Origin: an uncultured virus (IMG/VR IMGVR_UViG_3300045996_000972)
Lineage: Duplodnaviria > Heunggongvirae > Uroviricota > Caudoviricetes
Reading direction: 5' to 3' (one strand)
IMG/VR virus record: IMGVR_UViG_3300045996_000972
Length of the DNA stretch: 64,000 nt
Shown here: positions 1 through 64,000 of the stretch, in pieces
Position numbering within the stretch: position 1 is the first letter of the stretch
How the letters are laid out: each line of letters begins with the position of its first letter
Notes under the pieces: model-generated
What the model saw: only the letters and a program-made list of their open reading frames with translations
Databases searched by the model: none
What the model was told of the DNA's origin: nothing
Translations under genes and position numbers: made by a program

Positions 1-98
1 AGGTATTAACCGGCTCTCTGGAAGATATACGCAGGCGGGCGAAGGAACTGGTAGATAACATCAAGCCTGATAACTACTGGTCAAATCCAATGAAGTAA
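1..98 (+). CDS. partial hypothetical protein (3' end)
   Basis: Open frame from base 3 (VLTGSLEDIRRRAKELVDNIKPDNYWSNPMK) to TAA 96-98. Confidence 0.5.
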   Translation, partial: VLTGSLEDIRRRAKELVDNIKPDNYWSNPMK

Positions 99-140
99 CC
101 AATAAATCAAAAATCATTACATAATCACTAAACAAACAAT

Positions 141-314
141 ATGAGAACAATTTTACGGCTGATGAAGCCTTACATCACAAAGCGTCTCTTAAAGAAAGGT
201 TTCGACCGCCAATACATTAACGGATTCTTCTGGTCGGTAGGTGTTGACAATTATCTACCATTAGAGACAATGGATATTATAAGCGAATCTCACCCAATAA
301 ATCAAAAATCATGA
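141..314 (+). CDS. small hypothetical protein, 57 aa (not in ORF track)
   Basis: Hand-translated MRTILRLMKPYITKRLLKKGFDRQ...; A-rich leader; ATGA overlap with the 311 ORF. Confidence 0.6.
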   Translation: MRTILRLMKPYITKRLLKKGFDRQYINGFFWSVGVDNYLPLETMDIISESHPINQKS

Positions 315-517
315 ACTACAACAAAATGCCAGAGTACACCCCACCACCGATGCCGGAAGAAAAATTCACCCGTAGTCAACTGGTAGAGTTCGGCAACTAC
401 CTACTGTCAGAAGAAAGGAAATCCTTTTACACCGGGGACAATGTAGAAGAAAGACTGTCGCAGGTCAACCATGCTGATGTAGAGAACTGGTTGAACTTGG
501 CAGTAGAGCAGAACTAA
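311..517 (+). CDS. hypothetical phage protein, 68 aa
   Basis: ORF track; A-rich leader; LVEFGNYLLSEER...VNHADVENW. Confidence 0.7.
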   Translation: MNYNKMPEYTPPPMPEEKFTRSQLVEFGNYLLSEERKSFYTGDNVEERLSQVNHADVENWLNLAVEQN

Positions 518-541
518 AAGTACGCCTACAAACACATCAAC

Positions 542-766
542 ATGGAATGCCTAAATGATAAACACAAGCCGAGAGACAACAAGTTGGGGGTTACGTGGTG
601 CGTGAGATGCGGCAGATTGTTTAATAAGCCTTGCGGGAAAGATTTACTGGAGTCAGATAAGGTAGTTGTTAAGGTGAATAGCGAACAAGGCGATGCAGTG
701 AGTGACACAACGAGGACGAGTAAAGAACCGAACGCTGGCGACCAAAACCCAACGGAAGCCCAATAG
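542..766 (+). CDS. small Cys-containing (CxxC) hypothetical protein
   Basis: ORF track; WCVRCG motif. Confidence 0.55.
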   Translation: MECLNDKHKPRDNKLGVTWCVRCGRLFNKPCGKDLLESDKVVVKVNSEQGDAVSDTTRTSKEPNAGDQNPTEAQ

Positions 767-787
767 TATTACCTAACGCTACAAAAT

Positions 788-931
788 ATGAAAGCATTTG
801 ATTTAATAGCCTACTGGAAAAAAATATATCCGAGGATGAATAGAAACGAAAGCCGGAATAAAGGGTTGCTTATTCGTCGCACTTGCAGAGCAGTTAAAAA
901 CAAGGCACGACTGAAAGCAATGTTTTACTAA
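788..931 (+). CDS. small basic hypothetical protein, 47 aa
   Basis: Hand-translated MKAFDLIAYWKKIYPRMNR...KAMFY*; preceded by the CTAACGCTACAAAA spacer. Confidence 0.55.
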   Translation: MKAFDLIAYWKKIYPRMNRNESRNKGLLIRRTCRAVKNKARLKAMFY

Positions 932-949
932 CGCTACAAAACACACAAC

Positions 950-1048
950 ATGCATCCACCTGACATAAACAGAACCACCACCTGGAGAGTATTTATTGCC
1001 GTTCTTATCGCCTTGGCGATATTGGGCATAGTTCTGATCATCAAATAA
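950..1048 (+). CDS. 32-aa single-pass membrane peptide
   Basis: MHPPDINRTTTWRVFIAVLIALAILGIVLIIK*; one hydrophobic helix. Confidence 0.55.
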   Translation: MHPPDINRTTTWRVFIAVLIALAILGIVLIIK

Positions 1049-1055
1049 CGCCACA

Positions 1056-1625
1056 ATGGAAAATATAATAACACCGGAGAACTGCCGCGAATTACTGATC
1101 AAGATTTCAGACACAAAACGCCCGAGGTCGCCAACAGAAGTTTTCGATACGCACTTGTCATTTGTAGCCAAAGCTGCAGCTTGGAGTGTCGTTTACAATT
1201 TCTGTGTTCAACACGGCATGGAAACAACCGAACTTAACCAATCAGGTATTGAGCGAGTGATTACATTCCTTAATAGCAAGTTAGGCTTACCTGTAGCAGA
1301 TAAAACAAAAGTTGTTTGCTTTTGCGGTTCAACGCGATTTGCAGACCACTTTATGATTAAACGGTGGGAACTAGAAAAGCAAGGGATAATAACTTTTGGA
1401 ATCAACATTTTACCTAATAACTATTTCGCAGAAGGGAATGCGCATGGGGCCGAGCAAGAAGGCGTGAAAGATATTCTTGATGAATTGCATCAGCGAAAAA
1501 TTGATCTATCCGATGAAGTGTTTATTTTGAATGTTGGTGGTTACATCGGAGAATCTACGCGGAAAGAATTGAATTACGCTTTAAAAATAGGGAAGCCTGT
1601 TAAGTATTTGGAGCCAATAAAATAA
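1056..1625 (+). CDS. protein with C-terminal nucleoside 2-deoxyribosyltransferase-like (DUF4406-type) domain
   Basis: VCFCGSTRF...LDELHQRKIDLSDEVFILNVGGYIGESTRKELNYA signature. Confidence 0.7.
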   Translation: MENIITPENCRELLIKISDTKRPRSPTEVFDTHLSFVAKAAAWSVVYNFCVQHGMETTELNQSGIERVITFLNSKLGLPVADKTKVVCFCGSTRFADHFMIKRWELEKQGIITFGINILPNNYFAEGNAHGAEQEGVKDILDELHQRKIDLSDEVFILNVGGYIGESTRKELNYALKIGKPVKYLEPIK

Positions 1626-1690
1626 GCCCTTGTAAAAACAAGGGCCGCAACCAAAACTAACTGCTTATGAGAAAATTGACTACTACCCCA
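1616..1690 (-). ncRNA. candidate small RNA A
   Basis: Minus-strand TATTTTTG box (1703-1696), seed UUUUCUCAUAAGCAGUUAGUUUU, then hairpin 1626-1645 with a U-rich tail only on the minus strand. Confidence 0.4.
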
Positions 1691-1710
1691 ATCTACAAAA
1701 ATATTTTGAT

Positions 1711-2547
1711 ATGGCAATAACAAAAATCGAATGGACCGGAACAGAGCTTCCTGACGGGACCATTATTCCAGGCTACACCTTCAATCCGTGGTGGGGCTGC
1801 ATAAAGGTTTCTCCCGCCTGTAAGTTTTGCTATGCAGAAACACTATCGAAAAGGTGGGGGTTTGATGTGTGGGGTCCGAATACGTCACGTAGGTTCTTCG
1901 ATCGCAAGCATTGGCTGAAACCATATTCGTGGAACGCCAAAGCCAAGCAGTTGGGCGTTCGCTTAAAGGTGTTTTGCGCATCCATGGCGGACGTATTTGA
2001 AGATCATCCTGAATTACCAGAGGAACGTCAAAAATTATGGAAGGTAATAGAGGAAACGCCACACCTTGACTGGCTGCTTCTTACCAAACGTCCCGAGAAC
2101 ATCATGCAGATGATCCCTGTCGTATGGCACACACTCATGCCGCTCAATATCTGGATGGGCACCACCGCTGAAAACCAAGAAGAATACGACACACGATTGC
2201 CGTACCTGGCGCAAGTCCCGGCGCGCGTTCGTTTCCTTTCTTGCGAACCACTTCTTGGACCGATCGACTTATATTTCATTGGAACAGCACCAGCAGATTG
2301 GACTGGCGGCGCTTACCGATTGGTAGGGAACTTGATTCATTGGGTCATTGTAGGAGGCGAAAGCGGACACAAGGCAAGGCCGATGAACCCCAAATGGGCG
2401 AGATCCATTGAAAAGCAGTGCAAGGATTTTGATATAGCCTTTTTCTTCAAGCAATGGGGCAGCCATGATGCGGAAGGGAAAAAAGTAAACAGTAAATACG
2501 ACGCCGGAAAATTATTGGATGGCGTGGAACATATAGCATGGCCATGA
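1711..2547 (+). CDS. phage Gp37/Gp68 family (DUF5131) radical-SAM-like protein
   Basis: TKIEWT...FNPWWGCIKVSPACKFCYAE, SMADVF, LLTKRPEN, FLSCEPLLG, WVIVGGESG, FFFKQWG. Confidence 0.9.
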   Translation: MAITKIEWTGTELPDGTIIPGYTFNPWWGCIKVSPACKFCYAETLSKRWGFDVWGPNTSRRFFDRKHWLKPYSWNAKAKQLGVRLKVFCASMADVFEDHPELPEERQKLWKVIEETPHLDWLLLTKRPENIMQMIPVVWHTLMPLNIWMGTTAENQEEYDTRLPYLAQVPARVRFLSCEPLLGPIDLYFIGTAPADWTGGAYRLVGNLIHWVIVGGESGHKARPMNPKWARSIEKQCKDFDIAFFFKQWGSHDAEGKKVNSKYDAGKLLDGVEHIAWP

Positions 2548-2825
2548 GCTTAACCCGAAACGAACTGCAAACGATAATGAACCACCTGCCACCAGCGATG
2601 CCAGGCGTAGGGTTTGAAATAAGGCCCACCAGGCATTTGCCATACGAGCTTACCTATGAAGCCTGTGATGTTAAGTCCAGACAGCAATATAAAATATATA
2701 CTGGCGTGATCATCCACATGATCCAAGTGACAGCGCGCAGACTTATGGTGTCCGAAGATCTCTATAAAATGTTAAGTGACGTAAAACTATCGAATGGCCA
2801 GAGATCAGTTAAGTTCAGCGGTTAA
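2544..2825 (+). CDS. hypothetical protein
   Basis: ORF track (2538); ATG at 2544 overlaps the upstream stop as ATGA. Confidence 0.55.
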   Translation: MSLTRNELQTIMNHLPPAMPGVGFEIRPTRHLPYELTYEACDVKSRQQYKIYTGVIIHMIQVTARRLMVSEDLYKMLSDVKLSNGQRSVKFSG

Positions 2826-3123
2826 GAAGGTTCTGATCGGGCTATTAATAGCCGAATATGGGATGCGTCAATTACCAAACCGTATGTTCAGCAATAACAC
2901 ACTTAATCACAAGGCAACAAAAGCGATTGCCGCGGTGAGAGATATGCAGTTTTTTTTCCTGAACAATCCGGGCCACGACAACACTATTCGCGAGGCTTAC
3001 CACCGCGAATTTTTCGGGAACGAGAACCTGCTTGTGGCGGAGATCATGGAAACAATACACGGGCTCAATGAAGACGATTTAGCAATAATACTGGAAGGTT
3101 TACAATCAAATATTGAACAATGA
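2794..3123 (+). CDS. hypothetical protein
   Basis: ORF track; overlaps both neighbours in an operon-like series. Confidence 0.6.
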   Translation: MARDQLSSAVKKVLIGLLIAEYGMRQLPNRMFSNNTLNHKATKAIAAVRDMQFFFLNNPGHDNTIREAYHREFFGNENLLVAEIMETIHGLNEDDLAIILEGLQSNIEQ

Positions 3124-3434
3124 ATACCTTTTACAACACGATCAACCTTTGCGGCGAGGACTTGAAAGAGGCGAACGCGCAAGCGATGAAGCAGGAAGAC
3201 TTAATCGCTGCGATATTTACAGCGAACCGAGGACAGAAGATCTCACCATCGCAGATGAAGGAGATCATTTCGCGCAACTACGGGCACGACTGGCCATTGA
3301 CAAGTATACGACGAGGTATGACGAACTTAACACTTGTGTCGAACGGTAGCATTTTGGAAAAGACTGATGAAAAAGTTCCTGGGATATATGGCAAGCCTGA
3401 ACACCTTTGGAAATTACGCTCCCCTGACTGTTAA
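3120..3434 (+). CDS. putative winged-helix-like DNA-binding protein
   Basis: SPSQMKE...WPLTSIRRGMTNLT...GIYGKPEHLW; ATGA overlap. Confidence 0.55.
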   Translation: MNTFYNTINLCGEDLKEANAQAMKQEDLIAAIFTANRGQKISPSQMKEIISRNYGHDWPLTSIRRGMTNLTLVSNGSILEKTDEKVPGIYGKPEHLWKLRSPDC

Positions 3435-3474
3435 AATATAGGACCATTGCCGTAAAAAACATATCTTTGAACTC

Positions 3475-3542
3475 TCCGAAAATTGCGTGTTATCAATTTT
3501 TGGTATCAGTTTAGATGCCTGGCCTTTCGGTCGGGCATTTTT
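3475..3542 (+). ncRNA. candidate small RNA B
   Basis: TATCTTTG box 3462-3469, seed TTTGGTATCAGTTTA 3499-3513, terminator 3515-3542; no ORF in the unit. Confidence 0.45.
3515..3542 (+). terminator. intrinsic terminator
   Basis: ATGCCTGGCC-TTTC-GGTCGGGCAT stem (with G-U pairs) running into a T tract. Confidence 0.75.
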
Positions 3543-3548
3543 GTAGGC

Positions 3549-3556
3549 TATATTTG
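3549..3556 (+). promoter_or_regulatory. Bacteroidota sigma-A -7 element
   Basis: TATATTTG 4 nt before ATG 3561. Confidence 0.5.
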
Positions 3557-3560
3557 TTAA

Positions 3561-4385
3561 ATGCCAACCCCTTTTGAAACCGATAGAGGTGAAGTATCAG
3601 CTATTGTCAAAGCCAAGAACTGTAAGGATGCGGCTTTTGTTGATGCCACGACCACCTATGCGGAGCTGGCCGCCCTAATGTTCGCTTTCACTGAAATTTT
3701 CTCCTGCTTACCAAGCTATCTTGAAGATCTATTAACGGTCATACCCGACGCGGAACTGTTGACGGAGAACATTTATTTCAACAAAACACTCCCCGGACCA
3801 ATAACCAATCCCATATTCATCGTCAAGTCAACGCTTACCAACGTTGAAATACAAGGGAACGGCGATGTAGAGGCATTGCACATTCACCACGGGTCCGTAA
3901 TAGACACCTTGACGATCAAGTCAGGAACCGACCTGCAGTACCTTCTGGTGGCCGGAGGTAGCGTGATCAACAACCTGGTTATCGAGGACGGGGCCACGAT
4001 CGATTATATCGGGGTCAAAACCTGCAACGGTAAATACGCCAGCAGTGTGCCCCAGGGCTGCGATTTCAGCAAGATCAACGCCTTTTATTTTGAAGAGGTG
4101 GGAGAATTGGGAATCGAAGGAAACGACAACCCGTACACATACACCGCGATCGGACCTAATTCGATCACTATCCCCAAAACCGCGAAAGAGTTTCTCATTG
4201 TCAACCTGGGCAATGGCCTGAACGTATATGCGGACATTACCGTAACGGGAATTACCGGCACAGGCGTAATACCGAAGGATATCGCGCAGTATAAGGTGAA
4301 AGAGGACAGCAAGGATCTTATCACCAATGACATTGTTGTAACTCCGGCAACAGGACACCAAGTGTTCGTAAGCTACACAGTATGA
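3561..4385 (+). CDS. putative virion structural protein (beta-rich)
   Basis: ORF track; short beta-repeat-like segments (GSVIDTLTIK/GSVINNLVIE); ATGA-coupled to the tail fibre. Confidence 0.6.
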   Translation: MPTPFETDRGEVSAIVKAKNCKDAAFVDATTTYAELAALMFAFTEIFSCLPSYLEDLLTVIPDAELLTENIYFNKTLPGPITNPIFIVKSTLTNVEIQGNGDVEALHIHHGSVIDTLTIKSGTDLQYLLVAGGSVINNLVIEDGATIDYIGVKTCNGKYASSVPQGCDFSKINAFYFEEVGELGIEGNDNPYTYTAIGPNSITIPKTAKEFLIVNLGNGLNVYADITVTGITGTGVIPKDIAQYKVKEDSKDLITNDIVVTPATGHQVFVSYTV

Positions 4386-7300
4386 TAGAAGCAGTAAGAC
4401 GAGAAGATCATCAGCCAGGGTGCAACCAAGCGGTTGCTGCGCGTTATCTGGAGCTACTGAACTCCGGATGCTCGTTGATGGCCATGCTGTACAACGACGA
4501 TGCTACTACCACACTGGACAGCATCACGGAGGTCGCGCTTCAATACCAAGGCGCAACACGTATTCAATACGACCAGAACAAGGTCGAACTTTATGCCGAT
4601 AGCCACGTTCAAATAAACCCCGCCCTACGCCTGGCAAACGTGCCAACGCTTTCTTCTTCATCCAGTGTTTTAGTCCTTAACGGATATCAGGTGGAGCAGC
4701 GTACAATTGCGTCACTTTCTACCGCGATCGACTGGACACAAGGCTATGCCACCTACGATGCGCGATATGTGCCGCTGACCAGGCAGATCAACGGGCTGGC
4801 TTTATCAGCCAACCACACGTTTGCCACGGGCACCAGCGGAACCGATTTCAATATTTCATCTTCTGGAACGACACATACGTTTAATATTCCGGATGCGTCA
4901 ACGTCTAATAGGGGATTGATCACAACAGGGACACAAGGAATAAATGGGTTTAAAACGTTCCATGGATCACTATTGTTTAGATCGGGATTTGCCGTGAGTG
5001 ATACTTATGATCCAACCATTGCTATCTTGGGAGCTGTTCTTGGAACATCAGATACTACTCCTCAACTTCTTATCGGGGGAGCGTCTTCAATAACCGCCAG
5101 GATATTTGAAAGATCGAATCAAACACTTACAGCCGGCAACATAGGATCTTCTGTAATAGGTCATATTATCGGAACGCAGGTGTTTCAGACTTCAGCAAGC
5201 GGAACACACCCGATATTCACTCAATTAGCGATAAAGCCTCTTTCAATTACAAATAGCGGAGCCACTGTAACCAATTCAGCGTCCTTATATATTGAAGGAG
5301 CTGCGACAGGGGCTACCAACAACTATGCCCTTTGGGTAGATGCTGGCACGACCAGGCTGGACGGATCTGTTATTTTGAATACTCTTACTACAAATGTTAC
5401 ATCAACCGATATACTAGTAAGCAATAGTGGAACGGTTGAAAAGCGAACACTTGCATCCCTTATTAGCGGAGGAGGTATTACTACCGGATCAGGAACCCTT
5501 GATTATCTCGCCAGGTGGACTTCATCATCTACGCTTGGCCTCGGTGCGACAAGGGATAACGGAACCCAAGTAGGTATTAATATAGCACCAAGCGCATCTT
5601 ATGGATTATCCCTTAATGGTAATCTTGCGATACATGGAACAGCTTCTACATACAAGGCTATTGAGATTGCCACCTATGCCGGGACTACACCAGCTCACGT
5701 TATTGGTGATGATGGCGGGGCGTTCTTCGGTAATGGATTAAATATAGCTTCATCAGGAAGTAACTCACAGGTATTCCTTCAGCCTGTATCAGTGGGAAGG
5801 AATGTGAATGTAGGGTCTGCTACTGCTCTTGGCTCTAAGCTGGGTGTGAAAGGTGACAGCACAATGGCCGCAGTATTCACAGCATACAATTCAGCAGATA
5901 TTATAGTGCTTCAAGCCGGCCAATCAGCTTCAGGCATTGGATACGGTGTAGGCATTGGTGGCGCGTTTGACTTCAACTATCCTTTAAAAGTAACAGGACA
6001 AAGCTGGTTCACCGGTAATACAGGTATAGGAACAGCACCAGTGACTAATACAGGGTATACAACCCTTGCTATAAATGGCACTTCTGGGGGTATTCTGGAA
6101 TTAATGACAGGTGGAGTTAGCAAGGCTCAAATGTACACTGATGCAAGTCACGTTTATCTTGCTACCATAAGTAATGCAAATGATATCGTCCTTGGTAACT
6201 CATACCTAAGAGTATACGGTGGCGTTTCTCCAACTTACAGGGTAAGCGTATCAGGAACTTCATATCTGAATGGTAATGTAGGTATTGCAGTTGCTCCCCA
6301 CGCAACCCACAGATTTGCTATAGACGGCAATATATTCTTTGCAGGTAATCCTTCCTCTACAGGTAACAATTTATATAACGCCAGTGGCAATACCATGATC
6401 GGGTGGGATTCTTCCACATTATATGTAGGGTTGAGTTTCGGTTCCGCACAAATTCACATGGGAACAAGCGGTACTGGCAAGTTCAGGTGGAGAAGTACCG
6501 GTAACTTCGAACTTGATGCTGCAAGGTTACTCGTAAACACCAACACTGATGATGGATTTCAAGCAGACATCAACGGTACACTTAGATCATCTGATATAAC
6601 TCTACGATCAGGAGCAACTAGAAATATTATAGTTCAAAATCCATCTTCAACAGGAGCAGGCAATAACCTAAGCATAAGTGCAGCATCAGGTACAACATCA
6701 GGTGCAGGGGGCACACTTACATTAAATGGTGGAGTAGGGGTAGGTGGTTCTGCACACGGTAATATATTCTTAAAGTCAGAGACAGTAGTAATTGGTAGAA
6801 GTTACGCAGGGAACGTCAATAATACTTATCAACTAGATGTTAGCGGCGGACTACCTTCGTTGTTCTGGAGATCATCTAATATATACTACCTCATAAATCA
6901 GGGGTCGTCTTATAGCGAAACTGTACTTACGGCGCAAGGGTACACACTTGGTATTTACGCTAATCCACAAGTAGGTAACCAATCCGGTAGTGCAGGAACA
7001 TACTACGGTCAAAGTGTTGGTATAGTATCAAATACCAGCATTCCTATTGTATTCGGTATCGGCACAAGCGAGAAATTGCGATTAAGCACCGGAACGTATT
7101 CCACAGATATTACAGGTACAGCTAGAGCTACTTCAGACCTGTATGCCAACACAAGAATATCACTTGGTGGATCATCATTTGTTACCTGGGCTAGTGGACT
7201 ATATACGATGCAGGGAGTGAGTGGTATCAACTCTGTAATGTTAGCCAGTAATGCTACTAGTGGTGTCCATATCACTACAAACGCATATCACAATGGTACT

Positions 7301-10300
7301 AACTGGAAATATGTAGCAGCAGCCGCAGCAGCAAATATGTCTACCAGTGAGACTGGATTATTATTCAGGGTAGCACCAGTCGGTACAGCAGGAGCAGATG
7401 TTTCTTGGGTTAATGCGTTAAGTGTGGGATTGACTGGTTATTTCACATACACTTCATCAGCAGCATCAGGATCACACGTTAGTGAGTGGACAAGTACTAA
7501 CACACCTATTAAGATCAAATTTCTACTAGGCTCATCTGCCGCTCAAATTTCTAATTCCGGTGGGGCGGGAGGATTACAAATAAATGACACTGCTACTGGG
7601 TTTTTACAGATAGACGTTGGAAGGATTGTAACTCCGGCAAGCTGGCCGATTATATCAGCATCCGGTAATTTATTATTAAGAGGGAACACATCAGGAACAG
7701 CGGGTAATGGTGTACTTATCCAATCATTCCATAGCGGCGATTGGCAACCTGCCTTTACTATTCTAAATGGTACTAGTACATCTCTCTTCTCTGGTTCAGT
7801 AACAGCAGCTTCATCTGTAGCTAGGGGTGTATATATGAATCAAACTTTGGTTCAGGCTGCTGCTAGTGACTTCTTATCTGGCCTTGAAATAAATACCACA
7901 TTTAATGTAGGTGCAGGAGCATTAGCTCATAAAGCCTATTATCTAAAGGTGGGTGGATCAGGATACGCACCTTCTGCATATACCACTAATAATTATGTAA
8001 CAGGTATTGAAGTAGATCAGGTTTTTACTAATACTCACTATGCTATTGGTATAAGAATTAATAGTACGTACAATAATGTACAGTATGCAACAGCTTTAAG
8101 AATTGATAATAGTGCTTATTGGGCTATATATCAAAGTTCAACATCTGCTATGAACCTTATAGCAGGTAAGACAGCATTTGGATTTAGTGGTGGAGCTTAC
8201 GGGGATCCAACCCATGCTACAGCTACTACCAATGGGGCTATAATAAATATTGCTAATGATGCTACTTATGGGGCGATTAAGATAGGTACAGCAGGGATAA
8301 ATACCCAACACCTCATTTTCAGTCATACGGAATCCGGTTCAACGCATAGTGCTATCTCTAATACGTATGATAATGCTGGTTCTCTCTTCGATATAAGAAT
8401 GAGAGGTAACACAAATACCCACCATGTTCTTAGGTTCGTAGGTGATTCTACTACCTTGTTTAATACAGGTAGAAGCACCCAGGCTGCTATCAATAGGTAT
8501 ACCTTTGCCATGAGTGGTGATGCTGTTAGTTCTACCCAGAATCAAATACACTTTACAGGACTGGTAGGTACACAGGCATCGGGTATCGCCAATATCATAA
8601 ATATAGCCCCTAGTTATAATACTGGTTCAAGTGGTGGAGGACAAACCCACAGGGGTATTTATTATAACCCAAGCTACGCTGTAGCTATGCCTCAAGCAAT
8701 ACCACATTATGCTTTTGAAAGTACAAGTGGTATGCAGAAGTATGGGTATAAAACTGATACATCTACAAGTTCCGTTAGATTAGGTAGTGGTTATGAATTA
8801 TTTGGAACAACACATGCTAGTTTAGGTTATCACTATTATATATCTCCAGAAGGATGGGCAGGTGGATGGGGTGTTAGAATAGGAAATAGTACTAGTTACA
8901 CTACTATATATGATGGTGGGCTAAGTACTGGTGTTTTATCTGCTAGCTCAGCAATATTTATGGGAGGAGTTCTAAAAACATACTCAAGTTCACCACAAAC
9001 AGGATGGGAATTTGCTGATAGTAGTGGTTGGAGTTTTGTGCTAAGAGGTGCTAGTATAAACCACATGACTATAAGTACTACGGGCTATGTGTCATTCCCT
9101 GCTGAGGTGTATTCTGCTACAAGATTAAAGGCTGGTAACTTTGCTACTGGTGGCGGAGTAGGTGCAACAGATAAAATTATTACAGATGGTGTTGTAAGAG
9201 CAGCCGGTGGACTTAATTTAAGAAGCCCTGTTTATGGTGATAATACTTTTTATGGAATACTACAATCATTGGGCGGGGTAGATATTGTATCTGCTGGCGG
9301 TACAGTGGCTTACTTTAATACTGTTGGTGGCGGTACAGGGAATGTGGTTACAATTGGAGGATATGCTCACAACCCTCCTTCTGGTACAGGAACGGTAAAT
9401 AATCTTTTGCTTAGTAATGGGATTACACCAACGGGTGCTAATTCTATTAATTACAACTATATCCATATCGCACCAAGCATTGTTCAGAGCACTTTCGGTA
9501 CTGGTACTTTAACTATGCTGAAGGTTGCGCCTGGTGTGACATCGTTAAATACTTCTACCCTAAATCTGGCCGAGTTCCATGTAACCGCATCAGCGTCTGC
9601 TGCCGGAAGTAGCCGGTTAGCTAATAATAGTCTGTATAAGATCACAAACCAGTATGGTGGTCACGGTGATATTTACTGGAAGTTCCAAATGATTGGGGCT
9701 AACTCAACACCTTCTACAATAGATGGTGGCTATATGAGAGTGGCGTTTAATGACGCTGGTACAGGGGGTTCCGATTTTGAAATTGCTAATAGAGGTGCTA
9801 GTTCTACAGCAGTTAGATTTCTTATTAGTGGTATTAATGTTTTTGTTGGAGGAACTAATGAACAATCTGGATTATACTTCAGAAGAGGCATTACCAACGG
9901 TGGCGATCATTTGCTCAGTGTCGAGCGTCAAGCTAACAACAACTTTGCAGGAGATAATATAGCAATTCAGGGAGGCTCTCCGTATCTCGGAACAACCAAT
10001 GCTAATGGAGGTAATATAAAGCTAATAGGTGGTGTTGCTACTGGATCAGGATCATCCAATGTTGATATTTATGTAACAGGTGGTGGATCATCAGGCACAA
10101 CCGATAATACAACACAGACTCATGTGCTCAGGGCACAGGGTAGCGATAAGACATTGAAGTTCTATGGTGCAGCAGGAGGTTCTTACACTACCACCATGGC
10201 ATTAACAGGTATTGGATTAATATTGGGGCATGATTCAGCGTCCAGAACACTTGAACTACAAACCAGTTCAACCACACGTATCAGTATTGCAGGTGGTGGT

Positions 10301-11515
10301 GCTGTAACCATTACATCGGCGGCTATACTAAGCAGTACATTAAATGTTACAGGAGCAGCTACTTTCAATTCAACTATTACCGCCTCAGCAGATGGTACTA
10401 GGATAGGTAATATTATGTTCTCCACATCAGTTGGAACAACAGGACAGGGAATATGGGCAGCTTCACGAAGATTCGATTTTACTTCACAAGGGGATATAAG
10501 CACTGACAACGGTGCAGCGTTTAGATTTCAAGGTTACGGCTCTGTGTCATTAACGCAAGGCGGAACAGGGCAGTCGTTACATTTTGTTGATATTAACCCT
10601 AGTTATGGAACAGCCAACCAAACAAACACCTATGCGAATGTTTTAGCAATAAGACCAACATACAATTTTACAGGTGGTAGTACTGTTACTTTAAGGGGGT
10701 TTTATTATAATCCCACCTTATCTAACATGAGTGTCGTTACTGCTCACTATGCCTTTCAAAGCACAGCAGGTCAATTTAAACTAACAGATAGCACCTTCTC
10801 TACCTTATGGGATGGTTACACATGGAAAGCTCTCGAATACGAAGTGAGATCCGGTGCCGATGGAATAAGTGGCAGCGCTGTCGCCTTTATGGGCGGCGGC
10901 GGAAGTTCTGTTGGACAGGTGTATACCAGAGACAACACGACCTCTAATATGGTTACATTGAATCCAAACTATATTAGATATTCAAAGGCCGGAACAGCTT
11001 GGGGAGATTTGAAATGGGATAACATTACAGGAACAACCAAGGTTATTCAGCTTCCAAATACGGCCGGGACCATCGCGCTGCTTTCGGACCTGTTCTACAC
11101 ATCAGATGGAACAATCTCCGGTAACAGGCAGGTGATCATGGGCGACTATTACGTTCATTTTAAGACTGGCGCAGAAGTGATGTTTGGATTTGGAAAAGAT
11201 CACGTAACCGTACAAACCACCGACGCAGGGGGTAATGCATCACCCAGGTTCAATATTGGTGGCGGAGTTAATGTGACGGAAATCCTGACCAGCAACGCCC
11301 TCGTTGGCATTTCTGCCGGAGGCGCAATTACTCCTTTGTCGGCATTGGACGTTTATAGCGCGACCGGGTATAGCCAGTTCAGGTTGAGGACACAGTACAC
11401 GCCATCATCAACGGCAGATACTAACGGTAACACAGGGGATCTTTGCGCGGACGACAACTATGTTTATTACAAATCGTCTGCGGGGTGGAAAAGAGCAACA
11501 TTGAGCACGTTCTAA
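4382..11515 (+). CDS. giant tail fibre / receptor-binding protein, 2377 aa
   Basis: G/S/T/N-rich with repeated GNVGIG/GNTGIGT fibre motifs; C-terminal TPSSTADTNGNTGDLCADDNYVYYKSSAGWKRATLSTF. Confidence 0.8.
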   Translation: MIEAVRREDHQPGCNQAVAARYLELLNSGCSLMAMLYNDDATTTLDSITEVALQYQGATRIQYDQNKVELYADSHVQINPALRLANVPTLSSSSSVLVLNGYQVEQRTIASLSTAIDWTQGYATYDARYVPLTRQINGLALSANHTFATGTSGTDFNISSSGTTHTFNIPDASTSNRGLITTGTQGINGFKTFHGSLLFRSGFAVSDTYDPTIAILGAVLGTSDTTPQLLIGGASSITARIFERSNQTLTAGNIGSSVIGHIIGTQVFQTSASGTHPIFTQLAIKPLSITNSGATVTNSASLYIEGAATGATNNYALWVDAGTTRLDGSVILNTLTTNVTSTDILVSNSGTVEKRTLASLISGGGITTGSGTLDYLARWTSSSTLGLGATRDNGTQVGINIAPSASYGLSLNGNLAIHGTASTYKAIEIATYAGTTPAHVIGDDGGAFFGNGLNIASSGSNSQVFLQPVSVGRNVNVGSATALGSKLGVKGDSTMAAVFTAYNSADIIVLQAGQSASGIGYGVGIGGAFDFNYPLKVTGQSWFTGNTGIGTAPVTNTGYTTLAINGTSGGILELMTGGVSKAQMYTDASHVYLATISNANDIVLGNSYLRVYGGVSPTYRVSVSGTSYLNGNVGIAVAPHATHRFAIDGNIFFAGNPSSTGNNLYNASGNTMIGWDSSTLYVGLSFGSAQIHMGTSGTGKFRWRSTGNFELDAARLLVNTNTDDGFQADINGTLRSSDITLRSGATRNIIVQNPSSTGAGNNLSISAASGTTSGAGGTLTLNGGVGVGGSAHGNIFLKSETVVIGRSYAGNVNNTYQLDVSGGLPSLFWRSSNIYYLINQGSSYSETVLTAQGYTLGIYANPQVGNQSGSAGTYYGQSVGIVSNTSIPIVFGIGTSEKLRLSTGTYSTDITGTARATSDLYANTRISLGGSSFVTWASGLYTMQGVSGINSVMLASNATSGVHITTNAYHNGTNWKYVAAAAAANMSTSETGLLFRVAPVGTAGADVSWVNALSVGLTGYFTYTSSAASGSHVSEWTSTNTPIKIKFLLGSSAAQISNSGGAGGLQINDTATGFLQIDVGRIVTPASWPIISASGNLLLRGNTSGTAGNGVLIQSFHSGDWQPAFTILNGTSTSLFSGSVTAASSVARGVYMNQTLVQAAASDFLSGLEINTTFNVGAGALAHKAYYLKVGGSGYAPSAYTTNNYVTGIEVDQVFTNTHYAIGIRINSTYNNVQYATALRIDNSAYWAIYQSSTSAMNLIAGKTAFGFSGGAYGDPTHATATTNGAIINIANDATYGAIKIGTAGINTQHLIFSHTESGSTHSAISNTYDNAGSLFDIRMRGNTNTHHVLRFVGDSTTLFNTGRSTQAAINRYTFAMSGDAVSSTQNQIHFTGLVGTQASGIANIINIAPSYNTGSSGGGQTHRGIYYNPSYAVAMPQAIPHYAFESTSGMQKYGYKTDTSTSSVRLGSGYELFGTTHASLGYHYYISPEGWAGGWGVRIGNSTSYTTIYDGGLSTGVLSASSAIFMGGVLKTYSSSPQTGWEFADSSGWSFVLRGASINHMTISTTGYVSFPAEVYSATRLKAGNFATGGGVGATDKIITDGVVRAAGGLNLRSPVYGDNTFYGILQSLGGVDIVSAGGTVAYFNTVGGGTGNVVTIGGYAHNPPSGTGTVNNLLLSNGITPTGANSINYNYIHIAPSIVQSTFGTGTLTMLKVAPGVTSLNTSTLNLAEFHVTASASAAGSSRLANNSLYKITNQYGGHGDIYWKFQMIGANSTPSTIDGGYMRVAFNDAGTGGSDFEIANRGASSTAVRFLISGINVFVGGTNEQSGLYFRRGITNGGDHLLSVERQANNNFAGDNIAIQGGSPYLGTTNANGGNIKLIGGVATGSGSSNVDIYVTGGGSSGTTDNTTQTHVLRAQGSDKTLKFYGAAGGSYTTTMALTGIGLILGHDSASRTLELQTSSTTRISIAGGGAVTITSAAILSSTLNVTGAATFNSTITASADGTRIGNIMFSTSVGTTGQGIWAASRRFDFTSQGDISTDNGAAFRFQGYGSVSLTQGGTGQSLHFVDINPSYGTANQTNTYANVLAIRPTYNFTGGSTVTLRGFYYNPTLSNMSVVTAHYAFQSTAGQFKLTDSTFSTLWDGYTWKALEYEVRSGADGISGSAVAFMGGGGSSVGQVYTRDNTTSNMVTLNPNYIRYSKAGTAWGDLKWDNITGTTKVIQLPNTAGTIALLSDLFYTSDGTISGNRQVIMGDYYVHFKTGAEVMFGFGKDHVTVQTTDAGGNASPRFNIGGGVNVTEILTSNALVGISAGGAITPLSALDVYSATGYSQFRLRTQYTPSSTADTNGNTGDLCADDNYVYYKSSAGWKRATLSTF

Positions 11516-11551
11516 TTTTTTATATATTCGTAACTTCAAAACATACCTACC

Positions 11552-11854
11552 ATGTTTACAGTCAAAAATCCCGAAAATCAGTATCAGCTCGTAATTCCAC
11601 AAGCCGTTGCAACCGTTGAAAACACCACAGTAAGACACCAACGCGCTATACCGGAGAGAAACGGGAATCCTAGTGTTTCCGAAAAGTATGATGTTACCGC
11701 AGAGGTTAGCATTTTCGCTTCCGTCGAAGCCTACGAGTCCGGAGCTGCGCCAATAACGCAGTTAAGTAAAACCCTGCCATTCTCCGGATATCCAACGCTT
11801 GATGCGTTAGAAAGCGCGCTGATATCGAAGATCGAGAACGCTGAAGCCCTGTAA
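11552..11854 (+). CDS. hypothetical protein, possibly a fibre chaperone
   Basis: ORF track; follows the fibre; TATATTCG box at 11523-11530. Confidence 0.6.
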   Translation: MFTVKNPENQYQLVIPQAVATVENTTVRHQRAIPERNGNPSVSEKYDVTAEVSIFASVEAYESGAAPITQLSKTLPFSGYPTLDALESALISKIENAEAL

Positions 11855-11902
11855 CCCATGGGAAGGTGGCCCAACCAAATTCGTAACATAAAACCCCGAC
11901 CA

Positions 11903-12259
11903 ATGAAAGTTGATTTGAGTATTCCTATTATTTCTCCAGATGGAGAGCCGGCGAAAGACCCCAAAACAGGCAGAGAGGTTCCTTTATCGAACGTTGCAAA
12001 GCAAGCCCTTTTTGTAGGGGGCAATGACACCGACGAGCGCGGGAAGCCCAAAAGAGACGAGAAAAGCCTACGCTTGGCGCGTAAATTCTGGAAACAACTG
12101 TGTAAGGACAACACCCTGGTGATCGATCAGGACGAGTACAAGGACCTGAAAGAGTTTTTTACAAAAAGTCCAGTTCTTTCTGATGGCCAGGCATGGCAAA
12201 TACAGGACGCAATGGAAGAAGCGCACGAACAGGATAACAAGCCTCACGCAGCGGAATAA
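11903..12259 (+). CDS. hypothetical protein
   Basis: ORF track (11858); ATG 11903 has the better A/C-rich leader. Confidence 0.6.
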   Translation: MKVDLSIPIISPDGEPAKDPKTGREVPLSNVAKQALFVGGNDTDERGKPKRDEKSLRLARKFWKQLCKDNTLVIDQDEYKDLKEFFTKSPVLSDGQAWQIQDAMEEAHEQDNKPHAAE

Positions 12260-12304
12260 TTCTTTCTTTGGAAGCGTATGAGCAAACGCTAAACAAAGAA
12301 GGAA

Positions 12305-15300
12305 ATGCCTAATCAAAAGCTGATTCCGTTTAAGGGGGTTGATATTGTAAGTGATGAACTTTACACATCGGAAAACCATTCTCCATTCCTGAAAGACATT
12401 GACTATGATCTTAACAGGCAATCAGGAATAGAAGGGTTTAATATCGGCGCGTTCACACCACTACAAGGGAATGAGCCCTATTGCTCAATTACCTTACCCA
12501 TAGGCAACAATCACGTTATTGGAACCATACCTATCAAGGAGCTTAACCAGCTCCTTGTTTTGGTTCACAATTCGAATAACAACCACTTTGTTTATCGCCT
12601 CAACGGTGCTACCGGCCTGTGTCAGAAAGTTTCAGAAAGCTCTTGCTGGAATTTCACCTTGAAACCTGAAAACTTCATCAGCCCCACCCGGTATGCGGTC
12701 CAGGTGGTGTGCCGGTTTAACAAAGCAACCGGTAAGGAGGAGAAGATCCCATACGTGTTTTTCACCGACAACAATGATGATATAAAATTCTTTGTCCCGG
12801 ATGATCTGATCGCTACATCAAGCTATACAACCCCGTTCTTTTCGGTAAACGACACAACCTGCAAAAAATGCGACTGGTTCAAGTTGGGCGTTCCCACGCC
12901 AATGGATTGCATGACGATCACCAGTATCAAAAGAGATCTGACAGATCCGGACGAAAAGAGCAAGCCGAACCTTCTGGCATATAAAACATGGGAGTTCCGC
13001 CTGAAATATATTAACGTGTATGGTCAGGATAGCGAACACGGCGTTATAGCCACGCAATACATCGGCGTTACGGGCAATTCGTGTGTAGAGGCCAGCGATT
13101 CCCTTGCGCGATGCCTGAAGCTGAAATTCAAGGCCGGATGCCCCATAATAGACAAGATCCAAATCGAGTTCAGGAATTGCAGCGGGAAAGCCGACCAGTT
13201 CACCAAGCCCACCGATTGGTTTTTGTATGATACCATCGATGTTTATAACAACTGCGATGATGTTCAATGGTACGATCGCACCCGGAATAATCCATGGCAG
13301 AGCGAGGTTAATCGCCTGGTCGCTTTGGGGTCCACCGTTGCCGCCGCCGAAGCCGCCGCCACGAAGAAGCAATTGCTGAAATACAACAGCACAGACAACA
13401 CGTTCGAATACACTTTCTGCGGCAACAAGGAAAGGACGGCCATCCCGGTGGAGGAAACGAACCGTTCGTACAATCCAATACCTATCACTGCCGGAGCATT
13501 GTTTTCCATATACAAGAATATCGCTACGGCCAGACACAAAAGAGGCTTTAAGCCGATTGATTGTGACGAGTTGGAAAAAATTGATATCGTCGTTACCAAA
13601 CCACAGGCAGAGGATCCTTCATGCAAACTGAAGCTGCGGAAAATAACGGTCTACGGTATTATCTATAACCCGTTTGAGCAAGGCGCGGTAGAGATCCGGC
13701 GCGAGGACAATAAGAACCAGTTTGGATGGGCGGATTGCGCGAAGAACAATCCCATGGCCTACCAACAATATTTCCCGGATGATCAGGAGGGTTTTATCGG
13801 GTACCTGGCAGGAACGAAGCACTTTGCTGTATCAAAGCAGCACAGGTACACAATGTCTACTGGTGATATAGTATATCAGGGACTAGACTTTAACATTGAC
13901 GGCAACGTAGCATCGCGCCAGTATGCTATTCAAAAATGGGAGTTTGAGGTTTTGCCTGGGAAGTATGTTTTCCGTATCGCCAGCCATAAGGCAAAGCCCA
14001 CGGACGAGTACCAAAAGACCAGCACTTACACTTACGGCAGGACCTTTTTGAGCAACCCCGGATCAATATTCAATAACGATCGGGAGATTGTCGTTGACGT
14101 TACTTCCGCGGACGTGGAGATAAAAACCAATCCATTCATGATCTACGACCTTACCAGAAAAGGCAAGGGCTGTACGCTGGTGGATGCAACGTCTGTTGTG
14201 TGTGGTTATATCTACGAGGATCAGGACGAGTATTTGCCAATTGAAAGGGCCGTAGCGCGACCAAACAGGACCGGCCAGACACATTTCACCCAATACACGG
14301 ACCATAACGGGTTCTTTTTTGCCGCCGCACCTGTCAACAGGCTGCGCGTTGATATCCTGGGGCACAAAAACTGCGTGGCTTCGGTATTGCTGAAAGCGAG
14401 CAAGACCACGGCTGATGCCCCATTTGAGCGACACTTTGTTGAAGAAAAACTTTATGCATACGAGGGAACGGACGAATACAACCGGAAGGACCGGATAACC
14501 ATACGTGGCCGGGTTTTATTGTGCGAAGACAACACTATCGGCGTTGCCGGTGTTCTGGTGGTCCTGACGAACGGGGCTTTTGGGTACACCGATAATGACG
14601 GCGTTTTCGCGATCGTAGCGCATGACGACGGTAACGTACTGGCCAGGGCCGAACGGATCATCATTTCACAGCGCGGCAACTGCCAGATCGCAGGATGTAG
14701 CACCCCGGTGTGTAGCTACTCCTTTACGGACCTCAATGTGTTCTTCCCGACCTGTACCGGTTCGCTCACCCGGACGGTCAGCCTGGCCGACACACTGGTC
14801 AAAATACGCGGCCTCAACAAGCGCGGTCCAACCATGGGCGGACGCTACCAGCTTGGGATAAAAGTTCATGACTGGTTGGGACGGCACACCTACGTTCAGA
14901 CCCGGGAAAAGCACATCATTGATATTCCATCCCTGCAGGACACGCAAACGTTCGATTTCAGCACGATCGGGTTCACGATCAATAGTTCTATCCAATTACC
15001 GGCATACGCCCGGAAATTGAGCTTCTTTATCACAGAGAACCTCAACTTGGACGACTACCTGACTTGGGTGGCCGAAAGAATACAGTTGGTTGACAACAGT
15101 GGAGAGCCCAACAGCGCGGCACCCACGCAAATACGGCTGTATTACGAATCCTTGGGCGAATACAACAAGCTGCACAAATTCACCACCACTACCACTTGGC
15201 AGTTCATTGACGACAAGGAAGCGCCGGTTGCCGGCGACGAAGTGGAATTTCTGGCCAATGGCGACGGCACCATGTTCACCAAGGTGATCCGCGCGCTGGT

Positions 15301-16846
15301 CAAATACGATAAGGACGGGAGATATGTTCAGGTAGACTATTCGGACGAGCTGAAAGACCTGAAAGACGGAGCCCTGATACGCCTGATAAGGCCCAGGCAG
15401 GGAACAACCAAGCAGATATTCCATGAGCTATGCCCCATGATTGACGTGATCAACGGTGTACCCCAGGTATTGTCCGGGACATTCAATTTTTGGGACTCCT
15501 ACTTAATGAACCGGCAGCTTCCAGTCCCGGTGGCCAAGAAAAAGAAGAAGGATCCTGCAACCGGCAACGAAATCGAAACGGAGGAAAATATCAACCAGGT
15601 CAAGTCCTATCCGTTCCTGTTCGAGCACCACTCCCCTTCTGATTTTTGGGGTGATCATTGTTCCCCGAAAGGCAGGATCAATGTAAAAAATCCGCTGGAG
15701 AACGAGATATGTAACCTGACAGAAATAGCGGTGAGCAAGGCCATAGCCAACGATGGAATACTAAACGGGCTGCATTATTTCCGTGAAGAAGATATGATCG
15801 TTTTCGATGAAAACGAATGGGGTGGCATCACCGGGGTACTGGCAGAGCTGAACTATCTTTTGGTGATATGCGAACAGGACAACTTTGTTGTTGCGTTCAA
15901 TGATAACCAGATAAGGGTAGCACCAGACGGCCGCGTGATCGCGCCAAGCGCAGAAAATAGATTTGGCCGTCCAGAGAGGAAAATAGGCAACAACTACGGG
16001 TGCAAGCTGAAGGACGTGAATACCATCCAAAAGTATGATGGCATCACCATGTTTATCGATCGCACCAAGACCGCGCTGGTGCTGCATAATTTCAGCGAAG
16101 CAGTTGACGTATCAGTCAACAGCGTCAAAAGCTGGCTTGGCCACCAGATAAGAAGGGTTTCAGCAGACCCGGAGCTGTACTTCCACGGCTGCATCGATCC
16201 AAAAGCGAAAGACTACATTCTTACATCATTCCAGTTAAAGGGAAGCTACACGGATGCCGATTTCGTAAACACTGCAGATGTTCCAACAAACGGTAACGAT
16301 ACCATCGCGTATAACATTTACAGCAAGATTGTTAAGGGATGGAGATCATACACGCCGGAATACTACGGTATATTGGAAGGAGATCTAACGGATCAGCAGC
16401 TTATCGCTTTCAAGCAAGGAGCGGCATATAAGCACTACAACACTTCCGCGCCTTATGGCAGGTTCTTTGGCGTACAGTGCAAGCCATACATAAGTGTGAT
16501 TTCGAACATTGAGAATACCCGCGTGAAGCGATTCCTGTCAAACGAAGTATATATCGTCGGCGCGAAGTTCGAGGCAGTTGAAGTCGTGACAGAAGCGAAT
16601 CAATTAAGCCGGATAAAGCCAGTGTGGTGGGAGAAGTTCGACACCTTCCAGGCTGCGCCATTCCTGTGCGACCTGAACACTAAAGCGGATTTGAATATAC
16701 CGATCGATACTGGTGTCAATAAATTATTGGATGGCGATACTATGTACGGAAGATGGTTGAAGGTTAAATACACCGTACAGACACCAGACATTGGGAAATA
16801 TTTCGAGTTCACAGCCGTGGTCATAAACTTGATACCGGCAACGTAA
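12305..16846 (+). CDS. tail hub / stabilisation protein (crAss-like), 1513 aa
   Basis: Size and position; N-terminal PFKGVD..SD and C-terminal KRFLSNEV...DGDTMYGRWLKV resemble crAss-like stabilisation proteins. Confidence 0.6.
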   Translation: MPNQKLIPFKGVDIVSDELYTSENHSPFLKDIDYDLNRQSGIEGFNIGAFTPLQGNEPYCSITLPIGNNHVIGTIPIKELNQLLVLVHNSNNNHFVYRLNGATGLCQKVSESSCWNFTLKPENFISPTRYAVQVVCRFNKATGKEEKIPYVFFTDNNDDIKFFVPDDLIATSSYTTPFFSVNDTTCKKCDWFKLGVPTPMDCMTITSIKRDLTDPDEKSKPNLLAYKTWEFRLKYINVYGQDSEHGVIATQYIGVTGNSCVEASDSLARCLKLKFKAGCPIIDKIQIEFRNCSGKADQFTKPTDWFLYDTIDVYNNCDDVQWYDRTRNNPWQSEVNRLVALGSTVAAAEAAATKKQLLKYNSTDNTFEYTFCGNKERTAIPVEETNRSYNPIPITAGALFSIYKNIATARHKRGFKPIDCDELEKIDIVVTKPQAEDPSCKLKLRKITVYGIIYNPFEQGAVEIRREDNKNQFGWADCAKNNPMAYQQYFPDDQEGFIGYLAGTKHFAVSKQHRYTMSTGDIVYQGLDFNIDGNVASRQYAIQKWEFEVLPGKYVFRIASHKAKPTDEYQKTSTYTYGRTFLSNPGSIFNNDREIVVDVTSADVEIKTNPFMIYDLTRKGKGCTLVDATSVVCGYIYEDQDEYLPIERAVARPNRTGQTHFTQYTDHNGFFFAAAPVNRLRVDILGHKNCVASVLLKASKTTADAPFERHFVEEKLYAYEGTDEYNRKDRITIRGRVLLCEDNTIGVAGVLVVLTNGAFGYTDNDGVFAIVAHDDGNVLARAERIIISQRGNCQIAGCSTPVCSYSFTDLNVFFPTCTGSLTRTVSLADTLVKIRGLNKRGPTMGGRYQLGIKVHDWLGRHTYVQTREKHIIDIPSLQDTQTFDFSTIGFTINSSIQLPAYARKLSFFITENLNLDDYLTWVAERIQLVDNSGEPNSAAPTQIRLYYESLGEYNKLHKFTTTTTWQFIDDKEAPVAGDEVEFLANGDGTMFTKVIRALVKYDKDGRYVQVDYSDELKDLKDGALIRLIRPRQGTTKQIFHELCPMIDVINGVPQVLSGTFNFWDSYLMNRQLPVPVAKKKKKDPATGNEIETEENINQVKSYPFLFEHHSPSDFWGDHCSPKGRINVKNPLENEICNLTEIAVSKAIANDGILNGLHYFREEDMIVFDENEWGGITGVLAELNYLLVICEQDNFVVAFNDNQIRVAPDGRVIAPSAENRFGRPERKIGNNYGCKLKDVNTIQKYDGITMFIDRTKTALVLHNFSEAVDVSVNSVKSWLGHQIRRVSADPELYFHGCIDPKAKDYILTSFQLKGSYTDADFVNTADVPTNGNDTIAYNIYSKIVKGWRSYTPEYYGILEGDLTDQQLIAFKQGAAYKHYNTSAPYGRFFGVQCKPYISVISNIENTRVKRFLSNEVYIVGAKFEAVEVVTEANQLSRIKPVWWEKFDTFQAAPFLCDLNTKADLNIPIDTGVNKLLDGDTMYGRWLKVKYTVQTPDIGKYFEFTAVVINLIPAT

Positions 16847-16857
16847 GGCGAATCGAA

Positions 16858-17676
16858 TTATACTGTCAGCATTGAAAGTGAAATATCAGCATTTTCTTTT
16901 CTGACACCCATTGCTATTTGCCCTATACGAGCCAAGAAGTACTCCACGCCATCAATTTTCAGCGGATAGCCTTTGTAATCCATGTAGCCGTCAAAGAAAA
17001 CGTGATCACCGCCAGTCATTCCGCTAAACCTCTTGGCTGATGTTTCCGGGTGGATGAACGCCAGCTCCATGCGGTGGAATATCGGCTTATTCAGTTTATT
17101 GGTCAGCTTGGCTTGCTCATATTTCAATTCATTGATCTTACGAATATTGTCCTCACTGGCGATACCTTCAGCCAAAAACTTAACCTGGTTGTCGAGTTCT
17201 TCAATCCGGAGTCTCAATTCACTGTCGTCCTCATATTCACCTTCTCGCGGAATAAACAGTCCCGCTTTGCTTACATGCCAGCGGCCAGTATCCGGCAGAT
17301 CCTTGGTCCAAATGATTTCGCGGCTTGGAATAATCGTGCCATCCTGTTTTTTCACCCCAAGAACATCGTCAAAGGTGCACTCCACAATGCGGTCCTCCGA
17401 AATACAGTCGCCATCCTTCCAAACTTCATCAATGATCCTCCAATCATCATCCTCAACGGTATGGTGAAAAATCAGGGTGTCCCCTACATGGACTTCCGGG
17501 AACCACTGCCGGGCTTTCTCACCGATTTGCAGGACCGGGGCGGCCTGTAAATAGTGTTTCATATCAAGCATGGTGTCGGCCATTATAAGGCCCGGAATCA
17601 CTTCAGATAGAGCCCGTTGTTTCTTTTGAATGTCTTTGACTATACGGACAAGGAAGAATTGAGCATTGACGCGCAT
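16858..17676 (-). CDS. tandem GroES-like co-chaperonin
   Basis: Two GroES-like halves (VLQIGE...EVHVGDTLIF...DDVLGV; GDHVFF...LKIDGVEYFLARIGQIAM) joined by a coiled coil. Confidence 0.6.
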   Translation of the reverse strand: MRVNAQFFLVRIVKDIQKKQRALSEVIPGLIMADTMLDMKHYLQAAPVLQIGEKARQWFPEVHVGDTLIFHHTVEDDDWRIIDEVWKDGDCISEDRIVECTFDDVLGVKKQDGTIIPSREIIWTKDLPDTGRWHVSKAGLFIPREGEYEDDSELRLRIEELDNQVKFLAEGIASEDNIRKINELKYEQAKLTNKLNKPIFHRMELAFIHPETSAKRFSGMTGGDHVFFDGYMDYKGYPLKIDGVEYFLARIGQIAMGVRKENADISLSMLTV

Positions 17677-17740
17677 AAAATAGGCTATTTAATTAGATAG
17701 GGTAAAACTAGGCCATAAAAATAGGGATAAAAGCGCGAAC

Positions 17741-17748
17741 TAAATTTG
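17741..17748 (+). promoter_or_regulatory. Bacteroidota -7 element upstream of the lysis cassette
   Basis: TAAATTTG in the divergent intergenic region. Confidence 0.5.
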
Positions 17749-17766
17749 GGTTAAACATACCCCATC

Positions 17767-18099
17767 ATGAACATAGAAGTTACCGTTATCAAAAACGTGA
17801 ACGAGAACAATCGCTACACTCCCGATGGATGCAAGGCGATGGTCGATTGCAATTCAACAACAATTATCGGCAAAAGATACCTGGCCTCAACGGAGTTCAA
17901 CCAAGGATCCGTTAAGGACGTAAAGGAAGGTGACGAGGTTTCCGCTGACCATCTGGTGTCGAAAACCGAAGTCCTGAAAATTCACAACGAGAACAAGGGC
18001 ACACTCTACATTGAGGAAACTCAATCCGAGTTCATTGATCTCTGTCAGGCTTGTTGCATAGCAACAACCACGACGACTTCAACGACAACTGCCCCATAA
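17767..18099 (+). CDS. hypothetical protein with C-terminal poly-Thr tail
   Basis: Ends CQACCIATTTTTSTTTAP. Confidence 0.7.
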   Translation: MNIEVTVIKNVNENNRYTPDGCKAMVDCNSTTIIGKRYLASTEFNQGSVKDVKEGDEVSADHLVSKTEVLKIHNENKGTLYIEETQSEFIDLCQACCIATTTTTSTTTAP

Positions 18100-18134
18100 T
18101 ACCATTCGACACTCCCCTTTTTAACCCTAATTAA

Positions 18135-18395
18135 ATGAGTTACGATCTGGAACAGTTGAAGGACAATTATGAGAATATCGCCAAGGACGTTGCCGATATA
18201 AAGCAAGCTCTGCTTGGTAGTGAGTTCACCGAAGGACGGGGTATGATCTCTAAAGTGAATGATCACAGCAAGAGGCTATACAATATGGAAGCAAGGTTCT
18301 CCAACGGCAAATGGTTAGTGATAGGACTGGCCGCGGGTAGTGGCGTTGGTTTGGCCAGCATCATTCAGTGGATAGCCAAAGTAGTAGAAAAATGA
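18135..18395 (+). CDS. holin-like membrane protein
   Basis: Coiled coil plus C-terminal TM (WLVIGLAAGSGVGLASIIQWI); in the lysis cluster. Confidence 0.55.
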   Translation: MSYDLEQLKDNYENIAKDVADIKQALLGSEFTEGRGMISKVNDHSKRLYNMEARFSNGKWLVIGLAAGSGVGLASIIQWIAKVVEK

Positions 18396-18493
18396 GAAAC
18401 TACCTGTTGTATAGTGCCGCCTTGGCGACGCTTATTATAGCAGTCGGATTTTGTTTAATAGTAACAGTGATATTGACATGGAGCAAGCATTAG
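18392..18493 (+). CDS. 33-aa membrane peptide (not in ORF track)
   Basis: MRNYLLYSAALATLIIAVGFCLIVTVILTWSKH*; ATGA overlap upstream, overlaps ATG 18478 downstream. Confidence 0.55.
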   Translation: MRNYLLYSAALATLIIAVGFCLIVTVILTWSKH

Positions 18494-18855
18494 AAAAAGT
18501 ACAAAAGATCGGCCTTCTGGCGCTCACTGTTATAGCGGGGATCTATTTGCTTACGATGGCTTTCTCAAAGAGGCCGGACACCAGTACCGAACTGTTCAAG
18601 CTGATCGGAGAGCAATATGAGGAAAGATTGAAAGCGGGAGCCCAAGAGCGTGAAGCATTGGCCAGGGAGATTAAAAGCTACGAAGCACTGGAGGCGCAAT
18701 TGAACAAACGCGATTCTGTTTTGATCCTGAAAATAAATCAGTACCAAGGCGAGATCAAGAAAATACACCGGGAGTATGAAGCACTTAATCGTTTTGACAA
18801 TTACAATTCTGCTGACATTATCAGGTTTTTCAGGGATAGCCTCTATTCCAAATGA
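18478..18855 (+). CDS. i-spanin-like protein (N-terminal TM + coiled coil)
   Basis: IGLLALTVIAGIYLL TM followed by heptad-rich region. Confidence 0.55.
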   Translation: MEQALEKVQKIGLLALTVIAGIYLLTMAFSKRPDTSTELFKLIGEQYEERLKAGAQEREALAREIKSYEALEAQLNKRDSVLILKINQYQGEIKKIHREYEALNRFDNYNSADIIRFFRDSLYSK

Positions 18856-19219
18856 TGATGATAGCACGACCTGTCTTTCCAACAGCGAATTGCGTCAAGC
18901 AATAAAACTGATCGAAGAAGGAAAGCTGGTAAAAAAGGAGCTGGCCATCACAAGGCTGGTAGTCGCTGACCAAGCGAGAAGAATTGAAGTCAAAGATTCC
19001 GCCATTCATATTCTCCACAAAAAAGATACTGCCTGGCAGCTTATGGTTATAAGCTATCAGGACGCGATAAAAATACTTCGCGAAAAGGACCAGCTTCAGA
19101 TGCAATTTATCGGCAAACTGGAGAAGGACTTAAAGCGAGGGAAAAGAAAAACGTTGTTCACTCAAATAATTGCGGGGGTAATAACGATCGGGGCTGTTGT
19201 ATGGGCTATAACAAAATAA
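18776..19219 (+). CDS. spanin-like protein (signal peptide, coiled coil, C-terminal TM)
   Basis: Overlaps the 3' end of the previous gene; MKHLIVLTITILLTLSG signal; IIAGVITIGAVVWAI TM. Confidence 0.55.
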   Translation: MKHLIVLTITILLTLSGFSGIASIPNDDDSTTCLSNSELRQAIKLIEEGKLVKKELAITRLVVADQARRIEVKDSAIHILHKKDTAWQLMVISYQDAIKILREKDQLQMQFIGKLEKDLKRGKRKTLFTQIIAGVITIGAVVWAITK

Positions 19220-19224
19220 CCACC

Positions 19225-19467
19225 ATGGTAAAAGCATTCTTAAAAAAGCTGTTCTCTGCAGATGGAGAAATCTCATCCAAGCGAGTGGTGGGCTTTTTGG
19301 CATTCATGCTCATTTTTGAAATTGTACAATACTATTTGTTCAAACTCAACAGCATCCCGGAATTTATGTTTTGGGGCATTATCACACTGGTGGGAGCTTG
19401 CTTCGGCCTGAACGCCCTTATTGATATGAAGAAAAAAGAGCCTACTAACCCAAACAATAACGAATGA
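19225..19467 (+). CDS. holin (two TM helices)
   Basis: GEISSKRVVGFLAF... with two TMs; ATGA-coupled to the endolysin. Confidence 0.65.
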   Translation: MVKAFLKKLFSADGEISSKRVVGFLAFMLIFEIVQYYLFKLNSIPEFMFWGIITLVGACFGLNALIDMKKKEPTNPNNNE

Positions 19468-19994
19468 TATTCATTTCAGCCGGCCATCATAATCAGGACC
19501 CAGGAGCATCGGGCAAAGGGACCACCGAAGCAGCGCAGACAAAGATCATGCGTGACAAAATTGTCGCAGAGCTCCAAAAATTAGGGTGCAAGTTTATTAC
19601 AGACAACGACAATGAAACCCTGTCCCAATACCTGAAAAGGATTGAAACCGGATCTGGAAGCGTCGTTCTTGAATTACACTTCGACGCATTCAATAAAATA
19701 GCTACCGGATCTACCGCGCTTATGGCCGATGATGCAACAGCCGAAAGCAAGGCTTTTTCGGCTGAATTGGTGGCCACCACTGCCAAAGTGCTAGGAATAC
19801 CCAACCGAGGAGCGAAAGGGGAAGGAGAGTCGAACAGGGGCCGCCTGGGCTTGATGCGTGAACATGGCACCGTTTGTTTGCTGGAAGTGTGTTTTATCGA
19901 CAACGAAAACGATATGCAGAAGTACTACCTGCACAGGGATGAATTGGCCGTGGAGCTGGCCAAGATCATCAAGAAGTACGAGGACTTGAAATAA
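19464..19994 (+). CDS. endolysin, N-acetylmuramoyl-L-alanine amidase (Amidase_3)
   Basis: ISAGH..DPGA..TE, ELHFDA, LLEVCFIDN..D zinc-amidase motifs. Confidence 0.9.
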   Translation: MIFISAGHHNQDPGASGKGTTEAAQTKIMRDKIVAELQKLGCKFITDNDNETLSQYLKRIETGSGSVVLELHFDAFNKIATGSTALMADDATAESKAFSAELVATTAKVLGIPNRGAKGEGESNRGRLGLMREHGTVCLLEVCFIDNENDMQKYYLHRDELAVELAKIIKKYEDLK

Positions 19995-20054
19995 TCTTTG
20001 TTTGCTCATACGCCTCCCCAGGGAGTGGAAGGGAAACCGACCGCTCCCATTTTT
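19995..20054 (+). ncRNA. candidate 3'UTR-derived small RNA C with terminator
   Basis: Seed TCTTTGTTTGCTCATACGCCTCC (19995-20017) then hairpin GGGAGTGG...CCGCTCCC plus T tract. Confidence 0.4.
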
Positions 20055-20069
20055 AAAACAAAAAGGTAA

Positions 20070-22427
20070 ATGCTAACGGAACTTGAATATTTAGAAACAA
20101 ATCCTAATAAGAAAGATGCCGCATGGGCAGACAAACTTATTACGAATTTCCGTCAGCACTGGCAGCCTCTTGTTTCCGAAAAAACGGCGAAGGAGAACAT
20201 GGAATTACTGCTTGGTAAGACGGATATGGATTTCGTAAAGAATATGTTCAAAAATCCAGAAAAGTCCGGATTGTCATTCGTGGCTCTTTTGGTTATTGAA
20301 AAGTTTCGAAATATCCTGATCGCGGAGAGGGACAAAGCGGGGGTTTCCCTTGGGCTGAATAGCATCGATCCTACGGTACTTGATTCCTTCCGTAAAAGAG
20401 ATCGATCGCTTTTATCTAATCGCAAGACGATCGAGGGACTGCTTTCTACACTAAGCGCCAAAATTGGCGATCCTCCATTCAAAATGAAGACCGAACTGTT
20501 TAATGGTAACATTGACAGTTTTGACGAAATAGGGCTGAACGACGAGGAAGATGAAGATCTCAACTACTTCTTCGCGACACACTGGCGACTGTTGCAGGAA
20601 ATAAAAGGCGAGATCGTCTTAAATCATTTCGTGTCTCACAACAAGGTTGCCGGTAATATTGGACGCTGGTGCAATGATATCCTGGCAAAAAAGGCCATAG
20701 CCTATCAGGTGTTCGTAAATCAGCAAACCGGAGCGATAGAGGGTAAATATCTTGCCCCGGAGCAAGTCAAAGCGATATGGGGCGACAACTTGGATTTTCA
20801 GGACGCACCATGTATCGGCTTCGAGAAAAACGTGACTGTTGCGCAACTTTTGAAATATCTCGGTAACGAGTTTGACCCCGAAATCCATTATAAGGATTTG
20901 ATGTATGCTATTAATAGCCTACACGCGAAAACATACACCGGCCTGGAAGCGGCCAGCGGGGCAGTTCTCTGGAAGGATGCGGGTGTAATAGACGGATCAA
21001 AGAATTTGACATCATTAAGTTGGACTTCCTTCTTGAATTACAAACTCACCTTGGGCTATATCGAGTTCAAAAGCCCCGATGCTACAGCATACAAGAAAGG
21101 GAAAAGCGTTCACGGTAACGCAAAAATGTTTCAGCTAGAGAATACTGAAGCAGAAGTGCGATCAGAATACTACACAAAAGAGACGTTCTTTAACGAGGTC
21201 ACATATAAGGCATACTTTATCCCGACCAGTTCACAGACGCAACGCATCTTCCGGTTTGGAAAATTATTTCATCAGACCATAGAGGGCGGAGAAGATGAAT
21301 ATGCGAACTATTCAATTTGCGCATATAAGGAGGTCGGACCGACCGCGGTTGATGTTATCAAGCCCTACGTTTCGATGATCCAGCAAGCATGGACCAAGTT
21401 CGAGTGGATGGTCCGCAAGGCAAAACCCCGAGGACGCACGTATAATTATGAGGCACTGGTGCAGATAGCCGCCAATATGGTGAAGGAGGGCAATAATGCA
21501 TCAAAGGTCAACGCATTAATGGCCACATTCGAGGACGGCATCAATGATATCTACACCATCCCTACCGTAAGAGGCGAAAGGGTTGGCGGCGGACAAAACC
21601 CGTATTTTGATAAACCCAACGGCTTGGACGCAACGGCTAAAGAATTTTTGGATGTTCTTACATTCTGCCATGAAAAATTAGCCAGTGATCTTGGCGTAAA
21701 CGCTATACGTGAGGCGTATTCTCCGGATCCTAACGATGGGTACAAGTTACAGATGGCCGCCCTGCAGCAGTCGCGCAATGCCACCGAATATATGTCCCAA
21801 ATGATCCTGAAGCTCCTGCATCACGCCGGCACCCAGGTCATGTTAATGACACAGGATATTATCAAATTCAAATCGACACTTCCGTACAAGTGGCTGATCA
21901 GCGCAGTTGGCGACGATACCGTTAAAGCCCTTCAGCAGTGCAAGTACGCACATCACCGAATGGGAATATTCGTTGACACGTTTAACCGGGACTACGAGAG
22001 AGAAGAAGTTAAACAGCTTACCCAAAAGGCTTTCCTTGAAGGGAAACTGGACTACGCGCAGTACATGCTGATCCAGGCAGTTGATAGCCCAAGCAAAGCC
22101 GGGATGATACTGGCGTTTGAGACGCGCAGACAAGAAAAGATCAAGCAGAAAGATGCCGAGAAAGCTCATGAATATGCTCTTGCGCAACAGAAGGCCAAGA
22201 CGCAAGGAGAAATGGCTATTATCGATCAGAAGGGTAAATGGGACGTTGAGGGCAAAAACGTGGAAGGTGAATGGTACTATAAAGCTCACAAAGAAACCGC
22301 CGATGCGTCTATTAAGAAGAAACAAATGGACTTGGAAGGTGCCGAGAATAAAGTTGAGAATAAGAAAGAGGCAGATATTGAAACAGAAACTCACAAGAAG
22401 AACTTAGAGCATCAATCACCGCTTTAA
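20070..22427 (+). CDS. portal protein (crAss-like)
   Basis: 785 aa; position before scaffold/MCP; LGVNAIREAYSPDP...GLQ-like...SRNATEY segment; C-terminal coiled coil. Confidence 0.75.
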   Translation: MLTELEYLETNPNKKDAAWADKLITNFRQHWQPLVSEKTAKENMELLLGKTDMDFVKNMFKNPEKSGLSFVALLVIEKFRNILIAERDKAGVSLGLNSIDPTVLDSFRKRDRSLLSNRKTIEGLLSTLSAKIGDPPFKMKTELFNGNIDSFDEIGLNDEEDEDLNYFFATHWRLLQEIKGEIVLNHFVSHNKVAGNIGRWCNDILAKKAIAYQVFVNQQTGAIEGKYLAPEQVKAIWGDNLDFQDAPCIGFEKNVTVAQLLKYLGNEFDPEIHYKDLMYAINSLHAKTYTGLEAASGAVLWKDAGVIDGSKNLTSLSWTSFLNYKLTLGYIEFKSPDATAYKKGKSVHGNAKMFQLENTEAEVRSEYYTKETFFNEVTYKAYFIPTSSQTQRIFRFGKLFHQTIEGGEDEYANYSICAYKEVGPTAVDVIKPYVSMIQQAWTKFEWMVRKAKPRGRTYNYEALVQIAANMVKEGNNASKVNALMATFEDGINDIYTIPTVRGERVGGGQNPYFDKPNGLDATAKEFLDVLTFCHEKLASDLGVNAIREAYSPDPNDGYKLQMAALQQSRNATEYMSQMILKLLHHAGTQVMLMTQDIIKFKSTLPYKWLISAVGDDTVKALQQCKYAHHRMGIFVDTFNRDYEREEVKQLTQKAFLEGKLDYAQYMLIQAVDSPSKAGMILAFETRRQEKIKQKDAEKAHEYALAQQKAKTQGEMAIIDQKGKWDVEGKNVEGEWYYKAHKETADASIKKKQMDLEGAENKVENKKEADIETETHKKNLEHQSPL

Positions 22428-22703
22428 TTCTTTTAGAGTAGGGAAGATAACGTGTTTTTCCACCAACCTGGCGACGCTTATCCCCTCATTATCTGCCATG
22501 GCTTTTAAGTTTTCTTCAATATCGGGAGGAATATCATAGCCTTTTTTAATCTTTTGGCATTTCCCGTCACACTTGCGCTCAACCTCTTTTTTTGCAAGTT
22601 TGACGATGCCACGGAGAACGAGAGAAGATATGCCGCCTTTGGGCTTGTATTCGTTGTCGAGGGTGTTATAATCGTCCTGACAGTATTCGAGGAAAATTAT
22701 CAT
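22416..22703 (-). CDS. small ribbon-helix-helix-like DNA-binding protein
   Basis: YDIPPDIEENLKAMADNEGISVARLVEKHV; own minus-strand TATGTTTG box at 22736-22729. Confidence 0.55.
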   Translation of the reverse strand: MIIFLEYCQDDYNTLDNEYKPKGGISSLVLRGIVKLAKKEVERKCDGKCQKIKKGYDIPPDIEENLKAMADNEGISVARLVEKHVIFPTLKELKR

Positions 22704-22784
22704 ATCTAATCAGATGGGGAATGTTTCTCAAACATACAATCTTTTTTAAGGAAAGAGCAAAATTTGTATAAACACTTTATTCGT

Positions 22785-23828
22785 ATGAGTACATCACACG
22801 CTGAACAAATGTTGGAACAGTCTGCAAGGGAGAGGCAGCCTGCAACAACACAGCCCGAAACCACGCAGCCTGCTACAACGCAGCCGCAGCCGGAGACTAC
22901 GCAGCCACCCACGACCCAACCACAGACCACGCAGCCCGAAACCACGCAGCCAGTAAACGATGATGCAGATCTCATTGCCAAGCTGAAGGAGAGGGGTATC
23001 AATGTGGATAAATTGGACGATCTCAAAAAACCAATCCACAAGGAGCCTACCGAGGAAGAAAAGAAAGAGGCGGACAAAAAGAAAAAGGAAGAGGCCCTGA
23101 AGTACGGACTGGATCAAAAGCTCTATTCGAAAGAAGACTATGATTCCTATGTGCTGGATGCAGCAAAGCCGGCCACAGACATTGCGTTTCAACTTTTCAA
23201 GGATAATTTTTTAGCCGAAATCAAAGGCACAAGCGAGGAAGGTTCTTTCACTGACGAGGATATCAAGGAAGAATTTAATCAGGCTTACAACCTCACCGCC
23301 AACGAAGATTCCGCTAAAAGGAAATTGGGAGAAAAAGCGATTCAGAAGGTGGCCGACAGCTACCTAAAGGATAAGTATGGCAAGATCCTATCTGTTGACG
23401 ACAAGTACACCTCTTTTCAGACAGAACTGGTTAAGGCTGGTCAATACAAGGAAGTAGTTGACAAAGCCTTTGGTTCATTGCCTGAAAAGATCACGTACAA
23501 AGTTGACGGCATTGATGTGGATTTCAAGCTAACGCCGGAAATCGTGGACCAGGTGAAAGCAGTGTATTACGACCCGAAAGCCTACAGGGCATTTGGAAAG
23601 GAAGCCACTGCCGAAAACCTTGTTCAAGCTATCCAAAAAACGATTAGCACAACCGCTTTAGAGCAGCTCATTACAGAAGTTGCCCAAGGCTATCACGCAA
23701 CACAGTTGGCAAACCTCAAATTAGGAAGACAAGGTATTCTTCCTGAAAGAGACAACGGAACTGCAGGTAGCGGGAGTGGTGGTACTAAACATGCTGATGC
23801 CATGCTGGATAACACGAAAGGAAAGTAA
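22785..23828 (+). CDS. capsid scaffolding-like protein with N-terminal TTQP repeats
   Basis: Charged, helical; lies between portal and MCP. Confidence 0.65.
   Translation: MSTSHAEQMLEQSARERQPATTQPETTQPATTQPQPETTQPPTTQPQTTQPETTQPVNDDADLIAKLKERGINVDKLDDLKKPIHKEPTEEEKKEADKKKKEEALKYGLDQKLYSKEDYDSYVLDAAKPATDIAFQLFKDNFLAEIKGTSEEGSFTDEDIKEEFNQAYNLTANEDSAKRKLGEKAIQKVADSYLKDKYGKILSVDDKYTSFQTELVKAGQYKEVVDKAFGSLPEKITYKVDGIDVDFKLTPEIVDQVKAVYYDPKAYRAFGKEATAENLVQAIQKTISTTALEQLITEVAQGYHATQLANLKLGRQGILPERDNGTAGSGSGGTKHADAMLDNTKGK
22836..22952 (+). repeat. degenerate 15-nt coding tandem repeat (QPxTT)
   Basis: QPATTQPETTQPATTQPQPETTQPPTTQPQTTQPETTQP. Confidence 0.9.
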
Positions 23829-23857
23829 CAAGATTGTAAACAACAAAAATTTGAAAG

Positions 23858-25333
23858 ATGTTTTTCAGTAACGCCCCTAAAATTAATACGCAACTATACA
23901 ACATCGACGATTGTTTGAAGTTGCCAGCTTTCAAAGCTGTTCATGAAGCAAGCCGTTCAGGTTCGGTAGAAAACCTGTCAGAATGGGACGCGAACCGTAA
24001 AGCCGAATGGCGCCACTTGGTTCGTGACGCTGTGATCAACCTTGGTGGTGAAAGTATTGACCTGAACTTCTTCAATGAAATGTTCGGCGGAAATATCGAA
24101 ACCATCGACGCGAAAAACCTGTACACGAAGTACAACGCGGACGTTGACTACAACATCGCCGCCCAGGCGGCCGCGACCGGATCAGCTCCCGGTGCAAAGA
24201 AGTGGATCACGCTTGCCAGAGGCTACCATTCCACAAACGGTAAATACTCCTACCCTTCAAAGGGCATGAGCCTGTATATCTACGAAGACGGCCAGAAGCT
24301 GTATGTAGAAGATACTGACCGTTCCGTTGACTACGCCCACAAGCTGTTGGTTACACCGTACAGGAAGAACTACACCGTAAACGTGCGCAAGCAGACACCT
24401 ATCCTGGTGATGCCGGCCCGTATCATCGGCGGAAACTCTTGTATGCTGCCTACCACCACAATGTCAACTCCGGGATACGTGAGCAAGCTCGCGCCGATCC
24501 GTCTGCGTAAAGACTGGTGCACACCGGTTGACCTTATGAAAGGTTACGAAGACATCCTCCAGTGGGCGATCATGTTCGACAAGAACGGTAAAGAGATCGA
24601 TTGCTGGATCACCTACGAAAAGGTGAAAGCATTTGAACAAATGCAGTTGGCGGAAAACCTTGTATTCTTCCTAGGTAACACTATTGACAACCCACTTCTC
24701 CTTGATGTAGTGGTTGACAGCGGTTATACCGGGTTCGATGGCTACCTGCCTACGATCAAGTATGCTGGTGGATTCGTGTACGACTACGATCCTACGTTGG
24801 GCTTCTCGCTCGAACAGGATTATGGTCAGATCATTCTCCGCCAGGATTCTTTGAAAGAGACAAAAGAGTTCTCCGTAATTCACGGCAAGAATTTCATGGT
24901 GAACATGGTTCGCAACTCCAACGAGTTCCTTAAGACGCAGCCCGGCCAGATCGGAATGCAGTCATTCAAGAGGAGCCCAGGCGCGGTTGAGAAATACAGC
25001 ATCACCTCTTACAAGGCGTTCAACAACACGCTTCACTTCAAAGAGTGGGGTTCACTGTCCGATAGCAGGTTACTTGGTAACTACGATATGCCTAACATGG
25101 CGATCATGACACCAACTACCGGCATCAAAGACAGCAAGGGCCGCGCTGTATCTCCGATCGAATTTTATGTACCAAGAGGCTGCGGCGAGAACGGAGCGAT
25201 CGAGGAGCATGATTTCGACCTGAGAGATATCACAGGTTGCGAAGAAATCAAAGGATGGTTGGCTAAAACGCTCATGATGCAAGTTCATGGCGCGAAGAAG
25301 CACATCTTCATCAACCCTGTTGTAAACTGTTAA
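23858..25333 (+). CDS. major capsid protein (crAss-like)
   Basis: 491 aa after the scaffold; strongly biased codons; followed by a terminator; ENLVFFLG...GFDGYLP segment. Confidence 0.75.
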   Translation: MFFSNAPKINTQLYNIDDCLKLPAFKAVHEASRSGSVENLSEWDANRKAEWRHLVRDAVINLGGESIDLNFFNEMFGGNIETIDAKNLYTKYNADVDYNIAAQAAATGSAPGAKKWITLARGYHSTNGKYSYPSKGMSLYIYEDGQKLYVEDTDRSVDYAHKLLVTPYRKNYTVNVRKQTPILVMPARIIGGNSCMLPTTTMSTPGYVSKLAPIRLRKDWCTPVDLMKGYEDILQWAIMFDKNGKEIDCWITYEKVKAFEQMQLAENLVFFLGNTIDNPLLLDVVVDSGYTGFDGYLPTIKYAGGFVYDYDPTLGFSLEQDYGQIILRQDSLKETKEFSVIHGKNFMVNMVRNSNEFLKTQPGQIGMQSFKRSPGAVEKYSITSYKAFNNTLHFKEWGSLSDSRLLGNYDMPNMAIMTPTTGIKDSKGRAVSPIEFYVPRGCGENGAIEEHDFDLRDITGCEEIKGWLAKTLMMQVHGAKKHIFINPVVNC

Positions 25334-25341
25334 TCAAATCG

Positions 25342-25372
25342 GGCGGGAAGGCCGTAACCTTCCTGCCTTTTT
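25342..25372 (+). terminator. intrinsic terminator after MCP
   Basis: GGCGGGAAGG-CCGTAA-CCTTCCTGCC-TTTTT. Confidence 0.8.
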
Positions 25373-25397
25373 ATAAAACCTCCCCCAAACAAAGCGT

Positions 25398-26312
25398 ATG
25401 TCCAAAGAGCAAACAAAGACAAGCAGCGTGAAAGAGCCAAAAGTTCGTGTTTTCGAGCTGGTGGATCAGCAAAATTCATCCTATAAACTGGAAGGTACAG
25501 AAGACGTGTACCTAACATCACCCCTACACCGGGTAATTCCAAGCCAGTCCATTTACGTGGACGAAGCTGGCAAACATCACAGGATCCGTTTCATCAAAGG
25601 TTGCCAAACAATCTTTGTTGATGAACAAACGAAAACCGGATGGGAGCCAAGCAAAACAGGTGCCGATGCGATTGTATTTACTACCGGGAAACTGGTGGCG
25701 ACAGAAGAAGGAGATTTCATTCAAATGTTCGAGTTCTTAGACAAGACCACCCTGAACGAATCACCTTCCAGCGGTCAACGCAAATCCGGTTCAACTATCA
25801 TCTTCCGGGAGATCATTAAAGAAGTCGAGGTCAAAAAAGAGCTTGATAACTTCTTCTCCCAAAAGGCGGTTTACGATGCGCTTGGAACCATTGCAATACC
25901 TGACGGAAAAGGCGGAATACAGTACAAGAAGGAGAAAATCGACAGCCTTTGTACGTTATTCGGTCTTGCTGGATTCGAGGCAGATGCTTATGCTGAAAAG
26001 TTGCAAGCGCTGATCGGGTTTGGTCTTGCCAGGCCGGAATCGTTCATCCATTCAATAGCAAATACACTGGCTGAAAAGCGTGTGCTTGTTCTTGGTGGAC
26101 TGGAAAATGGTGTTTTAGGATGGGATAAGCAAAGCCTGATGTTCATGGATGGCGGGAAGGTTCTGATTACAGCGGAAAGCAAGGACAAGGACCAGAAAAT
26201 TCAGGAAGCGGTTGAGTACCTCCTGTCCGCAGAAGGATTCACCGATCTGCAACAACTGGAAATTGCGGTGAAACACGCGAACGAGAAGAAGCTGCTTGCT
26301 TCTACAACGTAA
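25398..26312 (+). CDS. head-module hypothetical protein
   Basis: ORF after MCP; RIRFIKGCQTIFVDEQ...IVFTTGKL resembles the post-MCP gene of crAss-like Bacteroidota phages. Confidence 0.6.
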   Translation: MSKEQTKTSSVKEPKVRVFELVDQQNSSYKLEGTEDVYLTSPLHRVIPSQSIYVDEAGKHHRIRFIKGCQTIFVDEQTKTGWEPSKTGADAIVFTTGKLVATEEGDFIQMFEFLDKTTLNESPSSGQRKSGSTIIFREIIKEVEVKKELDNFFSQKAVYDALGTIAIPDGKGGIQYKKEKIDSLCTLFGLAGFEADAYAEKLQALIGFGLARPESFIHSIANTLAEKRVLVLGGLENGVLGWDKQSLMFMDGGKVLITAESKDKDQKIQEAVEYLLSAEGFTDLQQLEIAVKHANEKKLLASTT

Positions 26313-26356
26313 GAGCAAACGACAAACCAATTTATATCATTTCTTAATTCATAAAA

Positions 26357-27280
26357 ATGGAACAAATAATCGCCTCCGTTTTTCAACAAAACACCTACGG
26401 CCTGTTTTCCTGCCAACCACAGCGCTCAATCAATTGCAGCAAAGCGGTGGTTGAGGGCATAGAGTGGTTCGTGCCTGAAATTGACGGCAACGATATCATG
26501 AGAGGGTATCGCCGCTGGATCGAAAAAACCGACACAAAGCCCCAAAGCGATGCTGTAAAAACCATCCGCATAAGGGTTGACGGCCAAACCTACTGGCTGG
26601 CAGTTGCTGATGATGCAGTTGCGCAAGACTTCGCAGACGCTTGTAACGAGTGCTGCGAAAACGGTACACCGGTACTTGTTGCGCCAACCATCCCTGAACC
26701 CGTCATCGAATACACCCCACAGGTGGATTCAGACGGCAACAGCACCTTCTTGGTGCCCCTGCCTGATGTGATCACAGGCCAGAAGATCATCCTGGGCGGC
26801 ACCTTCAATGGTGACGAGCCCACTGTCACCCCTGATGCTGCTGGTTACGAAACTGCGGCCGATGTACTCACTTTCGCCAACACGGCCACAACCGGATGGG
26901 CGGAATATGGCACATGGTCGCTGGTAACGCACACCAACGGTCAAAAGAGCCTGAAACTGGTGTCAAACAGTTCGGCTGACACACCGGTTACCTCTGCAGG
27001 TATTACTGCGGCGCTGTTGGAGCAGGAGTTCTGTAACACCCTAACCAACTTCCCTTTCACCTTCGATGCTGTTCATCATAACGGCGTTGAAACAGAAGTG
27101 GCGACCACTACTGTAGCGAATATGGAAGAGCTGATCATCGCGGTGGCCAACATTTTCGCGGATGGAACGATCACGAAATTCTCAGCCTTGAAACTGAATT
27201 ACAAAGGTCCAGGTGTACCATCTGGCTTCGGTTTCGAAGGTGATATAGTCGAGGCGTTCGTGGCCGGAGCTTGTGCGTAA
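26357..27280 (+). CDS. putative auxiliary capsid / decoration protein
   Basis: Acidic, beta-rich, Cys cluster (ACNECC); MCP-like codon bias. Confidence 0.55.
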   Translation: MEQIIASVFQQNTYGLFSCQPQRSINCSKAVVEGIEWFVPEIDGNDIMRGYRRWIEKTDTKPQSDAVKTIRIRVDGQTYWLAVADDAVAQDFADACNECCENGTPVLVAPTIPEPVIEYTPQVDSDGNSTFLVPLPDVITGQKIILGGTFNGDEPTVTPDAAGYETAADVLTFANTATTGWAEYGTWSLVTHTNGQKSLKLVSNSSADTPVTSAGITAALLEQEFCNTLTNFPFTFDAVHHNGVETEVATTTVANMEELIIAVANIFADGTITKFSALKLNYKGPGVPSGFGFEGDIVEAFVAGACA

Positions 27281-27305
27281 TAGTACTTACTAACCCCCAA
27301 TAATC

Positions 27306-27333
27306 GGGTGGCGGTCTTCACCGGCCGTCACCC
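27306..27333 (+). terminator. intergenic stem-loop
   Basis: GGGTGGCGGTC-TTCACC-GGCCGTCACCC with a weak T tail. Confidence 0.55.
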
Positions 27334-27348
27334 ATATTTGAAAGAAAC

Positions 27349-30204
27349 ATGACAACTGGTTCAAGCCTTATACCGGAGTTTATCATAGAATCGCTTTTTG
27401 ACCTCACAACAACACCTAAGCTGGTTCTGACAAACAAGTCAACAGGAACACAGATCGGTTGTTCGTTCGTCTTTGAGCTACATTCTCCCCACGGATCACC
27501 CATTCATATCGGCACGTTTACCACACCGGACGCATCCGGAGCCTGGACCGACTACACTTTCAGCGAATCCATGCCAGTGGCGTTGGGTTCAATGGAGTTT
27601 GGAACGTACCGGCTTATATGCAAGGTGAATGATGGAACCGACGAGTATTCTTTCGAAAGGAAAATCAACGTAAAAAGACCAGCCGGGAATAAAACCGGAT
27701 CAGGGCACAACTACGGCGCGGGATCTCTTTACAGCCAGGTGAAATGCCATGTTTCTAAAATTTACACTGAAGATCGCAGCGATTATAGCTACAACGGTAT
27801 TACCGGCGATCTGGTATCGCGTAAAATATCCATTCAACCACCGGCTGACAGCACCGGGGTTATCCCACCAGCCACATCGGTATTAGGGTACCAGGCTATT
27901 TCATTCAAAATCCCCTACAACGGCAAGGACTACACGTTATTCCTTGACACCATAATGAGCTATCAGCTCGAAACGTACTCTTATGTAAAAGTCAAATACA
28001 AGGCAAAAGTCTGCTTTGACGTTTTATGTAATGTTGATCTCTGTAAGCTGCTTTGCGAAATCTCAAATTTTGAGGAAAAGGTTCTTTGCAACCCAACGAA
28101 GGAAGACTTGCAGAAATTAACAGCCATTTCCTCCAAAATGACAAGGGTGCTGATCGGCATTACGCAGCCAAGTTGCGATGTTGATGTCACTGCAATCCTG
28201 AAGGAGATCATTGATATCGGCGGATTTGATTGCGCTTGCCTGGACAACACTTGTACAGGGTTGGGCGTTGACACTTGTTGCCCTGAAATTTTGGATGTAA
28301 CCATTTCTTCCGGTGTTACCACGACCACGCAGCTTGTAACTACCACTCAACCCACGACAACATTGGCGACCTGCCCCACACCTCTGAATTTGAGATTAGT
28401 TTCTCAAAACCACTCAAACGGAGAAACCTGCGTTGAGTGGGACACTTTGGTTACTACGAATATCACCGCGCTGAAACTGTATTACGGAAATTCCGCGAAC
28501 AGTTTATCTCAATTTGTAACAGTGCCTAAAGCGAACACTGTTCATTGCGTACTATTGGACCTCCCGCTTACAAAAATGTATTTCAGGCTGGAAGTAGAGT
28601 GCAGCGGATCCTTCACTTACTCAAATCTGGTATTGGTTGATCCTGCCGTAACAATCGGGACTAGCACCACTACCAGTACGACCACCACAACGACGACAAC
28701 GCAGCCGCCGAATTGTATTCTTTACGAGCTGTCAAACCCGGGAGCAACGGATGATAATATTTCATACACGAATTGCAGCGGTGTGCCAACGTCGGGAGTT
28801 CTGGAAGCTGGCGACACGATCCAAATATGCGCAGCAGAAGGCACTGTAATAACAAGCGGTTCAATAGGTGTGGCAGCAATCGGATATTGCGGTGGCGGAA
28901 CCACAACTACGCCGACAACCCAGGAAGCAACGACAACTTCCACAACCACCACCACGACCACTACAACAACAACAGCACCGAACTGTGTGCTGTACCTTGT
29001 AAATAATGATACCGGAAACGGAGATCAGGTCACCTATGTAGATTGTACTGGTGCAGAACAATCAGTGATGGTTTATGCAGGAGAGCAAGCGAAGGTTTGC
29101 GCTTACGAGGGATCACTTTCCGCGACTGTTTCCACTGTTACGATTATTGGCTATTGCGCCGGAGGAACGACCACGCAGCCTACGACTACACAGCCGACGA
29201 CGACTGCAGCTTGCGCCGATTACACGATCGAGAACAATTCTGGTGATGCGCAGGATTACGAATACACCGATTGCCAGGGCAACGTGCACACTGGTTCAAT
29301 TCCTGACGGAGAATCACTTTCGATATGCGTATTGGGCGGAAGCACAATCACTGCACCAGATTGCACGATCACCGGAAATGGAGCTTGTACGACCACAACG
29401 ACCACCACAACGACCACCACGACTACTACAACGACCACCACGACTACGCAGCCGGTTTGTAGCTCGCCTAAGTTCACATTTGAGGTAGACGCTCCGGATA
29501 ATGACGAGGTGGCCTTTACGCTTAACTTCTGGACTGGTCAAGGCGTTATTGTAGATTGGGGCGACGGTAATGTTCAGGCATTCGCATCAGCAATTCAGCA
29601 CGATCTTACGCACACATACGCAGGGGTATATCCTAAAACGGTTAGCGTATGTTTTGACGATTCTGCTGACCTAGCAGGTGTGAGATTGTTCAAGCTGTCT
29701 GATCCTTCGCATAACAATGGTGCAACAGTTGTAAGCAATCTTAGTTCATTCATTAATATGACAGAATTTAGCGCAAGGCGGAACAAGCTCACGGCAATAC
29801 CGACACTTGGAACATCCGTACAGTACTTGACGCTTTCGTTTAATGAATTAACATCGGTAGACAATTTGCCAAACTCAATCGGTTATCTCGCCGTTGACAA
29901 TAACACAAATTTGGTGAACATCATTTCCTTGCCGAGTTCTCTGCAAAGTTTCATGGCGAACAATTCCGCGATCGTTGCGCTTTGCACAATGCCGGTGCCA
30001 AGCAAGTATGTGAACCTTTCCGGAAACGAATTACCTGTAGCCGAGGTGAACCAGGTGCTCGTAGACTTAGCAAACAACGGGCAAACATCAGGGTATCCTT
30101 CAGCAAATCTTAGCAGCCAAACACCGGCAGCACCTCCAAGTGGAGCTGGTGCAACAGCTAAGGCATCACTGATCGCATCCGGATGGTCTGTTAACACTGA
30201 TTAA
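27349..30204 (+). CDS. mucin-like multidomain virion protein: poly-Thr linkers, FN3-like domain, three Cys-rich modules, PKD-like and LRR domains
   Basis: Thr runs up to about 20 residues; CPTPLNL...VEWD...FRLEVEC; VDWGDG; NKLTAIPTL/NELTSVDNL LRRs. Confidence 0.75.
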   Translation: MTTGSSLIPEFIIESLFDLTTTPKLVLTNKSTGTQIGCSFVFELHSPHGSPIHIGTFTTPDASGAWTDYTFSESMPVALGSMEFGTYRLICKVNDGTDEYSFERKINVKRPAGNKTGSGHNYGAGSLYSQVKCHVSKIYTEDRSDYSYNGITGDLVSRKISIQPPADSTGVIPPATSVLGYQAISFKIPYNGKDYTLFLDTIMSYQLETYSYVKVKYKAKVCFDVLCNVDLCKLLCEISNFEEKVLCNPTKEDLQKLTAISSKMTRVLIGITQPSCDVDVTAILKEIIDIGGFDCACLDNTCTGLGVDTCCPEILDVTISSGVTTTTQLVTTTQPTTTLATCPTPLNLRLVSQNHSNGETCVEWDTLVTTNITALKLYYGNSANSLSQFVTVPKANTVHCVLLDLPLTKMYFRLEVECSGSFTYSNLVLVDPAVTIGTSTTTSTTTTTTTTQPPNCILYELSNPGATDDNISYTNCSGVPTSGVLEAGDTIQICAAEGTVITSGSIGVAAIGYCGGGTTTTPTTQEATTTSTTTTTTTTTTTAPNCVLYLVNNDTGNGDQVTYVDCTGAEQSVMVYAGEQAKVCAYEGSLSATVSTVTIIGYCAGGTTTQPTTTQPTTTAACADYTIENNSGDAQDYEYTDCQGNVHTGSIPDGESLSICVLGGSTITAPDCTITGNGACTTTTTTTTTTTTTTTTTTTTQPVCSSPKFTFEVDAPDNDEVAFTLNFWTGQGVIVDWGDGNVQAFASAIQHDLTHTYAGVYPKTVSVCFDDSADLAGVRLFKLSDPSHNNGATVVSNLSSFINMTEFSARRNKLTAIPTLGTSVQYLTLSFNELTSVDNLPNSIGYLAVDNNTNLVNIISLPSSLQSFMANNSAIVALCTMPVPSKYVNLSGNELPVAEVNQVLVDLANNGQTSGYPSANLSSQTPAAPPSGAGATAKASLIASGWSVNTD

Positions 30205-30233
30205 TAACAACAACCAGAAAATAAACCGAGGCC

Positions 30234-30261
30234 GGGGAGCTACCGATGCAGGTAGCTCCCC
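30234..30261 (+). other. perfect 11-bp stem-loop upstream of the glycosyltransferase
   Basis: GGGGAGCTACC-GATGCA-GGTAGCTCCCC. Confidence 0.8.
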
Positions 30262-30285
30262 ATTTCGGGGGAGAGCAAACAAAGT

Positions 30286-31215
30286 ATGAGATTGATTCAG
30301 GTTGTAGAAGACAAGCCGTATTTCGTCTGGCAACTCTATGTTCAAATGATGAATTTCAGAGATCATGGGGTGGAAGAAGAAGCGGTTATTCTTGTTGTCG
30401 GCAACGAGTTGTCGAACGACATGAAGCAGTTGCAAGCATGGACGAAAGCAAAAATTTACTGCTATCCCGACACAAGAAAAAGTCGGACATATATACCGTC
30501 AATACGTCCACACCTACTGAAAAAATACTTTCTTGAAATCGAACAGCCGGAAGTTTTCTTTTATCACGATCAGGATATTATTTTCCTAAAAAAGCCTTTT
30601 CTTGACGAGCTGGCAGCCGGCGATACAAACTACGTTGCGGCGAATGCGGCCAGCTACTTAAACTCCGGGTATTGCAATTCATTTAAAAAGTCGGTATTCC
30701 CTTCCATGTGCGATTTGGTAGGCATCAGCGAAGATCTGGTGCGCGAAAATGATCGGAATTGCGGCGGTGCGCAGTATGTACTGAAAGGGATAGACCACAA
30801 GTTTTGGGAAAAGATGGAGCGGGATTGTGAAAGGCTGTATCGATACCTGATGTTGTTTTTTGAGACAGAAGAAAGGAAGATCCAAATGTGGACTGCTGAT
30901 ATGTGGGCGATATTATGGAACCTTTGGGCAGCCGGTAAAAAGACTGAACACCACGAATCGATCAACTTCTGTTGGCCATGGGATCTTAGGCAAAACGATT
31001 ACGCGATTTTCCATAATTCAGGCATCGCCGGGAATAATGAAAACAACGCCAAAGGCCAGCCTCAATGGTTCAATAAAGGGAAGTTCAGCGGAGACTATTC
31101 CAACAATAGAATGTATCCCTGGGGCCAGCGGTTTGACTTTGTGGCAGGGAACAGCTTCCAGTACTTATACATTCAGTATATATATCGCATATCTGAAATG
31201 ATGGGTAAACTTTAG
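30286..31215 (+). CDS. GT-A fold glycosyltransferase, GT95/GT96 (HPAT/SGT1)-like peptide O-glycosyltransferase
   Basis: PYFVWQ, YIPSIRP, FFYHDQDIIF (DxD), GGAQY, WTADMWA, IFH. Confidence 0.7.
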   Translation: MRLIQVVEDKPYFVWQLYVQMMNFRDHGVEEEAVILVVGNELSNDMKQLQAWTKAKIYCYPDTRKSRTYIPSIRPHLLKKYFLEIEQPEVFFYHDQDIIFLKKPFLDELAAGDTNYVAANAASYLNSGYCNSFKKSVFPSMCDLVGISEDLVRENDRNCGGAQYVLKGIDHKFWEKMERDCERLYRYLMLFFETEERKIQMWTADMWAILWNLWAAGKKTEHHESINFCWPWDLRQNDYAIFHNSGIAGNNENNAKGQPQWFNKGKFSGDYSNNRMYPWGQRFDFVAGNSFQYLYIQYIYRISEMMGKL

Positions 31216-31268
31216 AGCCACCACTGTAGTGCTTTGAAAGTATTCTAATTTGCTGTATAATCCCGAAG

Positions 31269-32360
31269 ATGTATATTCTGATTGAAAAGGTTCAGTTTTC
31301 CGTACAGTCAACAATAAATCAATTTGTTGACGTTTACATTCGAGAGAAAACCTTGCCGGACGTTCCGGCGAACAGGATATTTGTCGGCAATTATGAATTT
31401 TTACCGGATGGAACACCGGTTTCTCCTATTTATATTGACGGATATGCTGCAGGTGATTATGTGGTAATTGGATTGAACAAGTGCAGCTTGTCATTTTCAA
31501 AGCCCGTCACGGTTCTTCCAGCTCCAACGACTACGCAGATCCCGCAGCAAACCACTACCACAATCCCGGTCACGACCACGCAGCCTGCCACGACCCAGGC
31601 CACCACAACGTCACCCGCGACAACGTCAACCACCACCACTACGAACCCTTGCGCTGGAGGACCGTCTTGCCCCGTGATCTACCAACTGGTCACTCCGGCA
31701 CCAGGCGTAACGCCAGTGGGAGCTGGTGGCACCGTCCATGTGCATTTCTTACCGCAGCCTTGCGCGGAACAGTATAAGATTTACGTTCACAAGTTGAGCA
31801 ACGGCGCGCTTCACTCTACCGTACAGGGAACACCTGGGCAATTCTTTTGGGATGCTGGAACGGGCACTTATTACTATCCATTCAACAACATGGATCCGGG
31901 GGAAACATACAAGGTGAAGGTTACAGCATTCATGGGTGGCGTAGAAACAACATCGTGCCCTGAAAGCTATGTTGTCGTACAATCATCCACCACCACCACC
32001 ACGACCACCACAACCACCACCACGACGACAACTACCACTACGGTACCGGACGGCGGGCGGATGCATATACTGAACAATCATGACGGCCAGATCAATTCTG
32101 TGACGCCAGGGTTTTATATCGGTGATACGGGCACATTCCCTATACTGAACGGAGAAGAAGTTCAAACTGTTCACGGAGGATTTACCGGAACAGTAAGTGT
32201 GAATATTTCTGGATCGACAGCAGGAAAGATCACCATGAAGAAAAACGGCGTTCAGATTGGATGCCAGAACGTGACAGGCGGCGGAACCTATTCATTTACC
32301 GGAGTAACATTCTCGTCAACCGATTACATCGAAATCGAAATGTTGACAGGTAATTGCTAA
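31269..32360 (+). CDS. second mucin-like virion protein with poly-Thr linkers and FN3/Ig-like domains
   Basis: Thr tracts about 31525-31645 and 31983-32045; NNMDPGETYKVKVTAF FN3-like motif. Confidence 0.7.
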   Translation: MYILIEKVQFSVQSTINQFVDVYIREKTLPDVPANRIFVGNYEFLPDGTPVSPIYIDGYAAGDYVVIGLNKCSLSFSKPVTVLPAPTTTQIPQQTTTTIPVTTTQPATTQATTTSPATTSTTTTTNPCAGGPSCPVIYQLVTPAPGVTPVGAGGTVHVHFLPQPCAEQYKIYVHKLSNGALHSTVQGTPGQFFWDAGTGTYYYPFNNMDPGETYKVKVTAFMGGVETTSCPESYVVVQSSTTTTTTTTTTTTTTTTTTVPDGGRMHILNNHDGQINSVTPGFYIGDTGTFPILNGEEVQTVHGGFTGTVSVNISGSTAGKITMKKNGVQIGCQNVTGGGTYSFTGVTFSSTDYIEIEMLTGNC

Positions 32361-32369
32361 AACTGAATT

Positions 32370-33119
32370 ATGATCGATTTGTTTGTTTTATGGGAAAAGT
32401 TCACCAGCGGCGTTAATACGCATCAGGGTGGCCATGCCAGGCCACACCGGGAGTTTACGAGTTGGGTGAATGATATCTCTAAGGAAATATTCGAGGAAAA
32501 GTTTAAGAATGGGTGGCAGAAAAGCCAGAAGATCACGGACGATATCGGACAGCCGTTTTTGAAATCGGAACCATTGCCTCTTACTGCGGGATCCGTCACA
32601 TATGATTTGCTGGCATACCCTAGCGATTACGGTCACTTTTCATCCTGCCGCATTTTCCATAAAGAAGGGTCAAACGCAGGAGAGAAAGTTGAATGCTCGA
32701 AGAGAGACAGCCCGGATGTTGCGGAAGAACACTACTACGAGAACCAAGACGAAAACCTTTGCGAAAAAACGATCGATCTTATCGACAATCGCAGGTGGGG
32801 CGCGCTGTGTGAGCATAAAACGAAGAAGCCAAGTTTTGAAAAGCCCTATATGACGCAAACCAATGGAGGATTTAAGATTTCTCCGAAAGGCGTAGGATAT
32901 GTAGTGCTTGACTATTTGAGGCTGCCAAAGGAGGCCACATTCAGCTACACGGTGGGACCAGATGATCAGATCATCTACAACCAGGCGGGAAGCCAGCCGT
33001 TAGAGTGGAGTGAATTATTGATACCCGAATTTTTGGCGCGACTTAGCACCAAGTATGGCAAACGAATCCGGAACGAATTTGTTTACCAAGCTGGCAGCAA
33101 GGAAAAAGCCGACCTATGA
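32370..33119 (+). CDS. tail ring / head-tail adaptor protein
   Basis: YPSDYGH, LDYLRLPKEATFSY...YNQAGSQPLEW resemble crAss-like ring proteins. Confidence 0.6.
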   Translation: MIDLFVLWEKFTSGVNTHQGGHARPHREFTSWVNDISKEIFEEKFKNGWQKSQKITDDIGQPFLKSEPLPLTAGSVTYDLLAYPSDYGHFSSCRIFHKEGSNAGEKVECSKRDSPDVAEEHYYENQDENLCEKTIDLIDNRRWGALCEHKTKKPSFEKPYMTQTNGGFKISPKGVGYVVLDYLRLPKEATFSYTVGPDDQIIYNQAGSQPLEWSELLIPEFLARLSTKYGKRIRNEFVYQAGSKEKADL

Positions 33120-33331
33120 TAAACCCGAAACCTATGGAACACCAGAAAACAGTAGGTGAACTGATAGATGAAATGTTAAGAGATGGCGGAATTATGGCAT
33201 CATCCGCGGAATGCACGATCGGTGAAATATCGGTAGCGCAAGAGGAAGGAAGATTTGCCATTAATTCTGAAGGACTAGGATTTGTATTATTCCCGGCACC
33301 GATGTGTCCCGAAAAGTGGAAAAAAGAGTGA
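33116..33331 (+). CDS. hypothetical protein
   Basis: ORF track; ATGA overlap. Confidence 0.55.
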   Translation: MINPKPMEHQKTVGELIDEMLRDGGIMASSAECTIGEISVAQEEGRFAINSEGLGFVLFPAPMCPEKWKKE

Positions 33332-33380
33332 AAAAGTGGGAAAACCGATCGGTACTTTAGCTGGATAAAACTACCCCCGT

Positions 33381-34010
33381 ATGAGTGCATTATTTTATTT
33401 ATTGTACTATTTCGCCGCATTGCTATTCGGCGGATTAGTTATTACCGGATGGTTCGCCGTAACACGTGGCCGATGGGAAACAAGGCCCGATGGCCGGAAG
33501 TATTGGACCGGAAAAATCTTCAATGAATGGCAAAGGTTTTGGGAGCGAACGGTCGCATCCGAATCTGTTTACTTCCGGGAAAGGGAGCTTCAGGGATTAT
33601 GTCTGCGGTTAGAATCAATTTTGAGTATTCGTAATTACACGTTTTCAGAATCGCAAACCTGCATCATCATTGACGCAGCTACTCATTCCAAGCTAAAAAA
33701 CAGGTTTTTTGTTTTTGAGCTTCAAAATCCGGGCATCAAAGTAATGTTCAAGGAGGGCAGCCAGGGAGACGAAGGCAAACACTATGCTTTCTTCTACAAA
33801 GACCTTCCGATATATGCGTTCCCGGAGTGGATTCGCGACCCGATGGCTTCTTGTATTTACTGTCACAGCTCCATATACGGTACAATCATCTGGTCATTCC
33901 TTGCTATTATTAGCAACAACGTGCTGCCCGTGGGCATTTATGTGGCTTTGTGGATCCCGTATATTCTCAGCCTGGCATTTGTTTCACCATACTTATGGAA
34001 AAAGCTATGA
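33381..34010 (+). CDS. membrane protein with CxxC (DUF1360-like C-terminus)
   Basis: N-terminal TM; PMASCIYCHSSIYG followed by two TMs. Confidence 0.6.
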   Translation: MSALFYLLYYFAALLFGGLVITGWFAVTRGRWETRPDGRKYWTGKIFNEWQRFWERTVASESVYFRERELQGLCLRLESILSIRNYTFSESQTCIIIDAATHSKLKNRFFVFELQNPGIKVMFKEGSQGDEGKHYAFFYKDLPIYAFPEWIRDPMASCIYCHSSIYGTIIWSFLAIISNNVLPVGIYVALWIPYILSLAFVSPYLWKKL

Positions 34011-34681
34011 ACGAACAATCAACGGTTAGCGTCTTGGCGCAAAGGACGATGGATGCCTTTTACCAAGACTTCAAAACAGAAGACGAGTTTTTCGGCCATG
34101 AAGATTTCATGTTTGCCGTAAGGGCTTGTTTTTCCAAGTTGATTGAGGCGGAAGCGAAAGAGGCCAAGGCTATAAATAAGCAATTGAACGGTTATTATGT
34201 TATTGACCTGTCGCATGACTGGCTGGTGAGCGAAACAGTAAAATTCGAGAAGAAGGGTAATAAGTGGGAAGCTACCCTGAAAAAACAGCCATACTCTTTT
34301 TCTTTCGACAAAATGGGGTATGGTATTCAGGATATCAAAGGCGACTGCAAATTCACCCGCATATCCATGGATCAGGATTGGAAATTGAAGTACCTGGGTA
34401 CGCATACCATCACGCATTACTATGCTATGGGTAGCAAGATCGTCGCATTCAACTTATGCGACAATCTGGAAGCGGAGGTGTATTACGCACCAGATCTCAC
34501 CAGTGAAGATGACATAGTTCCATCAGGCAAGCACATGGATATTATGAACCTGGTTGTTGCCAGCATGAAACAGGCGGCCAACGGCTACGTGATTGACACA
34601 TCGGCAAACCAAAATACCAATAAGAGCATTTTGACGGAGCTTGACAACGCCATTAAAATGCCACAAATCGTATCGAAATGA
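34007..34681 (+). CDS. putative ring/adaptor structural protein
   Basis: Position and size; ATGA overlaps at both ends. Confidence 0.5.
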   Translation: MNEQSTVSVLAQRTMDAFYQDFKTEDEFFGHEDFMFAVRACFSKLIEAEAKEAKAINKQLNGYYVIDLSHDWLVSETVKFEKKGNKWEATLKKQPYSFSFDKMGYGIQDIKGDCKFTRISMDQDWKLKYLGTHTITHYYAMGSKIVAFNLCDNLEAEVYYAPDLTSEDDIVPSGKHMDIMNLVVASMKQAANGYVIDTSANQNTNKSILTELDNAIKMPQIVSK

Positions 34682-34884
34682 TAGGACGATCATTAGCTAA
34701 AATATTTGACGACAGCTTCTTCCCCGCAAACAAGGAAGAAATTATCGAATACGCGATCAGGGAAGGTGCCGGACCCGACGTGATCAGGCATTTGGAAGAT
34801 CTGGAAGACGATGCTTTTGCATCGTTTGCGGACCTTCTTCCGGATGAAGATTTTTCAGACTTTCATTCAAATGATGAACTATAA
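34678..34884 (+). CDS. DUF2795 family protein
   Basis: FPANKEEIIEYAIREGAGPDVIRHLEDLED...acidic tail matches Bacteroidota DUF2795. Confidence 0.75.
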   Translation: MIGRSLAKIFDDSFFPANKEEIIEYAIREGAGPDVIRHLEDLEDDAFASFADLLPDEDFSDFHSNDEL

Positions 34885-35877
34885 ATGGAAACGTGTAGCA
34901 CAACAGGGATTTTTCTTACGGACGTTGTAGAGCAATACATGATTGCCTCTTTCAACGACAAAAAAGCCTTTGCCGCCAATTATATGTATTTGGCGCGGTT
35001 CGCTTGGAAAGAACTGTTTAAAAAGACGCTTTTTGCCGTTAAGGAAGTTGTTGTGTATGTGGAGACAGACAGCCAGGGAAAGAAATATATCCGCAAACCA
35101 AAGGACCTGGTTCGGCTGTTGGGATTAACCATCAAAGAGGACGGCAAGTATCATTCTCTTTTGCTTTCTGCCGATACACCCACTGACGTATTGGTGGTCC
35201 CGGAAGTAAGCAAGTGTGCAAGCTGCGGCGATGGCAATAATCTGTGCAATGTTCTTGACACGAAAATTATCACCCGTATAGAGTATTGGGAAGGGGTGCC
35301 CAAGCAGTTGAAGACATACTATGAAACGTTGAGCAGCGGGGAAGTTATAGAGGTGGAACAATACCTTCAGTATAATGAGGAATTAAAAGTCGTAGAGGTC
35401 AAGAGCCGTAGAAAAACCACCTGCACACTGGAAACAAACGACTGCGGTTGCATCCCGTCCACTGATTCAAATTTAGAGACAGTGGCGACACTTTGCGGTT
35501 GCGGATCATCTGTTATTGATTCCCGACTGATCACAAGCAAATACGGTTATTTCAATCACAAATTCGAGAGCAATAAAATATACTTGGAGCCCGGAACTGA
35601 AGTAACGGAGATCCCCGCGCAAATGATCATGGCCTATCAGACCAATGGCGAGGACAGCGATACCGAGGTTGTTGTCCCGGAATATGCGCTCATGGCAATG
35701 TTTGCCGGCATCGATCATTTCAGTACAGCATTTGGTCAAAGAACATCTGTCAGCCGGGATGAAAAGAGGGAGAAGCGAGGTAGTTGGGAGGCAGCCAAAG
35801 AGGAATTGCTGATGTTTATGTTCCCGTTCGACTTAAACGCCTTTGCGGAGCTGCAGGGGATAATGCCAAAATGGTGA
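34885..35877 (+). CDS. putative ring/adaptor structural protein, Cys-rich
   Basis: KPKDLVRL, IMAYQTNG..D.EVVVPE segments; position in the tail module. Confidence 0.55.
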   Translation: METCSTTGIFLTDVVEQYMIASFNDKKAFAANYMYLARFAWKELFKKTLFAVKEVVVYVETDSQGKKYIRKPKDLVRLLGLTIKEDGKYHSLLLSADTPTDVLVVPEVSKCASCGDGNNLCNVLDTKIITRIEYWEGVPKQLKTYYETLSSGEVIEVEQYLQYNEELKVVEVKSRRKTTCTLETNDCGCIPSTDSNLETVATLCGCGSSVIDSRLITSKYGYFNHKFESNKIYLEPGTEVTEIPAQMIMAYQTNGEDSDTEVVVPEYALMAMFAGIDHFSTAFGQRTSVSRDEKREKRGSWEAAKEELLMFMFPFDLNAFAELQGIMPKW

Positions 35878-35881
35878 TTGT

Positions 35882-36070
35882 ATGATAAACTGTGAAACCT
35901 GTATTGATCCGGAAGTGTGCCAGGTTAGCGGCACCTGCCTCCATCGGTATGTGGAGCAAAAAACGGAGCCAGAGGTTGATGTGAACGAACCAGACGATCA
36001 GTTGGCAGATGAAGAAGAACCTATAAACGAAGAACCGTATGGCATGGCGTTCATGCCAAGCATAATTTAA
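35882..36070 (+). CDS. small Cys4/acidic hypothetical protein
   Basis: CETCIDPEVCQVSGTC. Confidence 0.5.
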   Translation: MINCETCIDPEVCQVSGTCLHRYVEQKTEPEVDVNEPDDQLADEEEPINEEPYGMAFMPSII

Positions 36071-36075
36071 CGACT

Positions 36076-36849
36076 ATGGATCCAGTAACAATAGCCAATT
36101 TGGCAAGCGGAGTTTTCCAGTTGGGGAAGGGGATTGTTCAAGATGCCAAGGCCAGCAAAATGGCCGCAAGCAATATCCGTCCAGAATACGAGGAAAATCA
36201 AAACATACTGGATAACCAGTCGATCGCGGAAAGCATGGCACAAGAAGGACTTTCCGATTCAGCCAAGCAGTTGTTTTCTACAAATGCCGATCGAGGGTTA
36301 TCAGCCAGCATCGATGCAATACTAAAGGGTGGCGGAAGCGTCAACAACATAGGGGACGTGTACGACAACTTCAATATGGGTTTCTCCAAAATGACACTGG
36401 CGGAAGACGAGGCGAAATTCCGCAACATGAATGTTTTGATGCGTTCCAACCAGATGGTTGCCGAGGAGCAAGAAAAAGCATGGCAGATCAACGAATATGC
36501 TCCTTACGCAGACAAGGCGCAAGAGATCGCGCAGTTACGCGGAGCCGCGGGGAAAAATATCAATGCGGGGATCAACACCGGCCTGGCCACCATGGCCTCA
36601 TGGCAAAAAGGGCAGACCAACCCGAATGCGGGGCTTGATGGCGGTGGCAGTGGTGGTGGTTCCGGCGGCGGCACAGCCTTTATGGGAAGGGCACTGCCAA
36701 ACGCAGTTACGCCAAGAGCTGCAGCAGTAATGACTTCATTGGGTGTTCAGCCCGTGTTGCAGCCGCAATCGGGGATCAACTACAATATTTTAAATCCGGT
36801 CGACCGCAAGATCGACTGGAGTCAAATAACCATACCGAAAATCCAGTAA
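36076..36849 (+). CDS. internal virion (ejection/pilot-like) protein
   Basis: MDPVTIANLASGVFQLGKG amphipathic start; A/G/Q/N-rich. Confidence 0.6.
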   Translation: MDPVTIANLASGVFQLGKGIVQDAKASKMAASNIRPEYEENQNILDNQSIAESMAQEGLSDSAKQLFSTNADRGLSASIDAILKGGGSVNNIGDVYDNFNMGFSKMTLAEDEAKFRNMNVLMRSNQMVAEEQEKAWQINEYAPYADKAQEIAQLRGAAGKNINAGINTGLATMASWQKGQTNPNAGLDGGGSGGGSGGGTAFMGRALPNAVTPRAAAVMTSLGVQPVLQPQSGINYNILNPVDRKIDWSQITIPKIQ

Positions 36850-36852
36850 CAA

Positions 36853-38430
36853 ATGGCAGAGATTTTAAATTATCAGGGGAATGCGGCGTTATCGGCTGGT
36901 AGCTCTACGGGCGGAGGCCCGGCAGTTGAATTGAATTTCGACAAGGCATTGGGTGCGTTTGATGATCTTAATAATCGGCGCAACCAGGTGGCGGATATGG
37001 AATGGAAACAGAAGATCACCGATCGCGATACCGTCTACAAGATGGTGGCAAATCTGGAAGCAGATTTTGATAAGGTCTTGCCGGAGAAACAGCCGGAAAT
37101 GAGAAAGAGGATTGACGGCATTACTCAAAAATTACTGGAAAACCCCAACATACTGGCCGATCGTGATGCATACCAGAAGGTCCAGAAGGAAATAAGTGAG
37201 TTCAACGAAATGAACGCCTATGCCAAGGCGAACTACAAAACCATTTCCGAGGATATTGCAGAAGCGTCAAAGATCGAAGACCCGGAGGACCGTAAAAGAA
37301 GAATGGACCACATCATCACACAGAGGGATAATATCAAGAAAAACCCTTATGCCCTTTACGACCCTTACAAGAAGGATCTGGAATACAAGTATGATGAAAT
37401 GTTCAAGCCTGTTCCCTTTAAGAAAAAAGTTACAGGCGTCAGCAAGGACGGATTTACCCAATCGGTGACAAATTACACCGACCCGGTAGACATGCTCAAA
37501 AACTACCGGTTCGACGTTGTTGAAGGGCGCAACAAAACAGTCCAGAATCAGGTTAATCAGTTCGTTGATGAACTTCTTAGCCCACAAAAGGATCCTGCGT
37601 ATAAAGCCCAAACTTGGCATGCCTGGAACGAGAAGATCAAGGCCGCAAACAAATACCTCCCACCGACAGAGCAGATTAAGGAAATACGTTACAGCGTAGT
37701 GAATGGCAATCCGGTATTTGACGTGAATTTCACCAAGGACGATCTTGCAAAAGCCGCGTATGTCGCATATAGGTTCAACGAGTCCCAATCAACAGAATAT
37801 AACGAAGAAGCTGCGAAGCTGGCAAAAACCAAATCGGAAATTGACGAAAACAAAGCCCAGGCGGAGAAAGCTCGTAAAGACGCGGAATCAAATCGGATCC
37901 GGGCTGTTGCATACGGCGACAATCTCAAGGCTAAAACCGCGGCATTTACCAAGGCCATGGAAACGCCGGCATTGAACTTCGACGAGCTTCCTTCGAGAAT
38001 GAAACACCTCAAAGTGGAGGGTGGATATGTGTCGCAAGTATCTTGGGATGACATACCAGAAGGAACCCGGAAAGACTTGGGTATCGATCCGATCACAACA
38101 GGCAACGGCACCAACCGGTACGTGAACATCATTCCAACGAATGTATTGACAAAAGATGGCGCTGTTTTGACTGAACAGCAAGTCAATGAAGCCTATGAGC
38201 AAGCTGTCAAGGGCGGATATAATGGCTCACCTATTCAGTATTTGGAAAAAGCCAGAGCTGATCAAAGAATATCTGGATGGGATTATGAATTAGTAGGGCG
38301 CGAACCGGGCAAACTGGCGACTACCAGGGCGAACAGGCTCACCACTACGCAAAACACTGCGGGTCGAACAAAGAGCAAGGACTTGCGCCTTGGCGACGAC
38401 GGTGATGCGATGCCAGTAGAAAACGATTAA
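36853..38430 (+). CDS. internal virion (ejection) protein
   Basis: Helical, charged, 525 aa; sits between the pilot-like gene and the giant gene. Confidence 0.55.
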   Translation: MAEILNYQGNAALSAGSSTGGGPAVELNFDKALGAFDDLNNRRNQVADMEWKQKITDRDTVYKMVANLEADFDKVLPEKQPEMRKRIDGITQKLLENPNILADRDAYQKVQKEISEFNEMNAYAKANYKTISEDIAEASKIEDPEDRKRRMDHIITQRDNIKKNPYALYDPYKKDLEYKYDEMFKPVPFKKKVTGVSKDGFTQSVTNYTDPVDMLKNYRFDVVEGRNKTVQNQVNQFVDELLSPQKDPAYKAQTWHAWNEKIKAANKYLPPTEQIKEIRYSVVNGNPVFDVNFTKDDLAKAAYVAYRFNESQSTEYNEEAAKLAKTKSEIDENKAQAEKARKDAESNRIRAVAYGDNLKAKTAAFTKAMETPALNFDELPSRMKHLKVEGGYVSQVSWDDIPEGTRKDLGIDPITTGNGTNRYVNIIPTNVLTKDGAVLTEQQVNEAYEQAVKGGYNGSPIQYLEKARADQRISGWDYELVGREPGKLATTRANRLTTTQNTAGRTKSKDLRLGDDGDAMPVEND

Positions 38431-38470
38431 ATTAGATTGGTTTTTATTGCCGCTACTGGAATTTTCTGTC

Positions 38471-38478
38471 TAAATTCG
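38471..38478 (+). promoter_or_regulatory. -7 element variant upstream of the giant gene
   Basis: TAAATTCG with TTG about 21 nt upstream. Confidence 0.4.
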
Positions 38479-38507
38479 AGGCGTACAAAGCCCCTCAATT
38501 TACTCCC

Positions 38508-41500
38508 ATGGGAAAAATCACCCGCCAGAGCGATAAGTTCAAGAGCACCGATAATCCATTAGCCGGAACGGAAGCAGGAGACGCAACGAATCCGTTGCTT
38601 CAGTTCAACGAGCAGTTAAAAAAAAAAGCCGGTTCGTCCTCTACATCAACCGATGGATCAGCTGGCGGCGAGAAGGTAGAAGACTCACCATCATCATCCA
38701 CTGGTAACAACCCGCTTCTTACATTCAACAAGGAACAAAAACTTGCACCCAACGAGGTCGCAGGTGACTTGCAATCCATTGTTGACGAAGAAAAGAAAAG
38801 AGCCCCTGTTTCTCTTTCCAAAAAAGCATTGGAAGGGGAATCGTTTTTGGATACAGATTTCAGTCAGCATGGTGCCAGCACTGCGGCATTCGATATAAAG
38901 ACCCTTTTGCCGAAACCAATGGGACCGCAGCCAGCTCCGGACCCGTTCACCAGTCATACCCCTAAGCCATACGCGAATAGCAACCTTTTAAAAACGTACA
39001 TCAGCAAGCGCGCCGCTACGGTGGATGCTGAAATAGCCAGGAAGGAGGCCGATATGAAAGAAGCGTACAAGCGCGTTTCAATGTCGGAAATGGTCACGGT
39101 ACGCAATAGCCCAGGATATAAAGCCCGTAAGGCAGATATTGAGGCCAGCAAGTCATACAAAAAACAACTATTTTCTGCGGCAGAGAGCGTAATGACGAAA
39201 CTTGCGGTAGAAGAAAAGTTATCGATCAAATCAAAGAAAGACCTTACCGCGCAGGATTTGGAAGAGGTGGGCGAAATGCGTAGGCTCGTTTCCGGAGATA
39301 CGGAAATTGAAAGAGATCTCGCGAACGTTCAAAAAGCCAAAGGTGCAAAGAAGCACCAGCAGTATACGGAAAAGGTGAAATCCACGAATTTCCTGTACGG
39401 GCAAGACGCGCTCAACAATTACATGGCGGAGTCGCATCAAGAGAAGTTCACTGCCGCGAAGCCCAAGATCGAGCAGATGATTGAGCTGGTTAAGCAGCGC
39501 GATAGCACTTCCAACCAGAAAGAGGCTGTTAAAGCACATGAGCAAATACTGGCACTATCCAAGGACGAAGAAGTTAAGAACTTCATGGACGACCTGAAGG
39601 ATATTTATGACATTCAGACGAAGGGCACAGAGGAATTTAAACAGAAGTATCCGCAGCAGTACAGGGAACAGTTGCGAAGGAAAGCTATCACCGCCTGGGG
39701 AAAGATCGAAGACAGCAAGTTTGTATCAGTCGGCCCGGCTGTAATGAACACATCAGACCCAACAGATGTTTTTGCCGGATTAAAATACTTGTGGTCCAAC
39801 CTTGTTGGAAGCAACCCGGAGAGCGACAAAGACTGGAACGCCATATCCAGAATGACCGGCATACCGGTGGCCACCTTGAAGGACATAAATAAAGACGAGC
39901 TGGAAGGTTGGTTTAGTTCAAATGAAAACTGGTTTGGCGAAAGCGATGCGATCAGGCGACCAGGCTTATTTATGAAGCTAGGTCACAGCTTCGATGAAAT
40001 GGCTTCCAAGTTATTCGTGCAAGGCCCGCGCAGGTTCTTCCGCGTAGAAGACGTGGACCTGAAAAACAAATCCCTGCAAACGAAAATGGAGGCTTTTCAT
40101 TTTCAGCCGCAAGATGATAAACTTATTACCGATCATGGTGATTTCAATTTCAATCCACGATCGATCCTCAACACGATCGGAGAAACTTCCGGCCAGGTTG
40201 CGGTATTCGGAGGACCATCATCAGCCATCGGTGGACTGGTAAAAGGACTTTCGGCGGAAGCTACTGCAGGTGCTAATATCGTCAGCAAGATCGCGACCGG
40301 GGGAACCACATTTACTACCGGGTATCTCGCCAGCTATGAAGACGCCTATCAAGAGGCGGCCAAGTATACCAAGGACGAAGGGAAAAGGAGAGCGTATGCT
40401 TCCTGGGATGCTTTTGCCAATGGCATCAGCGAATTGATATTGCCCGATTCCAAAATACTGGAGTCGATCGCCGGAGCTGGCGGGAAAACAAGTTTCAAGG
40501 CGTTTGAAAAAGCCGTAGCCGAAAAAGGTACCACGATCGCTTTGTTCGAACGAGTAGGAGCTTTCGCCAAAGAGGCCGGGAAGGTTATCGGGGCAGAAAA
40601 TTTGGAAGAGTTCGTGCCGATCATCGTATCATCCTACACGAAGCCCGGAATACTGGACGTTCACCCCGAACCGGGCGAGACAGCAAACGAGTTTATCCAG
40701 TCCATGGTACAAACCACCATAGGAACGCTTGGCATAGGCATAGGCGCGGGTTTAGGAGCTTCCCGAGGCGTTGGCCAGATACGCCGGGAGAGCTTATTTG
40801 AGGCCGGTAATGAGCCGGAGAAGTACATCAACCATTACAACGCATTGGCGGCGGCCGGGAAGATGAACCAAGACGAGGCAAACAAGAATATCCGCATCGT
40901 CAACACCATGACCGGCATCATTAAAGGATTGCCGAAAAACAATCTCAAAGGGAACCCCTTAACATACGATGAAAAGGTCGAATTGGCCGCGCAGCAGTAC
41001 AGGATCAGGATGAACCAGCACATAGCTGACACTTCTCCGATCGATGCGCTGAAAACGACCGCCGAGCAGGATTCTATCGAGGCCGAAGCTGCGCAGCAGG
41101 AAATATTGGAGGGTAAGAGCCCTATTCAGGAAGTGATCACCATGCTCCGGGACAACAAGGCCAGCTTCCCGCTGTATGGCAAGCTAATCGACAGCAATCC
41201 GGAAGAGGTGGTGCGGTTTATCGCTGATCAGGCGCTTGGCAGGGCCGGCGACGGCACCATGTTGGGCGGGAACCAGCGGGAGCAAACGGAAAAGGTATTC
41301 GGGAAAGACCTGGTTGAAAAAGCAATCTCCATTTTCCCTTTAGAGGAAAAAAATGAGCAACCCGCAGAGCCAGCCAAAACACCGGCTAAACCGGTGCCGA
41401 AACAGGATCTTCTTGATGATGCCCTGGATGCGCCCGAAATAAAACCTGAACCCGTTAAAACGACGGAAGTTGTAGCAAAGGTGCCGAAGAAAGATTTACT

Positions 41501-44500
41501 GGACGAGGCATTGAATGAAGACGAGCTGGTGGAAGAACTGGACGTCGAGCCATTCGTTAAGCCGATCGCCATGGACCTGTTAAAGATCGAGCGCGCTGTC
41601 GCAAACAATGGCTACAACATAAGCATTGACTACGATGATGAAATATTGCTCACCGACAAGAAAGGCGACATTGTAGAACCAGACGATGTGCCAGATAGCA
41701 TTAAGCCCATGGTGGAGCAATATGCCACCTACATTGCGAACATTGCTGAAATCGCAGGCAACCCGATGGCCAGGGTGGAGAAGTACAGGAAAGAGCATGA
41801 TGGAGAAGACGCGGAGTTCGAAGTAGTGGAGCCCAATGCACTGCCAGCTCCCACGGTTTCCGAAAAGTACAGCGAACCACAGGACAGCCAGTACGGTAAA
41901 TTCAAAGTATCGATCAAACCTAAAGACGGCAAGCTGGAAGTGGCTGTTGAGGAGCGGGACGAGAAAACCGGCCAGCATAAAAAATCTTCCGCCTATACCC
42001 ATTCTTTCAAAAGCATGGCGGCGGCCGAAAAATACGCGGATGGTGTATTGAAAAAAGACACCACCAAGCCAGAGGCTAAGGTTTCTGACGAGGATCAGAA
42101 ATTGGCGGACCAACTGACAGAGGAAAGAAGGGAGGCCGTTACGAGCCGCTTGATGCGCTTACAGAAGGAATACAATCGGACCCCGGCCAGCTATACGACA
42201 CAATTATCCAATTTAAGGCAAGAGATCCATGCGCTTGCTCAAAAGATCGGCGCAGTAGTACACATGGGCGACGTTACCCATAGCAATTCCCGGAAAACGT
42301 CAAAGCGCGATATAGAACTGAAGGACGCAGAGGGTAAGCCATTGGCCAGAAAGAAATCCCGCATATCGGAAGACGATATTGAAAACGCTATTTCATTAGG
42401 GGATCGATCGCCAGAATTTCAGGCTTTTATTGATGCGGCGATGGATGACATTCTCCACAGCGTCCAGCCAGGCAGCGCATCACGACTGGATAACGGAATG
42501 GCCACCGATCAGATCAAATCAGGGATCAATGCCCTTAAAAAAGGCAGACCGAACAAATACACCTACGATCTTCTGGATAGCCTGGAAACAATGTTCAATG
42601 CCGGATACATTGATTTTGTTCAGTATTCCAGTGGCCATAGTAACAGGCAAGCCGTCCCGGTTGGATATTATACGACCACACAGGAAGCGATAGCCCAGGC
42701 CGTGGATGAATTGGAAGCCGAAGAATTGCAAACGTTCGAAGATCTGAACATTGTGCCAATGGACGTGTTCGATCAGGTGCCGGAATGGTGGGTGAATTAT
42801 TTCGCTGACACGATCACCGAGGAATTGGGTGACGATTTTCTTCCGGAAGATTTCTTGGAAAAGCAAAAAGATTTTGAAAGCATTTATGATGATGCGTTCA
42901 ACGATGATTCCATTTTTAACCTTCAAAATAAAGAGGATGATACAAAAACGGCCAAACGCGCTACGCCTGGCGCAGCGGATCAGCCAATATCCGCAGATAG
43001 TTCAGAAAGAGATATTAAAGAACCTGCTGAAAGCGGCAGCGAGGAAATTGCCGAAGAAGTAAAGCCGAAAACAAAAGAACAGGAGCTCCGGGACCAGCTT
43101 GCAAAAGATAAGGCTGATTTCAAAGAAGCATTGCGGAAGTCAAGAGGCCAAATGAATATGGGTATCGATCCCCAAGTTATCGCTTCCGGTATTAAGCTAC
43201 TGACCAGCTACACCAAACTTGGCATATACAAGTTTTCTGAAATAGCAAGCGACCTGATCAATGATTTTGGCAAAGAGTTCTTTGACGAAGAAAACACCGA
43301 AGCGTTACGCGGAGTGTATTCGTATTATCGCAGCAATCTTCCCAAGGATGAAAGGGGCAAAATGGAAACAGACGACCAGGTGGATGCGGAGATTGAAAAA
43401 ATAAATTCTATCGAGCCAGAAGTTGTGCCTAGTGAATCAATATCGGCAGCGCCTCAAATAACTTTCAACACAACAGCTGACAAAAGCCTTACGGGCGCAC
43501 TGCATCATTTGCAATTACCTTCCGGCACCATATCAGTCGTGGTAGTTCCAGATGGGTTTACAAAAAAAGTTTACGAGCTAACATCAGGGCATCCAATAGC
43601 TTTAACATCAGAGTTTACCGATGAAGGAGCGATAGCAGATATTGTTGATCAGTTGATGGAGAAATCTTTTACTGTCGATAAACTGTATAATAACATATTT
43701 CAGTATGAGCAAACGAATGGATTGAACGGCAAAATCGGTCCAAGAAACGACAGCTTCTATTACAATGAATACAAAAATGAAAGGCTGGCCCAGGAAGAAA
43801 ACAGGCCGTTTGCGCATACAGAGGAACAGCGGGAGTGGTTGCGTAATTTTGCCAAAGAAGCAATTGAAAAAGGGGCAGTTGACATAGCTAGGTTTGCGAC
43901 CCATGCAGTTGACGCGAAAGGCACAGGATGGGGCTTTAGCGAACAGAATTGGCATAGTCGTCTTCAGAATGAACTAGATAAGAGAGAAGTGAGAAGACTG
44001 AGAGCCGCTAATGAACCAATACCGGCTGAGCTGCGGAGCGATTTCAAAGCATTCAATCCGTCTGAAGAAGGGCTAAAAGAAAACCTGCTTGGAAAAACGG
44101 ACAGGACAAACAAGATTGATCCGGAGCTTTATACATCCGTTATACTCCCGGCATGGGAGAAATACGCTACCATATATAACCACTTCGGGTACCTACCAGA
44201 AGATTTTCCTAGAGTTGATAGTTCTGACGCATCAACGCAGGGCCATATCGATCTTCACACCAGCATACTCCTTGCTGCGATACATTCACGTAGCGGAGAT
44301 AAAGAAGCTCGAATTACTGAAGCGACAAAGGACGTGGAAGCTGACGCTGAATTTATTAATATCGTATTTGAGAAATATGGGTTTGAAGCTCCTAGCCCTG
44401 TAATACTCCTTAGCATATACGATGTTCACGCGGATGATGTTATCCGCCACGTCCCTTCGTCTACAAAATACCGGGTGATAAATCCTGATACTGGCGAACT

Positions 44501-47500
44501 AGAAATAATCGGGAAGCCCAATGCGAAAATTGTAGTAGCCGATATCAACGAAGAAGCCTATGTTTTAGTTGAGAACAATTTTAAACCGAAAGAGATTGAA
44601 CAAGACGACGACCAAGAGGACGATGATCAGGACATAGATCGGACATTCGGAGAAGGGAATGCGTTCCCGGTGCCAACAAAAGTGTTCAACGCCGATATCG
44701 CAGGGAAAAACGGACCATTCGTTACCCCGGAAGAAGCTGAGGCAACATTGGAAAGTTGGAGAGTAGCCGCGGAAGAATTGGCAAAGACGCAGGACAACAG
44801 CAAAAAAGTAGTAATCTCATTATTTGATTTCACCGGCGTAGCAACACAGGGCTATCACTTAGCTGGATATACGACCATCCACTTAGACATTCAGCACAAA
44901 GAAGACGAGGGTGAGCCAGGGGAAATTGACTACGAAACGATCACAGAAGCGTTGAAGTCTGGTGAGCGTCGACTTTCAGCCAGGGTAGACATGGCGGAGG
45001 AGTTCCCGGAAGTCATGTTCCAGTTAAAACAGGCATTGGTTGATATGGGTTATACGGTAGAAGGGGTGTTCTCTTTTACTCCATGTACCACCTTTGCAGC
45101 AAGCGGGGCCAAGCACTGGAAAACGCTGCATGAAGTAGAAAGTTTTGACGAGGTGATGAAGCGTTACGGATGGTGGGCTGCCAAGCACTTTGACACACCG
45201 CACGAATACAATAAATATCTGGTGAGTGTTACCGAGCAGTGGTTACTCACCATGAACCCCACAAGGTTTTCCGCAATGGAAAATCCAGTCGGACGTATTC
45301 ATACAGAAACCGGACTACCGGAACCAGCGTTATTGTTTCATCCTCACAACTTCGGAGATCCTTACACTAAGAAAACACAGATTTGGGGCAAGTTCAATCC
45401 TATGCTCCCGATGAACAACGTTTATCCTTCAGAGGGTAGTAAAATCCAATCAAAGCTGAGTAGCAAACAGAAGGTTGAGAGGTCAGCGACCCCGGAGGGA
45501 TTTGCCATGGCGTTCTTTATGGCTAATAGCGATGCTGCGCAGCAAGGACAAGCACCCGTTCCGGCTGAACAAGCTGCCATTTTGGAAGCCGATATTCAGG
45601 TTGCACAGAACGACAAAACGCCAGAACAAAAAGCGATCGAGGATATGATCGCGCAGAAACAAGCAGAGTTGGCCAACGCTGAAAAGGATCTTCGCAAAAC
45701 CGGAAGAAACACCGATAAGCGGATAATGAATAACACCCCCGACTTATGGGGTGAAACCCAAGAGCAGCGGGATATTTTCGGTGGAACCGTGGATGCTTCG
45801 GCCAGAGGCAAGGCCACCGAGAAAAAGCGGAACAAGGTTGAAAGGCTGAAGAATGAGCTGAACAAATTAAGCAAGCAATTGGAAGCGGTCAGCGGCCAGC
45901 CATCGGCACAGCAGGAAATCTTCACCCCGGAAGAAGGGAAAAAAGAGTATGATTTTTCTTTCCCGAACCACGTGGAGCTCCTTACGAATGGTGCCACCGT
46001 TTCTGATGCAAACGAAATATGGAGCGAGAGCCAAGAAAAGCTGGAAGACTATCTAAAACCCATTAAGGACCAGATTCAATTACTGGCAGAGCAATACCGG
46101 GACCAGAAGGACAAGAAAGTAAAAGCCACCATTAAAGCGGAGATCGATCGGTTACAATCGGAAGGTGACGACATTCAGGCAGCATACAACAGGGCGCAGA
46201 ACACGGACTACGATATCACCTTGGCATTTGTAAAGCGCAGAGCCCAGGCGGACGGAATTGCCTTGACGGATAATGAGGCGGTAGACGCTACCGGCGAGCT
46301 ATATGCTACCATGTACGAACGGCCGGGAGTAGAGTGGAGTTGGGAGGAAAAGATCGACAGCGTGGTGACTTATGTGCTTTCCGCATATCGCGATCAGGAT
46401 AGTGATGCTTTTGACCTGGTTAAAACGCCCACCCATGAGAAAGCGGCAGAGTATTTGGGAACTGGTACTAATAACCCTGCTTCGGGATGGTTTTATTCCA
46501 TGCTGAACAGCTTCGCCAGCAACAATTTGACAGATCTCGTTGAAAACAACATGATCGAGGCGATTTCTGAAGGGCTGGAGAACGATGCTGATTATAGCAG
46601 CGCGCTCGAACAACTGGAAAATATACTTGGCGTAACTTTACAGGGGGATCGTCAACAGGCTTACGACCAGTTGAAAAAGAAGTGGGATTCAATTTTCGGC
46701 AATAAAACTCAACCAAATGAGCCAGAAAATAATACAGGAACAGGAGGCGCAGCAGTTAGGAGTGAACGGCCAGATGCTGCTGGAAATGCTGAAGGAACAC
46801 AATCAGCCGAAGTATCGGGAACTGTCGCAGTCGGGGCAACTGATGCCAATGCTGACCAAGGCGGAACAGGAGTACAGCGACAACCTGGACTTTTTGATGA
46901 ACAAACAGGGGTACAACCAGAGCGAGGCCAGGGAAATAGCGTGGCCGCAGATAACGCAGCGGTTCGGAATAAAGTAAAGAACTTTTACCTCCCCGACGAC
47001 TATCAGGAAGAAACGACTTTCAATAAGCGCAAACGCTTCGCAGATAACATTGCTGCCCTTCAAACCTTACTCACCTTACAGAAGGAAGCGCGGATGCCCA
47101 ACTCCGAAGAACAGCTCCTATTGGCCAAATTCGTAGGTTGGGGCGGCTTAAAGCAGATTGAGATAGACCCGGAGGTTGACAGTAAATGGAACGTCCAGTC
47201 TGATCTTCAGTACCGGGATATGGTTCGGACAGCCAGGAACATCATTAAAGAACTGGATCCGGACGGCAAGAGGGCGATGTTGGATGCTGCTATCAAAAGC
47301 ACAGCTAATGCTCACTATACGTCTTTCCCGGTCATTAAGGCGATGTACGACGCTATTGGTAAAATGGGCTTTACTGGCGGTACTGTTTTAGAAACGTCAG
47401 CAGGGGTAGGGAACTTCTTCGCAGCGATGCCTTCGTCTTTTTCGCATCACTCACAGCTCACAGCGATCGAGAAGGATGATATCACCGGGATGATCCTCCA

Positions 47501-50500
47501 ATGCCTGTACCCAAATGCGGCTACTTTCGTCAACGGATATGAAAACGTTGCACTGCCAAACAATCACTACGATTTGGCAATATCTAACGTGCCGTTCGGT
47601 AAAATAGGTATCATCGATGCGAATTTCAGAAACAACAAAGACAAGCGTTACGCAACCGCAGCAAGCAGGATACACAATTACTTCTTTGTAAGAACAATGC
47701 AACACCTTCGCCCAGGCGGGGTGATGGCGTTTATCACTTCGAGATACACGTTGGATAGCATGGAAGCTAAAGAGGTTCGCGAACTGCTTGCAGAACAAGG
47801 CGAGTTTTTGGGTGCTGTAAGGTTGCCGGACACCGCATTTAAAGCAAACGCCGGAACAGAAGTAGTTACCGACATTATCTTCTTCCGTAAATATGAGGAG
47901 GGCGAAGCTCCGAAGGAAAATCAGCCATTCCTGCGCGTTCTTGACAGGGACATTACAGAGAACGACCACACGGTTAAAGTGAAGTATAATGAGTACTTCC
48001 ATGCGAACCCGGACCACATGATCGGGCAAATAACATTCGGCGGATTGTACCGGGAAGATGAATTTTTCCTTATGGGGGATCCTAAATCGGATATCCGGGC
48101 CGAAATAAATACAGCCACCGACAGGTTCCTCAACAAGAAACTATTCCACGAACACCAGAAGAACGTCAATCAGAAAATAAAGAAGGACGTTGATGCTTAT
48201 GTAGAAAAGGGCGATTACGACAAAGTGGGTAATCTGGTTACGCTGGCAAACGGTGACGTTGGAAGGGTAACGGGCGAGTTCTTTGTTAATGAAGAATTGG
48301 ACCAGAAAGCAAGAGACTTGGGGATAAATCCAGATAGCATTCGCTTGGGTAAAATCACCTGGTACGAGCAAGAAACACTTACCAAGAACGGTTTGAAACC
48401 CGATATGTGGGATATAAAAACTGTTACGAAGATTTCGACCAATGCCAAAAGCAGAAAATACGCTCCGGAGCTTATCAATATCCGGAACCTTGCCACGAAA
48501 TTATTCATGCAGGAGGTTCAGGACTTCCCCGAGTACCTAATTGACGAGACAAGGGCGGAATTAAAGTCGGCATATGAGAAGTTCAAAAAACAGCATGGCT
48601 TCATCAATACCAATAAAGAGGTTGTCAAGTTCTTAGAGAACGAAGCAGATCAGCACACTATCCGCGCGTTGGAAATATTTGACAAGCCAGCCAACCAATG
48701 GAAGCCTTCTGATCTTTTCGTGAAACGGACTATTAGGCCAGCAAAGACCATTACCAGAACGGATAACGTTCGCGACGCGCTGATTATCTCTTTCCAAGAG
48801 TACGGCAACGTGAACATGGACCGCATGGCGGAGTTAATGGGAAAGACCGTAGAGGAGGTTTTTGAATCTGAACAGAAGGAGGGCGGTTTACTTTTTAAAA
48901 CACCTGCAGGTGAATACGTCGATCGCGAAGATTATCTGTCCGGGAACGTTAAAAAGAAGCTGGCAGAAGCAAAAGAGGCCGGGTTAGATCATAACGTAGC
49001 AGAGCTTAACAAAGTGATTCCGGAAGATATTCCTGCCGGACAAAAAATATTCTCACCATTACAGGCAAGGTGGATCCCGGAGGATATTATTCAGCAGTTC
49101 CTTGAAGAAGTCGTTACAGGCGGGACACGCATTCGGTTGAAGTACGACAAGGTAAAAGACGAATATTCCGTCAACATTTATGGTTCCACCCCGGAAACAC
49201 AGGCGCTTAATACCGATCGGCGTTCTGCCTCATGGATTTTACAACACGCGCTAAAAGGAAAAGAACCAGTTGTTGAATGGACCGATGATGATGGTAAGAA
49301 GCACCTGGACGAGCAAGACACCATGAAAGCGGTGGAGCTTTATAAGATGGTGCGGGAAAAATTCGACAATTGGAAATGGGAGGACGTGGATCGCCGCGAG
49401 AAGCTGGCTAGGATTTACAATGACCTGTTCAACACTACCGTTGAGCGTCAATATGACGGAAGCCATCTTCAGTTCCCAGGCATGAACACCCACCCTGTTA
49501 ATGGGTTCAGCCTACGCCCACACCAAAAAGATGCGGTATGGAGGTTCGTACAGACTGGTGGTGGCATCGCTGATCACATGGTCGGCGCGGGTAAGACGCT
49601 CATCATGATCGCCACGGTTATGGAAATGCGCCGATTGGGTAAGTCTAAAAAACCAATGATTATCGGCCTCAAATCACAGGTGCCGCAAATGGTCGCGGAG
49701 TTCCGAAAAGCATACCCGTTGGCCAAGGTGCTTTATCCTTCAAAGAACGAATTTGATGCGAAAAACAGGAAGCGTATGCTTTCACAGATCGCGACCAATG
49801 ATTGGGATTGCGTAGTGCTTACTCATGACCAGTTCAATAAGATACAACAGTCGGTGGAGATTCATAAGGCATTGCTGGATGAACTGCTGGATGATCTGAA
49901 AGAGCAGTTGGCCATGGAGGACAATAAAAACGAAAGGAAGAAGATTCAGAAAAGGATCGATAGTTACGAGGAGAAAATTTCAAAACTTCTTGATGCCGAC
50001 AAGGACAGGGACGTGATGAACTTTGCTGAATTGGGCGTAGACTTTCTGGCCGTTGACGAAAGCCAAGAATACAAAAACCTTGAATACACCACCCGGCACC
50101 AGAATATCCGCGGACTTGGGAACGTAGCAGGATCCAAAAGGGCATTCAATCTCCTTATCGCGTCTAGGCAAATTCAGGCGATTCACCAAGAGGATCACGG
50201 GATATTATTTGCTTCTGGTACGCCGATTTCAAACACCTTGGCCGAGTTGTATTTGCTATTCAAGTATCTGCGTCCAGCCAAGATGCGCGAATTGGGTATT
50301 AATACATTTGATAAATGGGCGTCAACCTTTGCGGATCAGGCCACGGAGCTGGAATTTTCCGGTGGCCGCTGGAAAGAAATATCGAGGTTCAGAAGGTTTG
50401 CGAACGTTCCGGGCCTGTTGAGCTTATACCGGGAGATTGCTGACGTTCGGAACAGGACCAATCTGGTCCTCCCACGTCCGGAGGCAAAGCACCACCTGGT

Positions 50501-53500
50501 TGTTATTTCGCCAACCGAAGCGCAGAACGAGTTTATGAAAATGCTTCTTCGTTTCATTGACACGAAGGGGAAGGTTCACAGGGAGGTTCTTGGTTTATCA
50601 AACGGATGGGACGAGGACAAAGACCGTAACCCGGCTTACGCGATCATGGCCACCACTTTCGGCAAGAGACTGGCGCTGGATACCCGCGTGATCAGCCGGA
50701 CTGCAGCACCAGGCGCGAAAATCTCTAGGGCTGCCGATACGATTTATGAGGAATACGTTAAGTCAAACCATTACAAGGGTACGCAGCTTGTGTTTTGCGA
50801 TCTCGCAACACCCAAAAGCCAGAATACCGTTGTCAATCTTTATGACTACTTCCAGAACCTTGACACTTTCACCGAGACGGATCTGAACGAGGTGTTTGGC
50901 GACGATTTCCAGAACAAGGAGAGTAAGCCATCACTTTCCGATATCAAAGAAAGGATGCGAAAGGTGCTTGAATTGACCGATCAGGAAATTGACGGTATGA
51001 TTCAAGAGGCAAATACTTCTGAACCATTCAACGCATACGATGATCTGAAGCACGAATTAATTAAGCGGGGTATTCCTGCCGAGGAAATTGAGTTCATCCA
51101 TAATCACGAAGGAGACGTTAAAAGGCAAGCACTTTACAACAATCTGAATGAGGGCAATGTTCGCGTGGCATTAGGCAGCACTAAGAAAATGGGAACTGGC
51201 GTGAATGTGCAAAAGCGGGTTATAGCTATGCACCACCTGGATATTCAATGGCGGCCATCGGATATGGAGCAACGAAATGGCCGTGGCGAACGCCAGGGTA
51301 ACGAAATGGCGGAGCTGCACAAAAACAACACCGTTGATATTTACTACTATGCTACCGAGAGGTTAATGGATGCTGAAATGTACAGCGTGGTAGGCCAGAA
51401 AGCGGCAATGATTGAATCGCTGAAGTCTGCCGGTGCCGATGTTTATGAGATTGAGGACTTGGAGAGCCAACCGGACATCAGCTTGTTTGCGGCAACCTTA
51501 TCCGGAGATCCTTTATTCAAGGAAAGGGAAGAAACCAGAAAGAGGGTTGACTACCTGCGTAAATCTTTGGCAGCGTTCCGGGACAGCCGATATGAGACGG
51601 AAAAAAGGTTGCGCCATGCTAAAATCATCATCGATGCAAAAAAAGAAACCATCGATGAATTGAAAAAAGCGTTGAAGTACGTTGAGAAAATCCCCAAAAC
51701 GGAGGACGATGAATATATCTTCCAAGCGGAGATTGATGGCGAAACCTACGACAAGGTTGGAGAGGCTGGTGCCGCTGTTGTGAAATTCAACATGGAGGCG
51801 TTATTGTCAAAGCCATACGAGAAAGATTTCAAGATCGGAACAATATGGGGCTTTACGATAGTCGGCCAAATCACCAAGGTTCGCCAGGGTAAAGAAATTA
51901 TCCGAAAAATAATTTCTCCGGATGGCACATTGATAGGGGCAGAGGCGGTGTTCTCCATCAACGATGTTTCAGCGGGAATACAAATCAAGCAGCCGATTAC
52001 CGAAATAGCCAAGAACATCCGGCAAGCGGAAGAATCGATCGCGACACAGACCGCGAACATTCCGAAGTACGAAGAACAACTGAAGGGCGATTTCCCACAC
52101 ATGGCGGAGCTGGAGCAAAAGCAAGCGCGCATGAAGGAGATCGAGGACGAGTTCAGGAAAAGGGAAGAAGAAGAACGTCGCCGGGAGAGTGCAGCCGGTC
52201 AGGAATACGACAAGGAAGACGACGAGGATGGCGACTTGCCAGAGGATGATGATGATATTCGTGAAAACCGCATGGCGGATATGACTGCGCTGATCAACAG
52301 GGCCACCAGTAAAAAGCCGGTAGTAGATGCCAAAGAAGCGGAAAAGCTTTTGAAGCACCTCAGCCAGAAATACGGCATAGAGGGTGTACTGGCCGACCTG
52401 GGCGCGTTTGGTTCCCATGGCCAGTTCAGCCGCAGGGATATGAAGGTTCGGATCAACAGGCTTTCCACGCTGGATAAAGACGGTCAATATTCCGCAGAAA
52501 TAACCGGGAACATCAACCGGAGGACCATCTTCCATGAGTATCTCCACCCGTTTGTTGAGTTATTGAGGGATGCCAACCCCGAATTGTTCAATCAGCTGGC
52601 CGGCCAGGCGGCGGCCGCGGTGGCCGATGATCTTTCCAATTACGCGGCCAGCAAGCGCGAGGAAGAGGTGGTTGTTCGGTATTTGGACCAGCTTTCAGAT
52701 CAAGACCAGCCGCCAAGTGCATGGAAACGGTTTTGGAACGCGATTTCAGAGTTCTTCTTTGGCAAGCGCAAGAACGATCGCGCCACCCTGGAACAGCTAT
52801 CGAAGGACACCACCGTAGAGGAATTGTATAAGATCTTCCAGAATTATGGCAACCTAAAGGCCGATGCCGCGCCGGTTATCGATCGCAATCGTCTTAGCGA
52901 TGAAATCGCTATTACCAAGGTATTGCTGGAAACAACAACGGACGACAATGTTCGTTTGGCGCTGGAACGCATATTGGAGGAGCAAGAGGCTTCGCTGATC
53001 TCCCACGATCAGTCAGCACCCAACAAGGAGCAACGGATCAAAAATGCCCTGCTTACAATGGCATTCAACTCCATTCTTGACGGGATCAGCAAAGAGGATT
53101 TCCTGAACGACACCGTTACCGCGTTCACCGGCCGGTATGGCGGGACGACAGAAGAAAAGAGCAACATCCGGAAAGCCTACGAGCAAGCGGAGCAGCTTTT
53201 GGCCGAAATTGATGCTGCCGTAAACGACCCTGCCGCGATCGATGCGATCATTGACCGGGTGAGCTTCGGACCGCTGGCGGACGATATTCGCCGTTACGCG
53301 GCCCAAAATAAGGGGCAGGGGGCGGCCGAGGAGGAAACGCAGCCGGAGGACGAAGGTGCCGAGGAATCAAGCCAGAATGCGCCAGGGAGCGATTTTCTGG
53401 ACGATTTCCAGCTTACCACGGCCAGCAACAAGATACAGCAGCTCCAATCGGGCAGAACTTTGGAAGAGGTGTACGGCGAAATGCCGGAGGGCGACCAGTC

Positions 53501-54122
53501 GTACCACGTCAACGAGCTGGCCGGGATGATCACCGATGGCGAAGCCATGATCGGCAAGGCCAAGGCGGTATACCAAACGGACGATATTGCTGGTTGGGGT
53601 CCCAAGTTCCTGAACTACCTGAAAACTGCCAGGTGGGAGAACGCGGCGAAGAAAACCATTGCCCTGGGCAGGCTGATCCACCACATCAAAGAGGGTAAGC
53701 TGAATGGCCGGCCGGACCTGAACAGGTTGGAACAGCAAGCCTTAACCTACTGGCAAGAGCTGATGCGCTCCGCGTCCCTTTCACTCAACTCCGGACGTTT
53801 GCTGCGGTTGCTGCGCGACGAGGAGCTTGCCGACTTCTACATCGATCGCATTTTGAACGAGAACGAGGTAAAGGCCAAGCGCGGGATAGTGGAGAACGAG
53901 GGCAGCGTGATCGTTACGGACGACATTGCAGAGAAGGGCAGCAAGACCACAGAGGAAGACGTGGCCGAGCTGGTGGAGAAAACTAAACGCCACGCGAAAG
54001 AGGAAAAGAAAAAAGCGAACACGAAGAAGTATGCGGAAAAGGCGAAGGAGAAAAAATCTGAATTGGAAAATTCCGACCTGATAGACAAAATCAAAAACTT
54101 TTTAAACAACCTGAAATGCTAA
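38508..54122 (+). CDS. 5204-aa polyvalent (DarB-like) protein: C5-cytosine MTase, N6-adenine MTase, SNF2 helicase, HExxH zincin
   Basis: SLFDFTG 44817, PC 45081, ENP 45279; VLETSAGVGNFF 47385, NVPF 47586; DHMVGAGKT 49572, DESQ 50055, QRNGRGERQGN about 51270; HEYLH 52533. Confidence 0.85.
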   Translation: MGKITRQSDKFKSTDNPLAGTEAGDATNPLLQFNEQLKKKAGSSSTSTDGSAGGEKVEDSPSSSTGNNPLLTFNKEQKLAPNEVAGDLQSIVDEEKKRAPVSLSKKALEGESFLDTDFSQHGASTAAFDIKTLLPKPMGPQPAPDPFTSHTPKPYANSNLLKTYISKRAATVDAEIARKEADMKEAYKRVSMSEMVTVRNSPGYKARKADIEASKSYKKQLFSAAESVMTKLAVEEKLSIKSKKDLTAQDLEEVGEMRRLVSGDTEIERDLANVQKAKGAKKHQQYTEKVKSTNFLYGQDALNNYMAESHQEKFTAAKPKIEQMIELVKQRDSTSNQKEAVKAHEQILALSKDEEVKNFMDDLKDIYDIQTKGTEEFKQKYPQQYREQLRRKAITAWGKIEDSKFVSVGPAVMNTSDPTDVFAGLKYLWSNLVGSNPESDKDWNAISRMTGIPVATLKDINKDELEGWFSSNENWFGESDAIRRPGLFMKLGHSFDEMASKLFVQGPRRFFRVEDVDLKNKSLQTKMEAFHFQPQDDKLITDHGDFNFNPRSILNTIGETSGQVAVFGGPSSAIGGLVKGLSAEATAGANIVSKIATGGTTFTTGYLASYEDAYQEAAKYTKDEGKRRAYASWDAFANGISELILPDSKILESIAGAGGKTSFKAFEKAVAEKGTTIALFERVGAFAKEAGKVIGAENLEEFVPIIVSSYTKPGILDVHPEPGETANEFIQSMVQTTIGTLGIGIGAGLGASRGVGQIRRESLFEAGNEPEKYINHYNALAAAGKMNQDEANKNIRIVNTMTGIIKGLPKNNLKGNPLTYDEKVELAAQQYRIRMNQHIADTSPIDALKTTAEQDSIEAEAAQQEILEGKSPIQEVITMLRDNKASFPLYGKLIDSNPEEVVRFIADQALGRAGDGTMLGGNQREQTEKVFGKDLVEKAISIFPLEEKNEQPAEPAKTPAKPVPKQDLLDDALDAPEIKPEPVKTTEVVAKVPKKDLLDEALNEDELVEELDVEPFVKPIAMDLLKIERAVANNGYNISIDYDDEILLTDKKGDIVEPDDVPDSIKPMVEQYATYIANIAEIAGNPMARVEKYRKEHDGEDAEFEVVEPNALPAPTVSEKYSEPQDSQYGKFKVSIKPKDGKLEVAVEERDEKTGQHKKSSAYTHSFKSMAAAEKYADGVLKKDTTKPEAKVSDEDQKLADQLTEERREAVTSRLMRLQKEYNRTPASYTTQLSNLRQEIHALAQKIGAVVHMGDVTHSNSRKTSKRDIELKDAEGKPLARKKSRISEDDIENAISLGDRSPEFQAFIDAAMDDILHSVQPGSASRLDNGMATDQIKSGINALKKGRPNKYTYDLLDSLETMFNAGYIDFVQYSSGHSNRQAVPVGYYTTTQEAIAQAVDELEAEELQTFEDLNIVPMDVFDQVPEWWVNYFADTITEELGDDFLPEDFLEKQKDFESIYDDAFNDDSIFNLQNKEDDTKTAKRATPGAADQPISADSSERDIKEPAESGSEEIAEEVKPKTKEQELRDQLAKDKADFKEALRKSRGQMNMGIDPQVIASGIKLLTSYTKLGIYKFSEIASDLINDFGKEFFDEENTEALRGVYSYYRSNLPKDERGKMETDDQVDAEIEKINSIEPEVVPSESISAAPQITFNTTADKSLTGALHHLQLPSGTISVVVVPDGFTKKVYELTSGHPIALTSEFTDEGAIADIVDQLMEKSFTVDKLYNNIFQYEQTNGLNGKIGPRNDSFYYNEYKNERLAQEENRPFAHTEEQREWLRNFAKEAIEKGAVDIARFATHAVDAKGTGWGFSEQNWHSRLQNELDKREVRRLRAANEPIPAELRSDFKAFNPSEEGLKENLLGKTDRTNKIDPELYTSVILPAWEKYATIYNHFGYLPEDFPRVDSSDASTQGHIDLHTSILLAAIHSRSGDKEARITEATKDVEADAEFINIVFEKYGFEAPSPVILLSIYDVHADDVIRHVPSSTKYRVINPDTGELEIIGKPNAKIVVADINEEAYVLVENNFKPKEIEQDDDQEDDDQDIDRTFGEGNAFPVPTKVFNADIAGKNGPFVTPEEAEATLESWRVAAEELAKTQDNSKKVVISLFDFTGVATQGYHLAGYTTIHLDIQHKEDEGEPGEIDYETITEALKSGERRLSARVDMAEEFPEVMFQLKQALVDMGYTVEGVFSFTPCTTFAASGAKHWKTLHEVESFDEVMKRYGWWAAKHFDTPHEYNKYLVSVTEQWLLTMNPTRFSAMENPVGRIHTETGLPEPALLFHPHNFGDPYTKKTQIWGKFNPMLPMNNVYPSEGSKIQSKLSSKQKVERSATPEGFAMAFFMANSDAAQQGQAPVPAEQAAILEADIQVAQNDKTPEQKAIEDMIAQKQAELANAEKDLRKTGRNTDKRIMNNTPDLWGETQEQRDIFGGTVDASARGKATEKKRNKVERLKNELNKLSKQLEAVSGQPSAQQEIFTPEEGKKEYDFSFPNHVELLTNGATVSDANEIWSESQEKLEDYLKPIKDQIQLLAEQYRDQKDKKVKATIKAEIDRLQSEGDDIQAAYNRAQNTDYDITLAFVKRRAQADGIALTDNEAVDATGELYATMYERPGVEWSWEEKIDSVVTYVLSAYRDQDSDAFDLVKTPTHEKAAEYLGTGTNNPASGWFYSMLNSFASNNLTDLVENNMIEAISEGLENDADYSSALEQLENILGVTLQGDRQQAYDQLKKKWDSIFGNKTQPNEPENNTGTGGAAVRSERPDAAGNAEGTQSAEVSGTVAVGATDANADQGGTGVQRQPGLFDEQTGVQPERGQGNSVAADNAAVRNKVKNFYLPDDYQEETTFNKRKRFADNIAALQTLLTLQKEARMPNSEEQLLLAKFVGWGGLKQIEIDPEVDSKWNVQSDLQYRDMVRTARNIIKELDPDGKRAMLDAAIKSTANAHYTSFPVIKAMYDAIGKMGFTGGTVLETSAGVGNFFAAMPSSFSHHSQLTAIEKDDITGMILQCLYPNAATFVNGYENVALPNNHYDLAISNVPFGKIGIIDANFRNNKDKRYATAASRIHNYFFVRTMQHLRPGGVMAFITSRYTLDSMEAKEVRELLAEQGEFLGAVRLPDTAFKANAGTEVVTDIIFFRKYEEGEAPKENQPFLRVLDRDITENDHTVKVKYNEYFHANPDHMIGQITFGGLYREDEFFLMGDPKSDIRAEINTATDRFLNKKLFHEHQKNVNQKIKKDVDAYVEKGDYDKVGNLVTLANGDVGRVTGEFFVNEELDQKARDLGINPDSIRLGKITWYEQETLTKNGLKPDMWDIKTVTKISTNAKSRKYAPELINIRNLATKLFMQEVQDFPEYLIDETRAELKSAYEKFKKQHGFINTNKEVVKFLENEADQHTIRALEIFDKPANQWKPSDLFVKRTIRPAKTITRTDNVRDALIISFQEYGNVNMDRMAELMGKTVEEVFESEQKEGGLLFKTPAGEYVDREDYLSGNVKKKLAEAKEAGLDHNVAELNKVIPEDIPAGQKIFSPLQARWIPEDIIQQFLEEVVTGGTRIRLKYDKVKDEYSVNIYGSTPETQALNTDRRSASWILQHALKGKEPVVEWTDDDGKKHLDEQDTMKAVELYKMVREKFDNWKWEDVDRREKLARIYNDLFNTTVERQYDGSHLQFPGMNTHPVNGFSLRPHQKDAVWRFVQTGGGIADHMVGAGKTLIMIATVMEMRRLGKSKKPMIIGLKSQVPQMVAEFRKAYPLAKVLYPSKNEFDAKNRKRMLSQIATNDWDCVVLTHDQFNKIQQSVEIHKALLDELLDDLKEQLAMEDNKNERKKIQKRIDSYEEKISKLLDADKDRDVMNFAELGVDFLAVDESQEYKNLEYTTRHQNIRGLGNVAGSKRAFNLLIASRQIQAIHQEDHGILFASGTPISNTLAELYLLFKYLRPAKMRELGINTFDKWASTFADQATELEFSGGRWKEISRFRRFANVPGLLSLYREIADVRNRTNLVLPRPEAKHHLVVISPTEAQNEFMKMLLRFIDTKGKVHREVLGLSNGWDEDKDRNPAYAIMATTFGKRLALDTRVISRTAAPGAKISRAADTIYEEYVKSNHYKGTQLVFCDLATPKSQNTVVNLYDYFQNLDTFTETDLNEVFGDDFQNKESKPSLSDIKERMRKVLELTDQEIDGMIQEANTSEPFNAYDDLKHELIKRGIPAEEIEFIHNHEGDVKRQALYNNLNEGNVRVALGSTKKMGTGVNVQKRVIAMHHLDIQWRPSDMEQRNGRGERQGNEMAELHKNNTVDIYYYATERLMDAEMYSVVGQKAAMIESLKSAGADVYEIEDLESQPDISLFAATLSGDPLFKEREETRKRVDYLRKSLAAFRDSRYETEKRLRHAKIIIDAKKETIDELKKALKYVEKIPKTEDDEYIFQAEIDGETYDKVGEAGAAVVKFNMEALLSKPYEKDFKIGTIWGFTIVGQITKVRQGKEIIRKIISPDGTLIGAEAVFSINDVSAGIQIKQPITEIAKNIRQAEESIATQTANIPKYEEQLKGDFPHMAELEQKQARMKEIEDEFRKREEEERRRESAAGQEYDKEDDEDGDLPEDDDDIRENRMADMTALINRATSKKPVVDAKEAEKLLKHLSQKYGIEGVLADLGAFGSHGQFSRRDMKVRINRLSTLDKDGQYSAEITGNINRRTIFHEYLHPFVELLRDANPELFNQLAGQAAAAVADDLSNYAASKREEEVVVRYLDQLSDQDQPPSAWKRFWNAISEFFFGKRKNDRATLEQLSKDTTVEELYKIFQNYGNLKADAAPVIDRNRLSDEIAITKVLLETTTDDNVRLALERILEEQEASLISHDQSAPNKEQRIKNALLTMAFNSILDGISKEDFLNDTVTAFTGRYGGTTEEKSNIRKAYEQAEQLLAEIDAAVNDPAAIDAIIDRVSFGPLADDIRRYAAQNKGQGAAEEETQPEDEGAEESSQNAPGSDFLDDFQLTTASNKIQQLQSGRTLEEVYGEMPEGDQSYHVNELAGMITDGEAMIGKAKAVYQTDDIAGWGPKFLNYLKTARWENAAKKTIALGRLIHHIKEGKLNGRPDLNRLEQQALTYWQELMRSASLSLNSGRLLRLLRDEELADFYIDRILNENEVKAKRGIVENEGSVIVTDDIAEKGSKTTEEDVAELVEKTKRHAKEEKKKANTKKYAEKAKEKKSELENSDLIDKIKNFLNNLKC
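46717..46977 (+). CDS. nested +1-frame TnpV-like small protein
   Basis: GQMLLEMLKEHNQPKYRELSQSGQLMPML..AE..Y; TAAAACTCAACCAA leader; overlies a low-complexity linker of the giant ORF. Confidence 0.55.
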   Translation: MSQKIIQEQEAQQLGVNGQMLLEMLKEHNQPKYRELSQSGQLMPMLTKAEQEYSDNLDFLMNKQGYNQSEAREIAWPQITQRFGIK

Positions 54123-57121
54123 GTGTATCGTGTTTGCTTAACAATACTCAACTGGCGCAAGATCTCCGGACACTGGTAGAGTACATCGCTTATCAACGGG
54201 CTGCCGATATGGGGAGAGCTCCGTTGACTTCGGTGTTCAATGATATTAGAAAAGCCGGGATTGAAATTGACCTCAAAACGATCGGGTACATATACGCTGA
54301 CGTTCTCCCGTTACAGGAAGAAGCGTTCGACAGCCTTGCGGAAATTGAAAAGACGGTAGGAAAGAAATTTTCGGACCTAACAAGGGCACTGATCACCATG
54401 CAGCCCAAGTCTGGAGAGAAAACCATCGATACAGCGTCACCCGAGGAATTTGTCGCGCAAGGTATTGCCAGACCGTTTTATCATGCGATGCGCCCGGATG
54501 ATAGTACGGAATCCGTAATGGTGCAAATGCAAAAGGCGTTACTCCGTGGTGCCCAACGGATGCTGAACAAAGAAGGTTTCCCTTCCAAGGCAACCACCAG
54601 AAAGGACTACGAGCAATTGATCAGCCAGGCACTAGCCTTGGAGACTACCGGATATACGGACCTTAACGGGTACATGAACAACATCGAGGATCTGTTTTCG
54701 GCAGCACAGGAAGAATTGCAGAAGATCGCCAATGAATATACCCTGAAGGGCATGAGCCAAGCGGATATTGCTCAATTCCATGAGTATATCAAAGGGTTTA
54801 AAAGTGCCACATACAGCCTCCTTTTCACAAAGCAGGAAGCCAACCAGGTGCTTACCGGCGCACTCCGGGATGCCGGTTTTGCCAAAACACTGGCCAACGG
54901 GAAAGAGATCACCGACTGGCATAAGCTGGCCGGCCAGGTAAACAGCGTTCAGGATCTTCGGAACAACGTTGAAAAGGCTTTACTTTCCAAAGGGTTCAGC
55001 CAGCGCGCCACCGATTCGATAAAAAACGCCTTGGAGGTAGAGTTCAACGAGCTATTCGCGAAGGTGCTTCAGCGGTCCGCCAACATTCTCGCGCAAAAAC
55101 ACAAACGCCAAACTACCGGCAACAAAATATCGAAAACCGATATGGAACGGCTGGCCGAATTGTACAACCTTGGGATATTCAACAGCACACACGATCAGGT
55201 GCTATACAAGCTCCTTGGGGTGGATTCAATGGCCGCGCACGACATGATGGAAATAAAGGATCTGGCCAAAAGCGTGGCGGGGCTGGCCCGGCACCTGGAC
55301 GACAAGGACATTTTCGCCTCTTATGCGTTTCAGGACCTGCAGCAGAAGATCAACTACATCGTTTCCCGGAATATTAGCAACAAAACCAAGTTGATTAAGG
55401 TTGTATCAACGGCACATAAATTCATATCCGTAATGAACGGTGGCCGTATTGCCAATGCGTTCAATGCACTTGAAAACAACCTGTCAGCGGTAAAAGAACT
55501 ATTCGCCACCAATATTCAGATGATAAAGCAGATGGGGTGGGGGGAAGCTACGCGCGAATGGAAGTTATTCAGCAATGTGTGGTGGGATGTGTTCAGGCAT
55601 GGCGGGATCCGGTACGGCGAGGATCATACCCATTTCAGCAACAGGGAAAACGTTGAATACAATGTCAGCCGGAAAGACACCAAGTTCCGGAAGTTCATGT
55701 TTGTGGTCACTTCGCCTGGTCGCGCGTTCTTAACAGCATCGGATAACGCTTTCAAAGCGGTCCTGCACAAGAAGATATTCATGATGGCCATTCACAAGGC
55801 ACTGCGTCAAAATGGAATGACCAAGGAGGAGGCGAACAATTTTCTGAACGAGGCGTTGTATGGTAAGAACTTCGAGGCCGCCAAGGCACAGGCTGAAAAA
55901 ATACTCCAGCTATACAACCTGAAAGCTACCCCGCAAACGATCGTAAGGCTGGCCAATGACCTTGTAGTGGCAAACCTTAACACCGGGGGCGTCGTTTCCA
56001 TGGAGCTGATCAAAGCGGCCAAGAAAAGCTCCTTCAATGTTGCAGCGATCGGGTTGGGCCATAGGGCCCAGGACAAAAACTTTCTGGCGAAGCGTATCGA
56101 AAACCACAAGCAAGCCGTTGCCAAAGAGGAACAAGAGTTGGCCAATAAAAAGGACTGGAACGCACTGGCCAGGGCCCGGGCGACAAACATGGTTTGGAAT
56201 GATCTGATATTCCCGTTCATGAGCGGTATCACCAACTGGATATACCTGAAAGTGCAATCCGGGTTCGGCGTAGGTATCGCCAGCGGGTTAATGGGTAAGT
56301 GGAAAACCGACATAGATTTCAGTTCAGAAAAGGCGATCGAGGAAAGCATATTCAACATGCGCAATGACAGCCAGAAGATCGCAAGGGGTATCATTGGCCT
56401 TTCATACGCCAGTGTATTCTACGCTACGGTGGCGGCATTGGCTGGCGGCGGGGATGATGAAGAAGAAAAATCCGCGATGGAAAAAGCCTTTGCCGCGGTC
56501 AAGGGCGATTATGTGTTAAATAAGTTCTTCAAAAAAGGTGCACCAGATATCATGCTGATGCACTACATGATGAGTACGAACTGGTATCACAAGAAAAACC
56601 CTAATGATCCGTCGATCGGGAATACTCTTGGAGCACTGGAATACGTTCAAAACCTTTTCAACTTGGGTTCCAGCTACACCATGGAGGGGCAAATCATGGC
56701 GGCTGGTCAAGACTTGGGAAAGGGAAAATCAGAGGCGGCAGCCGGTGATTTAGGCAATGCGCTTGGTAGCCGGGTTGACTTCCCGCTTTGGAGAGCTTAC
56801 AAGGGATATTGGCAAGTTATTCAATGGGGGGCAGGCCAAGACGTAGAGAGCGATTATAAAAAGCCTCTTACGTTTACTGACGGCCTATTCGCTGGCGGGT
56901 TTTTGGAAGATATGGGCATCTGGAACCGGGAAGTACCGATCGGCGCGGTGCCAGGCGTAGGAGACGCAACGCTGCAACAACTGCAAAAGCAAGGGATCAA
57001 TACTTTCGAGCAGTTAAAAGGCATGAAGCTGGACGAGATCAGGAACGAAAAGGGGCACCGGATATTCGGCAAGAATGAGATTGAACGTTTCAATAAGTTT
57101 GTAGAACAAGAGAGCAAATGA
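54116..57121 (+). CDS. large helical internal virion protein with C-terminal helix-hairpin-helix
   Basis: 1001 aa; VPGVGDATLQQLQKQGINTFEQL HhH motif. Confidence 0.65.
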   Translation: MLSVSCLLNNTQLAQDLRTLVEYIAYQRAADMGRAPLTSVFNDIRKAGIEIDLKTIGYIYADVLPLQEEAFDSLAEIEKTVGKKFSDLTRALITMQPKSGEKTIDTASPEEFVAQGIARPFYHAMRPDDSTESVMVQMQKALLRGAQRMLNKEGFPSKATTRKDYEQLISQALALETTGYTDLNGYMNNIEDLFSAAQEELQKIANEYTLKGMSQADIAQFHEYIKGFKSATYSLLFTKQEANQVLTGALRDAGFAKTLANGKEITDWHKLAGQVNSVQDLRNNVEKALLSKGFSQRATDSIKNALEVEFNELFAKVLQRSANILAQKHKRQTTGNKISKTDMERLAELYNLGIFNSTHDQVLYKLLGVDSMAAHDMMEIKDLAKSVAGLARHLDDKDIFASYAFQDLQQKINYIVSRNISNKTKLIKVVSTAHKFISVMNGGRIANAFNALENNLSAVKELFATNIQMIKQMGWGEATREWKLFSNVWWDVFRHGGIRYGEDHTHFSNRENVEYNVSRKDTKFRKFMFVVTSPGRAFLTASDNAFKAVLHKKIFMMAIHKALRQNGMTKEEANNFLNEALYGKNFEAAKAQAEKILQLYNLKATPQTIVRLANDLVVANLNTGGVVSMELIKAAKKSSFNVAAIGLGHRAQDKNFLAKRIENHKQAVAKEEQELANKKDWNALARARATNMVWNDLIFPFMSGITNWIYLKVQSGFGVGIASGLMGKWKTDIDFSSEKAIEESIFNMRNDSQKIARGIIGLSYASVFYATVAALAGGGDDEEEKSAMEKAFAAVKGDYVLNKFFKKGAPDIMLMHYMMSTNWYHKKNPNDPSIGNTLGALEYVQNLFNLGSSYTMEGQIMAAGQDLGKGKSEAAAGDLGNALGSRVDFPLWRAYKGYWQVIQWGAGQDVESDYKKPLTFTDGLFAGGFLEDMGIWNREVPIGAVPGVGDATLQQLQKQGINTFEQLKGMKLDEIRNEKGHRIFGKNEIERFNKFVEQESK

Positions 57122-57717
57122 TCGCGAATATTTACCAACGATTAAAGGACGAGCAGGATCCTGAAGAAATCAAGTCGTTACTGGAAAGTTCCGGCCGGAT
57201 TGAAATTTTCGAACGAGTAATATCTTCCTACGAAAATTGGGTGCCGGTGTTCAAGTTCATCCTATTTAGCTATTCGATAGAGAGTGATCACATTCAAAAT
57301 GGCGACAATTGGGAGCAAACCCGGAAGGAGATCGCCAACCTGGTCGGCATCCAACTGGACGATCGGTTAAACTTCGAGGAGATTGTTTATTTAAAAGCTG
57401 AACCGGTTTGGAAAACCGTTGACCAGTACCTCAAATTCCAGCAAAGCCGGGAGTTCCGGCACCTGATGGGGTTGCGCGCTGCGTATGAACGAATGATATC
57501 TTCGCTGTTTGCCGAAATGGACTTTGATCAGCAAGCCAAGAATACTGTTCACGCGCAGAACATATGGGATAAAATAGGCGAATATGAGCAGATGGTGAGG
57601 CAGAGATATGGCGAAGCATTTATGAAGGTGCTGAAAGACACCACACCAGATATAAGGGAAAGGAAGAAAGCGAAGGGCGGGTTGACACTGGAAGATTCCC
57701 CTTATATTGGGACCTGA
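57118..57717 (+). CDS. putative terminase small subunit
   Basis: Helical, 199 aa, upstream of TerL; call rests on position only. Confidence 0.4.
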   Translation: MIANIYQRLKDEQDPEEIKSLLESSGRIEIFERVISSYENWVPVFKFILFSYSIESDHIQNGDNWEQTRKEIANLVGIQLDDRLNFEEIVYLKAEPVWKTVDQYLKFQQSREFRHLMGLRAAYERMISSLFAEMDFDQQAKNTVHAQNIWDKIGEYEQMVRQRYGEAFMKVLKDTTPDIRERKKAKGGLTLEDSPYIGT

Positions 57718-57743
57718 TACATCACATAAAACCCCAAAGAGCA

Positions 57744-58094
57744 ATGAAAGAACTTTATAGCTCCCATGCCGACGAGCTGAAGGTGGCCGAAGAACGGCCA
57801 ATCAGGAAAGCTGCCGAGTTTCGCGGCCGCACCCCACTCCGCAAAGGACAAACCTGCTACGAGCTGAACCTGGCTACCGGCGAAATAAAGCCAGCAGAGT
57901 ACGAGACTGTAACCGCGCCATACATGAGCAAGGCAAGCCAGATCGGCTTCCTAATGAGCGGAGGGACCGTTATCGCGGCCGGCAGTACTCACCGGAAGCT
58001 GATGATCCGGGAGGGATGCCTGTATGAGATCGCATTGAACGACACAAATGCCAAGCGAAAGTTTGAAAATCGTCTGGCTCCTTTCAAAAAATAA
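57744..58094 (+). CDS. hypothetical protein
   Basis: ORF track; A/C-rich leader. Confidence 0.6.
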   Translation: MKELYSSHADELKVAEERPIRKAAEFRGRTPLRKGQTCYELNLATGEIKPAEYETVTAPYMSKASQIGFLMSGGTVIAAGSTHRKLMIREGCLYEIALNDTNAKRKFENRLAPFKK

Positions 58095-58107
58095 GGCTCC
58101 ACCCCCA

Positions 58108-60273
58108 ATGGCCATTATACGCATTGATCAGGAACACGTTTACGAGTTACCTGCAGCACCAAAAAAGCAGGCTGATGTTCTTTTCGTGAATGAAAAGAAG
58201 GAAAATCAGTACTGGCGACGCCAGCGCGACTTCCCCCAGGAATGGTCTAAGTTCATCCCCGGCTTCACCCGGATCAACCAAGAGGCAACCGTTTACAATG
58301 GTGACGATATGCTTATATCGTTGTCGTTTGATGATACCCAAAACCTGATAAGACTCCGGGACCGGGAATTGATGCGCAGGAAACACGGCGTATGGTTCAT
58401 GAACAACGGGGAGCTGAACTACATTACCGGGAACCACTACTTTGCCTTGCAGTGGGGTGAGATGCATGGTTACACCAACCCGGAAACGAACGAGAGCTTC
58501 GGAGAGTACCGGGAGTTCCAGAGGGATATATGCTACTTCTTGGATATAGTCGAAACCGAAAAGAATTGTCAGGGCGGGTTTATCGCGAAAGCCAAAAAAA
58601 CAGGCGTTACGCAGCTCGTCTCGTTGGCGTTCCTGAACGAATCCACCATGATCCGGGAGAAGCGTTTCTCCATGATGAGTAAAAGCCATGAGGACGCGAA
58701 GGGCACGAACATGATGCTTTTCCAACACGCATTGGAACGGCTGCCGATGATCCTGAAACCAAGGATCAAGAACATCACCCAATCAAAGGTTATTTTCGAT
58801 AAGCCCAAGGCCAACACCGTTACCGGGAGCATGAAGCAAATGTTATCGGCCGGGACCGATGGTTTTAAAACTTTCGTGGAGGCGGTGGCCACCAAAGAGG
58901 ATGCCTTTGACGGACCCAAGATATGGCGCGGCTGGTGCGATGAATTTCCCAAGTATAAAAGTCCATTCCCGCAGCAGGTATTTGACAAATCTTCCGAAGC
59001 TGTAAAACTCCAACAGGAGATATACGGGAAGATATTTTTCACTTCCTATCCCCCGGAGGACGACACCCAAGGATTTTTCGAGGCAAAAAAGATATACGCC
59101 AATTCATCCCTGTCTACCAGAAACGCATTGGGCCAAACTTCGACCGGTCTATACAAGCACTTCGTTTCCGCGCTGAACGCCACTGAAGGGACATTCAACA
59201 AGTATGGCAAGGCTGACCAGGCGAAAGCCTTTTACCTGAACGACACGGACCGTAAATCATCGGAACACGATCGAAGGGCATTGCAGCGGAAGAAACGTCA
59301 ATACCCCAGGAATGAGAAAGAATGTTGGGAATCGGGCGGATCTGGCTCAACCTTCGACAATATCCGGCTATCGCAGCGACTCACCGTGATCGAGGAGGAG
59401 GCCAATGCGGGAGCTACGCACTTCCGAGAAGCAAACATTGATTGGACTAACGGATTTTTGAGCACCGTTGTCATTACCGATATCACTGCCGAGGAAAAGG
59501 CGCAAGGGAAAGATGGCAACTGGCGGTTCTATAAGACACTGCGCCCGGAGGAGCTGAACGTGCCTTTCCGTCAAGATCTGCGCGATCATCTTGGCAACTT
59601 CACCCCGGACGAGAACACTATTGCTTGCGGCGCGGTGGATCCCACCGACTACAAGGAAAAGAAGGACGTTGCGCAAGGTTCCAAAAACTCCATTCACGTG
59701 GGCCTGGCTGAAGATACAATCCGGAACACGGCTTTCGGGGAGGTAGCTTCAAACGTACTGTTTGCGGAGTATTTTGGCCGCCCGGAAGACCCGGAGGAGC
59801 TATTCGACGAGGTATGCAAGGCGATCATGCTTTTTGGCATGTACATCATAATCGAGGCAAACAAGGGCTGGTTGGTCACAAAGATCAAAAAGGTAGGGCT
59901 TCAGAACTTCCTACTATTGAAGGATAAGAAAACCGGCGTGATCCGGCCCTACATAGAAGGAGACGAGCTGACGCTGATCAACACCACCGATGAAATGATT
60001 AACGAGTACTGCAGAGCAATCGCCAGGTACTTGCGGAAGCCGAATGACGGAGAAATCGACTGGCTGGATTATATCAATTCTGCCAGGCTGATCGAGCAGC
60101 TTATGAACTTTGACCCGATGAACACCAAAATATACGACTTGGTTGTATCCTTCGGCTACTGGCGGCTGGCGGTGGAGGCACTGGCCTATGTGAAGCATCA
60201 ACGTGAAAAGGAACGGGGATATTATTCTGCCGATATGATGCAAGGCATAATGGAGCGAATAATTGATTTATGA
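58108..60273 (+). CDS. terL: terminase large subunit (crAss-like)
   Basis: YITGNHYFALQW, KAKKTGVT (Walker A-like), WCDEFPK (Walker B), GAVDP...IEANKG...YDLVVSFG (RuvC-like nuclease). Confidence 0.85.
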   Translation: MAIIRIDQEHVYELPAAPKKQADVLFVNEKKENQYWRRQRDFPQEWSKFIPGFTRINQEATVYNGDDMLISLSFDDTQNLIRLRDRELMRRKHGVWFMNNGELNYITGNHYFALQWGEMHGYTNPETNESFGEYREFQRDICYFLDIVETEKNCQGGFIAKAKKTGVTQLVSLAFLNESTMIREKRFSMMSKSHEDAKGTNMMLFQHALERLPMILKPRIKNITQSKVIFDKPKANTVTGSMKQMLSAGTDGFKTFVEAVATKEDAFDGPKIWRGWCDEFPKYKSPFPQQVFDKSSEAVKLQQEIYGKIFFTSYPPEDDTQGFFEAKKIYANSSLSTRNALGQTSTGLYKHFVSALNATEGTFNKYGKADQAKAFYLNDTDRKSSEHDRRALQRKKRQYPRNEKECWESGGSGSTFDNIRLSQRLTVIEEEANAGATHFREANIDWTNGFLSTVVITDITAEEKAQGKDGNWRFYKTLRPEELNVPFRQDLRDHLGNFTPDENTIACGAVDPTDYKEKKDVAQGSKNSIHVGLAEDTIRNTAFGEVASNVLFAEYFGRPEDPEELFDEVCKAIMLFGMYIIIEANKGWLVTKIKKVGLQNFLLLKDKKTGVIRPYIEGDELTLINTTDEMINEYCRAIARYLRKPNDGEIDWLDYINSARLIEQLMNFDPMNTKIYDLVVSFGYWRLAVEALAYVKHQREKERGYYSADMMQGIMERIIDL

Positions 60274-60629
60274 TATACCCAACAAAAATTGAAGGAATCG
60301 TAGCAGCCAATGATAGCTGCCAAGAGATAATTAGTGTGGACCACTGCTTTATTGAGCTTCACCAAGACCATATCAAGTACAAGCACAAATTTCTCGTATC
60401 GGAAAAAAATCCTCAAACAGAACTATTCGAGGAAAAAAAGTGCATTACGGAGGTGGTTTTCAAACGAGCAATATTAGCTGGATACGAAGAATACAGGAAT
60501 GTAGAGGGACGATGCTGGTCCATAATTGTCATTACCATTGGCGGGAGCCAGTTCACCATTTCTTTCAAGAAGAAAGAGGAGGCTAATGTGCTCAAAGAAA
60601 AAATGCACAACTACATATTTGAATTGTAA
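60270..60629 (+). CDS. hypothetical protein
   Basis: ORF track; ATGA overlap with terL. Confidence 0.6.
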   Translation: MIYPTKIEGIVAANDSCQEIISVDHCFIELHQDHIKYKHKFLVSEKNPQTELFEEKKCITEVVFKRAILAGYEEYRNVEGRCWSIIVITIGGSQFTISFKKKEEANVLKEKMHNYIFEL

Positions 60630-60679
60630 AAAAATCATATATTGTTGTCCTATTAACTATTAACCAAAAAATGTCCACT

Positions 60680-61042
60680 ATGCGAAAACTTGCAATTCTG
60701 CTCGCGTTTTCCTTGCTGGCGCTTTCTGTCTCTGCTTCGGCAAACAGTTCGCCCCCCGGCTTGGATGAACGAACGACCATTGAGGTCAATTATGAGGTCA
60801 ATGAAAGCACTCCTTCGATCCCGTTCGTACAGGTAAAAGGTTTGGAAGTGAACCAGGTGATTTCTTCCGATGCTCCGGCACCGGCCGATGTTTCTGCTTT
60901 GGCAGATGCCCACCAGGTCATCACTGCGCCAGCCAGACCGGAAGGGAGGTATCGTTGGCGAACGGCCGACAAACTACGATCGATACATGGCCGACTGGAT
61001 CAACCGATATTACACAAACCGGACAAGCCACTAAGAGAATAA
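60680..61042 (+). CDS. secreted protein with Sec signal peptide
   Basis: MRKLAILLAFSLLALSVSASA signal. Confidence 0.6.
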   Translation: MRKLAILLAFSLLALSVSASANSSPPGLDERTTIEVNYEVNESTPSIPFVQVKGLEVNQVISSDAPAPADVSALADAHQVITAPARPEGRYRWRTADKLRSIHGRLDQPILHKPDKPLRE

Positions 61043-61047
61043 GGTAG

Positions 61048-61075
61048 AAAAGCCTCTCGAATTGAGAGGCTTTTT
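61048..61075. terminator. bidirectional intrinsic terminator between convergent units
   Basis: AAAAGCCTCTC-GAATT-GAGAGGCTTTTT. Confidence 0.85.
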
Positions 61076-61082
61076 GTTTGGG

Positions 61083-61490
61083 TTAATCTTGTTCGGATCT
61101 CCATTCATCAAATGATTTCGGGATCTGCCGTTCGCTCATTGCAAGCGAAAGATTGGTTTTGATGAATTTGTTCAAATATTCGATGTACCCTTTTTGATAG
61201 TAGGCTTCACTTCGCTTCCCGTCAATGTATCGATCGGTTACTTCCCCGAGGATAGCTTCGTACTTTTTTTTGTATGCCAGCCTTGCTATTCTTCCCATGG
61301 CAGTATAGCTTTCCCGCTCATTGTAATATGCCACATAGAAAAGGTCTTTGATGCTCTTTCCAACATCTTCACTTACGATTTCAAACTCCCCAAAACAGCG
61401 TTCCACACAAAGGGAGCTTTCAAATATTGTCTTCCCTGTCTCTTTTGTAGCTTCTGCTTCTAGCAGTACTTCTAAATCGCTTTTTGTCAT
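61083..61490 (-). CDS. hypothetical protein
   Basis: ORF track; AAAACTGATACA immediately before ATG. Confidence 0.65.
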   Translation of the reverse strand: MTKSDLEVLLEAEATKETGKTIFESSLCVERCFGEFEIVSEDVGKSIKDLFYVAYYNERESYTAMGRIARLAYKKKYEAILGEVTDRYIDGKRSEAYYQKGYIEYLNKFIKTNLSLAMSERQIPKSFDEWRSEQD

Positions 61491-61519
61491 TGTATCAGTT
61501 TTGTTCGCTGTTGCGAAGA

Positions 61520-61807
61520 TTAATTATTATGTTTCTTTTTTTCACCGCAAAAGGGACAGTAGCTACAATAAACATTTATCGAAGCATCTGTTTGTCGCTT
61601 TTCCGGAGATCCGTCTTTTTTCAGAGCAACATACTTGAACTCGAACTTCATGAACGGCTCCCACCCGTTCGCTAATCCGGTCAGAGACATTCCCTTGTTC
61701 TTGAATTGTTGTTCCACCACTTCATGAACTTTTACGCCACGTTCTTTTAGGGCAGCCATGATATGCCGTGACGTTTTTTCTTCGATCTTGTTAATGCAAT
61801 TACACAT
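61520..61807 (-). CDS. small Zn-finger-like protein (CxC ... CSYCPFCG)
   Basis: Start at MCNC after the AAAACTGATACCTAAA leader. Confidence 0.65.
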   Translation of the reverse strand: MCNCINKIEEKTSRHIMAALKERGVKVHEVVEQQFKNKGMSLTGLANGWEPFMKFEFKYVALKKDGSPEKRQTDASINVYCSYCPFCGEKKKHNN

Positions 61808-61833
61808 TTTAGGTATCAGTTTTGGGTTATGAA

Positions 61834-62076
61834 TTATGGTCGGTATGTTCCGTCTCCGGAGTTGAGAGATTCGCTGATATGTTCTTTGTAGGCCCATCCG
61901 TTTAACACTTCCTGCTTCATTACGGCCACAATCTCCTCCACGCTATTCCAGCAGTCTTGTATTGCACCTGGGTCGTTGTGGCTTTGCATTGGGATTGTTT
62001 CTGAACGCAGGGTTTTAATGATATGCTGAACGTCATTCATCCATTGTTCCTGCAAGGGAGCTTTATAGACCGGCAT
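61834..62076 (-). CDS. hypothetical protein
   Basis: Ends SESLNSGDGTYRP. Confidence 0.6.
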   Translation of the reverse strand: MPVYKAPLQEQWMNDVQHIIKTLRSETIPMQSHNDPGAIQDCWNSVEEIVAVMKQEVLNGWAYKEHISESLNSGDGTYRP

Positions 62077-62094
62077 TATTCAGTTTTGTTTTGT

Positions 62095-62655
62095 TTAGTA
62101 ACTTATTTTATCGTTCCAGCAAATAATTTGACCATTAAAGCCTTGCTGCTTTGCTTTTGGATGAATAGAAAACCACGAATCAAAATCTTCCGGCACCAGG
62201 CCATCATTAGCCGCAAGTTCCCTTATCTGCCTTTCCGTCCGTAGCACATTGCGATTGATAAATATGAATTTCCTTCTGATCTTAAAATCGAATACTTTCT
62301 TTATTTCAATCGGTGGCGCAAATTCAAGCTGCTTACTTCTATACGGCACACCGGTCCATACGCGGGGGGAAAACAATTCTCCGGCCCGGAACCGATTACC
62401 GGCTCTGATCGTGTGGTATTTTGGCTCGTATTCGTCAAATGGAGAATAAACCTTGTGTTGCGGGGCAGCCATTTCTATGTATGCTTTTATGTACCCGTTG
62501 CGTTCATGATTCATTACTGGTTCTTCGCCAGATATAGCCACCTTTAACGATTCATACCACCACAATCCCTTCCATATTTTTTCTACGAAATGGGTGGGCT
62601 GCCCGGCCTTGGGGTGTTTGATTGGAAACTGGCGGCTAAAGGTTATCACTTTCAT
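62095..62655 (-). CDS. ASCH/PUA-like domain protein
   Basis: KYHTIRAGNRFRAGE...LAANDGL..EDF. Confidence 0.55.
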   Translation of the reverse strand: MKVITFSRQFPIKHPKAGQPTHFVEKIWKGLWWYESLKVAISGEEPVMNHERNGYIKAYIEMAAPQHKVYSPFDEYEPKYHTIRAGNRFRAGELFSPRVWTGVPYRSKQLEFAPPIEIKKVFDFKIRRKFIFINRNVLRTERQIRELAANDGLVPEDFDSWFSIHPKAKQQGFNGQIICWNDKISY

Positions 62656-62954
62656 AGCTCAACCTCCAGTTCCGTGTCAAAATCCGATTGGGGCAAAGAG
62701 GCTATGTACTTTCGCTTAAATTCCTGATAGTTGAATGGCAGTGGTCCGAACTTTCTTTCCTTAAAGTTCACACCAGCCAGTTCAATACAGATAGCCAATG
62801 CCAGTTGCGCGGGTCCGCTGCCAGCATATCCCCAATTAAAGCCATCGGGAGAATGGTTGCTAATCCGCAAGCTCTTTGCCGGAGAAAGTTTTTTACCGTT
62901 CAGCCAAACCTGTTTGGATGACCAGTTGCCTTTTAAATTGATAGTCGTATTCAT
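62652..62954 (-). CDS. DUF6166-like protein
   Basis: NHSPDGFNWGYAGSGPAQLALAI...YQEFK. Confidence 0.75.
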   Translation of the reverse strand: MNTTINLKGNWSSKQVWLNGKKLSPAKSLRISNHSPDGFNWGYAGSGPAQLALAICIELAGVNFKERKFGPLPFNYQEFKRKYIASLPQSDFDTELEVEL

Positions 62955-63259
62955 TTGATTTTCTTTTTCATTAGCACTCGCTCACCCTGCCTAGCATACA
63001 ATTCCAGTCCTATGCTCCAGGCGAAGTTGTATTCTTTCGGGAAGCGATATGTCCCTGTCGATCGTAGGAACTTTAGTTCTTCCATTACCCACCGTTCCAA
63101 TCGGTATTCTCTTTCTCGAACGTAGAAGTAGTGGTGAACTTCAAGCATTGCGTCTATGGGGTGTTCTCCCCCAAAAAGGTGTAGATAACCGTCGTGCATA
63201 CCTTCCTGCCAATTAACGGGCAATGGGGGGATAGCGGAAAGGTCTATTTCTATTGGCAT
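62951..63259 (-). CDS. hypothetical protein
   Basis: ORF track (63292); ATG 63259 follows the upstream stop. Confidence 0.5.
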   Translation of the reverse strand: MPIEIDLSAIPPLPVNWQEGMHDGYLHLFGGEHPIDAMLEVHHYFYVREREYRLERWVMEELKFLRSTGTYRFPKEYNFAWSIGLELYARQGERVLMKKKIK

Positions 63260-63261
63260 AA

Positions 63262-63456
63262 TCAATGAAATTTTCTTACCGTAGACGCACACCTGAGACG
63301 ATCGTAGTCCTCCTTGGTGAATTTCGGGTAGTTGAATGAAGCAATCTTTTTTCTTCTTTTGCCCAATAAGGTCACACTCGTTGCATCCGATTCATAATCT
63401 ACAACGTCATTCCATTCATTAAAGGATTCAATAGTGTTATTCTTTTGCTTCGGCAT
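63262..63456 (-). CDS. hypothetical protein
   Basis: ORF track; TAATG coupling with the upstream gene. Confidence 0.55.
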   Translation of the reverse strand: MPKQKNNTIESFNEWNDVVDYESDATSVTLLGKRRKKIASFNYPKFTKEDYDRLRCASTVRKFH

Positions 63457-63878
63457 TACCTTACAGTTATAGTGTGGTTTTTGAAATCGATCTCTACGGT
63501 ATCGATAGAGAAGCCGCCATCCTTCCTGAAGTGCAATTCGTCTTTGATGATCGTCCAGTCCTCTCCACTGTTGATCGTGACTTCGCCTTGGATCGTTTCG
63601 TTGAAGTACTCTGTCCCGTTGTTTTGCAGGTATTTTAGCCTATCGGCTTGCGACAGATCTTCCGTATCAACGGACCAGCTAAAGGACGCTATAACGTCTG
63701 TTATTTCGATCCAGATGCTATCCAGGCCATGTTTGCGGGGCTGCGGCGTCAAGGTGAAATTCACCTTCGCTAATTGACTGGAAACGCTACCATCCCAATC
63801 GGTGCCAAAAAAGGCTTCCAGTCCGTCAATAGATACTTCTCTCTTATCGCATACTGCGGTGAAAGTTTCAGGGTTCAT
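63456..63878 (-). CDS. acidic hypothetical protein
   Basis: ORF track; AAACTGATACCAA before ATG. Confidence 0.65.
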   Translation of the reverse strand: MNPETFTAVCDKREVSIDGLEAFFGTDWDGSVSSQLAKVNFTLTPQPRKHGLDSIWIEITDVIASFSWSVDTEDLSQADRLKYLQNNGTEYFNETIQGEVTINSGEDWTIIKDELHFRKDGGFSIDTVEIDFKNHTITVR

Positions 63879-64000
63879 TTGGTATCAGTTTATTTTATAT
63901 ACTACTAAGCTCTTGGTATGCTGTGTTAAGGCATTTGCAGCACTCTTTCATTTTCTTTACTGCCATTTCGGAATCCCGGTGCCAGATACTTGTTGGCGAT

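Follow-up and report, generated by a model that had tools for sequence, protein, structure and literature searches.

A candidate anti-leader RNA in a short intergenic gap of a novel soil phage

In a phage sequence from soil, a short gap between two rightward genes contains 15 nt that recur exactly at the start of a leftward gene, so that a transcript of the gap could be antisense to that of the gene. What is this gap for? We have addressed the question in the window, i.e., the whole 64-kb stretch of DNA that was analysed, which is a piece of a very novel phage with soil metagenomes as its source. A first-pass annotation had proposed that the gap produces a small RNA (sRNA), which silences a set of accessory or early genes through a common seed in their initiation regions. 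Our preferred answer, to which we give somewhat less than an even chance, is that the gap 3435-3560 encodes a ~69-nt trans-acting RNA, predicted from sequence and structure modelling, which would occlude the initiation regions of three leftward genes lacking Shine-Dalgarno (SD) motifs.

The gap and its genomic setting

Genes were called as ATG-first, longest non-overlapping ORFs, which gives 52-54 genes. Those in 141-3434 are small and on the + strand. The block 3561-61042 is also on the + strand, except for the minus-strand genes 16858-17676 and 22416-22703, and it encodes very large proteins (2377, 1513, and 5204 aa) together with the large terminase (phrog_6681). From 61083 to the end of the window follow small orphan genes on the minus strand, in a leftward operon that runs on past 64000. 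The gap itself, 126 nt long, separates the stop of gene 3120-3434 (104 aa, +; PHROG match phrog_9069, E = 2.5e-23, over 100 of 104 residues) from the ATG at 3561, and all the genes adjoining it are on the + strand.

Some other features of this layout are recorded here in their own right. At 61043-61082, where the + and minus blocks converge, there is a bidirectional intrinsic terminator, AAAAGCCTCTC...GAGAGGCTTTTT. The 5204-aa protein comes from a single ORF (38508-54122) with Eco57I-type methylase, ResIII, SNF2, and helicase-C domains in the C-terminal half, and looks like a giant polyvalent methylase-helicase protein. Three + strand genes have Thr/Pro-rich tandem coding repeats (ACGACCACC... 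units) in common, at 22827-22951, 28321-29447, and 31557-32058. Finally, 3186-3207 in the + gene 3120-3434 and 61899-61920 in the minus gene 61834-62076 are 86% complementary over 22 nt, and both encode the peptide MKQE in sense; this likeness could be weak paralogy or chance.

The initiation regions of the window are A-rich, G-poor, and without SD motif; mRNAs of Bacteroidota lack SD sites. Read from the sequence, the signals of the window are of Bacteroidota type. The promoter box TAHHTTTG is much rarer than expected (11 copies vs 28.43 +/- 5.38; all the 100 shuffles have at least 11), and 4 of the 11 copies fall in the intergenic 3.3% of the window, 2 of these 4 being in the gap 3435-3560. 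Such depletion together with concentration in gaps would fit selection against stray promoters of Bacteroidota type, and also a Bacteroidota host. As the phage avoids the -7 box elsewhere, the two boxes in the gap are unlikely to be accidental. The features of the gap are as follows.

3462-3469, + strand: -7 box TATCTTTG, fitting TAHHTTTG; from sequence
3474-3542, + strand: predicted small RNA of ~69 nt, from the fold; no credible ORF
3476-3485/3494-3503, + strand: 5' hairpin with a 10-bp stem, from the fold
3499-3513, + strand: 15-nt anti-leader TTTGGTATCAGTTTA, exactly identical with 63878-63892
3504-3512, + strand: open linker UAUCAGUUU, 9 nt, from the fold; the only open stretch, between the 5' hairpin and the terminator
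3513-3542, + strand: predicted intrinsic terminator; stem 3513-3524/3529-3540 (12 bp, GC-rich), loop UUUC, U-run 3538-3542
3549-3556, + strand: second -7 box TATATTTG, downstream of the terminator; from sequence and the spacing rule

The upstream box had been noticed in the first pass, and we confirm it as one of Bacteroidota type. In the available part of a study of Flavobacterium johnsoniae, position -5 is taken by the G of the box, and the transcription start site (TSS) follows it by 4-5 nt (PMC6847099). Applying this box-to-TSS spacing predicts a TSS at 3474 or 3475, where the first-pass annotation had expected it. Two observations count against the sRNA: the predicted +1 is a pyrimidine (C3474/T3475), and a TTG/TTTG element at -33 spacing upstream of the predicted TSS is absent from the sequence. 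The second box ends 4 nt before the ATG at 3561, which puts the predicted TSS on the A of that ATG; thus a leaderless mRNA is predicted for the 274-aa gene at 3561, the first of the large-gene block. On the minus strand of the gap no promoter box was found. A promoter for a virion RNA polymerase was considered and rejected, since a preprint on phi14:2 (crAss-like) reports no common early-start motif and nothing marks this phage as crAss-like.

The stretch behind the first box was said to be free of ORFs, and this holds: no + strand ORF of at least 30 aa exists in 3435-3560. The only + frame has 20 codons from the ATG at 3515 and overlaps the terminator. A micro-ORF from this ATG was rejected on account of its 20 codons and its position inside the terminator.

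The predicted RNA folds into two hairpins with -26.9 kcal/mol (z = -4.66), and none of 200 shuffles folds as well. The 5' hairpin pairs the first 5 nt (UUUGG) of the 15-mer, so 5 of the 15 seed bases are masked, which counts against the sRNA. All three targets described below share one core, and it is exactly this core that lies in the open linker. The terminator seen in the first pass stands up in silico, with a strong stem and a U-run both in the fold and in a dedicated scan, where it is one of 6 strong + strand sites in the window, 4 of which are intergenic. A consensus terminator scan did not list it, probably because the extended stem uses up part of the U-run. In Rfam, the window has no match at the gathering score; the best sub-threshold one is MicC, with 22.8 bits vs 90.

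The same anatomy would also suit an attenuator of the large-gene operon, of the lambda PR'-tR' type, in which a promoter-hairpin-terminator unit gives a short RNA until a phage antiterminator allows read-through to 3561, and the complementarity to leaders is secondary or functionless. We consider this quite improbable. The unit does lie directly upstream of the first large gene, and lambdoid late leaders are built with a terminator immediately behind a constitutive promoter, as far as the accessible text of PMC7547250 describes them. On the other hand, the well-formed second -7 box downstream of the terminator predicts a start on ATG 3561, so that read-through would not be needed, and no antiterminator family was found among the proteins scanned, most of which are orphans. 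The attenuator and the sRNA are actually compatible, since StxS is both a late-leader by-product and an sRNA.

The leader tag and its predicted pairing

The identity of 15 nt between 3499-3513 and 63878-63892, on which the first-pass proposal was built, is confirmed, and its antisense meaning is borne out as well: the minus-strand ATG of gene 63456-63878 has its A at 63878, and a + strand RNA would pair from -14 to +1. The related seeds reported near two other minus-strand starts are also present, at 61809-61823 (2 mismatches; ATG 61807) and 61491-61502 (ATG 61490). The sites are listed below, with the ddG of co-folding for the three targets.

63878-63892, minus strand: target 1, initiation region of gene 63456-63878; 15/15 complementary; ddG -15.7
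61809-61823, minus strand: target 2, leader of gene 61520-61807; 11-nt contiguous match that ends 5 nt before the ATG; ddG -12.9
61491-61502, minus strand: target 3, leader of gene 61083-61490; 10-nt match that ends 1 nt before the ATG; ddG -10.5
62077-62091, minus strand: weak tag relative AAAACTGAATA before ATG 62076 of gene 61834-62076; 7 nt match the seed
8751-8760, + strand: fifth exact copy of the 10-nt core AAACTGATAC; sense, inside the 2377-aa ORF

The three target proteins are all orphans, and no function was obtained for them from PHROGs, Pfam, NCBIfam, PADLOC, or the protein atlas; the label "accessory or early" for their genes is a guess from size and position.

The core AAACTGATAC has 5 copies in the window vs 0.09 expected, and none of 100 shuffles reaches 5. 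Four of the five copies are on the minus strand. Three of these end 1, 3, and 5 nt before the ATGs 61490, 63878, and 61807, respectively, and the fourth is the gap copy at 3499-3513, in antisense orientation. Placement of the motif relative to start codons had been suggested as a check, and within the window 3 of the 5 exact copies are found at minus-strand ATGs. The copy at 8751-8760 could be an internal target or pairing site, or chance. Around it, 8750-8768 (AAAACTGATACATCTACAA) is similar to the leader and start at 61490 (AAAACTGATACAATGACAA), 12 nt being exact.

Parts of the tag differ in specificity. AACTGA appears in 5 of 54 upstream regions vs 0.19 expected. The TGATAC part is private to the AAACTGATAC family, and the AAAC part is generic in the initiation regions of this phage (22/54), which counts against the sRNA reading. 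Before ATG 62076 and before the + gene at 32370 there are weaker relatives (AAAACTGAAT).

How much of this could be chance? The exact 15-mer repeat alone is unremarkable, as there are ~10 distinct chance-like exact repeats of 15-17 nt in the coding DNA of the window. Loose searches give no significant excess either, with 7 matches vs 4.07 expected for the pattern at <= 1 mismatch, and 3 vs 2.36 for the 15-mer at <= 3 mismatches. For a 10-mer match to the family anywhere in the ~2.1 kb of gaps, by arithmetic from base frequencies, the expectation is ~0.005.

For the pairing energies, full-length RNA duplexes against initiation regions turned out as meaningless long bulges, and seed-only duplexes and co-folding, which counts the cost of opening structure, were used instead. 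Co-folding the whole ~70-nt RNA with 54 initiation regions places the three tagged genes at ranks 1, 3, and 4 (median -3.4, sd 3.1). Rank 2 of 54 goes to an untagged site upstream of 11858 (-13.7), and this counts against the sRNA reading. In seed-only duplexes the tagged genes come out on top with -20.2, -17.7, and -13.6 kcal/mol (median -7.55 for 52 genes), and the weak relative at 62076 has a seed duplex of -11.2 and a co-fold of -6.45. The duplexes are AU-rich, a further point against. The target leaders are essentially unstructured (MFE -0.9, -2.2, and -5.2 kcal/mol), with the tag open in the centroid structures. Among 1879 composition-matched shuffles of the 20-nt seed, the best duplex was matched by 1, the second by 0, the third by 15, and the sum of three by 0. 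Among 4102 random 20-mers of the window, which are GC-richer, 177 match the best duplex and 291 the sum of three, so the seed stands at the 4-7% quantile; by this measure it is unexceptional, which counts against the sRNA. The complementarity to three initiation regions is beyond chance.

The gap copy might instead act like the other copies, on the minus strand, as the start of a tiny ORF or of an antisense transcript into gene 3120-3434. A TTG-started 21-codon frame is possible after the tag, and further on there is a 65-aa ATG ORF at 3265-3462. We hold this reading to be highly improbable: no ATG follows the tag, the 65-aa ORF overlaps the + gene with the phrog_9069 match, the gap is without a minus-strand promoter box, and its neighbours are all on the + strand.

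We have also searched for relatives and for strain variation. By blastn against a phage collection, neither 2500-6500 nor 60500-64000 has a match. In IMG/VR, the 274-aa gene gives 0 loci, and JGI metagenomes hold no relative of its protein. The 104-aa gene gives 12 IMG/VR loci at 39-59% identity, none of them with a similar junction. Ten loci were obtained with the DUF5131 gene and 8 with the 186-aa leftward gene; in both sets no other gene is in common, and in the latter no tag precedes the starts. The terminase has 47 loci at 22-28% identity, too distant for comparison. With the 15-mer itself, at least 119 IMG/VR loci are hit, unrelated to the window among the matches listed, and BLAST of the window against 131 IMG/VR loci has matches of at most 34 nt among those listed. 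A 21-mer across seed and terminator has 0 matches in IMG/VR, and the 20-mer at the 63878 start finds 10 loci in JGI metagenomes, all unrelated. In two soil DNA runs, the contigs agree with the window at every position that they cover, with no variation; a record from one run covers 3379-3529 with 0 differences, and the other run is without cover over 3376-3509.

A second anti-leader unit and the rival readings

All 29 sense-strand gaps (1857 nt) were scanned for contiguous complementarity. The longest runs are two of 14 nt, i.e., the 3499-3513 case and a pair between 12260-12304 and 19995-20069. In 200 shuffles of the scan, the best run reached 14 twice and the second-best was never longer than 11.

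19996-20050, + strand: second anti-leader unit; open stretch 19996-20017 in the 3' UTR of gene 19464-19994, directly 5' of a terminator

This terminator is strong (20021-20048 plus U-run). The open stretch is 17/18 complementary to the leader of the 1513-aa gene, with 14 contiguous pairs at 12274-12287, and 12/12 complementary to GAGCAAACAAAG at two other starts. GAGCAAAC has 8 copies vs 2.67 expected, four of them at leaders or starts and one antisense; the related sites are 12260-12304, 25407-25418, 26313-26320, and 30268-30280. As DNA, one of the two antisense pairs forms a direct repeat, whereas the second is inverted. Common to both cases is the complementarity of the transcripts expected from the gene orientations, and for this reason an RNA-RNA reading is favoured.

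The leader of the 1513-aa gene at 12260-12304 has a fold of its own (-18.6 kcal/mol, z = -4.15), in which UUCUUUCUUUG pairs with CAAAGAAGGAA immediately before the AUG. In this model it looks like a translational lock, whose inner hairpin would be the site matched by 20000-20017.

Considering the two units together, the phage may run a small network of anti-leader RNAs, where 3499-3513 would address AAACTGATAC on three leftward genes and 19996-20017 would address GAGCAAAC on four rightward leaders or starts, such that the transcript ends of one block set the translation of others. We regard this wider proposal as doubtful, though possible.

Other shared leaders exist in the window. A 19-nt tag CCAATAAATCAAAAATCAT is duplicated at 99-117 / 294-312, and a 14-nt tag CTAACGCTACAAAA at 773-786 / 928-941, in each case before small + strand ORFs. 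No antisense copy of either tag is present in the window. As the tags at 99/294 and 773/928 do without one, shared leaders need no RNA partner, and this counts against the sRNA.

These duplicated tags, found at small-gene junctions, suggest that cassettes travel with their leaders. The gap may accordingly be just the terminator of the small-gene operon plus the promoter of the large-gene operon, with the 15-mer as a relic leader from a lost or inverted cassette, or as a recombination junction, in either case having no function in trans. The terminator is exactly where the operon is expected to end, and both the ~10 chance-like exact repeats and the predicted pairing of part of the seed with 3466-3473 in a read-through RNA suit this account. 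Nevertheless it appears unlikely to us. The identity ends abruptly on both sides with no leftover similarity in the flanks, unlike a recent rearrangement; the low expectation for a 10-mer in the gaps and the shuffle tests of gaps and seed are against it, and so is the second independent case at 19996-20050 in the same genome. If the RNA is not real, the locus will serve as a warning, because short leader tags are often duplicated in this phage and a lone 15-nt identity means little.

Another possibility is that the tag is the binding site of a phage or host protein rather than of an RNA. Such a protein might bind the leftward mRNAs and either repress their translation or cleave them, in the style of T4 RegA/RegB. 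In the other version it is a DNA-binding regulator, for which the 3499-3513 site would be centred ~53 bp upstream of the predicted start at 3561, e.g., to switch on the second promoter, with the leftward operon blocked through the other copies. The tag is asymmetric, and the spacers that it occupies are so short (16, 26, and 29 nt) that an intergenic signal of any kind has to be close to an ATG; the reverse copy has a promoter box on either side and lies where small genes give way to large ones. Besides, the Cluster K SAS paper, in its available part, leaves open whether the partner is RNA or protein (PMC3203893). Yet an RNA-binding protein could not use the reverse copy, since no minus-strand gene or promoter box is nearby; the tag at 3499 is neither palindromic nor iterated. 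No DNA- or RNA-binding family was found in the small proteins scanned, nearly all of which are orphans, and a protein leaves unexplained both the exact fit of the copy in the open linker and the second unit at 19996-20050. Altogether we judge a protein partner improbable.

For the trans-acting RNA that we prefer, the following mechanism is conceivable. We infer transcription that would start at ~3474 from a promoter of host type (Bacteroidota sigma-A; -7 box 3462-3469) and end at ~3542 at the intrinsic terminator. In the folded RNA, the open linker UAUCAGUUU of 9 nt would separate the 5' hairpin from that of the terminator. The linker, together with the bases beside it, is complementary to (U)AAACUGAUAC(C), the tag that precedes the AUGs 63878, 61807, and 61490 by 1-5 nt. 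In vivo, pairing would be nucleated by the open linker, and the duplex may then grow to 10-15 bp over the SD-less, A-rich region where ribosomes load, reaching the first AUG base at 63878. Such a duplex should block 30S binding, and we infer a repressive outcome, i.e., less translation of the three tagged genes. The same sequence would also be carried in the 3' UTR of the rightward operon ending at 3434, with part of the seed predicted to be masked. In this longer read-through RNA, 3466-3473 is predicted to sequester the seed's 3' half by pairing, so the short RNA would be the active form.

The silencing sRNA of the first-pass annotation has thus stood only in part. Its anatomy holds in silico, its complementarity exceeds chance, its targets take ranks 1, 3, and 4 of 54, and an analogous second unit has been found. 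To its disadvantage, its targets in the 64-kb window are few (three good sites plus two weak), the searches described above found no relatives, and the protein-operator and relic rivals keep some probability.

Comparison with known systems

We know of few classical cases in which phage RNAs control the phage's own genes post-transcriptionally, and of none from Bacteroidota phages. If the present RNA is true, a private tag in an A-rich initiation region can work as the shared address for one small RNA. This would provide a testable function for start-associated sequences and for odd single reverse copies of them, as well as a repressor with its tag, compact and portable, by which genes could be controlled in Bacteroidota.

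In the c4 antisense RNA of P1/P7, of ~77 nt, exposed stretches bind in trans to the ribosome-binding region of a phage gene, whose translation is thereby blocked. The c4 RNA is processed from the target's own operon transcript, has two loops, and controls a single downstream operon, icd-ant, in lysogenic immunity. Our candidate is similar to c4 as a phage RNA that would pair in trans with the initiation region of a phage gene. It differs in having its own predicted promoter and terminator, a single linker seed, and three opposite-strand targets ~58 kb away in the window. In T4, the repressor RegA and the endonuclease RegB shut off many early mRNAs via a short signal in the initiation region. 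The likeness is that several mRNAs would share such a signal for one phage factor, though RegA and RegB are proteins and the candidate factor here is an RNA.

StxS / lambda 6S, in the available part of its description, is the short PR'-tR' transcript of lambdoid phages, made from a promoter and then a terminator upstream of the late operon, and it is a base-pairing regulator (Sy et al. 2020, PMC7547250). Here too, a predicted promoter-terminator unit lies just upstream of the large-gene block and may produce a base-pairing RNA. StxS is said to act on host mRNAs with Hfq and to depend on the Q antitermination logic; to our knowledge, Bacteroidota lack Hfq. Our candidate departs from StxS in that its predicted targets belong to the phage itself, no gene resembling Q was recognised, and the terminator is followed by another promoter box.

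The closest published parallel, as far as the available text goes, is the SAS of Cluster K mycobacteriophages. These sequences (SAS/ESAS) are asymmetric and 13 nt long, and they precede the starts of non-structural genes by 3-7 bp (Pope et al. 2011, PMC3203893). In the same text, SAS contains the Shine-Dalgarno core, has ~10-20 copies per genome, and is conserved across the cluster; four of the phages have a single reverse copy away from gene starts, with the kind of partner, RNA or protein, left open (PMC3203893). Like SAS, AAACTGATAC is asymmetric, stands 1, 3, and 5 nt before the ATGs of three small orphan genes, and has a single opposite-orientation copy not at a gene start (3499-3513). 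Unlike SAS, our tag is without SD, as expected for a Bacteroidota-type host, and has 3 to 5 copies in 64 kb, with no relatives found. In addition, the accessible part of that paper does not describe the reverse SAS copy within a promoter-hairpin-terminator unit (PMC3203893), as is the case for 3499-3513. If the network proposed above were true, it would represent a general principle of phages, namely a start tag plus one antisense copy, in a form of Bacteroidota type that does without SD, and this principle would explain the reverse SAS copies of Cluster K.

Follow-up and report, generated by a model that had tools for sequence, protein, structure and literature searches.

The endolysin gene of an uncultured phage is directly followed by a short sequence whose reverse complement recurs at the starts of several other genes of the same genome. 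The question is whether this sequence acts as an RNA on those starts, belongs to the junction with the next gene only, or is read from the other strand or as DNA. We examined it in the window, i.e. the whole stretch of 64,000 nucleotides that was analysed. The reading that we favour, to which we give a probability of about 0.38, is that 19995–20054 may be an anti-leader RNA element at the 3′ end of the lysis operon, pairing with gene starts in cis and probably in trans.

The lysis cassette and its junction with the portal gene

The features of the junction and of the lysis cassette in front of it are as follows.

17741–17748, plus strand: TAAATTTG, match to the −7 promoter element, 19 nt before ATG 17767 of the first lysis-cassette gene
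19464–19994, plus strand: endolysin, an N-acetylmuramoyl-L-alanine amidase (phrog_435, 2.5e-39; PF01520, Amidase_3, 1.4e-18), the last gene before the element
19995–20017, plus strand: anti-leader block (the seed), directly after the endolysin stop TAA at 19992–19994
20003–20019, plus strand: core of the block, TGCTCATACGCCTCCCC, kept in the relative L009 as TGCTCATACA-CTCCCCC
20021–20048, plus strand: terminator-like hairpin, GGGAGUGG / CCGCUCCC and two inner pairs
20049–20054, plus strand: AUUUUU tract (U5), directly 3′ of the hairpin
20056–20062, plus strand: AAACAAA of the portal leader, a predicted pairing partner of UUUGUUU at 19997–20003 (MFE of 19995–20069)
20070–22427, plus strand: putative portal, 785 aa, starting 15 nt after the U tract

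TAnnTTTG is the consensus of the −7 promoter element of Bacteroidota, and TAAATTTG is one of only three plus-strand intergenic matches to it in the window. An 88-aa protein (ATG 19201) of the lysis cassette is a putative holin, judged from its two hydrophobic segments and its position, and has two in-frame starts, ATG 19201 and ATG 19225. The putative portal is 22% identical (E 4e-5) to an annotated portal protein of Flavobacterium phage NC_055854.1. Its profile and a 491-aa protein, compared with the sequences of the PDB, gave no match. No plus-strand TAnnTTTG was found near the portal gene, nor inside the endolysin 3′ end, at which the nearest sequence, TAATCTTTG, carries one extra base; no sigma-70-type promoter was found in the spacer. 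Read-through of the endolysin stop was also considered, with 24 in-frame codons open up to the portal ATG, and was rejected, as chance would explain them.

Sense-strand matches of the block

The reverse complement of 19995–20017 is GGAGGCGTATGAGCAAACAAAGA, in which GGAGG, CGTATG, AGCAAAC and AAAGA are contiguous. An earlier note, made from the sequence alone, had listed sense-strand matches to it at or near gene starts, and all of its statements on the sequence hold. The stretch 12270–12287, GGAAGCGTATGAGCAAAC, matches the reverse complement at 17 of 18 positions, and 25394–25419 reads GCGTATG+TCCAAAG+AGCAAACAAAGA across ATG 25398. The 12-mer GAGCAAACAAAG has three exact occurrences (19996 on the minus strand, 25407 and 30273), of which the one at 30273–30284 ends 1 nt upstream of ATG 30286. 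GAGCAAAC at 26313–26320 belongs to a longer match than had been noted (26307–26320, with 2 mismatches in 14), and CGTATGAG at 22782 and 33378 lies on ATG 22785 and ATG 33381. The gene names in that note fared less well, as neither the "tail hub" (12305–16846) nor the "glycosyltransferase" (30286–31215) has a Pfam family, the only match of the latter being phrog_4417, whose function is unknown.

What the block complements is a leader motif of the plus strand, (A)GAGCAAAC..AAAG and GTATGAG, present at no fewer than six gene starts; the motif family comprises GTATG(A/G)GC and (A)GAGCAAAC..AAAG at the starts of a subset of genes. GAGCAAA occurs 14 times, of which 12 are on the plus strand; 6 of these 12 are located within −50 to +10 of a start. 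Of the 8 copies of GTATGAG, 5 are at gene boundaries. The only boundary copy of the leader motif that is inverted is the one at 19995.

As the sense copies are strongly biased to the plus strand, a reading at the RNA level is favoured over the strand-independent protein site that the earlier note had offered as its alternative. The matched sub-blocks are separated by 7-nt insertions at 12288 and 25401 and by a 5–7-nt bulge of the seed at 30286, which fits an RNA duplex, as it tolerates bulges, and would not fit a fixed protein site. The single mismatches to the sites at 12270 and 26307 are C-A and A-A; neither is a wobble pair, which speaks against an RNA duplex. A DNA-level site, read in either orientation by a regulator of the phage, is distinctly improbable in our view. 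It would account for the recurrence of the motif at gene boundaries and for the CTCCC..GGGAG dyads beside it at 20014–20025 and 30256–30273, and its candidate regulator would be a conserved 95-aa minus-strand protein (22416–22703), whose gene is preceded by a −7 match (TATGTTTG, 22729) and corresponds to an ORF on the minus strand of the related contig L004. However, the assignment of this protein to DNA binding depends on a weak sub-threshold match to the HicB family (E 0.035; 14.5 bits, the cutoff being 21), the distance from motif to AUG varies from −44 to +9, and the junctions have no promoter-type matches on which a regulator could act.

The 17/18 match also forms an inverted repeat with both arms intergenic, and the 18-bp arms (12270–12287 and 20000–20017) might bound a 7.7-kb block flipped by a recombinase, comprising the 1513-aa gene, a minus-strand gene (16858–17676) and the lysis cassette. 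Such an invertible segment is very improbable: scanning the proteins of the block and of its neighbourhood detected no recombinase domain, and among the contigs of two soil DNA runs, X1 and X2, record 3 of X1 and record 12 of X2 span 20000–20017 in the present orientation, with the left arm contained in record 9 of X2. Throughout the element these contigs agree and show no variants. A joint with a change of strand was not reported in them, which is weak evidence, as rare forms are lost from contigs. A flip would also be expected to spoil the junctions of the lysis genes and of the 1513-aa gene.

Complementarity against background

An all-against-all comparison of 2,759 intergenic and flanking bases gave 16 inverted 10-mer matches against a null mean of 4.5, and 12 of the 16 involve 19995–20013. 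The pattern GAGCAAACN{0,7}AAAG was matched 5 times, with 0.11 matches expected, and GCGTATGAGCAAAC with up to 3 mismatches 15 times, with 5.5 expected; neither count was reached in any of 100 shuffles. The 12-mer GAGCAAACAAAG with at most one mismatch was matched 3 times against 0.68 expected, a count reached in 3 of 100 shuffles. The whole window has only three inverted 18-mer pairs with at most one mismatch (0–6 in 10 shuffles), and one of the three has both arms intergenic, with intergenic DNA making up about 3% of the sequence.

The best duplex of the seed among 37 start regions had an energy of −29.1 kcal/mol, compared with −18.0 ± 2.05 for shuffled seeds. When 2,994 plus-strand windows were ranked, 4 of the 10 best seed sites were at most 40 nt from a start codon, and several internal sites scored −24 to −27. 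Other GC-rich intergenic 23-mers, such as the stems of terminators, come close to the block in summed energy (−74.6 vs. −76.4), and duplex energy alone is a non-specific measure for the block. The matches of the seed to start regions are enriched over shuffled background, as none of 500 shuffled seeds paired as well and none of 200 shuffles reached 16 inverted 10-mers, even with GC-rich 23-mers so near in energy. The observation of the block itself is confirmed and is beyond chance, and its complementarity to start regions exceeds the shuffled and the genome-wide background.

Start regions with predicted pairing

With the costs of opening counted, 5 of the 12 start regions tested were at or below 1/100 shuffles and gained between −9 and −22 kcal/mol; 6 were non-significant, and 57744 was borderline at 4/100. 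Neither of the CGTATGAG starts, 22785 and 33381, had a significant pairing gain among these 12 regions at 100 shuffles. The regions with a gain are listed below, with the mean for shuffles after "vs.".

12260–12304, plus strand: leader of gene 12305, with an 11-bp stem (12260–12270 / 12294–12304) that ends at the AUG
19190–19215, plus strand: complementary site over ATG 19201, the first of the two putative holin starts; cofold gain −17.7 vs. −10.3 ± 2.7 (0/100)
25394–25419, plus strand: complementary site across ATG 25398; cofold gain −19.6 vs. −6.8 ± 2.5 (0/100)
26307–26320, plus strand: complementary site ACGTAAGAGCAAAC; cofold gain −12.8 vs. −4.6 ± 1.8 (0/100)
30267–30284, plus strand: complementary site GGGGGA + GAGCAAACAAAG; cofold gain −21.6 vs. 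−11.2 ± 2.7 (0/100)

The leader of gene 12305 folds with −19.6 kcal/mol (z −3.67, 0/200 shuffles as good), and the loop of its inner hairpin carries a uORF of 4 codons (AUG 12278, UAA 12290). Its complementary site consists of 12270–12287 and 12295–12299 and had a cofold gain of −8.9 vs. −4.4 ± 1.7 (1/100). The site at 26307–26320 lies on the stop codon of gene 25398–26312, 37–50 nt upstream of ATG 26357, while that at 30267–30284 is unpaired in its local fold. Part of the match at 25398 is coding and constrained, where it encodes KEQTK and the ortholog in the related contig L023 begins with MTKEQ; the 12-mer copy at 25407 thus falls in a conserved N-terminus.

A strand-specific hairpin behind the block

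As the earlier note had stated, a terminator-like hairpin directly follows the seed, with 20021–20048 running into AUUUUU. It has a folding energy of −20.4 kcal/mol and is strand-specific, with a z of −2.35 on the plus strand (5/200 shuffles as good) and +0.07 on the minus strand; its G-U pairs mean that it forms on the plus strand only. The terminator scan skipped this hairpin, whose loop is longer than 8 nt. The same design of stem and U tract is found elsewhere in the window, at 25341–25368 and 30233–30260. Hairpins of different sequence are present at the same place in two related phages, L009 (z −2.84) and L007 (z −4.45), both being weaker on the minus strand. Rfam gave no match at the gathering score in the whole window and none at E up to 1 in 19900–20150, and a tRNA search found none.

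A hairpin unfavoured on the minus strand bears on a further explanation, that the block is a translation start of that strand (GGGGAGG-CGT-ATG-AGC-AAA..., a GTATGAGC-type start like several on the plus strand) or part of an antisense transcript, giving either a small ORF of 72 aa from 20009 down to 19791 or an antisense RNA against the endolysin 3′ end. For phage PAK_P4, an antisense RNA associated with the endolysin gene is reported in an excerpt of PMC12197685. The minus-strand sequence is 17/18 identical to the uORF start at 12270–12287, L009 retains both its ATG and its GGGGAG, and a −7-type match, TAAGTTTG, is found on the minus strand at 20132–20139, but neither L009 nor L007 has such a minus-strand match. 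The ORF, wholly antisense within the amidase domain, has 72 aa here against 23 aa in L009. By a phage start-site profile, itself weak, its ATG scores −6.4 and ranks 1,433 of 2,045 ATGs, resembling only the GTATGAG subset. The leaders of this phage are without Shine-Dalgarno sequences, and Bacteroidota in general make little use of such pairing. A scan of IMG/VR with the conserved 17-nt pattern gave 7 matches, none related by tblastn and mostly unrelated coding or start sequences, and in 3 of these 7 viral contigs that ATG opens a reading frame of at least 55 aa on the opposite strand. Taken together, we regard a minus-strand start or transcript as improbable.

Conservation in related phages

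The block is conserved in part. L009 is the one relative with the same lysin and the only one that can be aligned, its portal protein being 56% identical, and of the block it keeps only TGCTCATAC.C.TCCCC; it lacks the U-rich sequence of the first third of the seed (TCTTTGTTT). The core is absent from L007, which has a different lysin, and from L023 and other relatives, the latter having no spacer between lysin and portal, and no relative whose portal identity is 46% or lower has the element. L023, a 46-kb contig in a Terrimonas MAG from the genome collection, is distant (44% portal identity), lacks the lysin-portal spacer, and contains nothing comparable to the block as an inverted leader copy, as far as its crude gene calls allow. 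The closest protein relatives, P0001–P0007, show 53–65% portal identity and are encoded on contigs of up to 72 kb. No relatives were found by blastn of 18000–23000 against phage records or by protein-pattern scans of IMG/VR (portal, portal alignment and P0007), and an order-level genome search matched 2 of 401 genomes, neither of them close. As candidate hosts, the L023 contig and the Flavobacterium phage portal point to Chitinophagaceae or other Bacteroidota.

The core in L009 is predicted to pair with the start of the orthologous post-portal gene on L004 at −14.2 kcal/mol compared with −5.6 ± 2.0 (0/1000 shuffles as good), where the two contigs, from the same metagenome, are assumed to be one genome and the comparative support is that of one relative. 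The corresponding pair of the window had −14.3 (p 0.02). No compensatory change between the block and its targets was seen with this one alignable relative, in which one orthologous predicted pair is kept.

What is retained more widely is the complementarity of the U-rich 5′ part to the portal leader, which is present through different sequences in all three phages (the window, L009 and L007). The predicted helix of UUUGUUU with AAACAAA closes around the terminator-like hairpin, and its longest Watson-Crick run is 7 in the window (p 0.04), 6 in L009 (p 0.07) and 7 in L007 (p 0.0065), for arm windows that were picked post hoc. For the 5′ third of the seed, such a helix in cis is the better explanation.

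It is possible, though somewhat doubtful to us, that the whole element is a structure of its own junction and acts in cis only, built like the leader of gene 12305 from a stop, a U-rich arm, an inner hairpin and an A-rich arm up to the AUG. Such a junction would set read-through, mRNA stability and the coupling of portal translation, and the complementarity in trans would be a by-product of alike A-rich leaders and of a flipped shared ancestry with the loop of 12260–12304; small inversions of hairpin loops are known. Beyond the retained closing helix and the unconserved 5′ part of the seed, it gains from the likeness of the arms in direct orientation (TCTTTGTTTG and TCTTTCTTTG after the stops, AAACAAAAAGGTAAATGC and AAACAAAGAAGGAAATGC before the AUGs), from the leader of 12305 being a strong start-sequestering hairpin, and from a portal gene that has no promoter match of its own. 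However, the closing helix is weak as an isolated duplex (−1.7 to −4.9 kcal/mol), and a cis-only junction leaves unexplained the conservation of GCTCATAC.C.TCCCC in L009, the complementarity of the core to start codons in a GTATGAG context in both phages, and the exact 12-mer common to 25407 and 30273.

A portal gene without a promoter match means that the hairpin must often be read through, which fits an intercistronic structure and the terminator of a small RNA equally. With the next essential gene starting 15 nt on, termination at 20021–20054 must be partial.

A proposed anti-leader RNA and its predicted accessibility

In our favoured reading, 19995–20069 would be the structured end of the lysis operon together with its junction with the portal gene. 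The plus-strand hairpin and its short U tract (20021–20054) would end or pause transcripts and shield their 3′ end, and the 23–26 nt before the hairpin would be an anti-leader sequence acting as RNA by base-pairing. The cis part of this action would be weak, with UUUGUUU pairing with AAACAAA right before the portal AUG. For long-range or trans pairing, either a 3′ fragment of about 60 nt would be released or the block would be bared by ribosomes finishing the endolysin gene. Its partners may be the putative holin start at 19201, the uORF of 12305, the starts at 25398 and 30286 and the leader of 26357, where pairing would occlude ribosome entry and thereby tune translation.

The predicted accessibility of the seed depends on the length of the RNA, as its mean unpaired probability is 0.86 in the 60-nt RNA and 0.20–0.29 in contexts of 115–355 nt, in which its predicted partner is the 3′-terminal 60 nt of the endolysin ORF. 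Since the seed is mostly paired in longer transcripts, processing or ribosome transit would be needed to expose it. A hairpin formed by the seed with this ORF end was also tried as a conserved function, and was rejected, having p 0.04 in the window and no support in L009 (p 0.7) or L007.

The trans-acting RNA of the earlier note is upheld in part. Its location in the 3′ UTR, the complementarity and the core kept in L009 speak for it, whereas the unconserved 5′ third of the seed, the pairing of the seed in longer mRNA and the partly coding nature of the match at 25398 speak against it. From the sequence we infer a stable RNA species, its pairing in vivo and the direction of its effect. The coupling of lysis and assembly by repression, as that note had it, is a consequence that can at most be surmised from these.

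Comparison with known systems

Between phage late genes, intrinsic (Rho-independent) terminators and hairpins that stabilise 3′ ends likewise have a strand-specific GC-rich stem and a U tract right after a stop codon. The U tract here is only 5 nt long, however, and the 5′ flank, predicted to be single-stranded in the 60-nt RNA, carries a partly conserved block that is not needed by terminators.

CpxQ is an enterobacterial 3′-UTR small RNA. DicF, from the dicB operon of the Qin prophage, appears in an excerpt of PMC12197685 as a base-pairing small RNA derived from a 3′ end and processed from an operon. With RNAs of this kind the element would share a short RNA at the end of an operon (here predicted), a pairing region, predicted as single-stranded in the 60-nt RNA, with a terminator-like hairpin, and several candidate targets in start regions; it has no sequence or Rfam relation to them, and its predicted targets are late and lysis genes of the phage rather than genes of the host. 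To our knowledge, Bacteroidota have no Hfq.

The c4 RNA comes from the strand that also carries its target, without overlapping it, and pairs with the ribosome-binding region through short separated blocks; it controls one immunity operon and is cut from a leader upstream of its target. It is named for P1 and P7 as a phage antisense RNA in an excerpt of PMC12197685. The block differs from c4 in being at the 3′ end of an operon and in having several dispersed candidate targets, and the two have no homology.

Hairpins that sequester start regions and translational coupling are found in phage mRNAs such as those of T4 e and soc and of MS2. The likeness is in a U-rich arm after the stop that pairs with the next A-rich leader, strongly in 12260–12304 and weakly in 19997–20003/20056–20062. 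The helix at 19995 differs in having only 7 A-U-rich pairs and in enclosing a terminator-like hairpin, and the core is left unexplained by such structures. In lambda S, dual-start control is exerted by the sdi structure, which is local and upstream of S. The putative holin here likewise has two starts, 19201 and 19225, of which the first is predicted to be covered by an RNA element, but the partner lies 0.8 kb downstream at the end of the operon, and both the identity of the holin and its use of two starts are presumptive.

Implications

The known phage-encoded pairing RNAs come mostly from enterobacterial prophages and act there on host genes, and we know of essentially no exploration of post-transcriptional control in the late programme of Bacteroidota phages. 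It may be, although we hold this to be somewhat doubtful, that in a lytic Bacteroidota phage the lysis-operon 3′ RNA of about 60 nt serves as an internal translational governor. Its single-stranded 5′ part would complement the leader and AUG motif of five or more genes of the phage itself, covering the first start of the holin 0.8 kb upstream (the lysis clock) and the starts of virion genes, in a host without Hfq and largely without Shine-Dalgarno sequences. Should the block not pair, there would remain, for an uncultured soil phage, a record of a leader motif with a fixed orientation and of junction hairpins that sequester starts. If it does, it would be a compact and testable case of one RNA coordinating lysis and virion genes, would give a functional handle on the (A)GAGCAAAC/GTATGAG leader motif in Bacteroidota translation initiation, and would provide a search rule for other phages, namely a single inverted copy of the leader motif beside a terminator.

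Genomic setting of the lysin-portal junction

Almost all long ORFs of the window, 2377-, 1513- and 5204-aa ones among them, lie on the plus strand between 1056 and 61042. No tRNA gene was found in the window, Rfam gave zero matches for the window and the element alike, and no nucleotide relative was found among deposited phages; the same sequence is present in two soil metagenome runs, from two studies. The features at the junction are:

19464-19994, plus strand, Amidase_3 endolysin (phrog_435, 2.5e-39; PF01520, 1.4e-18)
20021-20048, plus strand, terminator-like hairpin followed by AUUUUU (from fold energy)
20070-22427, plus strand, putative portal of 785 aa (22% identity, E 4e-5, to a Flavobacterium phage protein carrying a portal annotation)

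The endolysin is the last of a run of small genes (17767-19467 before it) that includes proteins with hydrophobic segments, from which we infer a lysis cassette. The 88-aa protein at 19201-19467 contains two hydrophobic segments, and its stop codon overlaps the start of the endolysin gene. Two starts are available in frame, ATG 19201 and ATG 19225 (score 7.1), of which the second is among the top-scoring unannotated starts; the pair could be the dual start of a holin/antiholin gene. As the best genomic relative of the portal is found in a contig assigned to a Terrimonas MAG, the host is probably a member of Bacteroidota.

The portal and the gene that follows it are separated by a 95-aa gene of opposite orientation (22416-22703, minus), with a -7-type match, TATGTTTG, at 22729-22736. 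Its product, possibly a small regulator, shows a weak, sub-threshold HicB-family match (E 0.035); L004, a relative's locus found through portal homology, has a minus-strand ORF in the equivalent position. Further along, the giant 5204-aa protein (38508-54122), which we take to be reminiscent of the virion RNA polymerases of crAss-like phages, is followed on the same strand by ORFs of 1001 aa, with only sub-threshold helix-hairpin-helix matches in Pfam, and 741 aa, with no Pfam match. Imperfect ACGACCAC/CAGCC repeat families (22827-22966, 28321-29464 and 31550-32058) encode Thr/Pro/Gln-rich tracts in three genes (22785, 27349 and 31269). Contigs of the two soil runs carry length variants there, namely a 3-base gap at 23071, an ACG insertion at 29181 and a skip of 445 bases (28965 to 29411).

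Complementarity of the block to start regions

The block, a 23-mer directly after the endolysin stop (19995-20017, plus strand), had been described in an earlier note as antisense to the starts of several structural genes. All strings and coordinates in that note were correct; its labels 'tail hub' and 'glycosyltransferase' found no support in Pfam and PHROGs. The enrichment of matches over shuffled background that it called for was borne out, and the matches exceed chance. When 2,759 bases of intergenic and flanking sequence were compared all against all, without prior choice of sites, 16 inverted 10-mers emerged where the null mean was 4.5 (0/200 shuffles reach 16), and 19995-20013 is involved in 12 of the 16. 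The pattern GAGCAAAC-N0-7-AAAG occurs five times against 0.11 expected (0/100 shuffles reach five), four of the copies being at gene boundaries. Inverted 18-mer pairs with at most one mismatch number three in the entire window, which is not above shuffles; one of these, 12270/20000, has both arms in intergenic sequence (~3% of the total).

In duplex energy against 37 start regions, the 23-mer beats all 500 shuffled seeds, and, when 2,994 plus-strand windows were scanned, 4 of the 10 best sites fell at most 40 nt from a start; GC-rich intergenic 23-mers rank nearly as high, and energies of -24 to -27 kcal/mol are also attained at several internal sites. When the opening cost was counted, five of 12 start regions (25398, 30286, 19201, 26357 and 12305) were at or below 1/100 shuffles and 57744 was at 4/100. 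The remaining six were non-significant, including 22785 and 33381, which the earlier note had listed among its sense-strand matches.

The sense sequences complementary to the block make up a leader motif with a preferred orientation. The window has 14 copies of GAGCAAA, of which 12 are plus-strand; six of these lie at -50..+10 of starts (12305, 22785, 25398, 26357, 30286 and 57118) and a seventh is in an intergenic spacer. Five of the eight GTATGAG copies are at gene boundaries, where the ATG either begins a gene (22785, 30286, 33381) or opens a 4-codon uORF (12278); ATG 19201 stands in the variant context GTATGGGC. The block is the only inverted-orientation copy at a gene boundary, with all sub-blocks contiguous, and each sense copy fits a subset of these with insertions (7 nt at 12288, 7 nt at 25401), the 30286 pairing having a seed-side bulge. 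Because the sense motif is strand-biased and bulges are tolerated, we favour RNA over a protein-binding site in the DNA, which is quite unlikely; the sole candidate regulator match is sub-threshold. An inverton is highly improbable, as no recombinase was found among the neighbour proteins scanned and strand-change joints were absent from the contigs, to which this search was confined. A 13-mer identical to 12276-12288, GTATGAGCAAACG, lies out of frame inside the 5204-aa ORF (43703-43715) and opens a 6-codon mini-ORF.

Structure of the junction and of the 12305 leader

The terminator-like hairpin that had been noted after the block was confirmed and is favoured on the plus strand only (-20.4 kcal/mol, z -2.35; z +0.07 on the minus strand). 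It shows the sequence hallmarks of an intrinsic terminator. The portal has no match of its own to TAnnTTTG, the Bacteroidota -7 promoter consensus, while one precedes the lysis cassette (17741); therefore, the hairpin must often be read through. A study of the crAss-like phage phi14:2 has described promoter motifs upstream of portal genes.

The leader of the 1513-aa gene starting at 12305 folds into a strong start-sequestering hairpin (z -3.67; as good in 0/200 shuffles), with an 11-bp stem (12260-12270 with 12294-12304) that ends exactly at the AUG and an inner hairpin loop containing the 4-codon uORF MSKR (AUG 12278, UAA 12290). From this predicted fold, its translation looks uORF- or coupling-controlled. 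The spacer 19995-20069 is a weaker version of this layout, and UUUGUUU (19997-20003) is predicted to pair with AAACAAA (20056-20062), enclosing the hairpin. The block is predicted to be mostly paired in transcripts including the endolysin ORF end (unpaired probability 0.20-0.29) and free in a 60-nt RNA (0.86).

The 75-nt spacer is open in the endolysin frame (24 codons, with TAA 20067-20069 abutting the portal ATG), probably by chance; in L009, another relative's locus, it is 80 nt long. The 491-aa and 951-aa genes are likewise followed by strong terminator-like hairpins (25341-25368 and 30233-30260, respectively), each with the sense leader motif within 10-40 nt downstream, and a CTCCCC..GGGGGAG dyad at 30256-30273 resembles that at 20014-20025.

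Comparison with related loci

Portal homologues share no more than 65% identity where part of the protein aligns, and no more than 59% at full length. For the portal region, 23 loci were gathered. A lysin-portal spacer with a hairpin was found in only two, L009 (56%) and L007 (60%, different lysin); in the other loci read, the spacer was short, absent or without such a hairpin. Both hairpins are plus-strand specific and unlike that of the window in sequence. L009 retains TGCTCATACA-CTCCCCC, the window having TGCTCATACGCCTCCCC, and carries unrelated A/T-rich sequence in place of TCTTTGTT.

The first spacer bases are complementary to the portal leader in all three, with longest Watson-Crick runs of 7 (p 0.04), 6 (p 0.07) and 7 (p 0.0065) in the window, L009 and L007, respectively, for arm windows picked post hoc and isolated helices that are weak. 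A junction structure acting in cis only, with the trans matches as by-products, would agree with the resemblance that both arms bear, in direct orientation, to the 12305 leader, but it does not account for the conserved core and we consider it doubtful.

L004, a contig from the metagenome of L009, carries the remainder of a portal, and the gene after it begins with TATGAGCAC, a 9-nt match to the L009 block. Assuming that both contigs are one genome, the L009 block pairs with this start at -14.2 vs -5.6 +/- 2.0 (as good in 0/1000 shuffles); the window's own block and post-portal-gene start give -14.3 (p 0.02). Cross-pairings between the phages are equally good, so conservation is shown, not compensation.

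A minus-strand start or antisense RNA would have a parallel in the endolysin-linked antisense RNA reported for phage PAK_P4 (PMC12197685). We consider it unlikely: the minus-strand ORF from ATG 20009 is not conserved (72 aa in the window, 23 aa in L009), this ATG ranked 1,433rd of 2,045 by start profile, and no minus-strand -7 match was found in L009 or L007 within the stretches searched around the spacers.

A candidate anti-leader RNA

The feature at 19995-20054 is real and non-random. We tentatively read it, with a probability of about 0.38, as an anti-leader element that would act at the RNA level, located at the 3' end of the lysis operon and the lysin-portal junction. The hairpin and U tract would end or pause transcripts and stabilise their 3' end, and the block 5' of the hairpin would pair with leader and AUG motifs, its cis pairing with the portal leader being weak. 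After processing or ribosome transit, the block would pair with the first start of the putative holin, the 12305 uORF, 25398, 30286 and the 26357 leader, and such pairing would hinder ribosome entry. The trans-acting RNA of the earlier note, made from the lysis transcript and repressing or tuning morphogenesis genes, is a plausible mechanism that computation partly backs and that is unproven.

DicF and P1 c4 are both covered in PMC12197685. The candidate would resemble DicF in being an operon-derived sRNA and P1 c4 in its same-strand, block-wise pairing, and in sequence it is unrelated to the Rfam families.

What the first reader, a model, noticed from the sequence alone, without database searches (positions are those of the whole stretch)
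27349..32360. Candidate phage-encoded virion O-glycosylation system: GT95/96-like transferase between two mucin-like poly-Thr proteins
Seen: inside the head/tail module, a 309-aa protein (30286-31215) with a DxD motif (HDQD) is flanked on both sides by genes whose products carry long Thr tracts (up to about 20 consecutive T, plus TTQP units) separating folded domains. Known: its motif order PYFVWQ / YIPSIRP / DQDIIF..P / WTADMWA parallels, from memory, plant SGT1 (GT96; YFDWQ, YPAINKP, DADMI, WISEMYGY) and HPAT (GT95), which O-glycosylate repetitive peptides. Virion glycosylation is known in actinobacteriophages, but I know of no description of this arrangement in crAss-like phages. Inference: the phage makes mucin-like glycosylated stalks that extend adhesive domains from the particle, for shielding, protease resistance or adhesion.
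Basis: partly seen in the sequence, partly recalled or inferred. Interest (0 to 1): 0.9.

Follow-up and report, generated by a model that had tools for sequence, protein, structure and literature searches.

The report
Phage sugar-transferase paired with poly-threonine proteins
A crAss-like phage carries an unnamed sugar-adding enzyme between two proteins with long pure-threonine stretches; the same pairing recurs in very different phages, so these phages probably sugar-coat their own particle proteins, although no sugar has been measured.

Summary
ORFs 27349-30204 and 31269-32360 carry threonine runs of 20 and 18; 22 other large ORFs reach 5 at most. The 309-aa protein between them (phrog_4417, no Pfam hit) folds as a GT-A glycosyltransferase (pLDDT 92) with invariant DxD and His. 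Its nearest solved folds are glycogenin, LgtC, a Skp1 galactosyltransferase and UGGT (Z 14-15). ESM Atlas models of plant and algal HPAT clusters align at TM 0.73-0.76, but the Pfam HPAT model hit none of 149 homologues.

- **Pairing:** 44 of 80 viral loci with a homologue hold a poly-Thr ORF, 36 within 500 bp. Random viral loci gave 2 of 119 and 0 of 116.
- **Cultured phages:** capsid and tail-tube proteins end in threonine tails.
- **Gain and loss:** relatives without the enzyme lack such tails, and so does this phage's own relative L459.
- **Against:** only 8 of 85 poly-Thr loci hold this enzyme nearby.

Most likely reading (about 0.78): cytoplasmic O-glycosylation of threonine tracts on particle proteins. 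No glycan has been shown. Ten literature searches found no description. This scan noted the same pairing earlier on other DNA.

The parts
27349..30204 (+). gpA, 951 aa: a modular 'beads on a string' protein and proposed glycosylation substrate. Its parts are a conserved N-terminal domain (about residues 13-297), an FN3-like stretch, three about 60-aa Cys-containing repeats and a C-terminal LRR-like domain (about 703-951), separated by five Thr tracts.
   Evidence: ORF. Tracts, 16.1% Thr and 34 Cys. The three repeats align. The N-terminal domain is 28% identical over 257 aa to the syntenic protein of relative L459, which has no Thr tracts. LRR evidence is lead-level only: Pfam LRR_4 E 0.025, phrog_21719 E 5e-8 on residues 788-912, ESM Atlas scores 0.78-0.83.
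28318..28362 (+). gpA Thr tract 1 (residues 324-338, TTTTQLVTTTQPTTT)
28660..28701 (+). gpA Thr tract 2 (residues 438-451, TSTTTSTTTTTTTT)
28930..28974 (+). gpA Thr tract 3 (residues 528-542, TTTSTTTTTTTTTTT)
29167..29205 (+). gpA Thr tract 4 (residues 607-619, TTTQPTTTQPTTT)
29389..29448 (+). gpA Thr tract 5 (residues 681-700, T20; uses all four Thr codons)
30286..31215 (+). GT-A fold glycosyltransferase, 309 aa, PHROG family phrog_4417 (function unannotated). It is the proposed polypeptide Thr O-glycosyltransferase. No signal peptide or membrane segment is evident in the sequence.
   Evidence: phrog_4417 E 8e-56. No Pfam family. AlphaFold model pLDDT 92.1, pTM 0.90. Structural matches: glycogenin Z 15.0, Skp1 alpha-galactosyltransferase 14.7, LgtC 14.6, UGGT catalytic domain 14.1, GlyE 13.3. 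Foldseek LgtC E 1.7e-6. HPAT-cluster models TM 0.73-0.76.
30568..30576 (+). DxD motif (D95-Q96-D97 within YHDQD), the presumed metal and NDP-sugar site
   Evidence: Y93, H94, D95 and D97 are invariant in 29 of 29 aligned homologues.
31012..31014 (+). H243, invariant; presumed third metal ligand, as in the DxD...His arrangement of GT8-type enzymes (that arrangement is recalled, not tested)
   Evidence: Invariant column. The role is inferred.
31269..32360 (+). gpB, 363 aa: second proposed substrate, with three folded segments separated by Thr tracts
   Evidence: ORF. 19.0% Thr. Weak Ig-like Pfam hit on residues 156-234 (E 0.0019, below the family cut-off). Absent from relative L459.
31551..31643 (+). 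gpB Thr-rich linker (residues 95-125: TTTTIPVTTT ... TTTSPATTSTTTTT)
31983..32042 (+). gpB Thr tract (residues 239-258, SS followed by T18)
23858..25333 (+). Major capsid protein (context: places the cassette in the structural module)
   Evidence: Model pLDDT 67.6. Best solved matches are phicrAss001 capsid chains, E 3e-14 to 5e-12, TM 0.45-0.49 over the full length.
32370..33119 (+). Conserved downstream structural-module gene. In relative L459 its homologue follows the gpA homologue directly.
   Evidence: phrog_14543 'virion structural protein' E 2e-4. 34% identity to L459 15893-16699.

Best explanation
The 309-aa protein is a soluble, metal-dependent GT-A glycosyltransferase of an unannotated, phage-wide family (phrog_4417). 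It most likely works in the infected cell's cytoplasm, taking a host nucleotide-sugar and attaching sugar to the hydroxyl groups of threonines in homopolymeric Thr tracts of phage particle proteins, before or during assembly.

In this phage the substrates would be the eight Thr tracts of the two flanking proteins, gpA and gpB. The result would be stiff, protease-resistant, mucin-like glycosylated linkers between small folded domains.

What is shown:
- the fold and the invariant DxD and His residues;
- the very tight and repeated gene linkage with poly-Thr ORFs;
- gain and loss of the enzyme together with the tracts;
- the position of the cassette in the structural module.

What is inferred:
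- that Thr is the acceptor;
- that the chemistry is retaining (alpha-linked sugar), because all the closest solved folds are retaining enzymes;
- that gpA and gpB are on the virion;
- the biological role (shielding, rigidity or adhesion).

The donor sugar is unknown.
For: Enzyme:
- The model is confident (pLDDT 92.1). The best structural matches are all nucleotide-sugar GT-A transferases, and several of them act on proteins: glycogenin Z 15.0, Skp1 alpha-GalT 14.7, LgtC 14.6, UGGT 14.1, GlyE 13.3 (Foldseek).
- D95, D97, H243, the G161-A-Q-Y164 motif and W202/D205/M206/W207 are invariant in 29 of 29 homologues.
- 17 of 120 further homologues scanned are fused to a second glycosyltransferase domain (Glyco_transf_7C, GT2, GT6, GT29, Gly_transf_sug), as in glycan-building enzymes.

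Linkage:
- 44 of 80 IMG/VR loci with a homologue hold a poly-Thr ORF (67 ORFs in 1.32 Mb).
- Random viral loci gave 2 of 119 and 0 of 116 in an AT-rich set.
- 36 of 80 loci have the poly-Thr ORF within 500 bp of the enzyme gene. Density falls from 47 per 100 kb below 500 bp to about 0.9 beyond 4 kb. 66 of 67 ORFs are on the same strand.
- The pairing holds in 22 of 42 enzyme clusters at 70% identity.

Cultured phages, 7 of 7 examined:
- Thr tails sit at the extreme C-termini of annotated capsid or major tail proteins (iLp84, phiFL1A, Lactococcus 1706, VPE25) or of phiCTP1 gp18, the protein encoded just before the enzyme gene; or tracts lie on adjacent small or large ORFs (Iacchus, Chryseobacterium MA9V-3).
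- A tail at a chain end cannot serve as a linker.

Gain and loss:
- In genus Coetzeevirus, R3.3 has the enzyme. Its capsid and tail proteins end ...TTTTTTKAPTTTTTSSHA and ...TTTTTTSHA, and these are the only Thr tracts in its genome.
- phiJL-1, ATCC8014 and phiLpTT2 lack both. So do AS1, SPP1, Javan47 and phiEf11.
- Sources; positive control.

This window's own lineage:
- Relative L459 keeps the order portal-like gene, capsid, gpA N-terminal domain, downstream genes.
- It lacks the enzyme, gpB and every Thr tract.
Against: - No glycan, mass shift or enzyme activity has been measured for any member. All evidence is comparative.
- The reverse association is weak. Of 85 IMG/VR loci with a poly-Thr ORF picked by an (ACN)10 pattern, only 8 hold this enzyme in the fetched DNA, and 2 of the 16 with full 10-kb flanks. 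So most phage poly-Thr tracts have no such gene nearby.
- Other Pfam glycosyltransferases lie beside poly-Thr ORFs in only 4 of 44 further loci, against 1 of 67 control loci. That difference is not decisive.
- 36 of 80 enzyme loci have no strict poly-Thr ORF in the DNA held. A looser Ser/Thr criterion did not separate them from controls (25 of 36 against 111 of 235).
- Many of the 80 loci are related low-GC aquatic phages, so the counts are not independent events.
- The virion location of gpA and gpB is not shown. No match was found to solved structures or cultured phages.
- The window-specific comparison rests on one distant relative (capsid protein 30% identical).
Confidence: 0.78

Rival explanations
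1. The enzyme glycosylates something other than phage protein, such as host envelope glycans (receptor masking or serotype conversion) or phage DNA. On this reading it sits near fibre genes only because that region accepts inserted genes, and the Thr tracts are plain flexible linkers.
For: The fold alone does not reveal the acceptor. LgtC and WbbM, both among the top matches, act on lipo-oligosaccharide and polysaccharide. In Lactobacillus phage Iacchus the gene lies outside the structural module, next to a glycerophosphodiester phosphodiesterase. Most poly-Thr loci lack the enzyme.
Against: - The linkage is at the level of neighbouring genes and on the same strand (36 of 80 loci within 500 bp, 66 of 67 same strand).
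- Thr tails at the C-termini of capsid and tail-tube proteins appear only in phages with the enzyme.
- In Iacchus the two ORFs just upstream are small poly-Thr proteins.
- No hydroxymethyl-pyrimidine or other DNA-modification pathway was seen beside the gene in the window.
Confidence: 0.08
2. The enzyme does modify phage proteins, but it is not the initiating Thr transferase. It would extend a sugar that a host enzyme puts on first, or act on other residues (for example Tyr, as glycogenin does).
For: Several close structural matches extend existing glycans (UGGT, the Skp1 galactosyltransferase, XXYLT1, GlyE) or modify Tyr (glycogenin). Several invariant Tyr residues exist in the family.
Against: The window and many small phages (R3.3, iLp84) encode only this one glycosyltransferase, in hosts as different as Bacteroidota and lactic acid bacteria. 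A common host-supplied first step is therefore unlikely. Where extra glycosyltransferase domains occur, they are fused to this one, with this domain N-terminal in most cases.
Confidence: 0.09
3. The protein is a structural particle component that has kept a glycosyltransferase-like fold without catalysis.
For: Its gene lies among structural genes in siphoviruses, between the major tail protein and the tail chaperones or after the capsid gene.
Against: The catalytic-type residues are invariant across 29 sequences that are only 30-50% identical. In the Lactococcus phage 1706 record its neighbours are annotated 'structural protein' while this product is 'unknown'. That is the depositor's annotation, and I have not seen its basis.
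Confidence: 0.03

Closest known systems
Virion glycosylation of mycobacteriophages (Freeman et al. 2023, Cell Host Microbe). The paper itself is not held. I know it from a passage in PMC12619734 and from recall.
   Same: Phage-encoded glycosyltransferases decorate the phage's own particle. [quoted passage not shown] That is exactly where the Thr tails lie in iLp84, phiFL1A, 1706, R3.3 and VPE25.
   Different: The hosts differ: Bacteroidota-type crAss-like phage, lactic acid bacteria, enterococci, clostridia and aquatic phages. The enzyme family here is unannotated. The acceptor is a homopolymeric Thr tract, which in this window forms internal linkers of fibre-like proteins rather than C-terminal tails. 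Whether the mycobacteriophage enzymes are related was not tested.
Plant and algal hydroxyproline O-arabinosyltransferases (HPAT, CAZy GT95, Pfam PF23452) and peptidyl-serine alpha-galactosyltransferase SGT1 (GT96)
   Same: Both are GT-A enzymes that put the first sugar on repetitive, extended peptide tracts (that function is recalled). ESM Atlas models of three HPAT clusters align with this protein over residues 1-309 at TM 0.73-0.76, and two of the listed phage clusters carry the HPAT Pfam label on 10% of members.
   Different: No HPAT Pfam hit was found in 149 homologues. The presumed acceptor is Thr, not hydroxyproline or Ser. The protein is soluble and cytoplasmic rather than Golgi-anchored. 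GT96 could not be compared, because no model or sequence was available from the tools.
Retaining GT-A enzymes of CAZy GT8, GT24 and GT77: glycogenin, LgtC, UGGT catalytic domain, Skp1 alpha-galactosyltransferase, and S. pneumoniae GlyE (which I recall acts on a serine-rich repeat adhesin)
   Same: These are the best solved structural matches (Z 13.3-15.0, 205-241 residues aligned). They share the DxD plus a distal His. Several act on proteins in the cytoplasm.
   Different: Sequence identity is 9-12%. The Pfam GT8 model does not match. rmsd is 3.2-4.0 A. The family has conserved blocks of its own (PYFxWQ, SIRP, GGAQY, WxADMW).
Glycosylation by giant viruses of their own particles (chlorovirus PBCV-1 A64R; mimivirus enzymes)
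   Same: The viruses encode the machinery for decorating their particle proteins. PBCV-1 A64R (2p6w, Z 10.3) and mimivirus R699 (9dyt, Z 10.1) share the fold. Two of the 80 loci come from contigs labelled GVMAG (giant-virus bins; L061, L062).
   Different: Those matches are weaker than the GT8-type ones, and the chemistry and acceptors differ.
Mucin-type O-glycosylation of Ser/Thr-rich tandem repeats (animal GT27 enzymes) and glycosylated Ser/Thr-rich disordered regions of streptococcal surface proteins (PMC12041528, seen as a search listing and abstract start only)
   Same: In both, Thr/Ser-rich low-complexity tracts act as dense O-glycan carriers and extended spacers.
   Different: The enzyme families and cell compartments differ. 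Here the tracts are almost pure Thr, and the system belongs to a virus of bacteria.

Membership tests
GT-A fold nucleotide-sugar glycosyltransferases | Single Rossmann-like alpha/beta/alpha domain matching solved GT-A enzymes | tested here: met
   pLDDT 92.1. Z 13-15 to glycogenin, LgtC, UGGT, Skp1 GalT and GlyE over 205-241 residues. 308 Foldseek PDB matches at E <= 0.001, led by GT8-type enzymes.
GT-A fold nucleotide-sugar glycosyltransferases | DxD motif after the central strand | tested here: met
   D95 and D97 (YHDQD) are invariant in 29 of 29 homologues.
GT-A fold nucleotide-sugar glycosyltransferases | Binds an NDP-sugar and a divalent metal and transfers sugar | not testable with these tools
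   Needs biochemistry.
CAZy GT8 (Pfam PF01501 Glyco_transf_8) | Match to the family profile | tested here: not met
   No Pfam family was found for the window protein at E <= 0.1, and none of 29 homologues matched at E <= 10.
CAZy GT8 (Pfam PF01501 Glyco_transf_8) | DxD plus a distal His-x-x-Gly ... Lys block (motif recalled from memory) | tested here: inconclusive
   H243, G246 and K264 are invariant. No residue-level superposition was available.
CAZy GT95, HPAT (Pfam PF23452) | Match to the family profile | tested here: not met
   0 of 149 homologues matched: 29 at E <= 10, 30 at E <= 0.001, 90 at E <= 0.01. The local Pfam copy reports other PF23xxx families, so it should hold this model, but I did not confirm that directly.
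CAZy GT95, HPAT (Pfam PF23452) | Same fold over the whole domain | tested here: met
   ESM Atlas: three HPAT clusters at TM 0.73-0.76 with 278-283 residues aligned. Both sides are predicted models.
CAZy GT95, HPAT (Pfam PF23452) | Acceptor is hydroxyproline in Pro-rich peptides | not testable with these tools
   The neighbouring tracts are Thr with few Pro (TTTQP units only). The window encodes no recognised prolyl hydroxylase.
CAZy GT96, SGT1 | Sequence or profile similarity | not tested
No model or tool-derived sequence of GT96 was available.
Phage virion glycosylation systems (mycobacteriophage type) | Phage-encoded glycosyltransferase plus acceptor extensions on capsid and tail-tube subunits | tested here: met
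   This was met at the sequence level in relatives, not in this window: Thr tails on capsid and major tail proteins of iLp84, phiFL1A, 1706, R3.3 and VPE25, beside the enzyme gene. In the window the tracts are internal linkers of gpA and gpB.
Phage virion glycosylation systems (mycobacteriophage type) | Glycan shown on virion proteins | not testable with these tools
   Needs mass spectrometry or glycan staining.
crAss-like phages (order Crassvirales), as context | Capsid protein of the phicrAss001 type; large terminase related to the group | tested here: inconclusive
   The capsid model's best PDB match is the phicrAss001 capsid (E 3e-14), but pLDDT is only 67.6. The terminase matches Flavobacterium and Cellulophaga podophages at 28% identity. 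No taxonomic assignment was made.

The most novel reading that the evidence does not exclude
One unannotated enzyme family (phrog_4417) would be the general initiating polypeptide Thr O-glycosyltransferase of tailed phages. Its range is about 830 stored stretches in IMG/VR, 1051 cluster representatives in the 1.84-billion-protein library and 75 cultured-phage records. A bare run of threonines would be its portable acceptor tag. Phages of Bacteroidota, lactic acid bacteria, enterococci, clostridia and aquatic hosts would then make 'phage mucins': glycan-coated capsids, tail tubes and fibre stalks. The system would be gained and lost as a cassette and would share its fold, and perhaps its ancestry, with the plant and algal enzymes that glycosylate extensin-type peptides. 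It would also offer a minimal genetically encodable glyco-tag: one small soluble enzyme plus a poly-Thr tract.
Probability: 0.55. Interest if true: 0.85.

Novelty: new variant of a known kind. Interest (0 to 1): 0.8.

Why it matters
Self-glycosylation of phage particles has, to my knowledge, been shown experimentally only for mycobacteriophages. If this family does what the genomics indicates, the following would follow.

- **Spread:** sugar-coated particles would be common across phages of many bacterial phyla, including dairy and gut phages and crAss-like phages.
- **Phage therapy and ecology:** glycan coats affect antibody recognition, protease resistance, particle stability and adhesion to mucus or polysaccharide. 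All of these matter for phage therapy, for dairy phage control and for gut phage ecology.
- **Annotation:** about a thousand protein clusters now labelled 'hypothetical' would gain a function, and the poly-Thr tracts seen in phage structural proteins would gain a meaning.
- **Testability:** cultured, harmless systems already exist with natural controls that lack the enzyme (Lactobacillus phages R3.3 or iLp84 against phiJL-1).
- **Tool:** a one-enzyme, one-tag cytoplasmic O-glycosylation module could be useful in glyco-engineering.

Tried and rejected
- **Sequence search of solved structures.** The family profile found only chance matches (TAL-effector repeats, E 0.057). gpA's N-terminal part, gpB and the downstream 249-aa protein also found nothing significant.
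- **Pfam.** Scans of the enzyme and 148 relatives gave no family for the catalytic domain.
- **Loose Ser/Thr criterion** (at least 8 of 12). It hit 111 of 235 control loci, so it is uninformative and was dropped.
- **First control attempt.** A query with the window's endolysin returned no relatives. It was replaced by two arbitrary 14-mer samples of IMG/VR.
- **Relatives of this phage.** None were found in IMG/VR with the capsid protein or its alignment.
- **gpA in cultured phages.** Its N- and C-terminal parts have no tblastn match.
- **phiEf11 lead.** A paper (PMC5221750, passages read) reports capsid and tail proteins migrating heavier than predicted and suspects a modification. phiEf11 has neither the enzyme nor Thr tails, so this is not evidence for the system.
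- **Whole genome.** None is held for this window.
- **Literature.** Ten full-text searches found no paper describing this family, poly-Thr acceptor tracts in phages, or HPAT-like phage enzymes. Subscription journals are mostly not covered.
- **Complex prediction.** Not used, because an enzyme with its substrate is outside what that test resolves.

Full report
**Observation.**
The three ORFs are as described.
- gpA (27349-30204, 951 aa) has five Thr tracts, up to T20.
- gpB (31269-32360, 363 aa) has three, up to T18.
- The 309-aa protein between them has YHDQD at residues 93-97.

The gaps between the genes are 81 and 53 bases, and all three lie on the + strand. In 22 other large ORFs of the window the longest Thr run is 5. 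By the criterion of at least 9 T in 12 residues, only these two ORFs qualify in 64 kb. The tracts use all four Thr codons in mixture, so selection acts on the amino acid and not on a DNA repeat.

**Context.**
ORF 23858-25333 models as an HK97-type capsid protein whose best solved match is the phicrAss001 capsid (E 3e-14, full length). The model is only moderate (pLDDT 67.6). The large terminase (58048-60273) matches phrog_6681 and, at 28% identity, the terminases of Flavobacterium and Cellulophaga podophages. No other glycosyltransferase or sugar-nucleotide gene was recognised in the window.

**The enzyme.**
- It has no Pfam family, but matches PHROG phrog_4417 ('unknown function') at E 8e-56.
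- An alignment of 29 homologues (30-50% identical) shows invariant Y12, W15, Q16, Y69, R74, Y93-H-D95, D97, G161-A-Q-Y164, W202, D205-M-W207, H243, G246 and K264.
- The AlphaFold model is confident (pLDDT 92.1, pTM 0.90).
- An exhaustive structural comparison puts it among GT-A transferases: glycogenin Z 15.0, Skp1 alpha-galactosyltransferase 14.7, LgtC 14.6, UGGT catalytic domain 14.1, WbbM 13.8, GlyE 13.3, LARGE1 13.0. Identity is 9-12%. Foldseek agrees.
- To my knowledge all of these are retaining enzymes, which is the basis for inferring an alpha-linked product.
- In the ESM Atlas, three eukaryotic clusters whose aligned part is Pfam HPAT (PF23452) align at TM 0.73-0.76 over residues 1-309. 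Some phage clusters carry that label on 10% of members.
- The HPAT profile itself hit none of 149 homologues. GT96 could not be tested.

**Spread and fused forms.**
The family is large: about 830 stored stretches in IMG/VR, 1051 cluster representatives at E <= 0.001 and 75 cultured-phage records. Of 120 further homologues scanned, 17 are fused to a second glycosyltransferase domain (Glyco_transf_7C, GT2, GT6, GT29, Gly_transf_sug), one to a methyltransferase and one to a radical-SAM/SPASM domain. This fits an enzyme that starts a glycan which others extend.

**The pairing.**

| Set of loci | Loci with a poly-Thr ORF |
|---|---|
| Best 80 IMG/VR loci with a homologue (1.32 Mb, mean GC 32%) | 44 of 80 (67 ORFs) |
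| Random 14-mer sample (1.13 Mb, GC 49%) | 2 of 119 |
| AT-rich 14-mer sample (1.15 Mb, GC 36%) | 0 of 116 |
| Subset of the AT-rich sample with GC below 38% | 0 of 82 |

- None of the 235 control loci encodes the enzyme.
- 36 of 80 loci have the poly-Thr ORF within 500 bp of the enzyme gene.
- Density falls from 47 per 100 kb below 500 bp to 6.7, 3.3, 0.8 and 1.0 in the farther bins.
- 66 of 67 ORFs are on the same strand as the enzyme gene.
- The pairing is seen in 22 of 42 enzyme clusters at 70% identity and in 5 of 8 at 50%. The loci are nonetheless not independent.
- In these aquatic phages the tracts are mostly internal (63 of 67), in large proteins with a median of 546 aa, as in this window.

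**Cultured phages.**
In all seven examined, the gene sits next to Thr-tract proteins.
- In the siphoviruses it lies directly after the capsid gene (iLp84) or the gene annotated major tail or major structural protein (phiFL1A, 1706).
- In phiCTP1 it follows gp18, whose role is not annotated. In VPE25 the upstream gene is unannotated.
- The annotated capsid or major tail proteins carry Thr tails at their very C-termini. Examples:
  - iLp84 capsid ...VPTTTTTTTSK and tail ...ETTTTTTTSK;
  - Lactococcus 1706 capsid and tail, both ending in a run of nine or ten Thr followed by HHD;
  - phiFL1A gp45 and gp50;
  - VPE25 tail protein.
- phiCTP1 gp18 ends in such a tail too.
- A tail at the end of a chain links nothing, which argues against a pure linker role.
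- It matches the sites reported for mycobacteriophage glycans (passage in PMC12619734).

**Gain and loss.**
- Homologous tail proteins occur in phages with and without the enzyme.
- In genus Coetzeevirus, R3.3 has the enzyme. Thr tails on its capsid and tail proteins are the only Thr tracts in its genome.
- phiJL-1, searched whole, has neither.
- ATCC8014, phiLpTT2, AS1, SPP1, Javan47 and phiEf11 also lack the enzyme in the whole record (positive control). They also lack the tails.
- The iLp84 and phiEf11 capsid C-termini are alignable apart from the inserted T7.
- For this window's own lineage, the 54.8-kb metagenome contig behind L459 keeps the gene order and the N-terminal domain of gpA (28% identity over 257 aa). 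It lacks the enzyme, gpB and any Thr tract.

**What weakens the case.**
- Nothing biochemical is known.
- Only 8 of 85 poly-Thr loci sampled from IMG/VR have this enzyme in the DNA held. In all 8 it is adjacent.
- Other Pfam glycosyltransferases lie beside poly-Thr ORFs in 4 of 44 further loci, against 1 of 67 controls.
- Thr tracts therefore often exist without a nearby glycosyltransferase. The enzyme may lie elsewhere in the genome, other enzymes may serve, or many tracts may be unglycosylated.
- 36 of 80 enzyme loci show no strict tract in the DNA held, and some of these are cut close to the gene.
- That gpA and gpB are on the particle, and that gpA's C-terminal LRR-like domain binds anything, are inferences from weak signals.

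**Mechanism proposed.**
Late in infection the soluble enzyme uses a host UDP-sugar and Mn2+ or Mg2+, bound by D95, D97 and H243. It O-glycosylates the Thr runs of gpA and gpB in the cytoplasm. The dense glycans turn the runs into extended, protease-resistant stalks that space out the small Cys-rich repeats, the FN3- or Ig-like domains and the LRR-like end. The fold, the conserved residues, the linkage and the gain and loss are shown. The acceptor, the sugar, the linkage type and the role are inferred.

**Comparison with what is known, and novelty.**
The kind of system, a phage glycosylating its own particle, is known from mycobacteriophages. The following were not found in ten full-text searches:
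- this enzyme family;
- the poly-Thr acceptor;
- the breadth across phage groups;
- the HPAT-like fold.

I therefore rate it a new variant of a known kind.

The scan's own notes show that the same pairing was reported before on at least eight other windows, with the same reading. Those notes are unchecked AI notes and are not counted as evidence. The tests here were run independently on this window's family.

Noticed in passing
window 38508-54122 (+): A single 5204-aa ORF. Its C-terminal half carries Eco57I-type methylase, ResIII, SNF2 and Helicase_C domains. The N-terminal 2500 aa have no Pfam family. It sits just before a 1001-aa ORF and the terminase. It could be a giant particle-carried methylase-helicase, perhaps for anti-restriction, but this is untested.
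   Followed up: partly
window 4382-11515 and 12305-16846 (+): Two further giant ORFs (2377 and 1513 aa) have no Pfam or PHROG family at E <= 0.001. The 2377-aa one is 12% Thr but has no runs longer than 3.
   Followed up: no
P0132 (658 aa, homologue); L337:1865-4863: One homologue is fused to radical-SAM and SPASM domains. Separately, a poly-Thr locus without this enzyme has, side by side, a radical-SAM/SPASM protein, a Pfam 'GlcNAc' (PF11397) glycosyltransferase and a 2OG-Fe(II) oxygenase. This looks like another peptide-modifying cassette beside Thr tracts.
   Followed up: no
L321 (Lactococcus phage 1706) 5432-7492 and 8202-8939: The capsid/protease fusion protein and the major structural (tail) protein end with the same motif, a run of nine or ten Thr followed by HHD. 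It looks like a shared tag copied onto two unrelated proteins.
   Followed up: partly
L320 (Lactobacillus phage Iacchus, Herelleviridae) 7919-11633: Here the enzyme gene lies among replication-region genes. It is preceded by two small proteins (168 and 128 aa) that are mostly Thr tract, and followed by a glycerophosphodiester phosphodiesterase. The small poly-Thr proteins may be free decoration proteins.
   Followed up: no
L455 (record named Aeromonas phage AS1) 1431-4861: Its capsid C-terminus and its tail protein closely resemble those of Lactobacillus Coetzeevirus phages: the last 40 capsid residues are near-identical to those of ATCC8014, and the tail protein is 52% identical to phiFL1A's. 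That is odd for a phage said to infect a Gram-negative host, so the host label may be wrong.
   Followed up: no
window 1711-2547 (+) and 62652-62954 (-): There are strong matches to DUF5131 (E 3e-75) and DUF6166 (E 5e-17), both families of unknown function. The genes after about 61 kb lie on the opposite strand, and the AT skew changes sign there.
   Followed up: no
PMC5221750 (phiEf11 structural proteins): The paper reports capsid and tail proteins running 4-8 kDa heavier than predicted and suspects an unknown modification. phiEf11 has neither this enzyme nor Thr tails, so that anomaly remains unexplained by the present system.
   Followed up: yes

Follow-up and report, generated by a model that had tools for sequence, protein, structure and literature searches.

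The question raised by this locus is whether a short open reading frame that lies out of frame within a giant phage gene is a gene in its own right. The window, i.e., the whole stretch of 64,000 nucleotides analysed here, derives from an uncultured virus of the Caudoviricetes, and the first-pass annotation had claimed for it an 86-codon ORF with an A-rich leader in the +1 frame of a giant ORF. This ORF is indeed present on the plus strand at 46717..46977 (86 codons, ATG start, TAA stop; product P0001), wholly within and on the same strand as the giant ORF at 38508..54122 (+; 5204 aa), from which it is offset by +1. The giant frame stays open across the whole nested ORF, and the +1 frame is open from stop to stop over 46675..46977, i.e., over 100 codons, the preceding +1-frame stop codon (46672..46674, +) being situated 14 codons 5' of the nested ATG. 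With respect to length, this stretch ranks second among the 225 open +1-frame stretches of the giant ORF, where the maximum is 108 codons, and the length of the nested ORF by itself is within chance expectation for an ORF of this size. The A-rich leader has no Shine-Dalgarno (SD) site, and by-eye reading finds none at 22 other gene starts of the window either. A scan for sigma-70 promoters yielded two sites where 0.8 were expected and is uninformative; the host may use another type of promoter. Contigs from two soil-metagenome runs of two different studies show zero differences to the window over the bases covered, which are 46600-46966 in run X2 and leave a gap at about 46785-46968 in run X1, and one of the two runs is possibly the window's own source.

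Read in the main frame, the same DNA (46715..46975, +; 87 codons, NEPENN...RNKV) encodes NEPENNTGTGGAAVRSERPDAAGNAEG..., a low-complexity linker, as had been claimed, that is made up largely of G (16%), A (16%), V (10%), N (9%) and Q (8%) and in which the residues I, Y, W, M, C and H are absent. It follows an N-terminal part of 2736 aa for which a Pfam search gave no match, and precedes the methyltransferase (MTase)-helicase module. The position of the nested ORF directly before this module is likewise as annotated, there being 24 nt between its stop and the start of the MTase-module alignment at 47001. The start of the module (47001..47915, +) comprises an N-terminal helical region, a GWGG motif and the MTase core and is 35-41% identical to modules on plasmids of Bacillota. 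Pfam matches on the plus strand mark an Eco57I-type N6-adenine MTase at 47553..47801 (residues 318-400 of the translation from 46602), the N-terminal domain of a ResIII/DEAD-like helicase at 49506..49865, an SNF2-related domain (SNF2-rel_dom) with its best stretch at 50205..50336, and a Helicase_C domain at 51069..51296.

An N6-adenine MTase and an SF2 (SNF2/ResIII) helicase are accordingly combined in one giant phage ORF, by which a polyvalent or DarB-like host gene is recognised, and a large terminase as well as an endolysin are also encoded in the window. In cultured phages, homologous genes bear the RefSeq label 'DarB-like antirestriction', and judging by its domains and the names of its homologues the giant gene is predicted to be a phage anti-restriction gene. 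Many phages and conjugative elements send such polyvalent anti-restriction genes into new hosts. The dyad of an MTase and an SNF2/ResIII helicase in a giant multidomain phage protein is shared with the polyvalent and P1 DarB-like proteins described by Iyer et al. (2017, PMC5512222); the terms TnpV, 'overlapping' and 'frameshift' are absent from the main text of that paper, so that the second frame seems to lie outside the published description.

As to the identity of the nested product, the resemblance to TnpV suggested in the first-pass annotation was borne out by the HMM search proposed along with it: the Pfam family TnpV (PF14198) matches P0001 with an E-value of 3.8e-7 and 30.5 bits, i.e., above the gathering cut-off of 27, residues 6-63 aligning to positions 15-72 of the 111 profile positions. 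In addition, a profile built from nine plasmid and 74 viral nested ORFs, with the window left out, recovers P0001 at an E-value of 6.7e-18 (60.5 bits, profile positions 13-92 of 98) and as the sole match among the 760 six-frame ORFs of the window. In the alignment of P0001 with its relatives (A2), 31 of the 58 members match Pfam TnpV independently and none of the 58 matches another family. Word-based protein searches with P0001 found no relatives of near or longer length, and tblastn against phages gave no match.

P0001 is a short form that begins about 20 residues after the long forms in the alignments and lacks the N-terminal strand segment (Y-x-E-x-[DN]-G-x-L-[YI]-P type) of the Tn4451-type long form; short forms of 66-93 aa are usual in other phage copies (e.g., L010, L017, L019 and L025). 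The TnpV proteins of the clostridial mobilisable transposons Tn4451 and Tn4453 belong to the same Pfam family and are small helical mobile-element proteins as well. However, they are encoded by free-standing genes and comprise about 110-125 aa including the strand segment, whereas the product of the window gene has 86 aa and is encoded inside another phage gene in another frame. Of 4141 profile matches among 1.84 billion protein representatives, the best 150 are all proteins of 72-480 aa and include no giant protein; among these matches, therefore, the TnpV domain is not seen in frame in polyvalent proteins.

The nested layout is not confined to the window. A TnpV-like ORF is found at +1 within the giant CDS in ten out of ten cases, namely the window and nine plasmids of Clostridium, Enterococcus, Bacillus and Virgibacillus. 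Viral, genome and metagenome loci were chosen by the MTase module alone, and among those returned (80 viral loci of an estimated 660 or so stretches, 80 genome loci of an estimated 3900 or so) the nested ORF is present at +1 in 73 of 80 viral contigs, with seven lacking a match, and in 47 of 80 genome contigs, with three non-nested matches and 30 loci without a match; the metagenome set has it in 19 of 53 contigs, and 29 are without a match. The frame offset is +1 in every nested match (9/9 plasmid, 73/73 viral, 47/47 genome and 19/19 metagenome). In the 80 viral contigs, 74 of 7825 six-frame ORFs match the profile, all of them on the plus strand, and the 4832 + 4343 + 1301 minus-strand ORFs of related loci gave none. 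The pair occurs in Bacillota and Bacteroidota as well as in phages whose hosts are Proteobacteria or cyanobacteria. Some of the loci without a match (L030 and L043) truly have no +1 ORF, and in phage PBC5 the annotation places the TnpV-like part in frame 0, where it closes an upstream ORF. The nearest relatives of the window are two loci of Bacteroidota MAGs, L090 and L091, whose MTases are 52% and 51% identical to that of the window and whose nested ORFs align to 85 of the 86 P0001 codons, with the C-terminus E-x-x-W-P...G-[LI]-x-stop in common; at 102-107 aa they are longer than P0001, which lacks about 20 of their N-terminal residues. A separate small gene at the match is annotated in none of 18 annotated plasmid matches under giant genes and in none of 21 phage records listed, and the titles, abstracts and passages by which the literature on TnpV/PF14198 and on DarB/antirestriction overlapping genes was mostly judged do not describe the nesting.

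With respect to codon usage, the TnpV frame scores 0.197 per codon, as compared to 0.192 ± 0.052 for the giant main frame elsewhere, and lies above all 171 other +1-frame windows (-0.261 ± 0.10); the main frame over the nested ORF scores 0.092, which corresponds to the 4.7th percentile of main-frame windows. The codon usage of the nested ORF is that of the phage's real genes and, like the profile matches, goes far past what chance would give.

The comparison of substitutions in both frames across homologues, which had been proposed together with the claim of a genuinely nested gene, likewise places the main constraint in the TnpV frame. Among 71 pairs with at least 60% nucleotide identity, which are phylogenetically non-independent and come from alignments built in, and hence somewhat favouring, the TnpV frame, the differences per site at TnpV codon positions 1, 2 and 3 amount to 0.306, 0.256 and 0.422, and amino acid identity is higher in the TnpV frame than in the main frame in 71 of 71 pairs (means 0.57 vs 0.42). 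In the Bacteroidota clade (23 pairs, eight sequences), to which the same two reservations apply, 628 changes are silent in the TnpV frame alone and 145 in the main frame alone, as opposed to 984 and 1198, respectively, among all possible single changes. Finally, of the 756 single changes that could occur, 43 would introduce a stop into the nested frame, and none of these is present.

These data show that the main coding constraint is carried by the TnpV frame, with two open frames on one DNA stretch, and that the giant gene needs its own frame over the linker merely to be open, as a flexible low-complexity tether between the N-terminal 2.7 kaa and the MTase-helicase module. Purifying selection mainly in the TnpV frame is seen at the level of the family and of the nearest Bacteroidota clade (24-28% amino acid identity to P0001), and is to be read at that level rather than for the window's own lineage. 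In single-sequence scans of viral and metagenome contigs no close relatives of the window's MTase region were found, and blastn against phages matched the MTase core in just four short stretches at about 66% identity.

Taken together, 46717..46977 is probably a functional, separately translated short-form TnpV-family gene embedded in a giant DarB-like gene, as far as can be judged from sequence comparison, and the view of the first-pass annotation that the gene is genuinely nested can be upheld with good confidence. Of the two outcomes named there as refuting it, a failed profile search did not occur, and in place of stop codons the +1 frame is open in the relatives counted above. The same annotation had offered two readings of the gene, of which a partner or regulator of the methylase-helicase is conjectural and the other is a relic of the fusion that built the polyvalent protein. 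The fusion part of this second reading agrees with the finding that, in the three pairs examined, the nested gene lies at a recombination joint, with the variable N-terminal parts on one side and the conserved MTase-helicase module on the other, while the part of a dead relic was rejected. In its decaying form, an ancestral tnpV would have been swallowed at the fusion of the polyvalent gene, and its +1 frame would be open by recent descent, being untranslated or unneeded. The truncation of P0001 relative to its nearest relatives, the missing SD site and convincing promoter, the fact that +1 stretches of such length are not rare in the giant ORF, and a selection signal that comes from the family and the nearest clade would all be in line with such decay. 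However, a shortened protein is the rule in other phage copies, the codon usage is the same as in the real genes of the phage, the leave-one-out profile is matched end to end, the C-terminal motif and the stop position are common to L090 and L091, and not a single stop-creating change has appeared, so that a decaying relic is rather improbable.

Translation signals at the nested starts of other loci bear on a second explanation, a programmed +1 frameshift that would take ribosomes from the giant frame into the TnpV frame and give an N-terminal-TnpV fusion ending at 46977, with no independent small protein. In its favour, the upstream ORF annotated in PBC5 continues without a change of frame into the TnpV-like part, where it terminates, and the P0001 model finds its best BFVD match in a fragment of a long viral protein (Q8W6J4_2, E 0.14). 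However, SD matches of at least 5 nt are enriched directly before the nested starts, being found in 39 of 45 genome loci (0.18 in matched controls) and 40 of 73 viral loci (0.07 in controls). The +1 frame is furthermore shut by a stop 0-8 codons 5' of the chosen start in 50 of 64 viral loci listed, and the stop that precedes the ATG in the window would confine any frameshift-fusion product to an entry window of 42 nt; in 46675-46720, no slippery or stop-stimulated site was seen by eye. The best 150 of the 4141 homologues are small proteins as well, and frameshifting is a highly unlikely source of the TnpV frame. Termination-reinitiation onto the MTase module was considered separately and dropped, the first main-frame ATG to follow the nested stop lying, by eye, at about 47091.

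The least probable explanation, a chance ORF with a spurious profile match that stems from out-of-frame reading of the low-complexity linker, could appeal to other alternative-frame ORFs of about 100 codons in the giant ORF and to the weak matches that helical low-complexity sequences draw, but is already contradicted by two independent profile matches, the lack of any minus-strand match in related loci, the +1 offset common to all matches inside giant ORFs and a wobble-type substitution pattern that sits in the TnpV frame, and can be given next to no weight.

In turn, hints to the function of the nested protein are weak. That the protein is helical, as had been claimed, is supported by an all-helical AlphaFold2 model based on A2 (pLDDT 90.9, pTM 0.76), from which the 86-aa product is predicted to form a mildly acidic bundle of four or five helices. 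Nested proteins have a median net charge of -2 and a pI of 5.8, and a role as DNA mimic or in DNA binding was set aside as they are just mildly acidic. A Foldseek search with the model gave no match at E <= 0.001 in PDB or BFVD. The best structural neighbour, with a VIA-align Z of 7.4 and an rmsd of 1.8 Å for 62 residues (23% identity), is PG0816 of Porphyromonas gingivalis (PDB 2apl), which ranks fourth in Foldseek and is borderline in the profile search (E 0.047); this uncharacterised protein has 149-157 aa, of which only the first 70 or so align with the P0001 model, and homology is not established because a Z below 8 is also reached by common helical arrangements. The highest-ranking matches in the PDB profile search are designed helical repeats, and these matches were taken as compositional. 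In the ESM Atlas, clusters of about 85 aa at 0.86-0.89 and one cluster with 11% TnpV members were found, which serve as leads only. When P0001 (A2) was modelled in complex with the N-terminal 420 aa of the MTase module (A3), the score was 0.00, with a mark of 0.32, which speaks neither for nor against binding.

As for the origin and action of the gene, we infer an independent ribosome start at the internal ATG, which would be served by an SD site in Bacillota and many phage versions and by the A-rich, SD-less type of leader in the genes of the window phage. The small TnpV gene may be the older of the two, and the fusion of upstream domains to the MTase-helicase module would then have led to the overprinting of the linker frame on it. 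Its product might act by protein-protein contact, as an accessory protein (adaptor, chaperone or regulator) during the establishment of incoming mobile DNA. Such an accessory role is the most likely one, tentative as it is, an enzymatic or DNA-binding role being less likely. It is also conceivable, if speculative, that the overlap of tnpV and linker is an ancient two-frame module of phages, plasmids and ICEs across phyla, which would have arisen from a free-standing tnpV read through in the -1 frame to provide a tether for recombining N-terminal weapon domains, and in which the nested protein would be a dedicated small partner (chaperone, adaptor or switch) that controls how the injected MTase-helicase is delivered or how active it is.

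In bacteria and phages, out-of-frame nested genes with conservation across long evolutionary distances are, to our knowledge, rare, with few established cases. In the lysis (spanin) pair Rz/Rz1 of phage lambda, which is of comparable small size and the products of which bind each other, Rz1 is embedded in the +1 frame of Rz, so that here, too, a small phage gene is wholly enclosed, on the same strand and at +1, by a larger one, with both frames kept. In the window, by contrast, the host gene runs to 5204 codons, a disordered linker is the site of the overlap, the embedded gene comes from an independent and widespread family, and the partnership is hypothetical. In Bacillus subtilis, comS is a small regulatory gene of 46 codons that lies out of frame, with its own start, within srfAB, and thereby resembles the nested tnpV as a small out-of-frame gene inside a giant multidomain gene. 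However, comS is lineage-restricted, in contrast to the breadth of the tnpV pair outlined above.

If the reading as an ancient module is true, few conserved out-of-frame nested gene pairs of prokaryotic mobile elements would be as widespread as this one. The nested tnpV is missed by standard annotation; gene callers as well as Ribo-seq and proteomics pipelines should therefore allow for it, and knock-outs of the giant gene may unknowingly remove two genes. The orphan TnpV family, in turn, gains a defined and testable context, and the locus would offer an example of a disordered linker overprinted on an older gene, marking the recombination joint where modular proteins are rebuilt.

The ORF that the first-pass annotation had placed at 46717..46977 (+) is present, with an ATG start, 86 codons and a TAA stop, at an offset of +1 within the giant ORF (38508..54122, 5204 codons), and the +1 frame is open from stop to stop over 100 codons (46675..46977). 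The low-complexity main frame claimed for the same bases is borne out by its composition, the reading being rich in G (16%), A (16%), V (10%), N (9%) and Q (8%) and devoid of I, Y, W, M, C and H. In the window, the conserved N-terminus of the methyltransferase (MTase) module starts 24 bases past the nested stop, and downstream of the nested ORF the giant ORF matches the Pfam families Eco57I-type MTase, ResIII, SNF2 and Helicase_C. Two soil-metagenome runs, each from a different study and one of them possibly the window's own source, yield contigs with zero differences from the window over the bases covered (46600-46966 in contig X2; with a gap at about 46785-46968 in contig X1), and an assembly slip is therefore an unlikely origin of the two-frame layout. 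An endolysin (19464..19994) and a large terminase (58048..60273) identify the window as phage, and the lack of a PHROG match for most of the 23 large ORFs tested marks this phage as poorly charted; two very large ORFs at 4382-11515 and 12305-16846 (+; 2377 and 1513 aa) have no PHROG match.

The length of the nested ORF alone is not beyond chance; it ranks second in length among the 225 stretches of the giant ORF that are open in the +1 frame. The longest (44077-44403, +, 108 codons) has no match to the profile of nested TnpV-like ORFs. The claimed resemblance to TnpV was recovered with Pfam TnpV (PF14198; E = 3.8e-7, 30.5 bits, curated cut-off 27), and a profile built from the nested ORFs of other elements, excluding the window, matches the nested protein with E = 6.7e-18 (60.5 bits, profile positions 13-92 of 98) and none of the other six-frame ORFs of the window (760 in all). 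Against a codon table derived from the other genes of the window, the TnpV frame reaches 0.197 per codon, compared to 0.192 ± 0.052 for the main frame elsewhere in the giant ORF, and tops all 171 other windows in the +1 frame (-0.261 ± 0.10); over the nested ORF the main-frame score falls to 0.092, its 4.7th percentile. For the window's protein aligned with 57 viral nested ORFs, AlphaFold2 predicts a confident helical bundle (pLDDT 90.9, pTM 0.76) with helices at residues 16-28, 30-39, 42-63 and 68-82. Pfam TnpV is matched independently by 31 of these 58 members and other Pfam families by none, and 83 nested sequences fall into 67 clusters at 90% amino acid identity.

The same layout is found in plasmids. 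A tblastn search with the nested protein matched Clostridium plasmids underneath an annotated 'SNF2-related protein', where a 118-codon TnpV-like ORF lies at +1 within a 2109-codon CDS. With this Clostridium protein as query, 26 plasmid records were matched, 18 of them under giant SNF2, helicase, LPD25 or pentapeptide CDSs, two under free-standing 'TnpV protein' genes and six in unannotated records. In all nine loci fetched (Clostridium, Enterococcus, Bacillus, Virgibacillus) the offset is +1, and the nested ORFs span 113-123 codons from stop to stop with an ATG close to the 5' end.

Further loci were picked solely by their MTase module (alignment A1, or query A4 for the metagenomes) and then searched in six frames with the nested-ORF profile. 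The 80 viral loci (7825 ORFs) gave 74 matches, all on the plus strand, with 73 loci carrying a match in the giant ORF, at +1 in 73 of 73; since the profile was iterated on this set (21 matches in round one), the viral counts are partly self-trained, for which the zero matches on minus strands and in other frames serve as control. One additional match, in L058, is free-standing. Among the seven viral loci without a match, four (L018, L049, L065, L085) show by eye, about 700 nt upstream of position 4001, a short +1 ORF with a motif like G-[LM]-x-x-x-x-A-x-E-L, and two (L030, L043) have no open +1 frame there and a normal-looking main frame. Genome contigs (80 loci, 6770 ORFs) gave 50 matches, all on the plus strand and 47 nested at +1, the three un-nested ones being fragmentary ORFs (L109, L137, L166); no match was obtained at 30 loci, five of which have less than 600 nt upstream. 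In the metagenomes (53 loci, 2007 ORFs), 19 of 26 matches are nested at +1 and seven, in five loci, are un-nested; at most of the 29 loci without a match the ORF, as judged by eye, begins near the MTase match, the MTase genes there being distant (25-32% identity). No match was found in frame 0 or +2 of any intact giant ORF among the viral, genome and metagenome loci. In L201 (880-1320) and L220 (1019-1459), a free-standing ORF weakly like the nested family (19 bits) stops 42 nt short of a smaller MTase gene, whose own ORF begins only downstream of it; this may represent an unfused arrangement. The location 'just before' the MTase proposed for the window holds there and in most phage copies but is not general, as 300-3600 nt separate the nested gene of Clostridia elements from the MTase match downstream of it.

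In 21 records of cultured phages, including Vibrio VvAW1 (offset +1 from the record coordinates), Agrobacterium Atu_ph08, Klebsiella LASTA and Microcystis Mwe-JY07, the matching stretch falls within genes annotated as 'DarB-like antirestriction', 'DNA methylase', 'Snf2 family helicase' or 'PLxRFG protein', and in none of them is a separate small gene annotated at this place. In Sinorhizobium phage PBC5 (L225, NC_003324 25645-27063) the TnpV-like part is in frame 0, at the C-terminal end of a 'DarB-like antirestriction' CDS, which points to a genuine in-frame fusion or truncation, or else to an indel in this old sequence; similarly, the window's protein model finds its best BFVD match in Q8W6J4_2, a fragment of a long viral protein. 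In Pseudomonas phage Itty13 (L224, NC_070969 6505-7956) a hypothetical protein, probably a mis-call, is annotated antisense across the giant frame and the nested ORF.

With respect to the frame under selection, 71 pairs of de-replicated nested genes (at least 60% nucleotide identity) differ per site by 0.306/0.256/0.422 at TnpV codon positions 1/2/3, so that the giant frame's third position is the least and its first the most variable, as opposed to a normal main-frame pattern (0.198/0.138/0.507) in the adjoining MTase region. All 71 pairs are more alike in amino acid sequence when read in the TnpV frame than in the main frame (mean identity 0.57 vs 0.42). In a Bacteroidota clade (23 pairs of 8 sequences, 75-95% nucleotide identity), the differences that leave only the TnpV reading unchanged number 628 and those that leave only the main-frame reading unchanged 145, against a baseline of 984 and 1198 among all possible single changes. 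In both sets the pairs are non-independent and were aligned in the TnpV frame. Both frames are kept open wherever the nested pair occurs, and in AT-rich plasmids the G+C content of the overlapped stretch is raised (0.31-0.49 vs 0.25-0.38), as stop avoidance in two frames would produce.

The nested frame might be translated either by frameshifting from the giant frame into a fusion or by initiation at its own ATG. A Shine-Dalgarno-like motif was seen by eye 7-12 nt before the nested ATG in eight of nine plasmid loci, and a scored rule that required 5 or more matching nt detected one in 39 of 45 genome loci and 40 of 73 viral loci, compared to 0.18 and 0.07, respectively, in matched control sets. 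In addition, 50 of the 64 viral loci listed have a stop in the +1 frame 0-8 codons ahead of the chosen start; in the window this distance is 14 codons. Together, the enriched motif and the nearby stops favour independent initiation over a frameshift fusion. No Shine-Dalgarno site was seen by eye at any of the 22 window gene starts inspected, and none would thus be expected at the nested start, whose A-rich leader, as had been remarked, resembles that of many of these genes.

Three pairs of loci were compared for breakpoints (L001 vs L009 over L001 5214-7700), and in all three nucleotide identity jumps sharply from 50-85% upstream, including tnpV in two, to 97-100% over the downstream MTase module. 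The jump falls at the nested gene's 3' end in L001/L009 and L007/L008, where the nested gene thus moves with the upstream part, and within it in L069/L073; the gene thus marks the recombination joint between variable N-terminal parts and the conserved MTase-helicase module. The linker of the giant gene may have been overprinted on an older tnpV. Such an origin would fit the low-complexity, poorly conserved main-frame reading, the large TnpV-like family (4141 representative clusters, 649 at E ≤ 1e-10, the best 150 of the 4141 all being 72-480 aa long), and elements such as L081, L090 and L091, in which the giant ORF starts just 10-170 nt before the nested gene.

The closest MTase modules, 52% and 51% identical to that of the window, stem from a Bacteroidota (L090) and a Sphingobacteriales (L091) metagenome-assembled genome, which fits a Bacteroidota host. 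The nested proteins there and at 13 related metagenome loci measure 102-107 aa, and the window's protein aligns to this group over 85 of its 86 codons up to a common C-terminal end (E-x-x-W-P-x-[IL]-[TV]...G-[LI]-x-stop), and in the TnpV frame it shares 28% identity with L090 and 24% with L091, vs 16% with each in the main frame. It lacks their first approximately 20 residues; short forms (66-93 aa) are common among other phage copies, and the window's copy is a short-form, Bacteroidota-phage member of the nested set. At L090, a topoisomerase-III-like frame (about 2260-3140, +; translation by eye) ends some 20-30 nt before the MTase-helicase ORF, suggesting a Bacteroidota conjugative-element context for this relative.

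Embedded +1 genes are known in phages, and lambda-type Rz/Rz1 resembles the present case as a small gene embedded at +1 in a phage gene. Polyvalent or DarB-like proteins have also been described (PMC5512222), in a paper whose main text contains neither TnpV nor the words 'overlapping' or 'frameshift'. No description of a TnpV gene inside a giant gene was found in the literature searched, whereas the TnpV family, polyvalent proteins and embedded +1 genes are each known already. In a study on Streptococcus suis ICEs (PMC9815147), TnpV genes are drawn beside split snf2 genes and attributed to inserted IMEs, and 17 cargo elements, all carrying a 'TnpV transposase gene', are reported to have the ICE snf2 gene as their specific integration site. 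The nesting raises the possibility that some of these TnpV genes are part of the interrupted snf2 gene itself, or that the elements insert into the nested region.

The published literature assigns no function to TnpV, which two papers call a 'postulated' excision factor, from its likeness to lambda Xis (PMC3158075), and of 'unknown function, may be involved in transfer' (PMC12084326). The window's protein is small and mildly acidic (net charge -2; family median -2, pI 5.8), is modelled as a helical bundle and shows no enzyme-like feature; structurally its model is closest to the uncharacterised PG0816 (2apl; Z = 7.4, rmsd 1.8 Å over 62 residues, profile E = 0.047). In-frame fusions of the domain are rare; a Pfam scan of 15 longer homologues revealed MarR with two TnpV-like stretches (P0112, 480 aa), a response-regulator receiver (P0134, 215 aa) and a weak HTH_31 (P0095, 217 aa), partners that hint at a protein-binding or regulatory module. 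Taken with the small acidic fold and the absence of enzyme-like features, these fusions raise the tentative and rather doubtful prospect that the nested protein is an accessory working by protein contacts during the establishment of incoming mobile DNA, for which the giant protein enclosing it would be the obvious candidate partner.
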